Shown here in pieces: positions 1-64,000 of a stretch of DNA of 64,000 bases. Positions within the stretch are counted from its first letter, which is position 1, and each line of letters begins with the position of its first letter. The translations under genes were made by a program, and so were the position numbers. Source of the DNA: Rhodosorus marinus CCMP1338 (lineage: Eukaryota; Plantae; Rhodophyta); contig JAMWBK010000003.1 of the NCBI GenBank assembly GCA_029953675.1, positions 2,108,001 to 2,172,000 of the forward strand, read 5' to 3'. The notes under the pieces are model-generated. The model was not told the origin of the DNA, ran no database searches, and worked only from the letters and a program-made list of their open reading frames with translations.

Positions 1-2
1 TC

Positions 3-2913
3 ATGATGGAAGGGATCAAGAGCGGTCCAATCGCTAATCTGAAGAACTTGACGTGGATCAACGTCCAGCCTCCAAGGTAGGATAAGAGTTCACCCCCGGG
101 ATCGCCCTGTTCATGGAAGTGCTTTGCTGGTACCATAGTGTGGGTGGAAACAAATCAAAAGGAAACTGAGTGGATATCTGAAAACGGTGTTTTGTTGTCG
201 TAAAAATTGAAATCGCGCTCTGTCGAACTCGGCGCGAAAGGCTAAAGGATCGCCTCCTACTAGTACATCTATGGCGAATGAGCGACGTCCGGACGATGGA
301 TGTAATGACGCGATTGGAGAAGGTGATATTTGGGATGAAAAAGGAGCTCAGCGGGGCTGTTGCAACTCTATCTGTTCACTGCGCAAAGTTCGACTCCGAG
401 CGAATCCCTCCGTTCATTCAGGAAGCCGCGGAAGAAATGAGATGGCGACACAGCGTCGCGTCGGATACAGATCTCAGCTTGTGGAAAAGCATTGGCGCGG
501 AGGTCTGGCCAACCGTTCTGATCCTATCACCAAACGACCACAGAGTTTTAGTCGCCCTCACAGGTATCGTAGCCAAATCTCCCCGCAACTCAGATTCATT
601 GGCATTGCTTGAGACCGACGAAACCGCTGCCTATTGTCGTGCTTCCTCGTTTTCCAGGAGACATGATTGGAAGATTAGAAGAATGCCTCTACGCGTCTCT
701 GAGCTTGTACAAAAAAGCGCAGCTCCAGACTTCCTCGTTTCCTCTTCCTAAAGTTATGAAACCCGGCATGACCTGGGATTCTCCTCTTCTGAGATATCCG
801 AGCAGAATCGCTATGGATGCGAAAGGTGGTAAGGAGCTTCCCCGCGCAAGGTGTCACGCTGTCTGGTCAACGTTTATCTTCGGCCCTAGCTGGATAAGCG
901 CGTGCCAACGTCGCCAAGGTCTTAGCCTTCTGCAGCTTGGAAATATTTGTGTATCAAGGGTTTCCTTGCTTCTTTCAGGTCCCCACAACTAGAGCCGATT
1001 CGTCGACACTTAGCTCCGCTTGGTTCTCTTCGCAGCTTTGCTGATCGATACGTGTGTTTTGTTGTGTTTTTTCGGTTGCACACAGGACGGTTGTTTATCT
1101 CGGATTCCGGCAACAGTAGGATTCTTGTAACGACGCTGGAGGGGAGATTTTTGATGCAGATCGGAGGCGCAGCCAGGACTGATCCAATGGACGCTGAGGT
1201 TGCTCAGCATGTTCTGTATTCTGAAGGGGAGAATGAGGGTTACCGAGACGGTTCCTTTCAGGATGCGCTCTTTAAAAACCCGCAGGTAAGCCTCGATACC
1301 TTGCACGGTTGTCTAGATGACCAACGGGGTCGAAAGTTTGTAGTGCAGATTTGTGCAAGAATCGGTATTTACTTAGTATTCTCTCGTTTCGCTGCGGACA
1401 GGGAATTGCTTTCAACGCTCTAAAGAATGAACTAGCGGTTGCGGACACTGGCAACAACTGTCTGCGGATAGCAAACCTTGAGGAACGATCGGTTCGATCC
1501 GTCAACTTTGTATCGTCGATTAAAGATGGTATGCGCGGGCAGACTACCTCCGAATTTGTTCATGTCTGCTACTGTGTTCACTGATCCTCATAGTTTATTT
1601 CTCTGATCGGAAGCTGGAGAAGTTGCAAAAGAACTAACAACAAAAAGAATGGCTTCCCCAAAACCGTGGGACGTAAGCGTATCGTCTGGAAATGTGTACA
1701 TTAGCTTAGCAGGCTCCAACACGGTACGTGAACTTTTAATCCCGGGCTGGTACGACGGCACCGCCGTGACCTCGTCTTGGACAAGGTTCAGAGCACCCAG
1801 AATCTTTGGTGCAGTCGATGAAAAGGCAAAGTTTCCTCAGTGCTTTCTTTTACTAACAGAGCTTGCTCTACTGAATTAGATATGGAGACTTGATCCCTTC
1901 GGAGATATGGTTCACTTCTGTGGGAGGACTGGAGTTGCGGGAAGAGTGGATGTTGAGAGTGGATACGGCGGGGTAAGCTCGTTGTGCTTACAAACTGGAA
2001 CCCGCGAGGTACAGACGTTTGACCATCTTTGTTGCTTTTTGTGCTTTCACCAGGCCCTGTTCGCGAGCCCAAGCGGATTGTGCGCCACGCAGTCTTCGCT
2101 GTTCGTCGTAGACAGCGACTCGAGTACGGTGAGGGAGATAGGCCTGGGCGAGAAGTCGGTCCGCACTGTTGTCGGTGGGGACTCGATTTTTCTCGGAAAC
2201 TTGAGCGCGTAAGTATAGTTCATCTGTTTTCCTCTTGCGGCGGAGCTGCAACCGTGGAGGCTGAAAAAGAGCGCGCTGTGGGATTCTTATCGGCTTGCTA
2301 GGTTTGGTGATAGGGACGGTTTCGGCTCAGGTGCGAGACTTCAGATGCCCATGGGGATCTGCTCAACTCCAGAGGACAAGCTGCTAGTTGCTGACTCGTA
2401 CAACAACAAAATTCGATCGGTCGTTCCTGCTGAGAACGAGTGCAGAGAGTTCTCTGGGACCGGAATAACTGGGTAAGAGCATAGCAAAGCAGATGAGGCT
2501 GTCGAAACTAGTACTTGAGTCCCACCTCGCTCTAAAAGTCCAGTCCCGCTACCTTTTTGAATGCAAAACGTAGGTATAGGGATGGTCCGAAGGAGGTCAG
2601 TGAAACGAGTTACCTTCTGAAGCTTGAAAACGACCCTCGGCAGAGCATCCCGGCCCTCATGAGTTAGCCAGCGCCGCTGACGGCGTGTTGTGTTTTTCTT
2701 ACGTTCTGTTTTCAACCATAGGTGGCGAGGTTTTTCTGTCCTACGGACGTTGTATATAGTGACAAGCTCAAGAAGGCTTACGTGACGGACAAGAATAACC
2801 ACCAAATCAGAGTGATCGACGGCATTACGGGGGACGTCTCAACGCTAAGATTTTTCGGGTTTCCAGATTTTGGAGAAGCGGCAGACCCTCCGTCGACGAC
2901 GGCGCCCTCGTGA
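3..2913 (+). CDS. NHLRC2: NHL-repeat protein with N-terminal thioredoxin-like domain (NHLRC2/SOQ1-like); multi-exon, 5' end may lie upstream of the window
   Basis: Spliced reading gives NLTWINVQPPRLKDRLLLVHLWRMSD...VHCAKFDSE...LWKSIGAEVWPTVLILSP (Trx-like). NHL repeats follow: LRYPSRIAMD..GRLFISDSGNSRI, LFKNPQGIAF..LAVADTGNN, LFASPSGL, RLQMPMGI..VADSYNNKIR, ARFFCPTDV..VTDKNNHQIR. Example introns are 77-240 and 829-1085. Confidence 0.88.
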
Positions 2914-3041
2914 TTCGGGACCCCTTTAATTTTTTTTGTCTCCGCACGGGTGACTGCGGATAGTTCCTCCCCATCGATTCATTTCTCAGTCGTTCTTTTA
3001 GACTAGTTTCAGTGCGACTGGAGAAAAATCTTATTTTTTTG

Positions 3042-4983
3042 ATGAGACGTGTCCCGCATTGGTTCATTCCAGCCGGGATCTTGAGCGCAATACGACCAGA
3101 AGAATCCTCCCATCACCTCCAAGGACTCTTCCACTTTAGTTCCTCGGTACGACTCCATCCCAGGAAAGGAGTGAGACGGAGCAGGACTAGCATAAGAGTT
3201 CCAATAGTGCACGCGTCACACTGCCGAGACGATCCATCGTGAATCGAATACTTCATTCTTCAGAATGAGCTAGAAACTTCAGTGCTTATCGCTCCGGTGA
3301 AGCTCCTGTCTCCGTGTGAAACGTCGAGAATACAATATGGTCTTAAGAATCCTCAACTACGCTATCTTGATCATCGCGAACTCCCTTACCCGAAACCCGC
3401 ACGTCGACTTTAGATCCCACAAAGCGCGTGAGATCAGAAGCTATGAGCTGAGGGCCATCGGTTCGGACTTGATAGGGAGGAGAGTTGAACGTACTTGAGG
3501 ACAAGCTCTTCATCATGTTACGACGGATGATCCCTTTTGGTGGTCGATGGTATGGGACACTCATTGAAGGAAAGCCTGCTGTTGCTAACAAAATTTACCC
3601 GGAATTGGCACCACCCTCGCTCGGTACGTTGAGGACTATCGGTTGTTTGCCTTTTACGGATGATTGAATTTTTCTTCCCACGGTACCCCATGCATCTGGT
3701 TTTAATGTTTGCTTTCTGACGTCTACCGCCCGGACTTTTTCGTGATCTTAGGCGGTCTACCTGGAAAGAAGCTCGATCGCCTTCTGGCGAGGTGCGGGGT
3801 GGACGTGATATGGCCCCTCTTCGAGGAAAAAATTTCGTCCGAGGACATCACAGCCAAACACTGCTTAAAAATGCTACGCGTTAGCCGACCACACATGGCA
3901 GAGAAGCTGATCAAAGAGCTCGAAGCCCGTGGGGCCTGCGACCTCTACGCCTACAACCTCTTCCTCAGGCAACTCTCCAAAGGGGACGCGCCAGTTGGCC
4001 CGGGAGAGACCGAAACACCCGCGGACGCCGGCAATCTGAAACTGCTCCTAACGTACGCTAGTGAAATGAAGCAGAAAGGTCTGTCTCCCGATAGTATAAC
4101 CTACGGCATCCTCATTGATCACCTTCATCGCATCGGACGTAAGAAACAAGCCAAAGTAAGCAAAGCCCTGCGAACATACGCGACAAAATACCGGACAGCC
4201 TGTCCAAAACTGCAGGAAATTGTTTTGTCCTCTATGAAGAGAGACAAGCTGTCCTGAAATTTTCGGAGGGACAAGAACTTTGTATCTGACTGAAATTGAA
4301 CCGACTTGGATTTGGTCTTTGCGGCGCAGATGGTGGTCAGGAAGATGTTCAAGAGGACGGAGTGCATTCATGCAGAGACGTATTTAATGCTTGCCAGGAG
4401 ATCGTTTGAGAGTGGACGGGATGGTCGTATGGAGAAGCTGATTGCTGCCATGCTGGCGGTGGGAGTTGGGGAGAAGCGGTTGGAGGAGGCCTTTGAGTTG
4501 CTAGCGGAGTCTCGGCTTCGACGTGGTCTGACTGCGGAGGCTGCGATGGCGATGAAGAGACTGCGGACGCTGAATGATGGGAAGGTTACGAACCGGATGA
4601 CAGAGATGATGATCAAACACTACCTGGACGCTGGTCAGGTCGGGGAGGCCCTAGGAGTGTATCACAGGGCTCAGATCTGCGGTACCGAGCCGGAGGAGGG
4701 TGTGTATGCCATGCTTCTACCCGTGGTCGAAAAACACGGAAATAAGTTGCTGCATTGGGAGATAGAGTCCTCGTACAGGTGGAACGTGCTAGAAGAAGGT
4801 GTTTTCGAAGAGCAGGAACGCCAAGCGAAGAAGAAGGCGCGTTTGATACGAGATCTTAAGTACACAGGCCCGAAAAGCTTGTACAGACAGATCCGGTACG
4901 TGGAACCGGTAGAGGCCGACGATGACTTTGAGGACACCCTTGAAAATGATGCCTCGGAACCCGCGGGTTCCATTGAGGCGTGA
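3042..4983 (+). CDS. Pentatricopeptide-repeat (PPR) protein, multi-exon; start and 5' exons uncertain
   Basis: PPR-like helices DLYAYNLFLRQL, EMKQKGLSPDSITYGILIDHL and MIKHYLDAGQVGEALGVYHRAQICGTEPEEGVYAMLL in ORFs 3709-4257 and 4306-4983. A donor GTAAGC follows KQAK. Confidence 0.75.
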
Positions 4984-6691
4984 TTCGTGGACACACACAA
5001 CACCGCAAGAGCAAGGAAAACTTGTAGAACTCAACGTCCTAAGCTCCTGCTACTTGTATATAAATGGACCTCCAAAAACACCAAGCAACCTTTCGTTCCA
5101 TATCCACCCAGCAAAGAATCCAACTTGCAGGGGTTGATGCTACCAGAGAATGCGAGAAGCTCTTAATCTATCTGCCAATGTGCTCGTAATCCTGTGACAT
5201 CCTCCTGATCCGGGTAAACGACCTCGCCATGGACCAACCATGCCCACTCCTCAACCGCCCTCACACACGCAACGCAAACGACATTCAAGCAAACGCCACA
5301 TCATCCATGCGCAATCAATTCTTAACATTACCCGAAGCCGTGCTCCACCGCCACAGATCCAGAACGCCTCTCCACCTCCCCCCTTCTCAGTCACCGCCCC
5401 CACCACGCATATCCTCGTCGGAAATCAACCATCCATTTTGCAAAGCATCCAAGCCCATGGCCACAACGGATATCGAAAGAAAAAAAAATCCCCGTCCCTC
5501 GAATTCCGCCCTCTTTCCACTACACGAACAAAGAAGCAATTAAAATTCCAAAACACATTCCCAACTACACCCGCGACGGTGGACCGCCGCCCTTCTGAAA
5601 ACTCTTTCCCCACCGCGAAAAAATAGGCTCCTGTTTTTTTACTTAACGCTATTCAGCGGCTTTTCCATCCCCACACTGCTGCTTCCAAAAAAAAAGAAAC
5701 ACCCCTGCGGAATGTCTTCTACCTCACCAAACGTACCCTACACTATTTAAACAATAACCATATTATTTATACTATATAGTTCCTGAATTAGTTTTAAAAA
5801 TTGATTATCTTTATTCAAAAACGATCTAAATATTGCTTGTAAGCAGGAGGAAAAGGCTTAGGTTCTTTTCTGCGTGTTCTCGCCCGACGTCCTAAAAAAA
5901 AATAACAAAAATGTAAATTACAGCCTGTGTAGTGTTTTTGTTGACTGAATATCAATCAAATAAATTAGGGCGATGGAAATTTTTTTTTGTTTTTGGCTCT
6001 TTTTTTGAGGGGGCCAACGAATTTTTTCTTTTTCGGATTACTATGAGAAGAAAAAGCGAGGACCAGGTGATTTTTTTCAAATTTCCGTTGAAAAATAGAA
6101 TAAACGTTCCATTATTTCTGTCTGCAGTAATTATCTAGGCGACGATTGGGTTTAATAGTTATTGTAAATATTTAGTTTTTGAAGTAATATGGTTAATTTG
6201 CATTTTGAAGAATCTCTTGGAGATGTTTTGATTGGTATATTGATCTGATATCATGGCCAATTACGTAACGGAATATCAAGCAGTAAAATTGATTTTAACC
6301 AATGGAAGTAATGTATAGGAAGGATTTGTATGGGAATATCGATATTTCTTTTGTTTTATTATTCTTTGATCGACAATCCTGTGCTGGGGGATTTGTATTC
6401 TCTTATTACCATCGAAGAGCAACCTCTTCTGGATTTGGTTTTTTGCAGGGTTTAATTCTTCGATTAATTAAGCGTTGGAGGGTTGGAGGTTTGGGGGGGG
6501 GGGGGATGGGCTTATCGATGGTTATTAAAGCGGCGGAATAGAATTTCCTCTGTGTGTGGGAAGGGTTGGAGTAGTGGGGAGCGAAAGGAGGGTTGTAAAG
6601 GTTTTTATTGTTATTTTTTTTATTGAGGTGGGAGATCTTGTTGGTTTGGGAGTGAATTTTTTTGAGGAAGGTGTTGCTTAGTGTTGGGAAG

Positions 6692-7087
6692 ATGGTGGAT
6701 GGGCTGTGTATTAACTGTCGAACGACGAGTACGCCGATGTGGCGAGCTGGGCCGGCTGGGCCCAAGTCGCTTTGCAACGCGTGTGGGTTGAGGTGGAAGA
6801 AGGGAGTGCTCAAGCTAGATGAGTCTGGAGATAGGAACTCTGTGAGCAGCACCGAGTCTTCGAAGAGGAAGGAGGCCGCAGCGAAGGCGAAGAGAAGTGG
6901 GATCCCGTCTACAAAGGTGGCTACTGGAAGAGTGGCTAAGAAGGTTCGCACGGGCTCATCTGAGAGGGTATACTCGCGGATTCCTGCGGAGGTCAAGCCG
7001 AAGAAAGTGTATGTAGATTTCGACAGATACGAGTGCATTTTCGCAGGTTTGATGGTGGTCAACAAGTTTAAACATCAAATGGTCTGA
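6692..7087 (+). CDS. GATA zinc-finger transcription factor (C-X2-C-X18-C-X2-C, plant type), single exon
   Basis: [32 protein letters not shown]. First ATG is at 6692; the ORF track starts at an upstream TTG. Confidence 0.95.
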
Positions 7088-9559
7088 ATCTGAAGGCACG
7101 GCTTCACCTGCCCGTGGAGGCTAAGCGAAAGGGACGCATCAGCATGGAGACCTTTTGCTTGTGTATGATATAAGATATCTATCTATATATAAGGACATTA
7201 TCTATAGTGATTATTTATAGATCAAGGCCAACGAGTCCGTAAGCCATACAGATCGTATTTATGACCATCACGATCTTTTTTACAAGTTTATTCCCACAAC
7301 CAATACTCAATAAACCAAAGCCATTTATTCGAACCCCCGCATCATCATTCAACATCTTCACTCACCGAGGTCTCACCACAGATCCCGAAAGAGCAGCCTC
7401 CTGCCCGCTAGAGATGAGGAATGCAAAGGTCCAAACAGGCAGCTCAAAGAAACACAAATGTGAAAACAGAAAAATCTACGAAAATCTCAAAAACCCCGCA
7501 GGAACATTATCCCAAAGAGCCCCCACATGACATTTCATGCTCCTTTACCATTCACCCGAGATCTCATGAAATCCCAGCAAACCGTGCTCAGCATGCGCGC
7601 CATCATCATCCAACCAAAACAATAAGGTTCGAGATCGATTTTTTTCAATGCAAACCTAACCCCTTCCCTCTCAAAAGTTCATCTCCCCAAGCTCTAAACT
7701 CCAATTTTCCTGAAATTCAGAAAAATTCCATTCCATCCCATCTTACAAAGGATTTCCCATCAATATAGATACATACAAGTTATATCCCCTTTACCTAAAT
7801 GCTTGAAATAAAATACTTTCTATTTATTACCATAATACCTAAACTATCAGCAAGAACGAAAAGTCATCTCCCCCCCCTAGCAGATAGACTTTCTCTGGAA
7901 AGAGACACCTGTCCATATCAATCTGGGACGATTTTTAATAAGTTTTTCTATTTGAATATCTCCAGAAAATAACAAAAACTTAACGGCATGAAATTTGTTT
8001 TGTTCGTTCTGGTGGAGATCAAAAATTCAAAGTTTTGTCCTGGCCATAGATTTTGTTGCAACATTGGTCGTAAATATTTCTTCGGAAAACGAAACAAAAT
8101 CTATTAGCTTTTTGGGGACATTTAAAACGTTTCAGCAAAAAAAACTTGTCGGAGAAATACGCTGGGGTGGTTTGGGGTTGTGATTTTTCTTCCGTTTTTT
8201 AGGATTGCCTACGTGGGGTGAGAAAGACGGTTAAGAAATCGCATGGAGTTTTGCGGGGAATTCTCATGGAAGTGGTGAGAGTCGTGGAATGGTTGTGTGG
8301 GGAGGAGAAGCGGGATGTCATTGCCTTTCATGATTCTCTCCCAGATTTATTTTTGTTGGAGGATGTGGTCATGATGGGGCGATTAGCAAGCGACTAGATC
8401 ATGACCACTCCGATGAGTGATGGTTCATCATCGGATGAACGCGTTATTGTGGGCTCTACTTGCAGCTCGTGACTGCTTGCTTTTCTCCCAAACTCTGGGG
8501 ATGGAAGCGGCACACTTTTGAAAAACAGAGCGCGCACCATCATGTGCATGTGCCTTCGGAGATTGTGGTTCGAGCACGTGGATCTCATTGCTCCCTGTTA
8601 TGACTCGCCAGGCAACATCTCACTGGATTCCAAAGCTGCACGCTGGATGTCAAAGGATTCGGTCATCCTCTCCAGTACTTTTACTTGGGACGACATGAGC
8701 TGGGCAACTCCGGTCAGCATGCCGTCTGTATACCCAACCGCCTATGGACTGAAGCAGATCTGATCCAGTCTGCAATTGGAAGCTCTTCTAAACAGGTCCC
8801 ATTTGGAGATACCAGCCGGATCTTCAAGTGCTCACCATCTCAAAGAAAAAGAGTAGCCATCCCTGCCACTATTCAACCGCAACAAGCCAAAGCCCACGCA
8901 AAAAAATTTCCGCGTATATCTATTCCCCATCCAAACGTCACCTCCAACAAAATATAAGAGATAAACCCTCGGCAGCAGCACTCTAATCCTTACACTACAT
9001 GTTCCTCCAAAAACCAAACCCCCTCTTACCCACAAGCTTCATACAACTGCTTTGAAAACGTTCCGAAATGCCCCAGCTCCTCCCCCCATTACCCGCCGCC
9101 TCCTCTTTCCCGAATTCTGAGAACCAGGACAATGCTTCCACTCCTATTCCTTTCAATCAATTAAACTTGAAAATCCAACCAGCCCCCTTTCTCCAATTCC
9201 ATATCCCAGCCTTCCAAAAAGTAAACAAAAACATATCTGAGATTTTTTCTGAATAATTTCTTACGCTGAACAATAAGCACTAACCAATCATCGTCATGAG
9301 AAAATGTCGCCCTCTCTTCGTGTACCTCGAACATGATATCATTTCGTGTAATATTTTAAGAGTCGAAATACTGAGGGAACAGCCTTTTATAAGATTAATT
9401 GTACCATATTTCATTGTATTAATTTTATATGATTGGCTTATAAGAATAATAATATTGAGTTTTTGGATCGTTGCAGGATAATAGGCTTTTGATTGGTTAC
9501 AATGAGTAGAAAAGTATCTGTATTGGAGATACAGAATCAAAATGATTTGGGACAAACTG

Positions 9560-11122
9560 GGACTTGCAAATTGGTGGTGGCTTGTACTGGGAAGGGGACG
9601 TTGGATTACCTGCGTTTCTTCAAGCAGCGACTTACCCAATAGATTGTGAAGGGATATGAAAGGCGGCAGGTCTGTTTTTTTGACGCGTTGTTTTGTAAGA
9701 AAGGTTTGGAACTCCCTGTTTGAATTTTGCATTATCCCCTGATGGCACAGATCCTGAACCGAATCTACGTGCTGTTTCATATGGCCTTTGGTCAGTGGTT
9801 CCGATGTATCATCAAGGGGTTGTAGAGAATCAATTAAGTCAGTTTGGCTCTGTCGGAACTAGTCACTGCGTTCATGCGCTACTACTCTGGTTTCACGTGA
9901 AGCACGCAACTTAGGTAAACCCCAGGGCGACCCGGGAGAGACGGGTAACTAGAACATTTACGGACCAATGTTGCTCGACGGTGGGGAAGCTTAGTGAATG
10001 GAGTAAGGTACCCATTGAGACCGGATAAGACGGAAGCATTGTATCCTTCAGGATTAGTGCATTCCTCCGTTTGCGAGAAGCTTTTGTAGAACCGTACTCG
10101 ATGTTCCTGATTCGACTTTCGTTCTCTGTTGCGGGGTTGCCCACGGTATACTCTATTCGAAAGTTGCCCGTCCTGAGCCCGTGGAACTGGTCAATCGTGT
10201 GCATGAGCACACCCCATCCCCATAGCGTTGATCCTTTCGAATGCTAGAACGCAAAAATTGTGGACCACTTGAGCAGTCCCTCTCGGTCATGGCTCGCTCC
10301 CACCCTTTCTCTCAACTCATGCCCCCAACCGGACAGTCGACCCTATGAAACTTGAAATAGGACCACTGTTTGTGGCGACAGGAAACAGAACTTCCCCTTC
10401 ATCTGCTTCCGACTGAACCAATTACAATTTCAAAAAAAGTCGAAAGGGAAATTTTGCTCCCACCACCCCCGAATTTCGTAAGAACACAGTGGACACCTTC
10501 GATGCAAGAAACGAACTAGCCTTGCAGACCTGGTCCACAAGCGCTACTGATCTCAAAGAAGTGCTTGTGCGTTTTGTACATGTCAAGCTTGTTCTTTGAG
10601 CGAACTTGCTTTGTACCGTCAACACCATCGTGATGTCCGTTAAGCTAGTAGAAAACCAGCTTCTTGGAGGGAAAAGTACCTGAGAAGCTTGATACTTCAA
10701 AGAATCGCAAAAAAGACAAAAGCCCGCAGGCGTTGAGACCTGCATTGGCGTTTTCTGAAGCACACTTTCCTTCCTAAAGTACATCAGAAGCGCTCATAAG
10801 CTCTCCATCGTTGATCTGATGAAATCTATTGTGAAATTCCTCCACGCGCTTCAGGAAGAGCTTCTATACTCATCTCCACGACCATGGAACGTTCGCTATG
10901 GAAAAGCTTCATCATCTTCAGAGCAGTCGCTGTATGCGGGATAGTGGCGATCTTTGGGAAATGAGCTCTTTCATCGGGAACAGATTTCGTAGGGTCTTTT
11001 CTGAAGCAACCATCGGTTGCATTAGAAAAACACACCTGTGGCAAGAAAGAGGACCATTTCAGAAGCTCTCCATCTTTTTGATGTCAGCATTAAGCTATGG
11101 ATCTCCAACCAGTCAAGAGTAG
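9560..11122 (+). mobile_element. Probable decayed DNA transposase relic (CMC: CACTA/Plavaka-like), many stops and frameshifts
   Basis: Fragments TDLKEVLVRFVHVKLVL (~10530-10597) and EKLHHLQSSRCMRDSGDLWEMSSF (~10901-10972) resemble C-terminal CMC-family motifs (L..RF...K.VF; K.H.L.H....IR..G.L...S.F..E). No intact ORF and no TIRs found. Confidence 0.35.
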
Positions 11123-11669
11123 CTTCTAATCCCCATCTCGGCAACAGCCGGGGAAACCTCTTGCCTTCAAGCACGCTTTGTCTGACACCTCGACACTCGG
11201 CCATTCATCATGAACAATCACGGTCGACATTCAGAGCAATAGCTCTTGAACAAGCTCCATCGGGACCTTCATCGTCATCTTCAGCATAGGTTTCTTCCCT
11301 CTCGAGACAAAGTGAGACTCTCCACAAGAGCCGAAACAGTCTTCAAAAACTTTTCACAAATCAGCTTTCATCCTCCTCGCGACTCTTTAATCACTTGGGA
11401 AGCAGCTCGTAGAAGCGCTGGAGTTTGGGAGGCTGAGAGCCGCCACAGAAGGATTTTCTTCGAACAGTTCAGAAATTTCTTGCGTCCTAGCCCTTGTGGA
11501 GAGCAGCAGAAGGCTCATCGGAGATGTTGTGCTCGCCTACACGATTGACCAGTGTCTCATGCGCTCACGAAGGGGAAGCTTTCGAAAAGAGTAGCCCGAC
11601 CGATACCCGTCAGCAAGGAGCGGAATTCAAAAAAAGGTCCTTAGGATCTCCGTCGCAGCCCCAGGACTC

Positions 11670-12125
11670 AAACAAGCATATACACTTCGAGAAGAGACCA
11701 TCAGGGCGGCTTAAGGTAAACACTCACGCAACCAACCACCAGCAGCGCTATCTGAGAATTCTGAAGGGACGCCTACTAAGGGCACAAAACGGAATGTGCT
11801 TCATCTTCAATCGCACTTCAAGAACGTCTTCATCGTCCTTAAGCATTTTGTCAGGGCGGGCTTCCTCAACAGGTTTAGTCGGAGGCTAAAGTCGGCAGAG
11901 AGCGAGCGGTCGAACAAACGTACACATGGAGAACAGAGCATCAGGGCGGTCAAGGTAAAACATTCACGCAGCCAAGCACCACCCGCGCTACCTGAGAATT
12001 CCGAAGACCCCTTTGACTAAGGGCACAAACTGGAGCGTGCTTCACCTTCAATGATACTTCGAGAAAGGTCTTCATCGTCCTTAAAAGTTGGGAGATTTGG
12101 TCAGGCCGAGCTCCTCAACAGCGAA
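11670..12125. repeat. Diverged direct repeat, two units with 240-nt period
   Basis: TCAGGGCGGCTTAAGGTAAA at 11701 vs TCAGGGCGGTCAAGGTAAA at 11941. Shared blocks CTGAGAATTC, GACTAAGGGCACAAA-like, GTCTTCATCGTCCTTAA and CTCAACAG recur at about the same offset. Confidence 0.85.
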
Positions 12126-12339
12126 TGTATTGTTATGATGTCTTTCATCAGCTGGTCAATGTGGGTGGAGGGGGAGGGAGGAGGATGGGATGGGATGGAT
12201 AGCTAGAAGAAGTCAAATTGAGTGACGTGACGAGGAGATGATGCTGAGGATAGGTTCAATGAGAGTTAGAATCTAGGTTTTCCTGGACTTTTTTGTTGGG
12301 GGGAGGGGGGGGGGGAGGAGGGGTAGTTTCGAAGAGGAT

Positions 12340-13881
12340 ATGGCGTTGAACGAATTAGAGAATGGAGATGGTGAGGAATCTTTGAAAGGATTTTACACCT
12401 GGGGTAGGGCGAAGAATTATCGCCTGGGAAGGGCAACGGACACGAACAATGTTCGACGTCCTGAGCTTGTGGCGGCTTTGGCTGGGATTGATGTGAAACA
12501 GGTAGGGATTGCCTTATTCTTTGTTTCTTTGGTCTACGAAGAGCGGGCTGAATGAGCATTTTCTGGACGGGGCGTGGTTGGTTGTTTTGTGAATTTGGTT
12601 AGGGAGCTTGCGGAGGTGGACATACGTGTGTCGTTCTTTTGGATCACCGGTTGTTTGTATTTGGGTACAGTCAGTATGGACAAGTTGGTCTTGGAGATCG
12701 AGTAGACGTGAATGCTCCTTCGCAAGTGAAGATCATGAAGGACGCGCATGAAGTTCATGATGTGGTTCAGGTCGCTTGCGGGAGATACCACACGATTGCT
12801 CTGACCGCCAGCGGCGACGTCTATACCTGGGGTGGGGGAAAGAACGGACGTCTCGGACACGGGGACGAGAAGATTCGGACTCTACCAGCAAAAGTCGTTG
12901 CTCTCACCTCCCCCGTCAAGTTCATCGCATGTGGATACCACAGCAGCATCGCCATCACAGAGCAGGGCGTCTACTCATGGGGTTGGGGAGCTCACGGACA
13001 ACTCGGACATGGAGATTCCAATGACCGACTCAGTCCACAGAAAATGAAGTCAATCAACGACGTACGTTAAATCTCCACACACCAATCCAACCTTTCAGCT
13101 GAAGATTCCCACCTAGACCTCGTGAGGTCGAGGTTCCATTGAAACGATCTACGGATTGAAAAGGACTGAAGCCTAATCTGATCTACTCTCATCGCCTTCT
13201 TCTGCTTCTTCTTCTTTAAAGAACATTGTCTTCGTCACCTGCGGTGACCGCCACGGCTTCGCGTTAACAGCTGAAGGAGAGGTTTATGGATGGGGATCGA
13301 ACGAATTCGGACAGCTTGGATTTGGTGACCGAGGAGAGATCATTTTGAAACCAGTCAAACTTGAAAATTTATCCGGTCTAATCATTAAGGAGATTTCTTC
13401 TGGTGACCGTCATTCTGCAGCCCTCACTAACACTGGCGTTGTCTACACCTGGGGTTGTGGATCGGACGGGCAATGTGGCCACGGAAGTTATCATCATTCG
13501 CCGCGGCCGAAGGCTCTGCTGTCTATTCCTGAACCTGTTGTCCACGTTGTCTGCGGACATAACTTCTCCATGGCGTTGACGGTGGATCATAACGTTTACG
13601 CTTGGGGCAGCAACATGTACGGACAGCTTGGCTGTTACATGACGGAGTCTTCAGTAGCCAAGCCGACGAAGATCGCGATGAACTCTAGAGTACGTGGATT
13701 GGCCTGTGGGCACTTTCATGGTCTACTGTGGACAGGACCGGATGAGGGTCTCAACAAGAGCGGGAGGGAAAGATCGGAGGAGGAGTTGGACAAGGCTGCA
13801 AGTGGTCTGCTGCAGAAGCTGGAGGAGGATCGAGTCTCAAGGTCGAAGATGATCAATACGTTAGAGAAGCTCTGTACATAA
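12340..13881 (+). CDS. RCC1-repeat (UVR8/RCC1-like beta-propeller) protein, multi-exon
   Basis: Seven repeats with YTWGRAKNYRLG, VFGYSQYGQVG, VACGRYHT..YTWGGGKNGRLGHG, YSWGWGAHGQLGHG, YGWGSNEFGQLG, YTWGCGSDGQCGHG and YAWGSNMYGQLG; short C-terminal helix. Confidence 0.93.
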
Positions 13882-14056
13882 GTGACGCTTTCTGTACATA
13901 CCAGAGCATGATAGGAGGGTTTCTTCAAAAGTTCACGAAGGCGTCGACATGTATATAGGCCAACGCCGGTCGACGTGTGATCGAAGGCTTTTTGCCTCCT
14001 TGACAGTGCGCAGCGAAGACACGCCACGTAGATAATAAAGATTCTGTTTTTTTTGA

Positions 14057-16033
14057 TCAAAGCTCATCCTTTGTAGTTTCATCGGCGGATTCGTCGGATG
14101 CGCTAGTATCGCCAGAGCAGGTCTCCGCATCAGCCTGCGAAGGTTCCGCGTCGGAGGAAGAAGCTGTCGGTTCACCGCTATCGCTTGGACTCGAGTCCGG
14201 TTCGTTTTCGTATCGACCTAGTGAGAGCTCGGCGAGTAAATATCTTGCCTTCACATAGTTCACATCAGGCCATGTCTCCTGGACCTGTGGGGAGGGTGTA
14301 GTATACGATCGACGTTCTCGATGTTAGAGGAAGAGAAGAAGGAACTACATTTTGGAGCAAACTAATTCGTTTGGACAGCCGTACAGCTAGAATCGCCTTC
14401 TCAAAGTCGATGCAGCCTTTAAACGCCGTGATTAGTTCCTCAAAGAGCTCCAAGTCGACGGTTGGGGCCTTCTCAGCCCACTGGAGGACTTCCTCGTCCG
14501 CGTAGTACTCTCCGTAGAGCTCCAGAGTGTTCAGGAACGGTTCCATGAACACGCCCTTGCACGATTCGAAGAACGCTGAGAATCGCGTTGCAAGTTCGGT
14601 CATCGAGCTGTACTTTTCGTTACGCGTCGTCTCGAGCTAGCCGGTAACCAGGTTCGTTACAAATCGTTAGCAGCAGGACTCAGTGAAGTGTGCACTAGGA
14701 GACAGTAACGGCAGCGAGCTTACCTCAATAACAGCTGCTGAGCATGGAAAGAGTTGGCGCATTTCGTCACTGATGTCAGCTCCAACCTACACGTTTTACG
14801 GAACGAGGTACGCGCATTCATCTTCTTCAGAGAAGGGGGGAATTTTTTTGAAAAAGGGAAAGCGTAGTTCTTATCGGCGCCGAACCTTTACGGCAGCTAC
14901 CATGACATTAAACCAAGTGTGTGTGTTGCTCTCCATCAACGGCGTGAGGATGATGTCCTTGGCTTTCGGACAGAGGCAGCACGTGAGCACGGTAATGAGC
15001 GCGTCACGAAACGTCTGTCTGTGGGACTCGACGTGAATAACGAGGTGCATTGAAGGCTTCTCTGTGTGCGTCCCGCTCTGTAAGATGAATCCTCGAGGGA
15101 TGTAGAGGACATCGCCTTCCTTCAATGTGGTCTCCGGCAGTGCCGATCCGTTGAATGGTCCATTCGGAGTGTACTCGAGGTGCGGGTAGGGTTTTTGTAT
15201 CTCTGGAACAGAAAGCTGCACGGTCTGTTCTCCATCAAGTTGAATTACCCATCTGTTTTGCGGAGACAGTCCATAAGTTTCTTTCCGGGCGAAACAAAAT
15301 GTCCGGGCTCACGTAGGCACCGACATACCTGTCGTCTGCAGAAAACTCTGCAAGGGACTCGATACTATGTTCTTCCGTCCATCCTGGAGGGACGAACAGC
15401 AATTGAGACGTCACCGGAAAGGAGAGAAAATCCTGTATATACTGGGTCACGTTGAACACTGTCCTTGATCTCAACTCCATCGCCGCCATTCGCAAGCGGA
15501 ATCCGTCTTTGAAAACGGAATGGACGTTGGCAATGGGGACGGAGCTGTTGTCGGAGACGTGCGGCCACAAGTTTTCGATAGATTTCATCACCCAGGCTTC
15601 ATGCTCGCCTTCCTGTTCCTATTTGTTGAACGTTGGGGGAGTCGTGGGGTGAGCGCTTCCAGCCAGCTTCGAAAGCGCTAAGAACGAGTAGGGACCTTAC
15701 CATTCCAGGCTTCTCGAACATAATATCCTCCTTGTAAACCAGAGGAGAATCTTTATAGACAGATAGATTCCGACTGATGAGCGCGTCTAGATCACGATCG
15801 CCGGGAAGAAACGAGCGATACAGTTTGATCCAACTTGAACGAGCCTCACCGGATCGCTCATCGAGACGGATCAGGAGCGGCTCCTTATCCAAATAATCAG
15901 CAATAAAAGTCTGTTGATCGGTCTTCGGGCCAAGCAGGACTCCTACGTCATCATCGGTGGCTCCAACAAAAGTTCCGGTCAGAAGCAGCAGCGATGTGAA
16001 CATCCAAAAGCTCTGACCTCGAAGAGCGCCCAT
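14057..16033 (-). CDS. JmjC/cupin_4 (ribosomal-oxygenase NO66/MINA/YcfD-like) fold protein with signal peptide and C-terminal KDEL; probably catalytically inactive; multi-exon
   Basis: N-terminus is hydrophobic (FWMFTSLLLLTGTFVGA). QQTFIADYLDKEPLLI matches the ROX N-terminus. The spliced core reads SLAEFSADDRWVIQLDGEQTVQL...TTLKEGDVLYIPRGFILQS...SMHLVIHV. The protein ends TKDEL-TGA at 14057. Confidence 0.8.
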
Positions 16034-17398
16034 GGTTGCTCCTCAAGTTCAACCTGTCTCCAGCAGTCGTTGTCCCTCTTCGCCTCTCCGTCTCTCTCTT
16101 AAAGCGCTCTTTTTTTTCACTTTAGATCTTACCCAACTGAAAACACTTGACCTCTCCCACAGTCTCGAAAGGTCGCTGCCAGTGAGAACACCGGCATTGA
16201 AGTGACCGCCAAGATCGAGGTCTGTAGAGGGAGTGAGACAGACAGGAACCTGCCTCGCTTCAGATGGCGGCTGCTGCTGTGCGTCGATGTAAGCATGCCA
16301 TTTGCGACGACAAACGGTGAGCTCCTACCATATGCTCAGGAACCCATCTTCATCGCACTTGGGATTGAATGTTTGGGCTCTATGGATCACCAAAGGACCT
16401 GGGGGGAAGCTGCTCTTTGGCATTAAAAAAGAAGATCCTCTTGAAGACGATTTCGGACTCTTCTTGGATTACGGTTGTCAGGGTTTGGTCTTCTGACGCA
16501 GATTGTCCGATTCGACTCGGTAACAGTGTTGGAAATGTTGGTGAAGTGAGGATCAACCATCCCTGCACATTGGCGATCCTCCGTCCTCATGGATAAGCTC
16601 AAACGTTGGGGAAAGGCATGATCTGCTTCAACCTGGTTTTCATATGTGTGCTGAGGTACTTCCTGTTCAGCACGTGCAGAGTTCCATTTCACTTTGGGAC
16701 GCTGAATCAGCACAAGGTCCAGGAAATTTGGAGAGCGTGGGCTTCCTTTTTCCTCGTGGGTGGGTGCTCAAGATTATTGTTGACGTCGACAGAGTATTGC
16801 CGGTTTAGCTTGACGAGTGGGTATTCTTCCGAGAGACCTGTTCATCTCCGGCGGGATTTCAGAGAGCCGCCCCCCCAAGCAGAGCTTCATTATTGTATTG
16901 TATCAATATCTAATACTCTCTCTGGAAGGGAGTTTTACCAGCAACTCTTGCAAGCATACGGCGAGATCCGAGAGATTCCTGACCTGCAACTAGCCTAAAG
17001 TTTTGCTTCCATGGAGGATACACTCATGCGGCAACCTACTGCAAACCAACTCGTTCGGACAACGCGCTGTCAGCGCATCCTCGATCATGCCCACGAACGC
17101 GATTCAACTGCCTTTCCATCCAAATCCGAGCTGGGCGAGGACATCACAACTGCCAGCACCCTCCAAAAGTAATGCCCAAGCGCAATCAACGCAATCGAAC
17201 CAGAACGTTTCCACAGCATGCCTAGTACTAACCCAAACAGGTACCACCAAAAACAAGCCCTGATAGCAAAATATACGTAGATGTCTGAATTAAAATTCAT
17301 AATTAGATATTATTAAGACAAAAAAATCAAAATTTAGATTCGATAAATCTATATAATAGCCTTCCTATCTATTTTACTGTACTAAATTTCCGGTCTAT

Positions 17399-17870
17399 CC
17401 AATTAAGTTAATATATTTTAGACATGGGTGCTGTTAATAAGCCAACCAGAATTTAACAACTACTGGTTGTCGGGCCGTTGAAATGGATTTTTCTATATAT
17501 TTCTTTCTAGGAGTGTTTTCAAGAGGAGAAGAAGGGGGGGAGGGAAGGTGGCCGGGAAAAAATTAATTGTCTATGGTGAAAGGGGAGGGGGGAGCGCTGC
17601 CAAGCCCAATATCCAGTAGAAAGCCCTATAAAATTATTAAAAACTAAACTAAAAGGAGATTGGCTCGAGGGAGCTTAACCCCCCCCTCGGATATTTTCTC
17701 CACCTTCCCCCACCGTTCCACCCCCTCCTTCTTCTTATTGGAAACACTCCTAGAAAAGAAAAACAAATATATAGAAAACTCCAGTTCAACGGACTGATAA
17801 CCAGTTAGAGATGGCTGCTATTCAGCCAAGCAGAATAGAACCCATTTCTAAAATATATTAACTTAATTGG
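17399..17870. mobile_element. MITE-like / foldback element with ~150-170-nt imperfect terminal inverted repeats
   Basis: Left arm CCAATTAAGTTAATATATTTTTAGACATGGG...CCGTTGAAATGGATTTTCTATATATTT...CTAGGAGTGTTT...GAAGGTGG (17399-17551). It matches the reverse complement of 17700-17870, which ends ...CCCATTTCTAAAATATATTAACTTAATTGG. No TSD recognised. Confidence 0.75.
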
Positions 17871-18825
17871 ACCTCCACCCTCGGCTCCCCCCTCGCGCGG
17901 CGTTGTCTTCCAAACCGTTCACCTCTTTTTTCCTCCGAGGAATAAGTTAATAGGTTCCTTCTAGTTTTGCTTATTTCATTTTTATCTAACATTTTCCCAT
18001 ACGTAAAGAAACCCTCCCGTATGGACCGTCAACCACCGATCCCGAACAAAACGTAAACATCTCCCTCAACCCCCTGCCCCTCCCCCGTCCTCCCCTCCCA
18101 GGCCCATTCCCGGGCCCCCCCCCTATCGTCCGCCGTTTCTAAAACCTTAAAACAAACAAATATATGCAAAATAAATTCAACGTTTCAATATTCTCTTTGG
18201 CTTCAATAGGAATCCAAAGGGGGTACGAAATGTATCCCATTCTTTACAGTTCTCAGTAGTTGGTAGTCAAAAATTTGCATCTTCTCCCCCCCCCCCTTGC
18301 TCCCCTGAATCCGTCCATAGGAAATCTCTATAATTTCAGCAGATTAATATTATGAATTGTATTAGTTTTAGACGATGTCGGGGATGGCAAGGCGATATTT
18401 GTTTTTTAAATGTAGAGTTTTTGAAGTTTTTTTGATCTAGCTGTGTGTGTGGGCGGAAGCTGTCAAGATAGGGCTGATAGGGGACGCACTATCCGTTCAC
18501 GTTGTGTCGATATATAGAGAGTGAGAACATTAGGGAGTTTCTGGGGAGGACACAACGGATGATAACCGGTGATTGGATGTGGAGGGAGGTTGAAACGAGA
18601 TAAGTGGTGAGACAGAGAGAGAGAGAGAGATAGAGAGAGCAAGTACTTGTTCAGAGTTTGGGGATATGATATATTTAGGTTTGTGAGAGGATCGGCTTCT
18701 CTTGTTTTGTCGTTCAGCGAAAATGGGAGTTTGAAGATCCTTTTCGTTTTTGCAGAACAGTTTTGAAAATTTTGGTTTTGGTTTCTCACTGAACGCGCAG
18801 CTGTGGGCAGGCGGATTGGGAAAGG

Positions 18826-19413
18826 ATGCTGGCTATTTTTCGGAGGAGGCCGGAGGACAGCAGTTTGTTTGAGAGACCTGATGTCGAGCGGGGAGTTGTC
18901 CAGGATTCTCCTTCGGTGAAGAGGCGACGGCGTTTTTTGCGATGGGCTCAGGTGATTCCTCAGGACCAAGAGGACGGCAGGGTTTGGCTGAAAGTTTCGG
19001 TTCGAGGAGATGGCAGATGTATGTTCCGTGCCATTGCCAGGGGCTTGGCGGATTGCAATGGGCTCGAGCTGAGTAATGAGCACGAGACAATGGACGCTGA
19101 TAAGCTGAGAGTGAAAGCCTGTCAGTGCCTAAAGAATGAGAAGAGGGAGTGCTTTGTGCAGAACGGCCTGTTAGAGGAGGGGATCGATGAGTACTGCAAG
19201 AAGATGGTGAACCCCTCTTTCTATGGTGGGGAGCCTGAGCTTTACTTGCTTAGCGAGTACCTGAAGAGACCGATTCATGTCTACATCCCAGGCAAGAAAC
19301 AGGGGGAGTATAAAAGACTGCTGGAGTATGGGGGGACTGAGGTGGAGAAGGACGCTATTAACCTTCTTTTTAACATGAAGGACCACTACGACTTACTCAT
19401 TATTAACTGCTGA
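18826..19413 (+). CDS. OTU-domain deubiquitinase (OTU-like cysteine protease), single exon
   Basis: Catalytic motifs VRGDGRCMFRAIA, FYGGEPELYLLSEYLKRPIHVY and HYDLL. Confidence 0.93.
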   Translation: MLAIFRRRPEDSSLFERPDVERGVVQDSPSVKRRRRFLRWAQVIPQDQEDGRVWLKVSVRGDGRCMFRAIARGLADCNGLELSNEHETMDADKLRVKACQCLKNEKRECFVQNGLLEEGIDEYCKKMVNPSFYGGEPELYLLSEYLKRPIHVYIPGKKQGEYKRLLEYGGTEVEKDAINLLFNMKDHYDLLIINC

Positions 19414-19956
19414 TACGGTTGAAATAGAACCGTACTATAACTTTGACTGGAGACTCGATTACAATAAACAAGAGATTTATGTTTTTGCCGACGAATTCCG
19501 ACACCGTCCCCTTCTTCTTCGACAAACTGACTCGTTTATAATCCACAGCCGACGAAAACACCTTGATGAGCACTGCGCGAAAACGTTCTCAACTCCTTCT
19601 ACAAAAACTAACATACTACAAAGCGGCCTTAGAAAAGGGAGTATGCAAGAGCATCTTCTCAATCGTACCAACTAAAACCGGATTTCCCCCCAATCCCATC
19701 TCCATCTCAGTCTTTGGAACGGAGGTATAAGAAGGGAGGCTTGACACCTCCTTAAACCACTCTCACTCTCCGGTCGCCAAAGTGGGGCGATCGACCGCAC
19801 AATCCGACTTGAAATTAGATCTCCATATCTGTCATCATCTCGGACTCACACTGCTGTCTACAAGACCCCACAGGGTCTCCCCGTTATTAATGCTGTTCAT
19901 AGCGATGGCTAGCGAAAAAATGGAGCAAACTGACCCGGTAAACGTAATATGGGGGC

Positions 19957-20598
19957 CTAGATACTGGATGCGTTCCTTTCTGTACTTTTTAAGCGTCGCT
20001 TCTTCCTCAACAGGAGAGACCTAAAGATCTTAAGTTCCGACTGCAGTTTGTCGGAGACAAAGTTCTTGACGAACTGATTATTGAAGACGGTGCGAAGCCA
20101 TTGAGGAAGCTCAAAACCGAGCCGAATGCTCACTTCACACTCTTCGTTGGATAGAGTCCTGAAGGACACCGACCCACGGTTCTTAAGCCCTTCGACGCTC
20201 TCCCAGCATATCAGCTTCCCCCTGATAAGCTGAGTAATCTTAGCTCTCCACGAGAACTTAAATCCGCTTGACGCGATGCTCCACTTCGATATATGATCAG
20301 GCCCTCCCTCAAGCTCAACTGACTGCAACCACGGAGCCCAGTTCGGCATATCCTCTAGCCTAGTGTACTCCTGAAATACATAATCGGCCGGTGCCTCGAT
20401 CTTCTGTGAAGCGTAAAAATCATACCACGAGCTCATTGCCACACCGGCCCCAGCACCAGCACCACCAGCCCTACCCCTCTTAACCAATCTAAAACGAACT
20501 CCTTGATTCCAAACGAACGACCTCCCCCGGTGTTGCCCTTGCCGACTCTGCCGACAAGGGACACCTCCGCCTCCAACAAACCCAACACCCGCCATCAT
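19957..20598 (-). CDS. Plastid-targeted SRPBCC / polyketide cyclase-like (START-fold) protein
   Basis: Transit-peptide-like N-terminus (GVGFVGGG, Arg/Gly-rich), then IEAPADYVFQEYTRLEDMPNWAPWLQSV...SWRAKITQLIRGKLICWESVEGLKNRGSVSF, as in cyanobacterial/plant Polyketide_cyc proteins. Confidence 0.88.
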   Translation of the reverse strand: MMAGVGFVGGGGVPCRQSRQGQHRGRSFVWNQGVRFRLVKRGRAGGAGAGAGVAMSSWYDFYASQKIEAPADYVFQEYTRLEDMPNWAPWLQSVELEGGPDHISKWSIASSGFKFSWRAKITQLIRGKLICWESVEGLKNRGSVSFRTLSNEECEVSIRLGFELPQWLRTVFNNQFVKNFVSDKLQSELKIFRSLLLRKKRRLKSTERNASSI

Positions 20599-22583
20599 CT
20601 TCCCGCTTACAAATACTTCAGCCTAATGCACCCATCTCTGATCGCCTCAAATGCTGCCCTAAACTGTCCTTCAAAAGCCTCCTTAACGCTCCAATCCTGA
20701 CCAGTTCCTTTCTCCCGCCTCCCCCCCCCCCACCCAACCACAACACAAAATCCTTACAAGTCCTCACTGTCCTCGCGTCATTGCTCTTGAGAAAACGTGC
20801 GACGAAGAAGACGACAACTAATACAAACGATGAAAATCTTGTCGCCCAGAGAACGTAGCAGAAAGACTAGGTTTCTTCGAGGGTGGAATCGGAAAAAAAG
20901 GGAAAAAATAGTAATAGCCCTCCTTGGGCATTGCGAAAGGATCTCAAATCTCCATTGCAGACGGGGTTTCACATCGACCCGCGGAGGTGAGAGCAGGACC
21001 GCGACAAGGTGAATATTACTGGATTTACAAGCTACGAATGCACACACACACAGCCGAGAGGGGCCGCAGGTGGTAACGAAAGCATCTCAGATTCTCTCCA
21101 TTGCACAGGTGACCATCGACCAGCGGCGGTGAGATTGTTCAGCGCAGAAGGGGCCAAGCTTCTCTGCTGGAGCGTAGGACGGGATCGAGGTCTTTCTCAA
21201 TGCTCGAAGGTCGTTGTGCAAATGAATGGACATGACATCGATTGGAATAGGAAACCATAGGCCATCCCACGGGTAGCCAAGATGTGATATCTCGTACAGA
21301 GCTAGGCTTGATCATTGTCAATAGACATTCAGGAGAATATCAGCGTTCTCGTTGTCAGGTCTGATAAAGAATGGCCACAAGGTTGAGGAGCAGGATTCGA
21401 GAGCCGCAGAATGGATTTGAGATCGATTGGAATTTTGGAACCACATGTTATGTCACTCTAGTCAAGCTGGTGACGGTTTCGTACCAAGTGATTCTTGTAT
21501 GATCGCTGCCTTGATCATTGCTAAATGACCTTCAGCGTTAACATTGAGAGATAGAGTTGAGATTGACACCGTCGACTACAGCTTGCTTGAAGAAAGGCAA
21601 ACACCTCACTCTGACATGTTCGTAAAATCCTTTAAGCATACGGAACTTCCTTCGGAAATAGGAGTTAGTTACCTTCAGTAGTTGGAACTTGCTGTCGACC
21701 ATCGGACAAATCTAACTCACTCGTAAGATCAGTGTACGAGAAGATTCCGTTCCGTGGATGGTGGTTGGGCTCTGGACACCTGCAGCTGGTCGAAACCAGA
21801 GCCCAAGATCGAAGCTCTTTGCGAATGCAAGTTTCGTCTGCGTGTTCGAGAAAAGTGTCTTGCTAGTTCAAGAGTTAGTCCGCAATGGTCTGAACGGCTC
21901 AAAGATATTCTCGCCGCACTTTCTTCTCTTTCGGTCAAAGGAATCCAGTCCTCATCCTCGTCGCCGACCGACTTGGGTGCTTAAATAGCTCTTCTGAACG
22001 TGCGTTCTGAACTCTGCATCTGGGAGGGACGTTCGGGGCTTTTTCAGAATAGCAAACCACCAAAAACACATGATTAGCGAGCAAGAACTGAGCTTCTTTC
22101 GGAGCTTGGATGTGCGTCTTTCAGCCAAAGTCATGAATCTTGCAAAACCACTTTCAGATGACTTGAGCGAAAACTGGCTCTGCACGAAGTTTGGGCGCTG
22201 GCGTTCTTTAGCCAGTGTTGAGGGAATTCGTACGAAGCCAGGTGATATTCTTGTGAGCTAGAAGAAACTGCGCTTGAGCCTGTGCTGCTTGCTATGCAGG
22301 ACTTGGAGTTCTCCGTACTGTGTTGACTGGCATGCGTAGGGCACATGGCATTTCGATGATCCTTGAACTGCTGCACTTGAGGATAACAAAATAAGCGTTT
22401 GCTTTTTGCGTTGTGCTGAGCTTTCTTGTATCGTCTTTGGAGGGACACCGGTTGGAGCAAAGTTTCTCATCAGTGGTCTTGGTTTTAGTGGTTATTCTCT
22501 GTTCCATTTCGTCCGGGTACTGCGCTAGGTTTACAAATAGTAGTTTGGTCGAGTTTTAAATTTCCTTTTTGCCTCGTCACACG

Positions 22584-24045
22584 TCAGGTTTGAGTCTTAT
22601 CGTCAACCCTGAGGTCTCTGAACTCCGCCAGAGCTTCTTTGATTTCCTTCATCGAGATATCGTTGGCGAAGGTGTACGAACCCACTCCAGTTATCAGAGG
22701 AACCCTCTGCTTTCCGTGGCGGTGCTCGACAGCGTCTGTCAGGCCCTTCCACATGACGTCCTCAGTGCAGCCGTCGTGGAAAGTAGGAAGCTGCATCGAC
22801 TTCATGGTATTTTTAACTCGGTCCCTCACCTCGCTAGTGATCAGGCCCCTTCCGTGGGATAATACAACACAGAAGAATCCATCCACATTCACCGCCTCCC
22901 CGTGCATGATTGGGGGCTCTGCCACCATCTCCAAGATCTTGCTGAAAGAATGTCCGTAGTCGACGCATCTCTCAAGCTTGTATTCCCAGAGATTCGGACC
23001 GAGCTCCTGTTGAGAACAGAAAAGTTAACCTTCTACTCTCAGTCTCGAGTCACCTAGCCAAGGCACAGCTTGGTGACGCTATAGAATGCGACCCTACCTC
23101 AAGCATCAGCTCAATCGCAAGCTCGATCACCCGGTCTGCAACGAAATCAGAGCCCTGAAAGCGTTCCGCAATAATACGTGCCCCGTGCTCCTCGAGAAGT
23201 GAGAACAGCTCTTCAGATCTAACCAAGGCAAGCTTCATGATTTCGCACAGTCCGTTCCTGATGTTCCTCTCGTCCTGAGTAGCAATGAAGCTCTTATCGA
23301 GGAAGGCCGCGCAGGGCGCATAGAACGAACCCATGCGGTTCTTCAGGGGACCCTTAGACTTTGATTCGTAGTCTACTCCTGTCTTAACTCCAACCGAGGC
23401 GTCCACGATCGCCAGGAGCGTTGTTGGAACTCTGATATAAGGCACTCCCCTCCTGCACAAGAGAAGTCACGTTTAGGAAAGTTGGTTATCAAAGGACGCA
23501 ACCTAATGGGACTCTTCACGCAGGGGAATGCTTTACCTGTAGAGGCTGGCCGTGAAGCCGACGACATCTAGGACGACACCACCGCCGACTGCAACGATGG
23601 GCTCCCTTCTATGAAGACCAAAGTCGCAGAGTTCTTCGAAAATCTTGTCCACAAGAGCGAATCGCTTGTTCTCTTCTTCCCCCGGGATGACCACGATACG
23701 CCACTCAACCTTAAAGTGATCGAAATACTTTCTAATTCTTTCTCCGTACAGTTCATCGACTTTATCATCGACGACGAGGAACCTTCTCCTCGGACAGTTC
23801 TCCGGCATAAACCTAGTCGCCAAGGTATCATTGTCCAGCGAAAACAGGCTCTGGTAGCTCTCCACAGTATATTCAACGGGTAGCTCGTAGTAGTTCGTCC
23901 ATTCCTTTCTGCAACCTTCCTTGAGGCCCACGGTCCTTATGAAAACGTTCCTCGGAGCTCGAGCGCATCTCTCCCCAAGCTTGTCAAAATCAGTCGGATC
24001 AATACCCGCCGCGGCAGGGCTCACAAAATCTTCGCCGCTAACCAT
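22584..24045 (-). CDS. Sedoheptulose-7-phosphate cyclase, 2-epi-5-epi-valiolone synthase (EEVS) type; 3 exons (24045-23537, 23452-23098, 23006-22584)
   Basis: [100 protein letters not shown] and HRHGKQRVPL. Both introns are GT-AG and restore the frame. Confidence 0.9.
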
Positions 24046-25806
24046 CTTCTAGTCTTCAAGGTTTCAAAAGATAAATTCTAAAAGCGGTCTTCCCTCCCGA
24101 AAAGACTCTGAAACAGCAAGGTGGTTACCGACTACCGTCTCCCCACCCACCCCACACCCCTTCAGGTTCATCCACGCCCTCACGTTTATAGCCTGCCTCG
24201 ATCATCTTAGCCAATGACATTAAGCTGTGATCGATCGCTTAAGGGAGCAAGCTTTCACCAGCTAGAACGATGCTTTCCTGTTCCGATTAGAAACAATTTG
24301 ATCTGAATATTTGAGGGAGGCCTGTTCAACCCATATGTCTACCTTTCTCATCATGTGCAGTCCACACGGCTTCCAGCCGGCAATGGGACAAACCAACAGG
24401 GCTGTCGGCTTCCGCTGGGTTTGGGAGTGTTGTTTGAGAAGGGGTATTGTAAGTGATGAGAAGGTTGTTTGGCTCAGAGATTATGTAACAATCAGGGTTC
24501 ATGGAGACCACGATGTTTTGCAAGTTCAGATGCGCCGCTTAGTTCTCAGTGTTCAGCAAGCCTCCATCCTGCTCGTCGCTCAACCAACCCTTCCGGATGA
24601 GAGGCTCAAAGAACGTCAACGGGGTGTACCTAAATAGTTCTATTTAAAAGACCGATTTGCAGTCCAACTTCCATAATATTCTTCACAACAAATGTATAAA
24701 AAGTACTCTAATACCTGCTCCCAACGGAATTAGGTTTTGCATTCGATCAAGAACATCATAAACTTTCGGGAAAACATCATAAGTTTTTTGTCCGATGAGT
24801 AAGATAGGACATCTGAGCTTGAATATGCTACAGAGCATCCTAAACTAACCATCCCTTTCAGTGCAGTCAATCAGTCCTGACGGATCGTGCAACCCCCACC
24901 CCCAAGCCAACTCTCCATAAAAAAAGCAAAAAACCAATCCCATTTCATCTGATCAAATTAAGTCTCATAATTACTTATTTTAAAAATATCCGCTTTTATG
25001 ATCAAAGTACATCTTCTTGGAAGCTCAATATTCCCTGCTCGTGTAATTTAGCGACAATAATTTACATTATCGAAATAATAATAAAAAGGAACAAAAAGCA
25101 AGAAATTTTGTGAATAAGACGTTTCCCATCACGTTGAGACTCGAGATGTGCTTCCAAGCGAAACCACCGCCACCACTTACTTTTTCGCTCCATACTCAAT
25201 CCAAACGTCATAAATCAATCAATTTCAATTCATGTTCTATTATTGTTTCTGAAAGTGGTACTCTGCTATTCTGAATTTTGGATACTTTTGGGTATTTCTG
25301 GAGAAGATGGTTTTGTGTAAATTTTTCAAAGATGTATGCGGAGCTTTTTGAAATGAGGTTTTGAGTTGGGAGGGTTTTCTGACGACTCTCACTGGCTTCA
25401 GGGGGTTTGAGTGAGTAGATTCGAGTATCAACGTTGGGCTACGACGTGATTTTTTTTCTACCTGCCTTCGTTTCCTCCCTGGAGAGTTCTTTTGTCCTCC
25501 GCCGCGGTTATACAATTCTAGAGCTCTTCCAAGTGTTCGATTTCATTGCAAACGTATCCACATTATGCTAGTTGTACAAATTCATATTTACCGGCGTTCC
25601 GTGTTGTAGGCTCGCTCTGTCTCCCAATTTCCGCGTCGTTCCGTGCCACTGGACTGGAACAGTACGCGATGCTCCAATCGCCAGCCTTTTCAGCGCTGCG
25701 GGTGCAGGTCCAACGCTTCTCGGCGATGTTTACCTTCTGGCTCAATGGACCTCCGCGATTAAACGAGCTGGGTCTTCGTCCTGCACAGTTGCGAGGTTCT
25801 TTCGCG

Positions 25807-28800
25807 TCATCGTCGTTGACGATTTGCAGAAGTCCGTTCAGGACCTCGTTCATCCCCCCGTTCAAATTGGCTACGTCCGTGGCTTTCTCGACCCCGTCCA
25901 CGACGGTCTGTACGCCTTTCTCGTCCCATCCTCCTCAGCTGATTGTCTCCTTCGCTGGAAATTTCACTGTCTGAATTGCTTAAAGTATTTCCGCTATTTT
26001 CCGCAGTGGGCAACTTACGCTGCACCAGCTCATTTGCATCGCCCGCTTTTGGTAGCACTTCCTGTGAATCGCTGCCATCACGTAGCTTAGCTGACAATGC
26101 CTCCGGGTACCTTTTTGCAAAGTAGCTGTCAACTCGTTTCATAGACAAGAACTGACCGGAGTTCTTCAACTGCGCAGTGACCTCTTCATAGAATATTCTC
26201 GGTTTCTCTATGCGCTGGAACTTAAGGACCTCGGACAAGACCTCCAAACCCTCAGATGTTTCCCCACATCGGAGGAGCGCTTCGACCATTTTTCGTCGGT
26301 TCCACTCCGTGAGTTTGGCCTTCGAGTTGACCAGGTGGGTCATAAACTTTCGAACCTCACCCGCGTCGCGATCCTTGCCAAGCGCAACGAACATTGCGCT
26401 GATTGCCCTTGCACCTTGATTAATATTGTGCTCTCTAAACCGCTTCCATATCTTTCTTACAGAAATCGAATCTCCAATTCGTGCGTATGCCTCGATGGCA
26501 GCGCTCAGCAGCTGCTGATCCCATTTCAGGTTAATATGCTCCTCCGCCCTGAGGATGACATCAGCAGCCTTTGCATCCAAGTCGTTTCTCAGATACGCGA
26601 GTACTAACGAGCTGTAGTTAACGGGTTCAAGGGTCAGCTTCGCGTTCTGCGCAAGCACGGGTATCTCATCGAGCTTGTCTGTCCGCCCGACGACTCCATA
26701 CGCAGTTGTCACGAGCGAAAGCATTGTGTGATCCAAGTTCAGGTTATTCTGCTTCGCGAGCCTGAACAGTTCCAACGCGATGTCCGGCATTTTCTTCCTG
26801 TTTGCTTCCAACATCAGGAGATTTACCGTTTCTACCTGAAGGTCCTTGCTTTGGCGGGATAGTGAATCAAAGATTTCCTTCGCGCGATCAAGTTTGTCTT
26901 GCTCGACATAGAGCTTCACAGCAGAATGCACGAACCTCCCAGAGGTCCTAATCTTCCGCTTTTCAACTTGCTCCATGATCTTGTCTGCGAACTCAATCCT
27001 CCCGTCGCCCAATCGCTGAAGTTGTCGCTCCGGAACGAATTTCAGTGTCTCCCCTTTTGCTTCTGCTGCCTTTTTAGTCTTATCCATGTGTTCAAATCGA
27101 AGGCGGAGCAGCTGGTCCAACATGACTCCAAAGGTCCTCTCATCAGCGAGCACCTTTCGTTCGTCCATCTCACTCAGAACCTCCATGGCTCCGGAGAAAT
27201 CCGAAGAACGGACATACGCGCCTATCAGAGAATTGTACGTATATGCGTGCCTAACAACGCCCTGTTGCCCCATGCTAATGAAAATCTTTGTCGCCTCGTG
27301 CAATTTCTTATTTTCTCCGAGCACCGAGATCGCCGCGGCGTAAGCGTCCGACGTTGGCGTCAGATTTTTCTCCCTCATTTCTGCCATGATCTTCTCGACA
27401 CCATCGAGGTCCCGCTGCCTACTCAACGCTTGCACTAGTACACTGTAGCTCTCGCTGTTTGGCTCAATTCCAACGGTCTTCATCTCAGCCAGCACCCTCA
27501 TGGCCGGACCGGGGTGCTGCCCTTTGATTGCGCCCCGGGCAAGCCCGCTCAACATGACTTCATATAGCCTTGAGTCAGGCTCAAATCCCGCGCTCTTCAT
27601 TCTCTCCATCCAGATTTTGGCACCTCCCGGATCTCCTGTTTCCGACAAGTTCATGATGATCGGATGGTAGCTACGCTCGTTCGGTCGGAGCCCCTCCTTT
27701 TTCAACTTTTCAAACATTTCAACAGCCTTGTCCCTATTACCAGCACAAGCATAGCCCAGTATGAGCGTATTGTACGTGACGACGTCCGGAGTTCGTTTCA
27801 GTCTGTACATCCTGTGCAGATGTTCATCCGCCTTGTCCATTTCTCGGTTCTTCGCGAACGCATCCATAAGAGCGTTCCATACGTGGATGTCGGCCCGGCC
27901 GCTCTTTGCGAGCTGGTCAGCTATCCTGCGAGCCTGGTTGGTATTACCGATCTGGCTGTATGCTTTGATGATACTCATCGCCGTGTACTTGTCCCAGGGC
28001 AACTTCTTCGCTTTCATATCGTTGAATATTTCTATGGCGTTCAGGGGCTGATCCAGCGCCATGTAGGACTGTAGAATGGCGTTGTAACTTGAGACATCCT
28101 CAACCAGATTTCGCTCTTTGAAGTAGCGCCTTAACTGCAGAGCTCCTTCGGGTTGTTTACAAGCGTTGTAGGCTACCATCATCGAATTTATCACAGACAC
28201 GGTGAAAGGTTTGTCGGATTCCAACTTCTTCTGAAAAATCATCTTTGCTTCATCCAGCCGTCCGTGTTTCCCCAGAGCCGATATCATATATGTGAAGATT
28301 TTCTCAGGGGTGTCTTCCTTTTCATCCTTTTCGATTCTGCGGAACGTATCAAGGGCCTTTTCGATCTGCCCTCCTCGGTGAAAAACTCGAATCAGAGTGA
28401 AAGTGAGATGTGGGGGAATGTCCTCTAACTTCTTGCCAAAACCCCAACGGATGATACTTTGCGTCTCCTCAGGCATCCTAGCGAGCGTCATGACTTCAGC
28501 CAACTGAGCAGTCCATCTCGGGTATGGCGTAACTCTGTCAGCCTTCATCTCCTGAACTGTCCGAAGAACGAGCATTGTGTCGATCCTGCCACGTTTCGGA
28601 TTCATTGAGTCCACCACGGCACCCCAGTGTCGATCATCAAGTTTGACGCCCATCGACCTCGCCTGAAGAGCAGCTTCCAGCGACCATTTAGGATTGTCTT
28701 CCCCGACATCTTGAAGGACCTTCACCAGCTGTTTTCCAGATTTATCCCGCGCAGCTTGCACCACAAGTTCGCCGAAGCTGGCCCGGAAACTCTCAACAGT

Positions 28801-28932
28801 ACGTGGACGGGGACGTTTATGACCACCAACAAAAGCATCACCTCTGAACGGACTAAACGCCTCTGGGGCTGTGCCACTAGCAATTAAAAGCGGGGATGCA
28901 CGCGAAACAACTCCACGGAATCCAACCCCCAT
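25807..28932 (-). CDS. Large PPR protein (1041 aa), predicted plastid-targeted, intronless
   Basis: Many 35-aa repeats, e.g. IFTYMISALGKHGRLDEAKMIF, DVSSYNAILQSY, PDVVTYNTLILGYACAG, PNERSYHPII, AYTYNSLIGAYVRSSD. N-terminus MGVGFRGV resembles a transit peptide. Confidence 0.95.
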   Translation of the reverse strand: MGVGFRGVVSRASPLLIASGTAPEAFSPFRGDAFVGGHKRPRPRTVESFRASFGELVVQAARDKSGKQLVKVLQDVGEDNPKWSLEAALQARSMGVKLDDRHWGAVVDSMNPKRGRIDTMLVLRTVQEMKADRVTPYPRWTAQLAEVMTLARMPEETQSIIRWGFGKKLEDIPPHLTFTLIRVFHRGGQIEKALDTFRRIEKDEKEDTPEKIFTYMISALGKHGRLDEAKMIFQKKLESDKPFTVSVINSMMVAYNACKQPEGALQLRRYFKERNLVEDVSSYNAILQSYMALDQPLNAIEIFNDMKAKKLPWDKYTAMSIIKAYSQIGNTNQARRIADQLAKSGRADIHVWNALMDAFAKNREMDKADEHLHRMYRLKRTPDVVTYNTLILGYACAGNRDKAVEMFEKLKKEGLRPNERSYHPIIMNLSETGDPGGAKIWMERMKSAGFEPDSRLYEVMLSGLARGAIKGQHPGPAMRVLAEMKTVGIEPNSESYSVLVQALSRQRDLDGVEKIMAEMREKNLTPTSDAYAAAISVLGENKKLHEATKIFISMGQQGVVRHAYTYNSLIGAYVRSSDFSGAMEVLSEMDERKVLADERTFGVMLDQLLRLRFEHMDKTKKAAEAKGETLKFVPERQLQRLGDGRIEFADKIMEQVEKRKIRTSGRFVHSAVKLYVEQDKLDRAKEIFDSLSRQSKDLQVETVNLLMLEANRKKMPDIALELFRLAKQNNLNLDHTMLSLVTTAYGVVGRTDKLDEIPVLAQNAKLTLEPVNYSSLVLAYLRNDLDAKAADVILRAEEHINLKWDQQLLSAAIEAYARIGDSISVRKIWKRFREHNINQGARAISAMFVALGKDRDAGEVRKFMTHLVNSKAKLTEWNRRKMVEALLRCGETSEGLEVLSEVLKFQRIEKPRIFYEEVTAQLKNSGQFLSMKRVDSYFAKRYPEALSAKLRDGSDSQEVLPKAGDANELVQRKLPTAENSGNTLSNSDSEISSEGDNQLRRMGRERRTDRRGRGRESHGRSQFERGDERGPERTSANRQRR

Positions 28933-30002
28933 CGTAAGTTTCGCTATCCCTCTCCAACGAAGAGAAGATGCGTTTCAAGGCAGTTCTCGTCACGTATCGA
29001 TTCTCTAGACTCCAAATTCATCCGTCTCTGAGCGAATATATTCCCTAAAACAACCCCAACAATTTCCTTGAGTTACAATGACTCATTTTCCTATCCACTC
29101 CCACCTCCAACAACCCCGTCCTCAACAAACCAATGTCCATCTTCGGGATGATGCCACGTAGGCCAGTCTACCTTCGAAGGGGACCTGTTGGAGGAAGGTT
29201 GGAACTCAGAACAATACTCTCCAAATAAAACTTGGCATAGTAGGTATCTGCAAGTACTTCATCTGTATTGTGTCAATGTTCATTACCTCTCCCAAACCTA
29301 GGGCCATCGGCCTGCCCGTCTGGCGAGAGTGCGGGTTGCTTTCCTCCTGGGCAGAGATTCCTCGGACGATCATACAGCAAACATCTAAACCTGTAGAGAA
29401 CTCAGTTCATAGCCTGCAGAGATCCATCCAATCACCCAGTCACATAGCTTGAACCAATGTCTACAAGATGGTCCCTTCAGGCGGGGTCACCGACCGTAGT
29501 AGCACTTAAAATCATCCAAAATAGTCCAATGTAAATTACACGTGCCGTTGTTCTATTTGTTTAAACCGGAAAGTAACACGTGTCACTTGATAGCTGCGAA
29601 ATCACGTCTACTATCTGCCATTCATATTTTGTTTTAAGGACAGTTGTTGTCCAATAAATGGACAGAAAATACAGGGGACAAGTGGTAGACTATAATTGGA
29701 TTTAAAGTCTTGCAATACTAAACTTTTTCACAGTTTGCATTCGGCCGACACCGTCTTCGACTTTGGGCATTCGTTGGGGTTCAGTGTTCTTCAGTAAGCG
29801 CTGGCAGCAGATCTTTCCCTCCAGAAGACAGTGCTAGTGGTCACAAGAGCATATCAACGATGCTATATTCTGCAACCAAGTCTCCTGATCTCGTCTGCTT
29901 ACAATTCATTTGGTAAGCGGTCTTGCGTCTGCACTTGAGATGTCGTGCGTTGGCTTGGGTTGGGCAGCGATCAACCGGTAGACCCCAATCCTGGGCACCG
30001 TG

Positions 30003-30866
30003 ATGTATGAGATCCTATTTTGTAACAAAACTGGACTGTCCGCAAGAGATAACCGACTGACTGTTGAACTGGACAGGGTATACAATCGGAAGCCTCATCC
30101 TAGCCCGGAAGTGGAGGACAGGATTGAACAGAGGTGGAAGGACCAGGTTCGAGAAAAGGGAGAAAGTGTTCTGTGGAATGCCACCAAGTTCAGGCTTGAA
30201 TCTGCTAGAGAAACCGCAGATGGACGCCTTCATTTGATGCTGGGCATCACGGACTACAGAGAGTACCAAGGAACGAACTTGCTTACAACAGGGCCACTGC
30301 TTGTCTTCCAACACGAGTGGCACCTCTCGAATGCCTTTGGCAACTGTTGCGTCGTGAGGACATGCGATGGCAAGGTACCTTTTGTGGTGCGGAGCAGGCG
30401 AGTAGGAGAGGGAGAAGGGTTCGCTGTGCTTCCCGGCGGACACGCTGAGCCCTCTCGTCTCGGCATTGAGCGCATGGAGTCGGATCTCTCGAGCATTTCC
30501 CCGAAACAAGTCATCGCCGAACTGTTCACCAGTACCGTTGAGGAAGTTGTCGAGGAGGTCGGAATCTCCAAGGACTACCTCCACATCGATGGGATGAAAA
30601 TGTTAGGCATAGTAAGAAGAACTGCAGACTTGAAAGCACAAATGGTGTGCGTGATCGATTGCGAACTCTCAAGCGTTGATGTGAACCGATTGACAACTCA
30701 ACTAGATCCAGAGTGTCAAAAACTTCTATTCGCAGACTTTGCAGATCTAGAATCCATCTCAGACACCGGGAAGCTGACGGGAGTGAAACTCATGCCAGAA
30801 CACGTTGGGGCAGTGGTACTATACCTAAAGTCACAGGAGAGTGTACATGAATGCAAAAGAACTTAA
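30003..30866 (+). CDS. NUDT22: Nudix hydrolase, NUDT22-like (UDP-sugar pyrophosphatase)
   Basis: LWNATKFRL, LMLGITDYREYQGTN, HLSNAFG, RSRRVGE and LPGGHAEP follow the NUDT22 motif order; EVVEEVGI is the Nudix-box remnant. Confidence 0.85.
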   Translation: MYEILFCNKTGLSARDNRLTVELDRVYNRKPHPSPEVEDRIEQRWKDQVREKGESVLWNATKFRLESARETADGRLHLMLGITDYREYQGTNLLTTGPLLVFQHEWHLSNAFGNCCVVRTCDGKVPFVVRSRRVGEGEGFAVLPGGHAEPSRLGIERMESDLSSISPKQVIAELFTSTVEEVVEEVGISKDYLHIDGMKMLGIVRRTADLKAQMVCVIDCELSSVDVNRLTTQLDPECQKLLFADFADLESISDTGKLTGVKLMPEHVGAVVLYLKSQESVHECKRT

Positions 30867-31257
30867 CCCAACGCGTACGTGACTCAAAAGACTTCAATAA
30901 AACTCCTCTATCAGCTCCAAAGGGAATGATCCCAACCATGCAAGCAGGAATCGACCGCGAGTCCTAACGCCCTATTATATCCTTCATTTTGTGAATATTT
31001 GAAAGACTGACAGCTACTAGGTAAAGATTCATTAAGCGCGGTTACACCATCTTCGAAACCTGCAAGCAACGACGGCCATTACGCTCACCTCCTAAGTGGG
31101 ACAATATGTCCCGGTTTGATGGGACATTTGCGATGACGACGGTGACATGGTGAAGCTGTTTTGAAAGCCATGAGGAGGATGGGGCTTTGCGGAGGTTGCT
31201 TCTGCGTATGGATAGATGAAGAGAAAGCTTGAACTGATGGGTAGAATTTGAAGAAGT

Positions 31258-32084
31258 ATGGGGATACGTCAGAGAAAAAACAACCGGAAGGGCGGACATG
31301 TAGGTTCGAGGAGGAAGCACGGGCTGAAGAAGAAGGCTGCCCAACGGAAGGGGCATATTGATGCGACAAGTATTGCTGAACCGAGTACGTGATGTTATCC
31401 TTGTTAGATGGGACTGGAGGGCTAGTGTCTGAATTTTTTTAACGATTATTCTCTTTCCTTGTTGTGTTTTCGTCCGTGCCACATTAGACATTCAGAAGCT
31501 TTGGGAGCAGAATAAAACCATCAGAGAGAACACGGAGAAACTGGGGATATCGCTTGTAGCAAACAAGAACATAAAGTATGGCAGTGTTGGAGAGAATCCA
31601 TCGAAAAGCAAGGTAAGACTCTCAAAGGGGAACTTTTTTTTTGAAAAGTTGTGAGAGGAAACAACTCAACGCAACTCGTTGGACTTGTTTTAGACTGAGC
31701 TAGTTTCATTGTTAGAGGATCGAGCTGCTCGTGGTGAAGCACTGAGACCTGATCATCTTCCAGAAGGGTGAGTGCATCTTACTAGATGTTGCGCACCCGG
31801 AAAAGCTATCGTTTCTGAAGTGTGAAGAGTTCATTCTCTGTGGAAGGGAGAAGCTTGCGTTGCACAAGCTCATCGGAAAATATGGAACGGACTATCGAAA
31901 AATGGCAAGAGACATGCGATTGAACTCTCAACAACATACAGTAAGTGAAAAGAAGTGAAACGCAAAAATCTGCTTGCTTTGGTCGTTGAATCCACTCTCG
32001 TCTCTGTATCGTTTCCGCGTGAAACAGCCGGCTGTCCTCAGGAAGAAATGTGAAAAGTTTTTGAATGAGGAAAGTGGAAAATAG
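31258..32084 (+). CDS. NOP16: Nucleolar 60S biogenesis protein NOP16, multi-exon
   Basis: Basic N-terminus MGIRQRKNNRKG, LWEQNKTIRENTEKLGI, LHKLIGKYGTDYRKMARDMRLNSQQHT, last exon PAVLRKKCEKF. Internal exon limits are approximate. Confidence 0.82.
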
Positions 32085-33200
32085 ATCCCGCGCGTGTGAG
32101 CAGTTGTACAACAAGGAGAGATATCCAGCTGAAGCTGAGGCCAATCGGGTGCAGTCAGTCAACCTCGATGTCTGCACAAGATTATCAAGATATGGAACGA
32201 AGTTACTGGCAGGGTTTCCGTGAAAGCACGTGTCAGTGAAGGCAGCGGAACCGGATTTGTAGGAATAAAAGTGCGAATGTGTTGAGGGCTCGGCCGTGTC
32301 TGGACTCCTTTCTGGAGATCTTGGATGGTGGATGCAAACCTTACTAACCGGCAAAGAACTGCTCTTCATGACGCTGAAAATGTCTGCGGACCATCAACGC
32401 GAGGATCTGCTTTTGAACGGATGGATGAGCCGACCCGTCCTCACTGTCATGAACTGCTTTGGAATATATTGAAGGGGAACCAGTTTATGATGCAGGTGGC
32501 ATGCGTTTTGTCATGTTTGTCTTCGAGTTTCTGAATGCGCTTGATGCCCCTGGATGAGAAAACAAGACGAACCCAACGCACAACCGCTCCCGGAGAGCAC
32601 CCAGACCAACATATTTCGTGACGATGGACGCAAAACGCTCCGCGCTGATGAAAAGCGATTAAACCACTGCATCATCCAACTTCAAGCCCACGGCCAGGAT
32701 TTGACACCATGTCATAGAGTCAACGGTGCGCTAGCTGCTCTGAGAAGATTCAGCTCTTTGTTGTCCATATACCGCAGGATACAACATCTTTATGTCCCGC
32801 TCACAAACAACCTCAGTTGCAAGTTAAAGTTTTGAGTTTTTTTTTTTAAATCTTCTTCTCGGAATCTGTTATCACATCGGCGCGATCTGTAGCTAGACGT
32901 TAGCACGTCTCTTAATGCACCACTCCGCACCAACCCCAGTTTGCTAAAACCGGTCGGGTAGTTGCGGTCTTGTTAATAGCGTCTCCTGAGAAGGATCCAA
33001 GCTTGTTCCTACTGTCTACAGGGCAGCTATGTACCCCCAGACTAACGTAACCCCGCAAGTGTCAAGACAACCGGACCTGATGGTCCCATTCTGCCTGCTC
33101 CTGACGTTGGGGGAAGATGGTGACGATCAATGTCATCGTCTCGACGTTTCCCAGTTGCCGTTTTTTTTTTGTTCCTCTGGTGTAAAAGTATCGAAGAAAG

Positions 33201-33875
33201 ATGGCATCTGCTTTAAAGACGTACTATCTTGTCTCGTATAACTTGGTCCAATGGATCCTCTGGGTGTCCGTGGTTGGGTTATTGATTCAGGGTTGTTTGG
33301 AGTCCGGCGGGGACCTGGGAGTTGGAGCGGTTCTGGCTTTTCCTCTAGTGAAACTGGCTGTGGGTGTGGCGTGGTTGGAGATGGTTCATAGTGTTTTAGG
33401 CATGACAAAGGGTTCCATAGTTGCCGCTGCTGGGCAGATGTTTGGGAGGTCCATGACGACGTTCGGAATTCTGAACAAGAACCCGGAGGTCGTCCCTCTC
33501 GATTCCACGTTCTTGCTGTTCTTGACGTGGGCGTTGATCGAGCTAATAAGGTACCCATTCTACGCACTCACTCTCATCAACAGATGTCCAAAGTTCCTTG
33601 AATATCTCCGATACAGTGCGTTCATTCCCCTGTACCCCGTTGGAATGATTCTCGAATGGATCGCTGTAAGAACCGGACTCCCCTATATGAAAATCCGAGA
33701 CTACTGGTCGATCTACATGCCGAATACTCTCAACTTTGAGTTCAGCTTTTATCTCTATTGCTCTACTGGATGGATTCAGTACTTGCTTATCGGGCCGTGG
33801 CAGTATGCATACATGCTCAAGCAGAGATCCAAGAGGTTTGCCGCGTCTAAAGCGCAACCGACAAAGACGGAATGA
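33201..33875 (+). CDS. HACD: Very-long-chain 3-hydroxyacyl-CoA dehydratase (PTPLA/PAS2/PHS1 family)
   Basis: YLVSYNLVQWILW, LEMVHSVLG, QMFGRS, WALIELIRYPFY, LRYSAFIPLYPVGMILE and YMLKQRSKRF. Confidence 0.93.
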   Translation: MASALKTYYLVSYNLVQWILWVSVVGLLIQGCLESGGDLGVGAVLAFPLVKLAVGVAWLEMVHSVLGMTKGSIVAAAGQMFGRSMTTFGILNKNPEVVPLDSTFLLFLTWALIELIRYPFYALTLINRCPKFLEYLRYSAFIPLYPVGMILEWIAVRTGLPYMKIRDYWSIYMPNTLNFEFSFYLYCSTGWIQYLLIGPWQYAYMLKQRSKRFAASKAQPTKTE

Positions 33876-34406
33876 TGATGTTCTTATTGTAAGCTCTGTG
33901 AAGTATTGAGCCTTGTACATTTGCACTCGTAATTAGCGGAAGAGGTTTTCAGTCGAGAACCAGAGGAAACAAATTATACCGAATGAAACCCACGTTGGAG
34001 ATTGGCTACAAAGCATGGTTACGGATGAGTTTCCACGATCATGCGCCGGCCTTTAATACTTGGACCTGGCAGTAGAAGAACCTCACGGGACACAAGCTCT
34101 GCTTTAAAAATAAATCAGCACTTCGCTTAACCAAACGAGCTAACCCATTCACCCGGTAACGGTAGCTTGCTTGAGTCTGAGTACTATTCCCTATACAGCT
34201 TCTGGACTACCGAGCTCTTTGCCAAAGTGGGTCCGTGGAGGAGTCTTGGATTCCACAGTGTAATGGCCTGGGTCATCCTTGCCATGAGCGAGACAACGAG
34301 TAAGTGCAACCCAAAGAGCTTCGAGGCTCCGCTGCCTATTCAGATTCAAGAACTTCCGTTCAACGCCGGTAGCTCCCAAACAAGAAATCGCTCAGCGCCA
34401 TCAATC

Positions 34407-35462
34407 TCAAGTCGTTTTGGGTTTCCGATTAGGAAGCTTTTTAAGCTGCTTCAGCCTCAGTAGTGAACCGACGCCCAGGACGAAAACCTTGCTGCACCAT
34501 AGAAACACGTTTCGGTTCCTCTCTTCGGCTAACTGCTTCGCATATAACGCTTCTCCCAGGTGAAGAACGACTGATACGGCAATTACATACTTTAGGATCT
34601 GCCGCGTCCCAGCTTCAACGAAGTCTAGCCATGACCACAAATAGAGGCGACGTGAGTATTGTGTACAGTCGTGCGAGAATCCTTCTCTCTTGACTGTGAG
34701 AAGTCCACTCTCTAGATCCACTGGTCCGCCGAAGCAAGCAAAACAAATGGTCACGATCATCGACGTTTGTGAGTGGCTTGCCTTACCTTGACCCAGGCGA
34801 CCAAAAGCTAGCGAGAACAGTATTACGAACGCAATCAACGTTAATCTTTCGGCAGTGTTCAGCTGAATAACCTCTTCATCCTGTCCTCCTTTCTCAATAA
34901 GCGGCTTGATGTTTATCGGAGTAGGACTCGGGGGTGTGACGACGCGCTCCCGATTGACTTTTCTGAGCGCATCTCTCTCAGAACCAGAGTTCATCGCGGT
35001 TTCAACCTCTTCAACCGTTAATTTCTGTGCTTTTGCTCCTCCAAGAGTCAAAAATCCATCCGTGTCCTTCGGACTGTTTCTCTTGAATACCGGCCGTGCT
35101 GAGGGGTCTCTGATCGGCTTCTCCGCGCCAATTTCCAGTCCCATTTTCTTCGAAATCTCCACGTATCCACCGAAATTCATGATTCCATCCAGAAGATCGT
35201 ATCTCCCGGACTTTGCCAAAACTGCATAAGCGATCGGGGAGTCCTCCTGCTCCTCCTCAGCCCCTGCAAGACCTTCAGCGACGTCTTCCTGCCTTTCACG
35301 TTCCTTCGCATCTATATACGACCGAAGCTCGGTCATCAGTTCAGTCACATCAGCATACTCCTTCTGCGCCATCACTCTAACAGAAGTTCGCGGCCGAACG
35401 CTAGCTCTACAGTCCCTGCGGCCGCCTGCCCAAACTCTAGCGGGCACCAGAAATCCAACCAT
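34407..35462 (-). CDS. Uncharacterised plastid-targeted membrane protein (probably one intron within the ORF)
   Basis: Transit-like MVGFLVPARV...RASVR. Internal motif YAVLAKSGRYDLLDGIMNFGGYVEISKKMGL. C-terminal TM segments include VVLHLGEALYAKQLA..W..KVFVLGVGSL (TMEM254/DUF4499-like). A donor GTAAGG follows RLGQ. Confidence 0.7.
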   Translation of the reverse strand: MVGFLVPARVWAGGRRDCRASVRPRTSVRVMAQKEYADVTELMTELRSYIDAKERERQEDVAEGLAGAEEEQEDSPIAYAVLAKSGRYDLLDGIMNFGGYVEISKKMGLEIGAEKPIRDPSARPVFKRNSPKDTDGFLTLGGAKAQKLTVEEVETAMNSGSERDALRKVNRERVVTPPSPTPINIKPLIEKGGQDEEVIQLNTAERLTLIAFVILFSLAFGRLGQGKASHSQTSMIVTICFACFGGPVDLESGLLTVKREGFSHDCTQYSRRLYLWSWLDFVEAGTRQILKYVIAVSVVLHLGEALYAKQLAEERNRNVFLWCSKVFVLGVGSLLRLKQLKKLPNRKPKTT

Positions 35463-36548
35463 CGATTTCCGGAAAGTCCAGCTCCAAAACTCCTAGACAG
35501 CCTTGCGCCTCAGCTCTCCTCCTTTCCAGCTGTCTCACTGTCTCTAGTCTCCTCCAACTTTCTTAATTATATCTCCGCTTCAGCTCACTACTGTTCCCAC
35601 CCAAGCGTCCAAACCCCATCGTCTTCATCCATTCCATGGCAAGCCCTATCCGGCAGTGCCAAAACCAAATAAGTTTTATACTTTTTCCAACATTCCCCAA
35701 CGCTCTCCTATCCAACTTTTCACCGCATTCGTTCGTTTCCGTTGGTATTGCTGTCCATTCATTAACTTCTCCACGCCAGTAATGACTGATATCAATCCTT
35801 ACAATAAGCTATTATATTAATTATATAGTTATTGCAATCAATGTATTTATTTGACGGATGGCCGCGCGAGACCTGTTTTTTGGGCCGATTTCCTTGAATT
35901 TGGAGTGACTGAATTTCATGAATTTTTTGGTGGACGGAATAGTTTGGCTGATGATACTTTTTTGTTGTTCGTGGAGAGAAGTCCTGTTGAACAGGGCAGC
36001 ATGACTGGAGATATGAAGTTGCGGATAAGAATAGATCCCAGGGAGTATTGTGACGAAAGCCACACCTCCTGTACGAGTTCCCCCCGGCTGCCGTAGTGTG
36101 TGTCTCTCATGGCATACTTCTCTATGGCAACAGATCGGAGGCTTGCGGTCTTGATCAGAGTAGAGCTTGCTGGCGAAATAAGTTAACATCCCGTCCACCA
36201 AGCGCCGATACCAAGAACCATATTTTCCATGACCCAGGATACCAACACCCGTGACAAGGAGCGCTTAAGTGGTTGCCATAGATTCCAGTAAACCATATAG
36301 AATGCTGGTTCGCAATCGGTATCGGTATTAAAGAAAAGCCGAGCTGTGGATTTGCAAGTGCACGCTTTGGATATCATTGCTTCATTGATTCCTTGTTGAG
36401 ATTCGCTCGGCTGTCCTTTGTGTTGACAATACGTTCAGTGAGGTTTTCTATGAGCCTGGACATGCAGTGCTGCTGCGGAGAGTAAAACCTGAACTTTGAG
36501 AGCGTTTGTTGGAATACGGTGTGGATTGAGTCTACGCTAGCCTTTCAG

Positions 36549-37556
36549 ATGGAAGGCAGAAGTCTTGAAGCGCTGAGGCTTGCGAAGCGAGAGCTCAGGA
36601 AGGAGATCAAGCAGCGGCTGAACTCCCTCTCCAAGCTGGAGATATCGGGGCAGAGTTAGTTTTGAATCCAATGCAAGGCCGAAAGCAATTTTGTGTTGGT
36701 TGTCCTTTGCGGACTTTCTAGAGCTGACGCTGGTTTGTCTTCGTCGTCTTGCTTAAACGCGAAACCGAACAAAGGCAGTGCTGTAATCCGTTCTCTGGTC
36801 TCAGCGCCTGTTTTCACTCAGGCCCGAAGCGTCACTGCGTATCTTAGCATGGAGAAGGAGGTGAGAGGCCTTCCAGACCAGTCGCTTGCGAAACGTGCCT
36901 CCTCGCGCATCTGAGAATATAGGGAAATGCATGGCTTTTTTTGCAGTTTTGCACCGATGAACTAGTATCTGCGCTCTTCGAGCATTCGAAGAGGGCATAC
37001 TTTCCCGTTGTTACGGACGCGAAGACGTGTTCCATGTTGATGCTTGAAGCGACGAGCATGAACGATTTAAGATCGTGGAGGAGAAGTAATTGGGGAATAC
37101 CTGAACCACCAACGGATGACCCGAAAAGGAGGAATGCATTGGACGACGATGATTTGGATCTGATAATCGTTCCCGGTGTCGCGTTCGACTCACGTGGTGG
37201 TCGCCTGGGTCATGGTAAAGTAAGGCTGCGCGAGAAGTACCCAAATAGAGATCATCGCTACTCATGTTTTCCGCGGCTAAGCGCTTCTCTTAATATTTTC
37301 TATCCCGCAGGGGTTTTACGACCGCTTCTTGCAGCGTTGCAGGGAGCGAAGGCAAGCTCATAGTCTTCCAATGCCCAAAACGGTAGCACTGTCCCTTCGG
37401 GAGCAGTTGGTTGTGGAGGTAAGGAAACCCACCGATAACTAAGCAATACTCGCCAGAATTCAACTAAACACAGAACGCACGCTCCCCTGTACGAAGGTAC
37501 CCATGTCTTCTGATGATGTCTTCCTCGACCAGATTGAGTATCAGACCAAATCCTAG
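36549..37556 (+). CDS. MTHFS: 5-formyltetrahydrofolate cyclo-ligase, multi-exon
   Basis: AKRELRKEIKQRL, VTAYLSMEKE, WGIPEP, DLIIVPGVAFDSRGGRLGHGK|GFYDRFL and VPMSSDDVFLD. Confidence 0.93.
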
Positions 37557-40384
37557 CACGCCTTCCTCAAACCACAGCGTCCGCAAGGAGCCATGGGATG
37601 TAGCTGCCCCACAGGGATAGGGTGAAGGAGAGGCCTTAACCTCCATCTAATCCGAAGATGAGAGGTCCAACTCAATTGAGCAAAAGTTAAACTAGGCATG
37701 AACGAGCCAGGCGGTCAACGAGGGCTGGTCAGCCTCTGGCACCAATTATTCATCGACAAAAACCCACCCAACACGAAGACTCCGCCGTCGAAAAGCCATT
37801 ATCAGTCAACTTTCTCCCTGTTCAGTCAAAACAATCAGAACCGTCAACGTATTAAAATTATTTTCATATTCATAATAAATATCAACCAATCGATCGGCGG
37901 ATAAGGTTGAGTGTCAGCCATCGATAATTTACCTATAAAAGGCATTTATCGGATCCGGGGGAGAAGGGGCTTTATTTTATTATATTTTAAATGTTGTTTC
38001 ATTCGATTTGGCATTAAGTTTTAGTCACTATTTTTGCGGGAAAGAGAAATGGTGGTGACAGAGGCTTTTTTGATATGGAAAATTTAAGTCTCATGCTAAC
38101 GCGCGGGAGTGGAGGGGATGGGTTTAGAGTGCATTGGGGAGTTTTAGAAAGGAGGTTTTATGCCCGATTCCGTGTTCTTTTTTTTTTTTGTGGGGGAAGC
38201 GCGTTGGCACGAGTGCAAGCAGTGTTTGGATCAATTTCTAAGACTCCCAAGCTTGCACAGGACACTTCGGGGAAATTCTAATATTGGGGGAGCTGTTTGC
38301 GGTAGGAGGCCAAGTCTCCGATCCTTTCGAGAAGGCGTGCTGCACCTAGCTTCGATGGAACCAAGAGTCAGAAACAACTACATCGAGCTCGATACCAGAG
38401 AAGCGCCGCAGGGAAAGCTTTTGGAAATCCGCCGCGCGAGGCTGAGAATCAAACATGCAGAGCTCGTCGGTGAGGAGAACAGTCCATCACCCCCGCAATC
38501 CTTGCAACCGCAGATTCAAGGGAACTCCACACAAAAATCCAGACAATACTCTTCCTGCAATAGGGTATTCCCAACCAAAAAGAATTCACCTGCGGGAACA
38601 GTTTTGTACTAACGATAAACCCCATCAAGAGCATAGCCGCCCTTCCCCCCCCCTCTTTCCCTCCTGCTCTCAACACCACCCCTTTCCGCGCTCCTCAATT
38701 AAAAACCCTTTCAATAATCCCAAAGAAAAAAACCCCAGTTATCTCAACCAACCAATCCTATCCAAAAGAAACAAAACCCTTCAAAAACATTTTTAAAACC
38801 TCATCAGACGCGGGAAACCATTCCATACCCCCTTCAAAAACAACCCCCAAAAGAGAAAGAATAGAACTTTTGCAAAATTCAATTATAGAGAAAACGATGT
38901 CAAGATCCCCCCTGTAAAACTATGGTTCCAATGAGATGTTTAACAACGAGAGAAAACGACATAAATATATTATATAGATTATACTAAATATGCCCTCTAA
39001 AATTACAATATTTGATAATAATATTAAATAGTTATTGTGTTGAGATTATTTTATTATGACGTATTCATGGTTTCAGAAAGTTGGACTGGGGGGTTAGTAG
39101 TAATAGACATTCTGGGACATGTTTATGGGACAGTTGGTGTGTGTTTTTTTACGGCTCTGCCGCTGGCTGGTGATGAAGTTTTGCTTCTATTTTTCTTGGA
39201 AAATTGGGTTTTTCGACTAAGTGCATTGGAAGGGATGGATAGGAAACTGATGGGGGTTGGATTTTTTTTATGTAAATGTGGCTTTGGGGATATTGAAGAG
39301 GTCTTGGCTCAAGAGATGGATCAATCGAGATTCAACGGTTTTATTCATGTCGAACAGAAGGAACAACTTCTCTCTCCGTTTGGTGGGAAGGAGAGCTGGG
39401 TTCCCCATCACGCTGGGTACAGTCCCGCTACCCCGCCCTAGTTCCCCTCAACCAAAAAGTAAGGAAAGAAAGAGAGGGCGATCCCCGTGTCACGGGACTT
39501 TCTGCGGGCCCGCCTCTTGAGCTGGAGTGTTTTTTATTTTATTGCAAGTCATACAGTCGATGGTAAAACGCCTCCCGAGCAGGGGATCAGTTTTTCATTT
39601 GGATAAAAACCAAAAGCTGTTTTAGACACGCGGAGAGAGATATATATATATAAGGCGACCGCAAGGAGGAAGAAGGGGTGGTACTGTTTGGTTCTCCTCA
39701 GACAGGAAAAGGTGCTTTTCTTCTTGGACCAAAACTGGAATTCCTTTCTTGCTTTGCATCGACTTTGCTATTGAACCCGCATCAGTGTTTTTGGATACTC
39801 AACAAAGGTTTGGTGGGGGGTGACTTTATAAAGGCTGGCCAGACAAAAAAACAAACAGTTTTGGCGCAGGTTTTTATTTAACAGTTTTGTATGAGTTTTT
39901 TTTTTTCTCTCTTTTTGCTCAGTGTTCGGAGGTAGTTTTTGGGGTTGGCAAAAAGAACGAAGTTGTTGTTTTTTTTTTCCACCCGCCCCGAACTGTACAA
40001 ACGAGAAGTTAGTGAGGGAAACAGAAACACCACTCGCGCGCGCGGGGGGGTGTCTAGGAGTGGGAGGGAGGGGACTGGGTATTGTGTGTGTATTGGGTAG
40101 GAAATAAAGTTTTTAGCCTGGTTTTTAGATGGGTTTATAAGCGGATGGGTAGCTGGACATGTGATTGATAGACAGCATAGAGCTTGAGAGGGTTTTAGAG
40201 GAAGACGGCGAGGATTTGTCAGTTGTTTGGTTTTTTGTGATCTGATGATGGGTGTCAGTGTTTGACGGCAAGCGGCTGATCAGGTGATCATCTTGAGATT
40301 CTGCGTTGTAGAGGAGGTCTCAGAAGGTCGAGTTTGGGGTGGGGAGGGGTGAATGAGGGAGTTCTGAAGCGCGTTTGCTGGAAC

Positions 40385-41473
40385 ATGGGTGATGACGATC
40401 TGTTCGCTATTGAAGGTGCCTTCACCGAGACGATGGGAATGGACGATGAAAACCTGTTCTCAGACGAGGAGCCCACCCAAGAAGGGGAGCGTATTGTAGA
40501 CGAATCAAGCCAGGACCTAGCGATCGCGCCCTCAGACTCAGCAATCAGCGGCAAACCAGCAGTTAGAGCTGTTTGGGAGGCAGCGGTCGCGTATGCAAAG
40601 CAGTTGTCACAGAAGCGCGTGACAAGCAACACTACGACAGAGTACCGGGATACAATCTTCCCGAACCCTTTCGACGTGATAGAGGCGAAAAGGAAGAGAC
40701 TGAGTAGGACGAACAATATCGGGTCCGAGCGTGCTGTTGTGGCTAGGAGACGTCGACCATCCAAGACAACCAGGCTTGAAGGGAGAAGGACTGGGAAATC
40801 ACCATCGTCGCTTCCTGCAAAAGCGCTCAGATCACCCTCTTTGGAGTACGCTGAACATCCATATAGCCACAAAAACAACCTCGCCAGTCCAAGTGGATCA
40901 ATCCCGAACCCCGACAAAGGAGTCCTGACAAGCCTCCATCTCATTCGGATCTATAGGTGTGCAGCAAGCGATTCACATCAATCGTCCCGTCGATCGAAAA
41001 GTAGAAAACGACACAGAAGCGAGGCCGAGGATCTGCCGGACACAAGGTAAGCCTTCTAGCTTTTCGTATACTTCACGAGAACGCTAGAGCGGTAGGTGAG
41101 CGACTGACGTGGGCAAATCTTTTCGATACGATAGCCGTCCGAAAACCATGATCAACCTTCCAGCGGAGGATTGTAACAGAAAGGCTGAGGGGAGGGCGGA
41201 GGAGGAGGATGGATCTGAATACCAAATAGGTGGTGGTGACCAAGGATTGGATGGGTTCTGCCGGAGCCATCTCTTCGGTATCGGACCACTAACAAAATCT
41301 GCGCCAGATGCTCTGGAGAATACTAACGGTTTTGATTACGACTATGAGGTAGGATTCTCCGTTCAGTACAAGCGCACGGTTTCCATAATGTCGCAGGTCC
41401 AATAGCAGACGCTAACCTTCCATCGCTGTGTCATCGTTTCCAGAACTTGCTAAACGAGGAATGCGGCGACTAG
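40385..41473 (+). CDS. Hypothetical low-complexity protein (acidic N-terminus, basic middle), about 3 exons
   Basis: Long ORF 40334-41050 ends at a GTAAGC donor. A second exon-like ORF runs to a GTAGGA donor. A GCTAAC branch point and CAG acceptor precede NLLNEECGD-TAG. No recognisable domain. Confidence 0.55.
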
Positions 41474-41768
41474 ACTTCTTCGCTTTCCCTAGTTACAAGT
41501 GTTTGTGATTTGTACGTAGCGTTAACAACATGTCTAAAGAGAACCAAATACTGAGATTCACAAAAAAATCAATGTACATCACCTGCGATATGGATGCGCT
41601 AAAAACAAGCGGTTAAAAGCGAAAAAAAAATGCTCAAGTCTATGCAAAGGATGAGATGTCTTCAGGGAACAAAACAGTCCCAGGCGCGAACCAACTGGTG
41701 CAGAGAGTGATCTTCCTCTAGAGCATGTGCTTTTCTACTAGTCTTTCCAATACGGCATGATGCTACAG

Positions 41769-43316
41769 CTATCCGTCAAGCTCTTGGACGAGCAAGAGAT
41801 CCTCCAGGAACGAGGCGAGCTCGGGGTGAGGCTGCAACTTCAGTGCAGCGCGTAGCGGCTGACAAATCTTCTTCAGCTCCTTCAAATCAACACTCGGACC
41901 ACCAGGGGATCGAGTCTCGAGAAGTCTATGAACAGTTTCAAGGGCCATCAAGCCCGTCAGCATATCTCGTTCAGAGCTCCGTGATCCTTTTGCTACCAAA
42001 GCGCATAACTGAGCCAAGCGCACGTGTACTTCTTTGTTCCTCAGGGTTCCTCGATTAGCACCCTGGGAAACTAACAGGAACCCCGGCGTCAGGATCTCCA
42101 GATTATCTAAGTCGACTATTTCAGATAGTTGGCCCATGCACCTCGCACTCTCCTTCTCCAGAGCTGGGATCTCGAGCACGAGAAATGCACAGAGCACTCT
42201 ACCAGCAGCGAGAGCGAGTTGATTTCGAACGGTCGAATTATGACCTTCCTGAAGGCTCTCCTGGACTGCATCCACAAACTCGAGGAGCACCCCGATAGCG
42301 TCCACAAGAACTTTCATAACCCCCACTTCAGCTCGTTCTGCTTCTGAAAGCTCGGTAGATGACTCGACAAGGTTCCCTTCGAGCTCCCGGTAGGTCTCCA
42401 CGATACTCTCCATGACCTCGAAACAGAGCATACACATTTGAAGGTTGTCCGAAACCCTTTCGTCTGAGAGACTCAGATTCTCCAGGGTCAGGTCTCCATC
42501 CGGCGTGGTTTCCTTATACATTACAAAGTCCTTCATCCGGACGCGAAGCTCGACTTCGACGAGCCTCAGCGCTAGTTCAATGGCCTTCAGATCATCCAGG
42601 TCACTGTATCCAATATTATCGGCTTTCAGAGCTGCTTTGAGGAGCTCAAACGCTCCTCTTCGAGCTGCAGGTCCAGGGTTTTTGGTCATAACCTTGACAA
42701 GCCCCTGTCCAAAGCTAGTGCTTGCTTGCATGTTCACACACGTGACGCCAACACTCAGTAGTCGCTTCAAGACTTCATCGCTAGTGCCATCCTTCGAACT
42801 CTCCTCCAGTATCTTCTGAAGACCGCTGATGAACTTCGATCGATTGGCAGCTTTCAAGCAATCCAAGTTTTCGGAGAGCAGAGTTGCCAGAAGGACGCAG
42901 TCTTCCGTTCTCGGCTTTTCCGAGTCCGAGAATGCTGTCCACAGCTCTACAACTTCATTGTTGAGTAGCTGCGAAAGCTGGGACTTGCTAACGCGCTTGG
43001 ACAGCCTCACAAAGAGCACAACGAGCGCCTCGTGGTCATCCTTTGAGATATCGGCCGTCTTAGCCACGTTCAGGGCGCTGTCGATGTACCGAGATTCAAA
43101 TTTGGCCAGCGCAGAAGCGACATTTAGGGACAGATACCTCAATGATGCGTTCGTTGCCAGTCCATCTCCCACGCCTCGAGGGAGCGAGTCCAGAACTCGC
43201 TCTAACACTGAAGACGGGGGGTCCTTCTCAAGAATTTCAACCGCGATTACAAGACCCGCAACGACCTTCTTGTCGTCCCTCGATCGGAGCAACTGTTCCG
43301 CCTCTTCTACACTCAT
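41769..43316 (-). CDS. Neurochondrin-like ARM/HEAT-repeat protein, intronless
   Basis: AEQLLRSRDDKKVVAGLVIAV, LALRLVEVELRVRM, LCFEVMESIV and LAAGRVLCAFL follow the neurochondrin motif order; all-helical, about 515 aa. Confidence 0.65.
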   Translation of the reverse strand: MSVEEAEQLLRSRDDKKVVAGLVIAVEILEKDPPSSVLERVLDSLPRGVGDGLATNASLRYLSLNVASALAKFESRYIDSALNVAKTADISKDDHEALVVLFVRLSKRVSKSQLSQLLNNEVVELWTAFSDSEKPRTEDCVLLATLLSENLDCLKAANRSKFISGLQKILEESSKDGTSDEVLKRLLSVGVTCVNMQASTSFGQGLVKVMTKNPGPAARRGAFELLKAALKADNIGYSDLDDLKAIELALRLVEVELRVRMKDFVMYKETTPDGDLTLENLSLSDERVSDNLQMCMLCFEVMESIVETYRELEGNLVESSTELSEAERAEVGVMKVLVDAIGVLLEFVDAVQESLQEGHNSTVRNQLALAAGRVLCAFLVLEIPALEKESARCMGQLSEIVDLDNLEILTPGFLLVSQGANRGTLRNKEVHVRLAQLCALVAKGSRSSERDMLTGLMALETVHRLLETRSPGGPSVDLKELKKICQPLRAALKLQPHPELASFLEDLLLVQELDG

Positions 43317-43902
43317 GCTTTTTCCGCTCTTGTTCACTGAACGGCGTGGTCTATTGCAGTCCATAGCTTACGTCCGCCGCTCCCCGCAGAGTTCAACTTT
43401 TACAGCAAGCGCATCATTGCAGTGTGGTAGATCTTCCAGAGAATTTCATGGAATCCCAGCTCCTCTAGAATCTAGAGCCCCGGCAACAAGCTCTATACGG
43501 TAGCAGACCTCAAGCAGTCACTAATCAAGGCTCTCCTCATAAACCTTTGCTGTGCACTACCGGGACATCGATAGAGTGGGTCAACGACGCCAGGGGAAAC
43601 CCAGAAATGTGGTCTGGAGAAATGTGGTCTGGAGCTAGATACGACCAAGCGAAGAGGGCAGCTGCCAGCGGAGGCGTTTTCTGTCCCGATGCAAGACGCC
43701 TAGTCGAAAATTTTCTGTATTTCTCTTGGGCCATGTGGTTGTAACATCGGCCTGTTTCAGACCGACATGTGCTGTCAGGATTTGGTCGGGCACGGAACGG
43801 TCGCATTTTCGGGTACGACGGAGAACGCTTCTGACACTAAATGGTGGTTTTTACTAGGACATGAGTTGGTACCATCGGCCAGTCCTACTCGTAGGCCGTA
43901 CT

Positions 43903-44766
43903 TCAGAGCTTTCCTCGGAAGAGATCATATCCTATTTGGTGCCAAAGGGGTTGGAGTAAGTTCTTCACGTAGGTCTTCATCGCCTCTGTTGATGTTGCTG
44001 AAGCCCGAATGAGAGTGATTGGATGGTCGACGGGAAAATTTGTAGAGATGGTTGAAAGCGAGGCCACGACATCTCGAGTCTTCGTGCTGGGCCGAATGGA
44101 ATCGAGCTGGATCTTCTCCTGTGCGTGCTGAATGCACTTCTCGGTTTTGGGGCCGACAAGGAGGAGCGTGAAGATCACGTCGAAACGTCCCATGCGACTT
44201 TGTAAACTCCCGGAGCTGTTTTCCAGCACCATCCTGTCGTGAAGCAGCTGAGTTCCGCCCAGCTTGAGATTAATCTCCGATTCAAACAAGTCGAACTGCC
44301 ATCGCTCGCCCATAGCACTTCTCCCAGACGTGAACCAATCCACAAAGACCAGAGAGCCACCAATGGAGACGTTGAGGTCGAAAAGCTGGGAATAGACCGC
44401 CTTCGCGAAACAGACTGTGGGATCTGGAAAAATTACCGCAAATCCGCCATCCTCGATCGAAAGACAAAGCGTCTGACAAGTTTTGGCGTCCAAATCTTCA
44501 GGCTTCCGGTAGACTTTCGTTGAGCTCTGGGTTGTAAGGGCGAGGCCGGAACCGGTCTTCACGACAACATCCATGAGAATGACGTCTCCAGCCACCAAAC
44601 CACCGCCGTATGTAACAAGATAAGCCAAGAGATAGCCTTCTCGGCTGGTCAAAGTAATCCATTTAGACGGATATCCGGCGACAGCGGTTATAGCGGTACT
44701 CTTCCCTCGTGCCAAGTGAACGACGAGACGATCACGATGTGAAGAGCTTAGAGTAGAGCCTATCAT
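43903..44766 (-). CDS. ureD: Urease accessory protein UreD
   Basis: YPSKW, YLVTYGGGLVAGD, LTTQSSTKVYRK, FPDPTVCFAKAVYSQ, VDWFTSGRSAMGERWQF, LLHDRMVL and TLLLVGP. Confidence 0.95.
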   Translation of the reverse strand: MIGSTLSSSHRDRLVVHLARGKSTAITAVAGYPSKWITLTSREGYLLAYLVTYGGGLVAGDVILMDVVVKTGSGLALTTQSSTKVYRKPEDLDAKTCQTLCLSIEDGGFAVIFPDPTVCFAKAVYSQLFDLNVSIGGSLVFVDWFTSGRSAMGERWQFDLFESEINLKLGGTQLLHDRMVLENSSGSLQSRMGRFDVIFTLLLVGPKTEKCIQHAQEKIQLDSIRPSTKTRDVVASLSTISTNFPVDHPITLIRASATSTEAMKTYVKNLLQPLWHQIGYDLFRGKL

Positions 44767-45448
44767 GGCAGCTTTGGAATATTTCCACTAGTGGTGAGCT
44801 AACATAGGCGTCGTCCACTGAAAGACCGGCAAACTCAGAGAGAAGACACTCTGCTTTCCCGTACAGAGAGCTTTGAACTCTCTGTGCCTCAAAGGTTCCG
44901 ACTATTCCGAGCCTCACTGCGGCGGAGATGACACCCCGTAGGGTGATGAAGAGGAAGAGCCGTTGGGTTTCTCCAAAATTGACCCCAAGCGCCCCACAGG
45001 CATACCCAAAAACAACGGGAAAGTGTCCACAAAGTCTCTTCTCCTTCACTAGTCGCCTCAGCGTGCTGCTGACCTCGGCGGTCTCTGGCAACGTCCTAAC
45101 AGCCGCGAGGAAGGCCAATCCTTGTGCGATTGACGCCCTTCTTCCCACCGCGTTCCCGGCAACCAGTAGATCTAATCGCCGGTCCAACTCGATAGCCCCA
45201 GGACAAACCTCCAGTTGTACCTCCCGGCTACCCGTCCCAAAGTCACTATACGCGGTGCTTACGAAAGGCAAGCCGGAAGTAGCAACATTTCGAACAATTT
45301 CGAGCGTGTACTCGCCGAGATCCTCGATCTCACCAAGCTGTTGTGCTGCTTCAAGTCCAACAGAATGCGAAAAGCCTCCAACCGGGAATGCAGAATCAGC
45401 CAACTGCCATAACAACCATTTGCTACTGTCACTTCGTCCTTCAATCAT
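44732..45448 (-). CDS. ureF: Urease accessory protein UreF
   Basis: WLLWQLADSAFPVGGFSHSVGLEAA, RRASIAQGLAFL, GHFPVVFG, LRGVISAAVRLGIVG and the C-terminal CHDRLYSKLFTS*. First ATG is at 45448. Confidence 0.95.
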   Translation of the reverse strand: MIEGRSDSSKWLLWQLADSAFPVGGFSHSVGLEAAQQLGEIEDLGEYTLEIVRNVATSGLPFVSTAYSDFGTGSREVQLEVCPGAIELDRRLDLLVAGNAVGRRASIAQGLAFLAAVRTLPETAEVSSTLRRLVKEKRLCGHFPVVFGYACGALGVNFGETQRLFLFITLRGVISAAVRLGIVGTFEAQRVQSSLYGKAECLLSEFAGLSVDDAYVSSPLVEIFQSCHDRLYSKLFTS

Positions 45449-46084
45449 CACCTTGAGGACCGATCTAATCCCTTTCGGAGCTCGGATTCCTCACCTCACA
45501 CTATTCAGGAGACTAGATCCGCTTTCCCAGCGTCCCAATACTCGATGTAGTTGGCGGTCCAATCGGATTGTTGTCCATGACTCAATGGACTTTTCTGGTC
45601 TGCCTTTTCACGACCGGTACCCTGTTTTGTCCTCTAAAAAGTTGCGAGGTGATGATGAAGGCCATTATGGGTAGCACTCGAGTACTCGGTTGCAATGTGG
45701 ATTGCCCAGATCAACCCGCCAACCCAGTCCAGGGCGAAAAATTTCATAAGGGAGCTTGTAGTTGCGCGTAAGCGGTTTTCGTCAGTGCGGACCATCGCCC
45801 AGCGACACTGCGATATAAGCTAGAGATCTGCATACGTCTTTGGTGGAAATCCGATAGTGGTATCAAATCAAGTTATTCTCATTTACATTTCCAGGGTCAC
45901 TCATCTGCTTCTCCCAAGTCAGACTTGGAAAATCAAGTCCGACATCAATCTTGGAACAAAGAAAAGCCGAACAACTGGAAAAAGACAAAAAGGAGTAAAA
46001 ATATATAGATACTTGAAAGTCTGTATAGATATCAGTGCACCGAGTGGTGTTTCAGTTTCAGTCCCAGTCCACATGGCTAGGACC

Positions 46085-48889
46085 TCAGGATACTCTCGCT
46101 AAGAACCCACGAACCTGTAGCATAGAAACATTACAAACGGAGACATTAGAGAGTGTCTTCTGAACAAACGCGATTTGCTAGCGACAACGTACTTGACCCA
46201 AGGCTTCCGCCTTTCCAGGAGTGGAATCCAGTTTTTCCTCCTGCCAAGCCTTCAGTGTCTGGGTGTTAACAACGTTCACGGCGTGAAGGACCTTGAACAA
46301 ACTCGTCAACAGCCCGGCCGGGTATTCCACCATGTGCCAGACTCTCTGGCTTTCGAAAAGGCACTTCAGCTGCAGCTCGACTGAATCTCCGACTGCAAAC
46401 CGGAACGCCGGAGCGGTTTTCTCTATGTACGTCTGAACCGTTGTCCAGGATTCATCGTCGTCTGTTCCTCGGTGAATGCTCGCATTTAGCAGGACGTTGA
46501 TCACAAGCTCCGCAAAGGCCACCTACAATCCACACAGAGCAATACGTGCCGATAACGTTGCACACTTGAGCTAAACCATCAACTACAATGAAATCAAGCC
46601 AGAGCGATGAAAGTTCGGAGCTAAGGCATACCTTCGGAGCCTCGTCACTAGGATCAAGAGGCATATGCTGTCGCACCCATGCTATAAGCTTGGTAGGATC
46701 ATTCATTGCATTAGCGGCCAGCTCCTGGAGTTCCATTTTTCGGCCGCCATCGGGAAGCAGAAACATCAGCTTCTCGGAGCGGAAAAGCCCCACTATCTCA
46801 GCTGCCGGCATCACACCGACAAGGCATTGTGGGAAGTCCACCCCCGAGGTGTTGCACATTTTAGCAAAGGATTCCTCGTCTTGGAGGAGGACCTTGTACG
46901 TAGACAGGCCGGTTATCAGTACCGGCGCTCGCCTTGAAGCGTGCACTTCCATGACGAGGTGGGCAACAGAGCTCAGCCCGATCGCTCCTGCGAAGCATAT
47001 GCACGCCATGAAATCCCCTAAAGACTGTGCAAGAAGCGGTTGGTCCAGGTCACTCTCTACCCTGTGCACGTCCGAACATAAAGCCATCATTCCCGACTCG
47101 ACCTGACTTGTTGTAAGCTTGCCAGACTCAAGCAGGAGCGAAATTGCCACCGCTACGCTCTCTCGATCTGACACTTTTCTCTGTATGGCAATAGAGGCTG
47201 CCCTGTAGACCACAAGATTCTTGTTTTCGTTCTCCAACGGGGACAAAACCTCCTGCTGCTCTTTGCTAGCAAGCCAATCCATCCAAATTCCATCGATTCT
47301 CACCACGGCGAGAGCTCTAGCGTCATCTGCTGACGGCTGTCTGTGCTGGGCTGGCACTAGGGTGTAGGACGGTCCTCTGGCCGAGTGATAATCGTTGTGA
47401 TTATGGGAACTGTGAGATCCGTGCGAAGTATGCCCATAACCCCTCTCCCGCTTATACGGGACGCTGGCATGGTGCGAGCCTTGCGCGAGAATCAAAGTCG
47501 GAGGCCCGTTCGCTTGACGAGTGTAGGTCGTGGGAGCCGTCCTTGATTCTTCCTCTGCATGAAGGTCTTCCAACCTTCTCGGGCCAGGATCTTGTCTTCG
47601 AGGCTTCCATGCGTTCTCCCTGAGCTCCAATAGGTCTATTAGTACAAATCGAATTCGGGAGCTAACCTAGTGCATCAAGATCACAGGATATTTCAAGTTC
47701 TTAGACACAGAATTCTTACTGCAAACTATTAGCACTACCGTTTAAGACGCCTACCTCCGAATCAACTGAAAATTCTTTGATTTTCTGAAAATATACATCC
47801 ATCCAGCTCCTCGCTTCCGGCCGATCCAACGACTTTCCCACCACGCTGAGCAGCTTTGCGAGACTCTCCATTGCTTCCTCGTCCATTTGTTTTGTGGCAT
47901 CCGTTAGCAAAAGTTGAACGTTTTGGTGCATAACTTTTTCGCTGATAAGAGACTTTTTGAACAGCTCTCCGACAAAAATGGCGTTCCCCAGAACCCGTCT
48001 CCGCTCTTGTGAGCGCAGGGCTTGCGCCTCTTCGGGCGTCGCGCCTTCGATTTTCGTTTTCTGTACGAATTTCTCTCGACATCTCGCTAGCAGAAGCTTT
48101 CTAAACGTAAGCTCTTCCCCTTTTGGACCCTTCAGCGGCTTCAGCTGTGTGTTAAGCTTGGCGCACAGTTCCGTGTAAAGGCCAGCAAATTGTGGTTCAG
48201 AGAGTGCCTTATCGAAAATGAGTTCAATCACTATCTCGAGGTTCTCTTTGTTCGAGTCGACTCCGCTGCTCACAAGCTGCTCGGATAGTGTGTCAAACCG
48301 TGAATACGTCAACTTATTAAGGATCCCTTGCACTTTCCTAACCGCTGATTCGACAGCCGATACTTCATTAGCCCGCCAAGGCTGATCCGGGCGTTTGGCG
48401 TTCGGGGCCATAGCCTGGCTCTGACTAAGGGTTGGGAAGACTGGTGTGGATCCATGCTGGGTTGTACCCTGGACGGAGGCAGAGAATTCTTAGTCAGTAG
48501 ATTGCAGGCACGCATTGAGTTATCCGTTCTTAGCGTACCTTTCTCTGTGCATTGGCCCTGATATTTAACGAATTTGACTGTAAACCAGGCGATTGGAAAT
48601 TCGCGTTCTGGTTGGTAGTGGACAACGTAACTGTGGGATTCTGAAAGGCTGCTAGGGCGGCTGTAAGCGCCTGTGACTCAAGAGGCGTCAACGGACGATT
48701 TACTATCGACTCAAAAGCAGTGAAGGCACGCTCCCTCGCTCCAAGACCAGTCCTTCTCGACGAACCATATGTGTTACCAATATTCGGACGCCTCCCGCTC
48801 ACCGTAGAATGCCCCTGAGCCCCGCTAATACCGCCATGTCGTCGATAACCCCCGTCTCCCTCCCCCCAATCTTCCATACGCCTCGCCAA
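46085..48889 (-). CDS. eIF4G-family translation factor with MIF4G, MA3 and W2 domains; multi-exon
   Basis: MIF4G: VQGILNKLT, LIFDKALSEPQFAGLYTELC, FRKLLLARC, RRVLGNAIFVGELFK. Linker NAWKPRRQDPGPRRLEDLH. W2-like: LFKVLHAVNVVNTQTLKAWQE..PGKAEALGQVRGFL. Confidence 0.9.
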
Positions 48890-50672
48890 CTACCCACTTC
48901 CGCGCTACCATCCAAAGCACAAAATTCGAATTTTATTCTCCACTACCCAAAGCTCCACGAAACGCTTTCCTCTAAACGCCAAAAAGAAATGCCAAGCCCT
49001 TCCTCCTCCTCAAGAACCTTTCCCGAAAACAACTCAAGAAACACAGGCTTCGATCCTTTTCACGCTCAAGCGATCAAATAATGCCACAGTCGTCAAGAAC
49101 TTAACCTTGAAAAAATAGGAACTACTTGTTTACAAAAAGGGACCCTTTTTTAGACCGTAGCCCTCATCCAAATCCCCCTCCCCTCCCCCCCTCCCCGCCC
49201 CTCACCAAGCTGAGCTCCCTTTCCGTAAAGCTACCCTGAGCTTTATTCCATCACATACGCTAAATCCCCTTTCCTCTAACAAATCCTCCAAGTATCCAAT
49301 GTACAACATTTGCACATTCAAAACGACCCCCCTTCTCAAACATCCTCTGCTTCTGTAATTCCACCAAAAACCTATCGATTTTACCCTCTCTGAAATTGTC
49401 AATTGAGAAAATCACCAAACTCCTTCTCCACTAAATTTTCCCCCCCCCCCTCCCGCCCCAGTTTCCGACTCGATCCGGAGCTAAAAACATTGTCCGGCCT
49501 CTAAAATACAATGAATCGGCAATATAGCCATTTTCCGCCTGGCAGGACAGCCCCGTTAGGGAAAACGCGTTGGCAGTCAGCCTTCTAGAATTTTACCTGA
49601 ATCTCAAAAAGAACGGGAACGAGACAGTCTGTCATTTATATTCCAAATTTTCTTTATAATTTCGTCCGTATGTACTTAATCGGATATTGATTGGACATTA
49701 GAGACAGCTCTTTTTGATAATTACTGTTCATTGGTAAGGTTGCTATGAGTGGGCAAATATTTATCTATTTCAAAAATGTTATTGATTGAAATCTAGTCTT
49801 TTATTTTTTTGATTGACTATGGATCATTCCATGCTTGGTGCAGCTAATGGGCGTTGTTTTACGGTGGCAGTGGCGCTCTGTCCAACTTCTCCGAACGCCC
49901 ATAATTGTGTTTTCCTCGTAGAAGATCACAAAACGCTCTCAGATGGTAGATCTGAGCACGACCAAGAAAGAGAGCAGGCAGCCCTCATCCCATCTTATAG
50001 CTACGAGGTGGGGTTGGAGCCACCGCGGGGCCCTCACCCTCAAGTTCGCAAAACCACACATAAGACATGAATGCTGAAAAACATGAAGCAGGGAGATGCC
50101 AGTTGTTTTTTTGTTTCTTGCTATCTTTTCTCCGTGTCTGTCGAAAGATTATACCTTCGTCCTCTGCCAGCGGTGAAGAATAACACAACCATCATCATAT
50201 CCACACGATCATCGCCGAGCGGCAACCCCCGGAAAGGGATCGATTAAACAGAATATGGCCGTTGCATGGGTTGGGATGGACATGGACGTGCACGATGCCA
50301 TATGACAACTCATTCATGACAGGGTCGATGAGGGTCATGATTAGGCTTTCTACTGGATTCCGTTCATGTTTGAAGACGAACATCAGAACATAGGAATTAT
50401 GTATTGTTGTAGGCATTGATACGTTTGGTTTTTTGGATCCGATGACTGTCAATGGTGGTGTTAGAGAGCGGTGCGGTGACCATGATTGTTGACGGAGGAA
50501 AAGATCGGAGCTGTACAGGTCGTTGTAGGATACATAGGAGGCTTTTTGGGTTAGGGTGTTGCTAAGTAGGCGCGGGTTGGAGTAGATTGGTGGGACTGCA
50601 GCGGAACATCCACGAGAAAGTTGTTTTTCAAGCTTTGCGGCGAGATCAGGGTCTTCTGAAGAAGCTGCGATT

Positions 50673-52129
50673 ATGCAGTGTGGGAGATTCTCATCAAGGT
50701 CTTGGACGAAAAGATTAGGCAGATGGAATGATCTGAGGCGGTATTCAAGCGCAGAGTTTCTAACTGAAAATGTGGGGAAGCTGATGCCCGTAGACAAGGG
50801 CTTGGTTCAGGAAGGTATTGCTCCTGCGGTGCTGAGGCATGAGCAGTTAACTGGCCGATTCGACTCGCTTATACGACACCAGGATGTGAGACTCAATGAG
50901 GAATTGGACAATATGATTCGCGAAGGGAAAGTGGTAAGACAAGGAGTATATGCCCGATTCGGAAGTTCATTCTGTGCTCAACATATCTTTTTCTCTTATT
51001 TCTCCTGAATCCTTGGAAACAGATGACCGATAGCAATGTATACGTGCTCTCTGGACCTACAAAGTGTGGCAAGACAATGTCCATGCTTCGTCTTGTTGAA
51101 CAACGGAGGAAAAGCGGCTGGCTCGTTCTCTTCGTGAGGGGTCGAAAGTGGTCATTCGGCAAGTACTTTTACAACGGTGCTTACAAAACTAGAAAAGAGA
51201 AGATGCAAGGGGTTGAACCCTTGTGGTATGACCGTCCAGAACAGTCTAAGGAGCTGCTACAGAGCCTCAAGACAGCGCACGGGGATATCCTTGGAGATTT
51301 GCCTGTCTTAACGGAGTCTGAGATTGTCAAGGAAAGCAAAGCGGAGAGTATTCTTGAGCTCGTGGACTATGGCCTCAGCTTGCATGATAGGCTTGACGAG
51401 GTAATGATTTGACAGCCCTCTAACGCGCGTTTTCCCTGCTTCCAGATGCTTACCAGGATTCTAATATGAATCGGGCATGTAGGACTGGTTCTCCTTTCCA
51501 CGACTTCTCGGTGACGCTACGGATGCAGTTATGGAGGAACTGAAAGCTGTTGAGGATGTCCCGGTGATGATTGCCGTTGATGAATACCCGAGCTTTTTTG
51601 GAATGAGCGGGTTGAGCACCCCTGATGGTAATAGATTAGTCTCACAAGCGTTGCGCTTTAGCTGGCACTTTCGTGACCCGATGAAGCTTGCGAATAGCAT
51701 CAAGAACGGAGTGTTTGTTGCAAGTCTCTCTGGTCGATACATCGCGGTGGGTTTGCGGGCCACGAAGAACTGGCCACGGGACACGAGTTCTGTCTACTTA
51801 ACTAACGTCTGGCTTCTTCTAATCCACATCTGCAGTTCCTGAACACAAAGAAGGAGAAAGCCACATCCTGTCGTATGGTGCCCTTAAATGAAAACGATCA
51901 TTACAACCTGGTGAAAGACCCATCGGATGTCAGGCATGTTGGTGACATAACGAGAGGACTAACTTATGAGATTCCGAGGTTTACTGAGGAAGAATCGCGG
52001 GCCGTGCTAACTTACACTAACCAGATCGGCCTCGTGTCGGATGTATTCAGCCCTGAAAAAGCTAACTATCTACACGCGCTAACTCAGGGTACGCCCGAGG
52101 AGCTTCTCACTATATGTAAAGCCTTCTAG
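50673..52129 (+). CDS. DAP3: Mitochondrial small-subunit protein mS29 (DAP3), multi-exon; start uncertain
   Basis: P-loop VLSGPTKCGKT, KSGWLVLFV, LWYDRPEQSKELLQSLK, VPVMIAVDEY, EIPRFTEEESRAVLTY and HALTQGTPEEL. Confidence 0.85.
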
Positions 52130-52564
52130 TGGGAGGAGGAGAAACTTCGGTGAGGGTTGCGTGTTGCGACGACAGGCGGTGTCAGCTACCGTTTCCCACG
52201 ATGAAATACACGCTGGGTATCGAAGTGATATAGGCTATGGGCGTTGTTCCAGCGACTCAGATGGCTGGGTACGAAGTGGGTTTGTTGATGAAGATCCTAG
52301 ATATCTGCCTAACAGACCCTTCTGCCCTTGGTCCGTTTAGGATAGGACGTGGTAGGATTTCTGCCGCTGCGGGCGGCACATGAGTGTTTTTTTTTTTGCT
52401 TTTGAGCAATGTGTTTATTAGGATCAAACGATCATTCGTATCCTCGATATCGCTCCAAATGCTGTCCGGAGCTCAATGGGACGGGCATACAGACGACAAA
52501 CAGATTTCATTTTAGTAGCCGGAATCCTCTGTATGAACAATAATAGAGTTTACGCTGTTGGATG

Positions 52565-54214
52565 TTATAGTTCAGTTATTGAAATTGGCATGACCGGCCG
52601 GCTACTAGTCGGTCTCAGTGAAGGGGATAAGGTGAAGATTCCATCCTCCTGCTCGTCCTCGCTCTCGCACTCCGCGACTTGTTCTATGATTAAGTCTTTC
52701 TGTGTCTCGGTGCGTTCCAGTGCCTCCCTTAGATTAACCATATCGATCTTTGCCTTGCTGTATACTGTTCGCATGGATCCGAGCTCACTAGTATCGCTCC
52801 TTGCGAGTTCGGTTGGGTCAATTGCAGAACCATCCAGAATCGGAGAAGACAGTGTATGCCCTTTGACACAGGTCAAGTACGCCTCCAGGTCCTGACCGAG
52901 CTCTCTGTGGGGTACTCTCATTGACAACGGCATCAAACACTCCTTCTGCTTTCCAATCTGTATCGGGGTGACGAGCTCATAGCGCCCATCATTGGTCTTT
53001 TCAAGCGTCCAAGACTCGCAATTATGTGGATTCCAGACCTGTTCATAATCCATAAACAAACTCAGAAACCCTGCCGCCTACTGATCGCTACATGCGCATA
53101 ATGAAACAGTACCTGATCGAACTCCTCAACCGTCCAGTGCAAATATCTCATGCAGAACAGACGGATGGCCAGGCCGTGGGAGACGATCACGATATTCTCC
53201 AGGGGTTGGTTTCTAGGTCTAACCGCGTCCATCTCGCGGTACATAGTCTGGAGGAAGATCGTGACTCGATCATAAACATCCGCACCAGACTCACCCTCAG
53301 GAATTCTGTACCAGAAACGGCCCACTCGTCTTCTTTCTTCAGCTACTCTCTCCCAATCTCCTGGGTCCTGCAGGTTGTGAGAGAGAGCATCTTTCAGCCT
53401 CAAACAGATATGCTAATGTGAACGAATCTTTTTCTCCTGTACCTGAAAGTTTCCAAACTCCTGCTCCCGCAGTCTAGAGTCCTCTCTGACAGATATCTTG
53501 CTTTCATCGAAATTCCCGCCCACAAGGATCCCTTGGAGGGTCTGCTTTGTGCGTACGTATGGAGAGGTAAAGAACAGAGTGGTTTCGTCTTGAACTGTCG
53601 CCTTCAGCTTCTTTCCAGCCTCAAGGGCTTGCTCATACCCTCTCGTGGTAAGGCTGAGTTTGTTGTCGGGGATACTTTTGTAAACATTTTTGTCCACGTT
53701 CCCTATGGACTGTCCGTGCCTAACAAGAACAATTCGTTTCGGACGGCACATTTGCGTGTGGCGCATTCTGTTGCCAACAATATACTTCGATACGCTGAAG
53801 AAAAATTCGTCCAACCAAGGCAACGAATGCCTCGCCGCCGCGCTGAAGAAGATACCGATAAGCACAAAAACAACGATTCCTGTACCTATGCCGATAGTCA
53901 AAGATCCCTTCAAGATGTGGAACCAGGGTTAGTCCAAGGGAGCTTCACGTTCCGCAGACTAACACACCAGCCTGATTCCTTTCAATTCGCACCTCGATCA
54001 ACGGAGAAAGCATCCACTCTCTATTCCATGTCGCTCCTAGCAAAACGCCGACTACTAACATCAAGAGGCCAGTCATCAGCAGCACAGAAAATCCCTCAAA
54101 AGCGCCTTTCTCAACTTCGGACCTGATACTCGCGGACCTCGAAAAGTCCTGGCTCACTCCACCGGATCTCGAAACTCCAATGTTCAAGAACGGCGAGGTG
54201 GAATCAGTATGCAC
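52565..54214 (-). CDS. Histidine phosphatase (phosphoglycerate-mutase-like) with two N-terminal hydrophobic segments; 4 exons
   Basis: PKRIVLVRHGQSIGN, TSPYVRTKQT, RLREQEFGNFQ, RFWYRIPEGESGADVYDRV and IVIVSHGLAIRLF. Exon 1 (ORF 53945-54214) splices GTGCGA...ACTAAC...TTGAAG onto GSLTIGIG. Confidence 0.9.
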
Positions 54215-55232
54215 ATCATTCTCGCTTTCGACCTAAAGGCAAGTACACACGCAGCAAAAACCCACGTTCAGAATCCACCACAGACACAAGAGCTCATTAC
54301 CCGCTCAACAATCACGCCAATGAACTATACAACAAAACACGAATGGCGCCAAAACAAAAAACAAAGGAAGGGAAAGCCACTTCACCATTTTTTTTATCGC
54401 CAAAAGCTCAGGACAATCTCAACAATGCCAATAGACCATCCTCAATATTCAGATCAGCCTCTTTAACGTCAAAAAAAAAAACAGTCAACACCTCCCTTCC
54501 CCTCCCCCGCCCCCACCCCAACCCTCGAAAATTGGATCGATATTAATATAAATATCCCCACAGACCCAAAAACACCAAAAACAATTCCTCCAATAAAACT
54601 AGCAGAAATCGCATGTCAAAATCAAAAAAAAACATTGAAAAAACAACCATGTTTTTTAGATTAATATAAGCCTAAAATCTCTGCGCCTAGTCATAAATTA
54701 TTATTATACAATAAAGTTTATCGAGGAACGTTGATAAAATTATCAGCACTGAAATCCAATTATTCAATAAACTTTAAACGAATTTGATCCTTTTTTGTGA
54801 ATGTTTTGGATATGAGAATTTTCATTTTAAAATCAAAGCTAGGCATAGGGCAAGATATTGTTTTCAGTAAATAGTTTGGACTAGAACATTGTATTGGAAT
54901 AATATATAAGTATACAGGATTATATTTACATAAATACGATGAAATATGCGGTAAGTTTATATAATAAGTTTTATTCTTGTTCAAAACTAATTTTAAATTT
55001 GTATATATTTATCATTTTGGTATTTGAAATTGAGAGGGGTCGTCGCACGGTGTGAGAACGGCCAGGCGATGAACTGGTGGCTTGGGGTTTAGCACTTGCT
55101 TCTTGGTTAGTAGAACGCACATTCGCCCGGAGAGGCAATTTGATGCAGCGATCGAGTTAGTTTTTGGCCTGTGATTATGGGTTTTGGGGGAGGCATCAGT
55201 TTTTTCTCACTCACCGAACAATAGGGAGCAAC

Positions 55233-55349
55233 AGAGACTTGTCGATTCGAGGCCAGCGAAGTGGCTTTACACAAAAGAGACTTGTCGGTGTCGCTTCGAG
55301 GCCAAGCAAGTAGCTCTTACACAAAAGAGACTTGTCGATTCGAGGCCAA
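55233..55349. repeat. Short tandem repeat, about 3 copies of 43-50 nt
   Basis: AGAGACTTGTCG(ATT)CGAGGCCA at 55233, 55276 and 55326; the TACACAAAAGAGACTTGTCG linker is repeated. Confidence 0.85.
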
Positions 55350-56340
55350 GGTGGCAACGAGTATGAGGAAATGCGCTGATTCACGCAGCTCGAAGTTGCC
55401 AGAAAGTCATCTTTAAGACTCACATCTAATCCGGAGCAGCTTGGCTTCTCACTGAAAATGCCGGCGAGCTCAATCGACATCACTTGCTTCAGCTTCTCCA
55501 ATCCGCCAAGGAAGTACTTTCTAGGGGGAAAGGTGCTGAGCAAAAACCAAAATTTTGATATAAATCAAATCTACCTTGAAATTTAGAATTTTCTGCTCGT
55601 ACCAATTAATATCGTCTACGTTTGCATACGAGGTCCCAATCAATACCAATGTAGATCAACCCGCTCTCCATTGAAAAAGACGCACGCACGCGTCCTTTTT
55701 TTCCTTTCCAGTGAAGTAAAATGTTCATCGCTTCCAAAACTTGGGGCGGACTCAGCTGGTACTTTCGTCTTCTTCTCTTCTGTTGCAAACCCAGGCCGGC
55801 TTAGTACGTTGAATTCCACAGAAGCACGAAAAGTCCTCTCTCGCTCTCCCTGAACAGCTGCCCGGTGAGGGCTTGAAAGCTACTGTAAACAACTCCAAGA
55901 TTGAGAATGACAAACTGATTCAAGAAACTGGATGTCCCTTTCCTTTGTAATCTGAGCCGAGTCCGGAAAGACTAGTTGTCGGGGTTTAGAATCATTAAGG
56001 GCGACTGAAGAAGCTCGTACTGTACGGTGAGCTTAAAGTGAACAAATCTTAGCCCTGCAGTCGACGCCTTCACGGCGAACGTCCGAGTTTGAGTCGCTCT
56101 GTTATCCTACTGTCAACACCCTCCCCCCCCTCCCCCCTCCCTCGCAACGGCAACCTTATATTTCCCTTTCAAAAGCGGCTATTCAGAAAGGTGCTTACTG
56201 CAGACAAATCGCTCGCCCAAAAACGATTTCTGGAAAACTCACGATTGGTTTTGCCCCTGACTTGCACGAAGCCCATGACTCACAAGCTGCGGATAAGTTG
56301 GGCGAACCCGAGAAGTATTTCACTCATGGACTTTGGGGAT

Positions 56341-57679
56341 TCAGATCGAATGGTCCTGTAAAGGGCTAGGTACAGTTTTGTTCTTCCTAGCCACGGCCTC
56401 GACTAGCTCTTTCATCATGGCGGCGCGGACGTCTACAGCTTGCCCTTGATCTGGGCTCTGTTGGCAATGAGCGGGCGAACGCGGTGTGTCAGTCGTGGAC
56501 TTCGTTGAGTTTGTGCGCTTTTCAAAAGATGGCTTGCTTTTTTTTCTTGTGGTCGTTTTGGCGACGCTTGCTGTTGCTTTCGTTTGGCTGGCTGCGAGAC
56601 CTGCGGTACTCCCTCTGAGGAGAAACGCTGAGCGCGGTTCAGCGTTTGCATAGGATGTGATAGGTAGGTACATTGGCGAACCTCTGCTTGACATCGACTT
56701 GAGCTCAGTTACGCATTGATAGACGAGACCACGAATACTGCTTAGACTTGCCAGTATTGCCTCTTTGGACTCTGCATCGCCTGATGCATCAAGTGGTTGA
56801 GGTTCTTGAAGCATTGTAGGTTTTGGTCTCGGCGGGTGTGGTGGGTCTATTTCGGGAAGGACGCTTGGTGCAAGTACGCTTGAGAATGGGAATGGGGGAG
56901 GCGGCGGCGGCGGAGGAGGAGGAGGAGGAGGAGGTGCCTCTGGAAAAGAAATCGTCATCATGGTGGTAGGCGTTGTCTGCGGTACTGCTTCGGTTCCTGG
57001 TGAAATCGGTGAACACGCCGCTGGTCCGGATTCCGGGAGCGAATCAGTCGTCCGATCACTGCTCTTGGTGATATGCTTGCAATGAGACCGCCTTGTTTCA
57101 TATTGGTTAACATCCACAAGCGCCGCTTTCACGTCCTCAGTCGCACTGGACGTGATAGTCGATTGGTAAAGCTTCTCGCTATCATTCCCATAGATTGTCT
57201 TTGAATCCCTGTGTTCCTCTCCTGTGCACAACGAGCACGTTCCGGCCGAAACTTCTGAAACTATCACGAACTTAGCGAGTAGAACTGGATACAAAATGAG
57301 CAGCTTCATGACTCCCACCTTTCCTCAGACGCGTATCCAAGTGACCCCAGCTGAAACTTGGTGCAGCGGATCCGTTACCAGCCTGTTTCGGGCTTCCATC
57401 CCTATGAGGAAGCCAGCACGACATGAGACCGAGAAACACGCGATCCAGATGCCTATCAGCCCCTTCTTACATTCCAAATATCCTAATCCTGTCTCTCAAA
57501 ATCTCGTTCTCCACCTCTACCGCCTCAGCCATAAGAACCAAGTCGCGCACCTCGTCTTGCAAGGTCCTCGAAAGCGTAGCGAGACTCTTAAGGTCATCGA
57601 GAAGATCCTCTAAAAGATCCTGACCATCGCCAGTATCCACGTGCCTTGCTCCACGAAAAAATTCCGATAGCCAACCCAT
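56341..57679 (-). CDS. Uncharacterised coiled-coil / poly-proline protein, about 3 exons
   Basis: Exon 1 MGWLSEFFRG...LLDDLKSLATLSRTLQDEVRDLVLMAEAVEVENEILRDRI ends at a GTAAGA donor. A small exon DGSPKQ...RLRK follows, then ORF 56341-57318 with a 14-Pro run and C-terminal RAAMMKELVEAVARK. Confidence 0.7.
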
Positions 57680-58074
57680 TCTAAGGAATCACGGCGACAT
57701 ACTGCTCGCTCCCGATCTACCAAACCGCTAAACACACTCGAAGCTCAAAGAGATTAAATACCTTTCACAGACCGACATAGGTCTTGACGTAGAACTCTGT
57801 GCGTTCCCTATCATGACCCGGGCCTATCGAATTAAGCAAACTTTTTACTTGATGACATCCAAAAGGAGTCATGCAGCCATCATGACTTGTGACGCTATTC
57901 TTTGTTTCTGATGGGCGTGTCGTACATCAAGATTCATGACGCTGCAATGACGTGAGACTTATCCAACATGTGCCGCTGTGTTGTTGTTACCCAACAAGAC
58001 GTAGGTCTACGGAAAAAGGAGCGTTTTCCGAATGGGAAAGGTTCTTGCGAGGGAGAATGCACAGAGTTTCAACT

Positions 58075-59546
58075 TTATATTGGAGCTGGTAAACCACGAA
58101 CAGCCTTGGGATGTTCGAGGCGCTTGAATTCAAGAAACGTTAGAAAATCAGCGAGCTGCAGATCGAAACAGGTGCAGTATCTCCTCATCGAGGCCTTGGA
58201 CACGTCCTTCATGACGTTTTCGTAAATTCTTCTGGGTGAGATGCAACCCAGCGCAATATAGGCATTGAACGCTCCGAACTCGATGTCCTGATGGGCTCCT
58301 CCTGGAAGTTGGACAAGTGAGTGTGAGAAACCGACGAAAGCTGAGGATAAGCGAAAAAGCTCTACAGGACATCTAACGCAGGCGCCTCTGCTTGCGGAAA
58401 GTTTAGGATCACCTTCTAGCGGAGGCTTCTTCGTCTTCCCAAGAACAAACTGCTTGAGCCGAGCGAGCGCAGTTGTTTCCCCTCCGGTTGGGGTATTTCT
58501 GACCGAGGATCTGTTGTTCGACTCTGGAAATGCCAAGTCCTGGATCTCTGGCAATAGGCCTCTGTGCAAATTCCTTGGGCAGGGCGGAATGCGCTTCGGT
58601 CTTTCCCTTGGAGAGGGGACCTCCACGTCCTTCATCCTCTCAGTGAAAGCGTGGCAATCCTCCGGTAACTCGCTTTGGGGAAACTTGATGGTCTTGAAGT
58701 CATACAACGTATCCTCAAAATCGTAAAAGCACTGTACCCCAAGATCTTCCATCTGCGCGCCCACGTCTTCTGCGATCTTCATTTTTCTCTGGTTCTTCCC
58801 TGTGTATGTGTCAGTGTATAGTTTGAGCACCAACCTTGGAATAACATCGCTTGCCGTGTTTGTTCGGGATATTGGATCATACCTCTATAGTAGTATAAGG
58901 CCTCTGCATTCGTCTGTTTACAGAATTCAGGTAGGATTTCTGCCGGTTTTCCTCGCCTCTATCAGTGAGAGAGATTCCAGGAATAAAACATGACCGGTTC
59001 AGCAAATTTTAGTCTACCGTGCTGATCAAACGATCCTCCCCTCACCAAAATCAAATCGGAGCCCTGGCTTCGCAACGACTCGCGCAGATCCGAAATGGAG
59101 TCTCGCATGAAGTTCGCTGCCCTCCAGTGCATTCGATCGTGGCCATAAATGACGACTACAATCAAATTCGTGGCATCTTCGTAGGCGCGGTCTAGAGCGA
59201 CGTTATCGTCCAACCTCAGCTCGTCCCGCAACCAAACAACCACAGTACCAAACCTCTTCCCACCAAGAGCTTTCGGAAACCCTAGAAGAAAGGTGACCAA
59301 AGACGTGCTCATCAGCAAATAAAACAACCCCTCATCTGGAATCAAACCGGATACCCAATGCCCTTCTACATAAAACTTACCGCCACTCGCGCCTCGTGCT
59401 CTCTCACTCTGCAAGCGCTTCCTCAAGTCGACAGCCGTAACCCGAGCTCCACTGCTGCTCACCACCAATGACCTGGAAGAAATCGTCCTACTGGACTGTC
59501 CCTTCACGATCGACCCAATGCCACCACTCAGCACAAATCCCTCCAT
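58075..59546 (-). CDS. PHR2: Photolyase/cryptochrome-family protein, PHR2-like (C-terminally truncated FAD domain), plastid-type N-terminus; multi-exon
   Basis: VVWLRDELRLDDNVAL, FMRDSISDLRESLRSQGSDLILVRG, GGETTALARL and AYIALGCISPRRIY. The protein ends about 50 aa later, as in plant PHR2. First ATG is at 59546 (MEGFVL). Confidence 0.8.
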
Positions 59547-62360
59547 ACGCCTGCTCACGTGGGTTATCTAAATCTCGTCAAGTTCAGAACAGGTCTAAAC
59601 AAGTGAAATTTTTTGACTGGCTTCTTGAATCCTAGTATCAGTATCCATTCAGCTATCGTTCTTCACCAGTTGCTCAGAACCCCCCTGCTTGACATCCCCA
59701 ACTCGAAGGAACTAAATCCTCAGCGAGTGTCCTCCACTCTTACAGGTCCAGTTTTCCAAACAATTCCATGGCCAGTTCGGCAAAGTTTCCTTTTGAAAAT
59801 AATTTGTCTATTTCGATTTCCTATTTTGGAGATCTGATCCTTCAATCAATATCAACACTCAATCAAGACTTACTTTGGATCGTAGTTGGAACAAATTTAG
59901 ATTTTATTCATAGTACTGGTATCAAACTTTTCAAGTTTTAGACCAATACTTTGCAAGATCTTGTCTCTTGGCTATATTTTGTTATTTAAAAATTCTCTTT
60001 CAATCGATGAGAACTTGAATCATGCAAAATTGGGAAATTTCGAAGGAATGGGGGTCTAAATGGGATAGTTAAATTTGATATATTTGAGTCAAATGTACCA
60101 AAATTTGGGAATGAACGGGGTTCAGTTTGGTTACACATCGTGCGGGTTTTGATTAGGAGGATAGGATTTTAAGCTGGAGTGGAAGAATCGGTGCTCGGGG
60201 TACTTTGCAATGGAGAGGTTTGAGCTATTTAGGTAGGAGCCTCAACGTTTCAAAAAGTCGGAGGCCTTGAGGAGCAGGAAACCGTGCTTCGTGCGCTGTA
60301 GGTTCATATAGTTAGGAGTGACTACGAGAGGTCAGAATAACGAATCGTTCCGACCACCGAAACCCTTGCGTGCGAAAGCGGAATGGAGGGGGCCTCTTCA
60401 GCGATCAGAGGAGCGGATTACAATCACCTCATGAATCTCGCGTGAAGCTGCTCAAGGTACTCGACAAAAGCTAGATCGGGACCCGATGACTTAAATTGAT
60501 CTACCTATCATAGAAAATACGTGTTTGTTGCCTCAACCCTTCGTCTCTTTCGGGCGGAAAGATCTCCGAGGAGTGCCTCTAGTCAGTTGAAGGACCTCCT
60601 CAACTCCACCGTAGTGAGCAGGCGTACCTAGCACGTCAGTTTCCATCGGTCAGAAAGATGAATCAAGTCGAAGCTGGAGGAAAGAGTAGACGGGGAAATA
60701 CAGTGCGTGATAGATCCGCTAAAAGAGAACCTCCAAATCTGCGCCAATCTACAACTATTTCGACCCGCCTTAACAAAACCATGGAAGGACAATCAAAAAT
60801 TTACATCCATTCTCGGGACTAGCCATCCTCCAAGGGACACCGTATCGACAGCTCTACAACAACCAAGAAACTGGTGGCAAGCACGACTCGGAAACGGACA
60901 CGGGTTTGTGCACCCAAGCACTCAGTGGGGAGTACGAGTGAACTTATAAGAGAGCAGTCAAATCGTGTACTTCTGCAGATCAAGTTCTCAAACTTCTATC
61001 AGGCCCGTCGATGTCACCTTTCTCATGGAATCCGCAACTAGATGGTCTCTCGCCCTCGATCCTCGAGTGGAATTTGTATTAAACCTCCGTGTCCATGGGG
61101 AGAAGAGAAGCCAATGGAAGAGGGTATCATATCATAACGTGGGACCAGAAGATATCGGGATCCTTGCACTGCCAGGAACCGCAAATAGCTTAAGAAGGCC
61201 ACCACTGCATGCTCTACCTTCATTTTACTTCAGAATCCAGCCAAATCTCTGGAAGCTAGGGACCACATCCTCCAGGCTCTCAATCCAAAGCCAACATGCA
61301 GACAACAGATTAACCACTCAGCTGGTCGCCTGCCCGCAAGGCCAGGTCAAATCAGTCCGTTATTTTTAAACCAATTAGAAGCGGTCATGTGATCTGGTCC
61401 TTCCAATTATTCTATATTTTCAATATTATTCAATTTCCGTTATCCAATTATCTGTCCCTTAGTAAATCGAAGCGTCGGGTACTTGCCTTATTTAACCAAT
61501 AGATGAAGCCGTTTGGATTCAACTAAAAAACAAATTTGTGGCTATCGGAAAATCTGAATATTTTATGGAAAAACTTGAACGAACATGCGTTGCTGTCAGC
61601 GTTTCGTTCGCTATATTGTCCTACTTCGCGAACTTTCGCATCAAGGTGTGGAGTTGGATATACTCCCCAAGGAACTGAGGGTAGAGAGACACACGGCTAG
61701 TTTTAATTTAGCAGCTCACAACTGGCGATTGTCGTAAGTTTTCATCGGCGTCCAACTGCAAACTCAGCACTCACTCAATAGTACAATATTACGGTTGGGC
61801 AGAATCGTGCTGCTTTGTAACGCCAGAGTGTTATGCGGGCCGCTAGAAACCAGTGCGAGGCGACCTTTCTCCTGATCAAGAATTCCCTGCCGCAGTACCT
61901 AATGAGGGAGAGGGAGTCCTCTTGGCGTCACAAAGCTAGAGCTCGTATCCATCCCGGAAACTCTGCATCATTGACAAAATAACCTTAAATATAGTTGAGT
62001 CTTAACTGGAAGGGTCCCAGTAGCTTCACCAGTCTACGTCCTTGCCTTCTATGAGACAACCTGACTGAATCCGTATCCATCCACAGCCAGAAACAAGCTG
62101 CATAATTTTTTTTTGAAAACTATATACCAATGATCTTTTGAGAAAGAATTAGTAGGTTGAACGGCAAGAGTGCTGTTCAATTGTCAGTAGAGTAACTGGT
62201 GGGGGTGGGCGGAGATTGAGTTTGTCCGATCCCGAATGGAATTTCCTATGGGTTAAGAAGGCCATTTAAGTCTCGTAAAAGATAGGGCAAAGAAGAGGCA
62301 GCTCAAGTGCTTGAGTGACGAGTGTGTTCTTCTGGAAGTCTTTGATTCCAATACTTGGTT

Positions 62361-64000
62361 ATGGCGCGGCCAGGTTTTGCATCGGTGAGCGGAGTTCTGT
62401 GCGGGGTGTTCTCGTTTGTTTTGGTCAATACCTCGCTTGTCGATATGTTCTGAGCTTGTGTCTCTGTTGCGTTTGTTATGTGTTTGCCTATTTTCTTGTG
62501 TGTTATTTAGAGCATTCGAAGATGGGCGGTTTTCAAGTACTGGAAGTTTTACCTGTCGATGGTGGCTTTCCTGGCGGGTATGGCTTTATTAGTTGCGGTT
62601 GGGGTCGGCTACGGAGTGCTCCCTGTCCTTGCGGTTCTCTCCGTTTCCGCCGGAGCTTTCGTGTTAAATTATAGAACAAATAGCTTGCTCCGCCGACGTT
62701 TGACAGTGTACAAGAGCTCTCTGATTGCTTTCGCGGATTACAAGCTGCTGCGCCGGAAAACCAAGAGGTTTGCTCACAAAAGTTTACAAATCTTGCGGAG
62801 ATCGAGAGAGGAACTGTCAACTCATAAAGACGCTCCCCGTTACTTTTCTCGAGCTCTTCAGACTATTTCCGGACAACGACACCTGTCCCGAATGTCTTGA
62901 AATGTGGGAAGAGGTCAACACTAGGAATGCGAGGCGAGCGTACGAGGTGTTCGTCTCACTGGAAGGGCTATGGATCAAAGCCGGCCAGTACCTATCCAGC
63001 CGTGCTGATGTAATGGTCTCCACATGGTTGTCTTCACTGTCCGAGCCTACTACTCACTCCCGCGATTCTTCTCAAACTGCTCAGGTCCTGCCGGACGTGT
63101 TCATTATGACCTTAAGTAAATGTCAGGACGAAGTCCCCTCAAAGGATCTGGATGATATCCGGGAGACTATTGAGAGCGAGTTTGGAAGGCCGCTGTCATC
63201 AGTGTTTGAGTTCTTTGACCCTAAGCCGCTTGCTTGTGCGTCCATTGCTCAGGTAACGACAAGACCCGCAAAGATTGCTCTGCTCCGTTGACAGGCTGGG
63301 TGCAAGGAAGCCTGAAACGTATCAAGTGTCCCTTCTCGTACTTGCTTTTCTCGAAAGGTGCACAGAGCAACCTTCCGAGGCGAGGATGTGGTGGTTAAAG
63401 TGCAGCACAAAGCAATCAAGGAGGTCATCGAACAGGATCTTGAAAACTTGAGAAGGATAGTCTCCTGGTTTGCTTGGGCTGAACCAGACTTTGACTTCAG
63501 GCCGCTCATGAACGAGTGGTCCAAAGAGGTGGGTTTGTACTGTCCGACGATTGGACAACCGTTCGGTGTATCAGCCGGAGTCTGAAAAGAAACTGCGCTG
63601 TAAACGCGCTCCTCCTACGGTAGGTGCCGTATGAACTGGACTTCATCCACGAAGCGGAAAATCTTCGCCGTGTTGAGAGAGAATCGCTCGAGGCTGTTCG
63701 ATCTCGGAAGGATCTGGGCATGTCGTTCAAGGCGATCTTTCCACAGGTCTGCTCGATAATCATTTCATGTGGCTTTGCTCAACCGCTGCCAAGCGTTCTG
63801 GCCCCGAACTGAGTTTTTTCTCTCGATACAGGTCTACGACGAACTGCTAACGGAGAAAGTCCTCGTTATGAACTACATCGACGGCTTCAAGGTGTCGGAC
63901 ATTAAAGAATTGGATGCGCGCAAAGTGGACAGAGTAGCGCTGATTCAGGACATAGCGCGCGCGTACGGGAATCAGATCTTCCGCTTCGGATTCTTCAATG
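62361..64000 (+). CDS. ABC1/ADCK atypical protein kinase, multi-exon, truncated by window end; 5' exon tentative
   Basis: LEGLWIKAGQYLSSRAD, LSKCQDEVP, FDPKPLACASIAQ|VHRAT, VVVKVQH, ELDFIHEAEN and VLVMNYIDG. Confidence 0.92.

What the first reader, a model, noticed from the sequence alone, without database searches (positions are those of the whole stretch)
22584..24045. Spliced stand-alone EEVS-type sugar-phosphate cyclase without its usual partner gene
Seen: after removing two introns the protein has [11 protein letters not shown] and LERCVDYGH. Established: these match the EEVS signature (MLEEL.PNL.E / R..D.GH). They do not match the MAA-pathway DDGS (MLELE.PNLHE / LDRVIAYGH) or shikimate DHQS (LN.GHT.GHA). 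EEVS starts C7-cyclitol synthesis (gadusol in fish with MT-Ox; valiolone/validamycin in actinobacteria), whereas the characterised red-algal MAA genes are DDGS/O-methyltransferase type. No methyltransferase, MT-Ox or ATP-grasp gene was recognised in this 64 kb. Inference: this alga may make gadusol or another cyclitol (UV screen, antioxidant or osmolyte) by a non-clustered pathway from an old, intron-acquired, possibly horizontally derived EEVS.
Basis: partly seen in the sequence, partly recalled or inferred. Interest (0 to 1): 0.7.

Follow-up and report, generated by a model that had tools for sequence, protein, structure and literature searches.

The report
Red-algal EEVS-like sugar-phosphate cyclase gene
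This is a real, expressed, three-exon gene of the red alga Rhodosorus marinus for a sugar-phosphate cyclase of the EEVS type, but it belongs to a widespread algal branch that normally stands alone and is separate from the branch that makes the sunscreen gadusol, so the gene is ordinary for a red alga and its product is still unknown.

Summary
A minus-strand gene (24045..22584, three exons, GT-AG introns of 84 and 91 nt) encodes 428 aa containing [11 protein letters not shown] and LERCVDYGH. The protein is identical to GenBank KAJ8906884.1, a "hypothetical protein" of Rhodosorus marinus.

It is a DHQS-fold sugar-phosphate cyclase. Its closest solved structure is the EEVS ValA. It carries the three published EEVS-versus-DDGS discriminators (L290, D304, H383), and it lies outside DDGS, DHQS, EVS and EboD.

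It is not a gadusol-type EEVS. It sits in an algae-only clade (red algae, glaucophyte, brown algae, diatoms; NJ bootstrap 90-97). Every member has two features absent from all other cyclase classes compared: Lys where EEVS and DDGS have Pro, and a 5-6-residue insertion in a substrate loop. The EEVS genes found next to MT-Ox (Aureococcus, one environmental contig) cluster with vertebrate EEVS in a different clade (bootstrap 100).

No methyltransferase, oxidoreductase or ATP-grasp was detected in the 64 kb, and none of five loci of this clade has MT-Ox nearby. Red-algal members were already listed as "EEVS" in 2015.

Most likely it cyclises sedoheptulose 7-phosphate to 2-epi-5-epi-valiolone or a close C7 cyclitol, for an unknown non-gadusol pathway. 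Interest is modest.

The parts
23537..24045 (-). Exon 1 (ATG at 24045; aa 1-169 plus 2 nt of codon 170). Holds the clade-specific N-terminal motif ARAPRNVF (23941-23964) and the NAD-site GGG (23578-23586).
   Evidence: The spliced product is identical to KAJ8906884.1.
23453..23536 (-). Intron 1, 84 nt, GT..AG, phase 2, inside the first Arg codon of YRRGVPY. Galdieria yellowstonensis has an intron at the same position and phase.
23098..23452 (-). Exon 2 (aa 170-288). Holds [14 protein letters not shown], the lengthened substrate loop KTGVDYESKSKGPLKN (23338-23385), the metal ligand E240 (23242-23244), and the start of [11 protein letters not shown].
23007..23097 (-). Intron 2, 91 nt, GT..AG, phase 0, between E288 and E289. 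It is not shared with Galdieria, whose second intron follows GHTFSK.
22584..23006 (-). Exon 3 (aa 289-428 plus TGA). Holds L290 (23001-23003), D304 (22959-22961), metal ligands H307 and H323, the clade-specific K311 (22938-22940), and H383 (22722-22724).

Best explanation
The gene encodes a functional, transcribed NAD+- and divalent-metal-dependent sugar-phosphate cyclase of the DHQS fold. It belongs to an algae-specific sister branch of the characterised EEVS enzymes. By analogy with ValA and zebrafish EEVS it should oxidise sedoheptulose 7-phosphate at C5, eliminate phosphate, reduce the ketone again, open the ring and close a carbocycle by intramolecular aldol reaction. The product would be 2-epi-5-epi-valiolone or a closely related C7 cyclitol. 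In Rhodosorus, as in other red algae, brown algae and diatoms, the gene stands alone and is inherited vertically. It feeds a downstream pathway that is not the EEVS/MT-Ox gadusol pathway and is not yet identified. Shown here: gene structure, expression, fold, conserved catalytic and cofactor residues, EEVS-type discriminating residues, clade membership, and absence of partner genes in 64 kb. Inferred: the substrate, the product and the physiological role.
For: Family and fold:
- Pfam DHQ_synthase plus DHQS_C score above their cut-offs.
- The best PDB sequence hit is ValA 4P53 at 3.6e-91, then DDGS 5TPR at 7e-70, then DHQS at about 1e-34.
- The AlphaFold model has pLDDT 88.8. Its best fold match is 4P53 (TM 0.92, rmsd 2.1 A), then 5TPR, then DHQS structures.

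Residues:
- All DHQS-derived cofactor, metal and phosphate columns are conserved (R, D, K, N, E, K, E, H, H). Met replaces DHQS K250 and Asp replaces N268, as in EEVS.
- The published EEVS/DDGS discriminators ValA L267/D281/H360 (MysA E254/A268/T347; PMC10666671) are L290/D304/H383 here. They are L/D/H in at least 126 of 129 clade members.

Phylogeny:
- NJ trees place the protein in an algal clade (bootstrap 90 and 97) inside the EEVS/DDGS assemblage and outside DDGS, DHQS, EVS, EboD and DOIS.

Conservation and expression:
- 49-80% identical orthologues occur across red algae (Galdieria, Cyanidium, Cyanidiococcus, Porphyridium, Compsopogon, Hildenbrandia, Pyropia, Gracilaria, Chondrus), a glaucophyte, brown algae, xanthophyte, raphidophyte and diatoms.
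- 76 columns are invariant in a 50-sequence alignment.
- MMETSP transcripts exist.
- Intron 1 is shared with Galdieria.

Partner genes:
- There is no MT-Ox, O-methyltransferase or ATP-grasp in the window or near four other clade loci.
Against: No member of this clade has been assayed, as far as the searchable literature shows. All 129 clade members differ from every verified EEVS in two ways. They have Lys instead of Pro at ValA-288, the position of active-site His275 in DHQS. They also have a 5-6-residue insertion in the loop between the substrate-binding Lys and Asn (DHQS K152-N162), which is 11 residues long in every reference of the other cyclase classes aligned. A relative thought to use sedoheptulose 7-phosphate, EboD, turned out to use mannose 6-phosphate (PMC12904256), so substrate and product cannot be read from similarity alone. 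The sister relation to verified EEVS has weak support (bootstrap 40-55; NJ only).
Confidence: 0.6

Rival explanations
1. One reading: a true EEVS that starts gadusol synthesis, with an unlinked MT-Ox (or separate methyltransferase and oxidoreductase) elsewhere in the genome.
For: It has the EEVS-type discriminating residues. The clade is the nearest neighbour of the vertebrate/MT-Ox-linked EEVS clade, though weakly. Eukaryotic pathways need not be clustered.
Against: Both algal EEVS genes found next to MT-Ox are short-loop, non-Lys types that cluster with vertebrates at 100% bootstrap, apart from this clade. No MT-Ox lies within 64 kb here or within +-10 kb of four other clade loci. Osborn 2015 found MT-Ox outside vertebrates only in Aureococcus and Coccomyxa, although red-algal and diatom genomes were available. 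In the MT-Ox search no named red alga appeared among the algal hits, but fish sequences saturated the list, so this is weak evidence.
Confidence: 0.12
2. The algal clade has diverged in function. It uses another sugar phosphate, or releases a different cyclitol stereoisomer, for a conserved algal metabolite such as an osmolyte or signalling cyclitol.
For: The Lys-for-Pro change and the loop insertion are invariant across 129 sequences and are absent from all the other cyclase-class references compared. The clade persists in lineages with very reduced genomes (Cyanidiophyceae), which suggests a core role. EboD is a precedent. In Galdieria the gene lies beside myo-inositol-1-phosphate synthase and inositol monophosphatase.
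Against: All residues currently known to steer EEVS versus DDGS chemistry are EEVS-type. The insertion is modelled as a hairpin of only moderate confidence, and its contact with substrate is not shown. The Galdieria neighbourhood is not conserved elsewhere.
Confidence: 0.25
3. It is the DDGS of a mycosporine-like amino acid pathway, or the shikimate-pathway dehydroquinate synthase, mis-assigned from its motifs.
For: NCBIfam's best models are aroB-type. Automatic names in databases say '3-dehydroquinate synthase'.
Against: The aroB scores of 201-203 bits fall far below the cut-offs of 305-333. DHQS K250, N268 and H275 are M, D and K here. DDGS E254, A268 and T347 are L, D and H here. Identity is 27.7% to AnDHQS and 34.7% to DDGS, against 40.7% to ValA. 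The trees exclude both.
Confidence: 0.03

Closest known systems
[quoted passage not shown]
   Same: Best sequence match (3.6e-91, 40.7% identity) and best structure match (TM 0.92). Same cofactor and metal residues. Same L267/D281/H360 discriminators. Same MLEEL..PNLWE..R..D.GH motifs.
   Different: ValA has Pro288 and an 11-residue Lys-Asn loop. The algal protein has Lys311 and a 16-residue loop. ValA sits in a bacterial biosynthetic cluster, whereas this gene is solitary and has introns.
Vertebrate EEVS (zebrafish LOC100003999) and the MT-Ox-linked algal EEVS of Aureococcus and contig L007 (gadusol pathway)
   Same: Eukaryotic EEVS with the same discriminating residues. This is the nearest clade in the trees. 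Identity is 40%.
   Different: Those form their own clade at 100% bootstrap, with short loops and P, M, Q or I at the Lys311 position. They lie next to MT-Ox (Methyltransf_3 + short-chain dehydrogenase). This gene has no such neighbour.
[quoted passage not shown]
   Same: Same clade, with 49-63% identity to the published algal references and named database orthologues. Same GH[ST]FSK motif, long loop and N-terminal RAP(K/R)NVF motif. All are solitary genes.
   Different: They differ only in species and intron content. Porphyridium and two others are intronless, and Galdieria shares intron 1. None is biochemically characterised.
DDGS/MysA of Anabaena variabilis (PDB 5TPR)
   Same: Same fold, probably the same substrate, and second-best PDB match.
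   Different: DDGS has E254/A268/T347 and the MLELE..PNLHE..AYGH motifs. Identity is 34.7%, and it forms a separate clade.

Membership tests
Sugar-phosphate cyclase (DHQS-like) superfamily | DHQ_synthase N-terminal and DHQS C-terminal domains above the curated cut-offs | tested here: met
   117.5 bits against a cut-off of 24.2, and 63.8 bits against 27.6.
Sugar-phosphate cyclase (DHQS-like) superfamily | Conserved NAD site, three metal ligands (Glu, His, His) and phosphate-binding Lys/Asn/Arg; DHQS fold | tested here: met
   Columns R/D/K/N/E/K/E/H/H are all conserved. GGG154-156, E240, H307 and H323 are invariant in the clade. The model matches 4P53, 5TPR and DHQS structures.
[quoted passage not shown] | Published EEVS-versus-DDGS active-site discriminators: Leu267, Asp281, His360 (ValA numbering) | tested here: met
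   L290, D304 and H383. They are L/D/H in at least 126 of 129 clade members.
[quoted passage not shown] | [quoted passage not shown] My column list is derived from AnDHQS, because the Kean 2014 paper was not available. | tested here: not met
   Lys311 stands where all 9 verified or reference EEVS and both DDGS have Pro (ValA-288; His275 in DHQS). The K152-N162 loop is 16 residues against 11.
[quoted passage not shown] | Phylogenetic placement with biochemically verified EEVS | tested here: inconclusive
   The protein is inside the EEVS/DDGS assemblage and outside DDGS, DHQS, EVS, EboD and DOIS. However, it sits in its own clade (90-97%), and the sister relation to vertebrate EEVS has only 40-55% NJ bootstrap. 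No ML software was available.
[quoted passage not shown] | Converts sedoheptulose 7-phosphate to 2-epi-5-epi-valiolone | not testable with these tools
   Needs an enzyme assay. No report for any clade member was found.
Gadusol pathway (EEVS + MT-Ox) | Bifunctional methyltransferase-oxidoreductase gene adjacent to EEVS | tested here: not met
   No such domain was detected in the 64 kb. tblastn with the L007 MT-Ox gave nothing below E=5 in the window and no hit below E=1 in loci L001-L006.
Gadusol pathway (EEVS + MT-Ox) | EEVS belongs to the clade of MT-Ox-linked or vertebrate enzymes | tested here: not met
   That clade has 100% bootstrap and excludes the window protein. The Aureococcus and L007 EEVS are short-loop Q and M types.
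Gadusol pathway (EEVS + MT-Ox) | MT-Ox present elsewhere in the same genome | not testable with these tools
   The Rhodosorus genome cannot be searched here. The protein search list was saturated by fish sequences.
DDGS / MysA | Glu254, Ala268, Thr347; MLELE..PNLHE..AYGH | tested here: not met
   The window protein has L, D and H, and lies in a separate clade.
3-dehydroquinate synthase (AroB) | Lys250, Arg264, Asn268, His275 (AnDHQS numbering); NCBIfam equivalog score | tested here: not met
   The four columns read M, E (with Arg one column later), D and K. TIGR01357 scores 202.6 against a cut-off of 305.

The most novel reading that the evidence does not exclude
The Lys-type, long-loop algal clade may be a distinct, ancient class of sugar-phosphate cyclase. 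It would have been retained from the red-algal ancestor and passed to lineages with red-derived plastids. It would make a cyclitol other than the gadusol precursor, or make 2-epi-5-epi-valiolone for an undiscovered pathway that does not involve MT-Ox. That would be a conserved piece of algal metabolism with no assigned product.
Probability: 0.3. Interest if true: 0.65.

Novelty: new member of a known kind. Interest (0 to 1): 0.35.

Why it matters
The gene itself is an orthologue of algal 'EEVS' genes that have sat in phylogenies and annotations since 2015, so finding it in one more red alga is not news.

What is worth carrying forward is that this algal branch is not the gadusol branch. It is separated from the MT-Ox-linked enzymes. 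It carries two invariant changes in the active-site region. It is kept even in the minimal genomes of Cyanidiophyceae, and no member has been assayed.

If its product were identified, it would assign a function to a gene present in most red algae, brown algae and diatoms. It would also stop the automatic inference 'EEVS homologue, therefore gadusol or MAA sunscreen' that is spreading in algal annotations.

Tried and rejected
1. I looked up the 531-aa ORF at 41769-43364 to get database gene calls for the far side of the window. It is not on record. I scanned stop-free segments with Pfam instead. The first greedy filter dropped real exons that were overlapped by longer antisense ORFs (for example His_Phos_1), so I added the dropped segments of >=93 aa back. 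Exons under about 75 aa would still be missed.

2. Kean 2014, Asamizu 2012, Osborn 2017 and Tanoeyadi 2024 are not held. The 14-site ValA fingerprint could therefore not be read. I used AnDHQS-derived columns plus the three discriminators quoted in PMC10666671.

3. I searched the protein database with MT-Ox to ask whether Rhodosorus has one. The query proved to be a true MT-Ox, but from about rank 47 the 120-row list is filled almost entirely by fish, so absence cannot be concluded.

4. I searched with the cyclase-O-methyltransferase fusion P0253, hoping to recover red-algal DDGS-OMT genes. It is an orphan with bacterial relatives, so the search was uninformative. Whether Rhodosorus also has a DDGS pathway stays open.

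5. Conserved gene neighbourhoods gave no partner. The neighbours differ in all five loci. The Porphyridium double methyltransferase has no counterpart in the window.

6. Two literature queries were too loose and returned noise. A yeast gadusol paper had no supplement with sequences.

7. No maximum-likelihood tree program is installed, so the trees are NJ with bootstrap only.

8. DHQS and DDGS assignments were considered and rejected on residues, scores and trees.

Full report
**What is in the sequence.**
The region 22584-24045 holds three minus-strand open reading frames. They join at canonical GT..AG sites into one 1287-nt CDS:
- exon 1, 24045-23537;
- intron 1, 23536-23453 (84 nt);
- exon 2, 23452-23098;
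- intron 2, 23097-23007 (91 nt);
- exon 3, 23006-22584, ending in TGA.

The product is identical to GenBank KAJ8906884.1, 'hypothetical protein NDN08_003368' of the stylonematophycean red alga Rhodosorus marinus. The window maps to contig JAMWBK010000003.1 of assembly GCA_029953675.1. Proteins from Rhodosorus transcriptomes of other strains are also 428 aa. They differ only by 17-23 substitutions, with no indel at the exon junctions. The splicing model is therefore right and the gene is expressed.

**What kind of protein it is.**
- Pfam finds the two dehydroquinate-synthase domains well above threshold.
- NCBIfam's aroB models score 201-203 bits against cut-offs of 305-333, so it is not a dehydroquinate synthase by NCBI's criteria.
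- Among solved structures, the best sequence match is the EEVS ValA (4P53, 3.6e-91), then the DDGS Ava_3858 (5TPR, 7e-70), then dehydroquinate synthases near 1e-34.
- An AlphaFold model built on 50 homologues has mean pLDDT 88.8. Its best fold match is again 4P53 (TM 0.92, rmsd 2.1 A), then 5TPR, then DHQS structures.

**Residue tests.**
I took reference sequences of every cyclase class from the supplement of Osborn et al. 2015 (PMC4426668) and aligned them with the window protein and its database homologues.
- All columns corresponding to cofactor, metal and phosphate ligands of A. nidulans DHQS are conserved. DHQS Lys250 is Met and Asn268 is Asp, as in EEVS.
- A 2023 review (PMC10666671) gives the three residues that distinguish EEVS from DDGS: ValA Leu267/Asp281/His360 against MysA Glu254/Ala268/Thr347. 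The window protein has Leu290/Asp304/His383, the EEVS state.

**Where it departs from characterised EEVS.**
The 120 best database hits are all algal. They come from red algae of every class sampled (Galdieria, Cyanidium, Cyanidiococcus, Porphyridium, Compsopogon, Rhodochaete, Hildenbrandia, Pyropia, Gracilaria), the glaucophyte Gloeochaete, brown algae, Tribonema, Fibrocapsa, Chrysoparadoxa, Triparma and diatom-like sequences.

All 129 members aligned, including the published C. merolae, Chondrus, Galdieria and diatom 'EEVS', share two features that no other cyclase-class reference in the alignment shows:
- Lys at the position of ValA Pro288. This is His275 in DHQS, and Pro in all 9 reference EEVS and both DDGS.
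- A 5-6-residue insertion in the loop between the substrate-binding Lys and Asn (DHQS K152-N162). The loop is 16-17 residues here, against 11 in the EEVS, DDGS, DHQS, EVS and EboD references shown.

Four further columns are fixed differently from EEVS: N to D197, Y to F213, M to L244 and M to G331.

An exhaustive HMMER search of 1.84 billion representatives found 1494 relatives at E<=1e-30. In a pattern scan of the 150 best-scoring representatives, Lys was paired with the long loop only among the top-scoring, algal-type sequences.

**Phylogeny.**
Only neighbour-joining with bootstrap was possible.
- In the first tree the algal clade has 90% support. It is sister to vertebrate EEVS at 55%. EEVS, an uncharacterised bacterial group and DDGS together have 100%.
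- In the second tree, with more diverse representatives, the algal clade has 97%. Vertebrate EEVS cluster at 100% with a set of short-loop environmental and algal sequences that have Met, Gln or Ile at the Lys311 position. The two clades are joined at only 40%.
- The window protein is never inside DDGS, DHQS, EVS, EboD or DOIS.

**The partner gene.**
Database gene calls with Pfam hits cover window 12.6-34 kb. They are RCC1, JmjC, OTU, an SRPBCC/polyketide-cyclase-fold protein, the cyclase, a PPR protein, one protein with no domain, Nop16 and PTPLA.

Pfam scans of stop-free segments of the rest of the window found NHL, PPR, GATA, TMEM254, 5-formyl-THF cyclo-ligase, UreD, UreF, MIF4G, DAP3, His_Phos_1, DNA photolyase and ABC1 kinase. 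No methyltransferase, short-chain dehydrogenase or ATP-grasp was found.

To obtain a real MT-Ox I followed a short-loop Met-type EEVS (P0158) to its contig, L007. It lies head-to-head with a 616-aa protein with Methyltransf_3 and adh_short domains. That protein is 62% identical to Aureococcus AURANDRAFT_30097, 66% to haptophyte proteins and about 50% to fish zgc:113054, so it is MT-Ox. tblastn with it finds nothing in the window, nor within +-10 kb of the Lys-type genes of Porphyridium, Galdieria and two further organisms.

In Aureococcus the EEVS next to MT-Ox is a short-loop Gln-type (GHAFGQ), not a Lys-type. Both MT-Ox-linked algal EEVS types (Met and Gln) fall in the vertebrate clade.

Osborn et al. 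2015 reported that Aureococcus and Coccomyxa were the only non-vertebrates with MT-Ox. Their own sequence set already included red-algal, brown-algal and diatom 'EEVS'. So 'stand-alone' is the normal state of this clade. MT-Ox is the partner of a different clade.

**Age and origin.**
Intron 1 interrupts the first Arg codon of YRRGVPY in phase 2 in both Rhodosorus and Galdieria yellowstonensis. The second introns differ, and the Porphyridium gene and two others are intronless. A shared intron between Stylonematophyceae and Cyanidiophyceae, together with the clade's taxonomic spread, argues for presence in the red-algal ancestor and vertical descent. The ochrophyte copies are plausibly derived through the red plastid endosymbiosis; that last step is inference. 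A bacterial origin of the whole eukaryotic group is plausible, because bacterial enzymes surround it in the tree. The branching order is not resolved.

**Interpretation.**
The most likely function is cyclisation of sedoheptulose 7-phosphate to 2-epi-5-epi-valiolone or a near relative, by the NAD+/metal mechanism common to the family. This rests on homology and discriminating residues, not on assay.

The invariant Lys and the loop insertion lie in or next to the substrate pocket as defined in DHQS. EboD is a recent precedent: it was predicted to use sedoheptulose 7-phosphate but actually uses mannose 6-phosphate (PMC12904256). I therefore keep a substantial probability that substrate or product differ.

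Gadusol synthesis by this alga is unlikely on present evidence. It is not excluded, because the rest of the genome could not be searched. I found no paper that characterises any member of this clade.

**Verdict.**
The idea that a partner is 'missing' is a misreading of which clade the gene belongs to. This is one more member of a known but uncharacterised algal gene family. The modest interest lies in that family's unknown product.

Noticed in passing
window 43906-45490, minus strand: Urease accessory genes UreD (PF01774, 3e-47) and UreF (PF01730, 1e-21) lie directly next to each other on the same strand, an operon-like pairing in a eukaryotic nuclear genome.
   Followed up: no
window ~58078-59567, minus strand: A DNA photolyase/cryptochrome-family gene (PF00875 N-terminal domain, 2e-13) lies about 35 kb from the cyclase. 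No link to the cyclase was tested.
   Followed up: no
window 19957-20598, minus strand: A 213-aa SRPBCC / polyketide-cyclase-fold protein (PF03364) is the next gene, about 2 kb downstream of the cyclase. It is not found next to orthologues in other species.
   Followed up: partly
window 41772-43367, minus strand: A 531-aa uninterrupted ORF has no Pfam match, and no gene with this exact product is on record in the collection.
   Followed up: partly
L006 (Galdieria yellowstonensis) 10001-16720: The orthologous cyclase lies 1 kb from myo-inositol-1-phosphate synthase and 4.4 kb from an inositol monophosphatase, a possible cyclitol-metabolism neighbourhood. It was not seen in the other loci.
   Followed up: partly
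L004 (Porphyridium purpureum) 6041-7690: A 549-aa protein with two methyltransferase domains is transcribed divergently from the orthologous cyclase, 2.3 kb away. It has no counterpart in the Rhodosorus window.
   Followed up: partly
L007 340-3944 and L008 6020-9608: There are head-to-head EEVS/MT-Ox gene pairs in an environmental eukaryotic contig and in Aureococcus. Their EEVS carry Met or Gln where bacterial and vertebrate EEVS have Pro.
   Followed up: yes
Representative proteins P0129, P0132, P0138, P0150, P0178, P0193, P0253: EEVS-like domains occur fused to many partners: ROK sugar kinase (dozens of 720-765-aa representatives; ROK confirmed by Pfam in four), AMP-binding enzyme, nucleotidyl transferase, aldo/keto reductase, O-methyltransferase at either end, and a 2653-aa protein with two cyclase domains plus ROK and zinc-ADH domains.
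   Followed up: partly
window aa 28-35 of the cyclase (23941-23964): An N-terminal motif RAP(K/R)NVF, followed by W.N.(Y/F).LP(V/I).Y, is conserved across the algal clade and absent from bacterial and vertebrate EEVS. It is modelled as an extra beta-strand.
   Followed up: partly
window 56344-57324, minus strand: A 327-aa stop-free segment (ORF of 325 aa) has a run of 15 prolines and no Pfam match.
   Followed up: no

Follow-up and report, generated by a model that had tools for sequence, protein, structure and literature searches.

A conserved ureF-ureD overlap in the nuclear genome of the red alga Rhodosorus marinus: a candidate dicistronic mRNA with possible leaky scanning to UreD

Introduction

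How does the red alga Rhodosorus marinus make UreD, when the ureD reading frame opens within the last codons of ureF, on a nuclear chromosome and in a different frame? The question arises from a 64,000-nt stretch of contig JAMWBK010000003.1 of strain CCMP1338, hereafter the window, in which an initial sequence-only reading had picked out the two genes as an operon-like pair. That reading offered three routes to UreD: a bicistronic mRNA with termination-coupled re-initiation, a promoter inside ureF, or a +1 frameshift that yields a UreF-UreD fusion. Here we examine the pair, its relatives and its transcripts, and weigh these routes together with one that the list did not contain.

Results

Both genes are intact, intronless and co-oriented on the minus strand of R. 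marinus. The 5' ORF of the pair, ureF (44732..45448, minus strand; 238 aa, no internal Met), runs from ATG 45448 to TGA 44734-44732; a GTG one codon further 5' is merely where the ORF list begins. The 3' ORF, ureD (43903..44766, minus strand; 287 aa), runs from ATG 44766 to TGA 43905-43903. These coordinates bear out the intronless, co-oriented minus-strand pair with a 35-nt overlap of the sequence-only reading, and its description as a eukaryotic, nuclear, operon-like arrangement also stands. The DNA is nuclear and from R. marinus, with 100 % identity to the NCBI protein NDN08_003377 on a 3.35-Mb contig, and the pair adjoins a eukaryotic eIF4G-like gene, which lies upstream on the same nuclear chromosome. 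The intergenic regions flanking the pair measure 540-730 nt.

The identity of both products is clear from profile and structure matches. UreF matches Pfam PF01730 (1.3e-22, 81.2 bits against a cut-off of 23.3), shares 87 % identity with R. marinus UreF A0A7S3A2Y7 and aligns in sequence end to end with Helicobacter pylori UreF (2wgl/3sf5), including the C-terminal HxxLYSRL tail; its own C-terminal end, ...CHDRLYSKLFTS, carries the conserved H-x-R-L-Y-S-R/K-L-F tail. UreD matches PF01774 (2.8e-48, 165 bits against a cut-off of 27). Its AlphaFold model (pLDDT 87.9) was matched by Foldseek to 8hc1_C, 4hi0_B, 3sf5_B and 8hcn_D (E 4e-18 to 7e-15, TM 0.71-0.83), with H. pylori UreH in 8hc1_C at E 4e-18 and TM 0.76/0.83, and the ureD product is accordingly predicted to adopt the β-helix-like fold of UreD.

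In the dual-coding overlap (44732..44766, minus strand; 35 nt) the final 11 sense codons and the stop of ureF share their letters with the opening 12 codons of ureD, the latter read in the +1 frame. The UreD start ATG (44764..44766, minus strand) straddles the UreF His and Asp codons (the T of CAT and the GA that follows), as TGC-cATG-AT in the context gctgccATGa, and is present in 5/5 related sequences. It is the only ATG that precedes the conserved UreD core. Upstream, the UreD frame ends at a TAG, and the next in-frame Met is residue 65, 3' of the YGGG motif. The sequence-only reading had said as much of the sole ATG, the upstream TAG and the later Met, and each point holds; the TAG it placed 7 codons upstream is the eighth codon, with 7 sense codons between. 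It had also placed the start of UreD homology right after the ureF stop, where we find both homology and fold beginning: L14 is invariant in the alignment with bacterial UreD, and the AlphaFold model shows disorder over residues 1-8, with its first strand at residues 11-19.

Related algae carry the same arrangement. Our comparison drew on a long-read genome, three transcriptomes and two Logan assemblies, with Rhodosorus represented by the window, L001 and L005, and deep relatives by L002 and L003/L004. In the three Rhodosorus strains and the two deep relatives the overlap has identical geometry, 35 nt long and with its ATG in CAT|GAN, at identities between lineages of 41-44 % for UreD and 54-60 % for UreF, and the upstream eIF4G-like gene is syntenic in L003 too. 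Because the same frames, overlap and ATG recur in five independent related assemblies, an assembly error or indel, which the sequence-only reading had asked to be checked, is rejected. The colinear ORF pair is kept across species, and by sequence comparison the tandem is ancient, conserved and real in three distantly related lineages. In the literature we found no algal ureF/ureD overlap or dicistron; the pair is a previously undescribed candidate for a two-genes-on-one-mRNA layout that is known in algae.

As evidence, the overlap itself had been overrated. The UreF tail, H-D/E-R-L-Y-S-K/R-L-F-x-S, cannot hold a stop codon in its +1 frame, so that an open overlap of 35 nt follows automatically from a conserved UreF C-terminus, and neither its openness nor its length carries any weight. 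Metagenomes make the same point: 58 UreF tails on environmental, apparently bacterial contigs have the same CATGA, and in ~10 of the 58 a ureG ORF extends, unbroken by a stop, as far back as this ATG, which again argues that the overlap is forced by the UreF tail. Most of the changes between strains that fall in the overlap are silent for UreF and alter a residue of UreD. What is informative is that ureD stands right behind ureF in three deep lineages, that no other AUG precedes the UreD core and that CAT is kept, the His codon being CAT and never CAC in all three lineages, against a usage of ~50:50 (p ~0.07).

Nor is the junction a relic of a bacterial ure operon. The closest bacterial UreF and UreD belong to Acidobacteriota, Planctomycetota, Verrucomicrobiota and Myxococcota (33-48 % identity), and ureF lies within 2 kb of ureD in 0 of the 80 closest bacterial (GTDB) ureD loci. 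Inheritance of an operon junction is thus ruled out, since these donor-like bacteria have no ureF directly upstream of ureD. The sampled bacterial ureF and ureD neighbourhoods held no F-to-D adjacency, and ureD followed none of the 58 metagenomic CATGA tails (0/58). In some related bacteria the gene behind ureF encodes a cobW/G3E-family GTPase and is presumably ureG; in others ureF has a closely spaced downstream neighbour that is cut by the contig end. Our metagenome scan for more eukaryotic junctions returned environmental, bacterial-looking contigs only, from a collection that evidently lacks the MMETSP contigs.

GenBank models this locus as a single spliced fusion gene, NDN08_003377 (484 aa), in which a 91-nt GT..AG 'intron' (44645..44735, minus strand) takes out the ureF stop, so that UreF continues into UreD from residue 41. 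The segment does have GT..AG ends and a length of 3n+1 that restores the frame, and splicing is able to fuse bicistronic ORFs, as in MOCS1 (PMC9607355). However, L001 and L005, the two closest strains, lack the acceptor AG, and L003 lacks the donor GT. The segment is kept in transcripts L001 and L002, and it codes UreD residues ~12-41, which align with bacterial UreD and form three high-confidence β-strands in the AlphaFold model (E11-19, E22-29, E34-40). Between strains it shows 6 synonymous and 4 non-synonymous codon changes. As the splice sites are not conserved and folded UreD strands would go, we reject a hidden intron or fusion as the main product and give the spliced fusion next to no credence; a hidden 5' exon or intron for ureD is unlikely, this being the sole annotated intron. 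The GenBank/UniProt entry is a mis-modelled fusion that lacks the first 40 residues of UreD, and it will spread a false "UreF-UreD fusion" architecture.

A full fusion, joined as ...KLFTS-DRLVVHL..., could instead arise by programmed +1 frameshifting at the ureF stop, where, as in antizyme, the ribosome would take UCG-UGA-U for UCG-(U)-GAU. The Rhodosorus UCG UGA U is similar to the antizyme frameshift site, UCC UGA U; UreD lies in precisely the +1 frame, and its homology sets in at the codon overlapping the stop. The open overlap is neutral here, as it does not separate frameshifting from the other models. But the site is not conserved, reading UCG UAA G in L002 and UCC UAA A in L003, no conserved downstream structure was found, and ORF2 has an AUG of its own in all lineages. 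A natural UreF-UreD fusion is absent among the best 120 of 140 UreD matches and the best 120 of 2408 UreF matches, and the sole two-domain entry among the matches listed is the GenBank model of this locus. A fusion would also bury the UreF C-terminal tail. With a stop context that varies, no conserved structure and an AUG available to UreD, this branch of the sequence-only reading is unsupported, and we consider it very improbable.

Transcript contigs bear on whether the two ORFs share one RNA. In two lineages a single MMETSP contig, L001 (1712 nt) and L002 (1717 nt), carries both ORFs unspliced, in line with the bicistronic mRNA that was one option of the sequence-only reading; both are short-read assemblies, in which two overlapping transcripts would give identical contigs. 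Their leaders before the UreF ATG, 76 nt in L001 and 90 nt in L002, are ATG-free, and the contigs extend 90 nt and 105 nt past the UreD stop, both ending in ...TTCAAA(A). By analogy with L001, the probable 5'UTR of the window gene pair is 45449..45524 (minus strand, ~76 nt, ATG-free; the 80 nt upstream of the window ureF hold no ATG) and the probable 3'UTR is 43813..43902 (minus strand, ~90 nt), its 3' end being placed by the same analogy. The 3'UTR region holds a conserved ...GGCCGAT.GTACCA...TAAAAAC stretch.

Contigs from strain MMETSP0315 bear on a rival reading, that of separate overlapping transcripts. Here transcription would start within the 3' part of ureF and yield a monocistronic ureD mRNA with its AUG at 44766, while a long ureF transcript runs through ureD or ends in it. 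Contigs L005 and L151 begin 58 nt upstream of the UreD AUG and end 180 nt past the stop, and no UreF from this sample is found among the best 120 of 2408 UreF matches. Separate transcripts are the commonest expression mode of overlapping eukaryotic genes, an internal start would be insensitive to the five AUGs inside Rhodosorus ureF, and internal monocistrons occur alongside polycistrons in other systems (PMC11761812). However, both contigs are variants from a single assembly graph and share their ends. Given the common graph and a 3' end unlike that of L001, the points where they stop are probably arbitrary, and the absent ureF part would be accounted for by 3' bias, all of which weakens L005 as evidence of an internal start. 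Complete spanning contigs in two other lineages also count against this route, as do the last 150 nt of ureF, which show no extra conservation pointing to an embedded promoter, and the intergenic flanks of 540-730 nt, with which compaction does not force an overlap. We hold an internal start to be a serious contender, if on balance a somewhat unlikely one.

If both ORFs do share an mRNA, termination-coupled re-initiation could deliver UreD. After the UreF stop at 44732, the 40S subunit would stay on the mRNA, move ~35 nt back and restart at AUG 44766. Spanning transcripts are present, the route is indifferent to AUGs within ureF, and it would make the synthesis of UreD depend on that of UreF. 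At 35 nt, the spacing between stop and AUG comes near the 32-nt maximum of RSV M2, where coupling occurs without viral proteins, and some human overlapping ORFs are likewise coupled (PMC3923131). Yet coupling in RSV is lost at 72 nt, which puts 35 nt at the edge of the known range, and re-initiation past a long ORF normally requires a tethering element, of which we found none. UGGGA (TURBS motif 1) is absent within 150 nt of the stop in every lineage, and a search of the junction for an RNA motif or structure gave no Rfam match and nothing significant in RNAalifold or RNAfold (folding against shuffles z = -1.22; covariation only -0.88 kcal/mol, with the low power of four compared sequences). 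Synonymous conservation shows no excess, sliding-window divergence between strains reveals no added constraint near the junction, and the stop and next base vary among lineages (UGA U, UAA G, UAA A). We judge re-initiation improbable here. The same low probability attaches to the wider idea of a cellular, non-viral, backward coupled re-initiation that ties UreD, an aggregation-prone chaperone subunit, to the partner whose C-terminal tail the overlap encodes, and that has been kept since the lineages diverged to 41-44 % UreD identity.

The three routes of the sequence-only reading, of which frameshifting lacks support, omitted leaky scanning. We rate it the most likely route, and tentatively suggest that UreD is made by this means from a dicistronic mRNA. 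There is precedent in algae and beyond: green-algal bicistrons have short 5'UTRs and an ATG depletion of ~0.43-0.49, and are translated by leaky scanning (PMC11291117), polycistronic transcripts have been reported in cyanidiophycean red algae (PMC9812998), and MOCS2A/B, with a 77-nt overlap, is expressed by leaky scanning (PMC9607355). The putative 5'UTR of the ureF-ureD pair is short and AUG-free, as in leaky-scanning bicistrons. In every lineage UreF lacks an internal Met; at least one is present in 106/118 other homologues among the matches listed (10 % are Met-free). Observed/expected ATG ratios are 0.45, 0.54, 0.36 and 0.11 in ureF against 0.87, 0.86, 0.59 and 1.14 in ureD; pooled, ureF has 9 ATGs in 1983 nt and ureD has 32 in 2598 nt (p = 0.004), and the ureF of L003 has one in 655 nt. 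Under synonymous resampling, no avoidance of out-of-frame ATGs was seen (observed/expected 5/5.15, 3/3.34 and 1/2.18), so that the low ATG density reflects a Met-free UreF protein. ATG depletion as a clean signature of leaky scanning is thus only partly upheld, in that the composition tests looked significant but resampling took away the codon-level signal.

Other features count against leaky scanning. In Rhodosorus, five out-of-frame AUGs, one of them strong (gttgttATGg), lie between the UreF and UreD AUGs, and in green algae one added AUG abolished ORF2 expression (PMC11291117). ORF1 is 717 nt long against an algal median of 291-357 nt. Leaky-scanning bicistrons are marked by a weak context at the ORF1 AUG, to which ORF2 output is inversely related; the UreF AUG contexts (aaggtgATGa, tccgcgATGt and ctgtgaATGg, with G at -3 in two lineages) appear not clearly weak.

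Discussion

We propose a model where the ureF-ureD tandem would give one capped, polyadenylated dicistronic mRNA of ~1.7 kb, laid out as a 5'UTR of ~76-90 nt, ureF, ureD with its 35-nt overlap, and a 3'UTR of ~90-105 nt. UreF would come from ordinary cap-dependent initiation at AUG 45448. Some 40S subunits would scan past this AUG and reach the UreD AUG at 44766, within the UreF His-Asp codons, possibly by hops through a few very short out-of-frame ORFs, and there start UreD as a separate protein. On this model one mRNA molecule would yield UreF in excess over UreD, which would suit a UreD that needs UreF for its solubility. We infer that the spanning contigs represent single mRNA molecules and that these serve as template for UreD too; leaky scanning and a benefit for assembly are likewise proposed, and the gene pair may couple the stoichiometry of its products.

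The closest cellular analogue is MOCS2A/MOCS2B, the animal molybdopterin synthase, whose co-oriented overlapping ORFs likewise encode subunits of one hetero-oligomer. The overlaps, 77 nt there and 35 nt here, both cover a functional C-terminal tail and the N-terminus of the partner, and both are conserved across species. The two systems differ in pathway and lineage, and MOCS2A is a short ORF1 of ~88 codons, whereas ureF has 238 codons with several out-of-frame AUGs. The polycistrons of green algae (Chlamydomonas, Auxenochlorella, Chromochloris) and Cyanidiophyceae resemble the arrangement proposed here in having two ORFs on a capped, polyadenylated mRNA with a short, ATG-poor 5'UTR, and share, as judged by composition, a low ATG density before ORF2, as well as cross-species colinearity and no trans-splicing (PMC11291117, PMC9812998). 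Algal bicistrons, however, have an ORF1 of median ~300-360 nt and ORFs that lie 40-180 nt apart, in contrast to the 35-nt overlap of ureF-ureD, and their partners usually do not belong to one complex. They are known from long reads, and in green algae also from mutations, whereas the candidate ureF-ureD mRNA is known from short-read contigs. In Stylonematophyceae, polycistrons have not been reported so far.

Two further systems bracket the comparison. In pneumovirus M2-1/M2-2 the second AUG lies 32 nt before the stop in RSV, against 35 nt here, and ORF1 is long in both (PMC3923131); the M2 case is viral and needs a structured sequence inside ORF1, whereas no conserved structure or motif was detected in ureF-ureD. 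Bacterial ure operons (ureDABCEFG, ureABCEFGD) keep urease accessory genes together and co-transcribed, as is proposed for the algal pair, often with short overlaps and translational coupling, but the 80 nearest bacterial loci have no ureF-then-ureD order and the algal pair has no Shine-Dalgarno logic.

Should the dicistronic reading prove true, the pair would amount to a compact operon equivalent in a eukaryote, serving two binding partners, conserved since ancient times and of an origin independent of the bacterial ure operons. Nuclear polycistrony would then reach into mesophilic red algae of the Stylonematophyceae. At ~1.7 kb and with no introns, it would also offer a small natural test case for how ribosomes gain access to an overlapping ORF behind a long ORF1, and could be used to test whether encoding UreF and UreD in cis helps their co-translational assembly.

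Results

On the minus strand, ureF runs uninterrupted for 238 aa from ATG 45448 to TGA 44734-44732 (ORF calling places the start one codon earlier, at a GTG, and the ATG is taken as the start), and ureD, likewise uninterrupted, runs for 287 aa from ATG 44766 to 43903, the two overlapping by 35 nt (44732-44766). The ureD ATG is composed of the A-T of a UreF His codon, CAT, and the G of the following Asp codon, GAT. A TAG eight codons upstream closes the ureD frame, and its next in-frame Met is residue 65, past the YGGG motif. The statements of the sequence-only reading on the frames, stop, ATG, frame closure and next Met were all correct on rechecking. UreF is identified by Pfam PF01730 (1.3e-22), and H. 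pylori UreF aligns with algal UreF end to end, including the C-terminal H-x-x-L-Y-S-R-L tail. A Cys precedes the conserved His; among the closest UreF homologues inspected, several carry Met at this position. UreD is identified by PF01774 (2.8e-48); its AlphaFold model, built with a 13-sequence alignment as input, is confident (pLDDT 87.9, pTM 0.88), and its structural matches are UreH and UreD as seen in the H. pylori and Klebsiella complexes, respectively (E 4e-18 to 7e-15, TM 0.71-0.83).

The pair is nuclear and eukaryotic and no contaminant, since 87 % of the UreD ORF aligns at 100 % identity with the NCBI protein NDN08_003377 on a 3.35-Mb Rhodosorus marinus contig, and a eukaryotic eIF4G-like gene (MIF4G, MA3 and W2 parts; window 46178-47630 on the minus strand and beyond) lies directly upstream of ureF. 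Its ortholog holds the same position in the genomic contig L003 of a distant relative (868-3662; E 2e-32 and 1e-20), and the whole neighbourhood is thus conserved, beyond the ure pair alone. Across the entire 64-kb window, neither tRNA genes nor Rfam matches were found, and the sole tandem repeat scoring >80 is a two-copy array of a 50-nt unit (90 % match, 55240-55337).

GenBank presents the locus as a fusion: NDN08_003377 (484 aa) joins UreF to UreD residue 41 through a 91-nt GT..AG intron (44735..44645, minus strand), dropping UreD residues 1-40, and its product is named in UniRef as UreD only. A spliced fusion as the route to UreD is highly improbable. Neither of the two nearest strains has the acceptor AG, L003 lacks the donor GT, and the segment is retained in transcripts. 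Synonymous differences between strains outnumber replacements within it, it aligns with bacterial UreD, and in the model it encodes three high-confidence β-strands. The intron is an annotation artefact made to bridge the frame change.

A protein search of 5.8 billion sequences returned only five close UreD clusters. Two are MMETSP transcripts, L001 from R. marinus (1712 nt; ureF 77-793, ureD 759-1622) and L002 (1717 nt; ureF 91-777, ureD 743-1612). L003 and L004 are genomic Logan assemblies (SRR22824282 and SRR22824290; in L003, ureF 4473-5165 and ureD 5131-6003), and L005 (R. marinus MMETSP0315; ureD 59-922) begins within ureF and lacks that gene. All of them show an overlap of exactly 35 nt, with the ATG within TG[CT]-CAT-GA[TAC]; the overlap is conserved in related algae. 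The three lineages are about equidistant, with pairwise identities of 41-44 % for UreD and 54-60 % for UreF. An assembly indel at the junction, raised earlier as a possible refutation, is excluded because the same frames are read in a long-read genome, in three transcriptomes and in two other assemblies. L005 and its twin L151 (MMETSP0315, sample 3300016967) are ureD contigs with the same length and the same ends, yet 31 of their 1102 positions differ, which suggests that the culture holds two alleles or else two strains. Within ureF, some 100 nt before the UreD AUG, the sequence can form a perfect 9-bp hairpin, CAGAGAGUU-CAA-AGCUCUCUG (44864-44884, minus strand); it is retained in L003, where one pair is compensatory, and disrupted in L002.

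The +1 frame of the H-D/E-R-L-Y-S-K/R-L-F-x-S tail cannot contain a stop under any codon choice, and whenever the His is CAT an ATG arises. Conservation of the UreF C-terminus thus yields the open 35-nt overlap as a by-product. In a scan of environmental metagenomes, CATGA occurred in 58 UreF tails on mostly bacterial-looking contigs, none followed by ureD. In about ten of these, a ureG ORF is open back to the same His-Asp ATG, an apparent 35-nt overlap that is probably again a by-product of the stop-free frame. Other features are informative. The His codon is CAT, never CAC, in all three lineages, against roughly even usage (p about 0.07). Most substitutions between strains within the overlap leave UreF unchanged but alter UreD; UreF dictates the sequence, with the UreD leader as its passenger. 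Moreover, ureD lies immediately 3' of ureF in three deep lineages, and no AUG other than 44766 precedes the conserved UreD core. According to both the alignment with bacterial UreD and the model, the first conserved strand (residues 11-19) begins where ureF stops; residues 1-8 are disordered in the model.

Discussion

By which route might UreD be made? L001 and L002 carry both ORFs unspliced, with ATG-free leaders of 76 and 90 nt and trailers of 90 and 105 nt, both finishing in ...TTCAAA(A), probably poly(A) sites. In two independent lineages they thus have the appearance expected of a dicistronic mRNA about 1.7 kb long. Both are short-read assemblies, however, in which separate but overlapping transcripts of ureF and ureD would be joined as one contig. 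An internal transcription start for ureD is a simple alternative, only slightly less probable than the reading preferred below. L005, whose 5' end falls 58 nt before the UreD ATG, is weak evidence for such a start, because comparison with L151 assigns its ends to a single assembly graph and its 3' end passes that of L001.

We lean, tentatively, towards one dicistronic mRNA on which the UreD AUG would be reached by leaky scanning. This route has been demonstrated for green-algal bicistrons (PMC11291117) and for MOCS2A/B, whose ORFs share 77 nt (PMC9607355). Here the leader is short and lacks any ATG, and UreF has no internal Met in any algal lineage (window, L001, L002, L003), whereas 90 % of other UreF homologues among the matches listed have at least one; by a rough estimate the joint probability is about 0.015. 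ATG density relative to expectation is 0.11-0.54 in ureF, 0.59-1.14 in ureD and 0.54-1.56 in 13 other window ORFs (pooled p 0.004 for ureF against ureD), and ureF of the L003 lineage has one ATG in 655 nt. On the other hand, codon resampling with the protein fixed gave out-of-frame ATG counts as expected, and Rhodosorus ureF keeps five intervening AUGs, one in strong context. As these open ORFs of only 4-29 codons, hops past them by re-initiation are conceivable, although the route would still be inefficient.

Intervening AUGs would make no difference to termination-coupled re-initiation on a dicistron, and its 35-nt distance is near the 32 nt of RSV M2 (PMC3923131). We nevertheless consider it unlikely, as a search for a conserved junction motif or structure found none, nor was any excess synonymous conservation seen. 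A +1 frameshift at the ureF stop, with UCG-UGA-U read as GAU, would fuse the whole of UreF onto UreD at its first strand. This is very unlikely: the shift site and stop codon vary among lineages, a conserved stimulatory structure was not found, UreD has its own AUG in every lineage, and natural UreF-UreD fusions are absent among the matches listed.

Among the matches listed, the nearest non-algal relatives are bacterial (Acidobacteriota, Planctomycetota, Verrucomicrobiota and Myxococcota; UreF 44-48 %, UreD 33-39 % identity). Both algal genes are intronless, in a nuclear assembly (strain CCMP1338) of 31 Mb and 8392 genes with about three introns per gene (PMC10250338), and a bacterial origin is possible. 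In the bacterial relatives ureD comes first in ureD-ureAB-ureC, and contig L010 carries ureD and ureF about 5 kb apart in a single cluster. The gene after a related bacterial ureF encodes a cobW/G3E-family GTPase, presumably UreG, or is closely spaced and truncated by the contig end. In the 80 closest GTDB ureD loci, ureF never occurs within 2 kb, which points to a junction formed in the eukaryotic lineage or acquired from a donor that has not been sampled.

A report on Cyanidiophyceae describes polycistronic transcripts (PMC9812998), nuclear bicistrons are already established in green algae, and MOCS2 is a known overlapping bicistron encoding partner subunits. No eukaryotic ureF/ureD overlap or dicistron turned up in our literature search. 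If dicistronic, the pair would add to the established algal bicistrons and to overlapping partner-subunit bicistrons of the MOCS2 type.

Recruitment of UreG to urease depends on a scaffold formed by UreF and UreD. In H. pylori and Klebsiella, UreD/UreH has poor solubility unless UreF is present, and the C-terminal tail of UreF takes on an ordered structure in the complex. Structures of such complexes (3sf5, 4hi0, 8hc1) are among the UreF/UreD matches. If one dicistronic mRNA yields UreF before UreD and in larger amounts, nascent UreD would emerge beside its partner.
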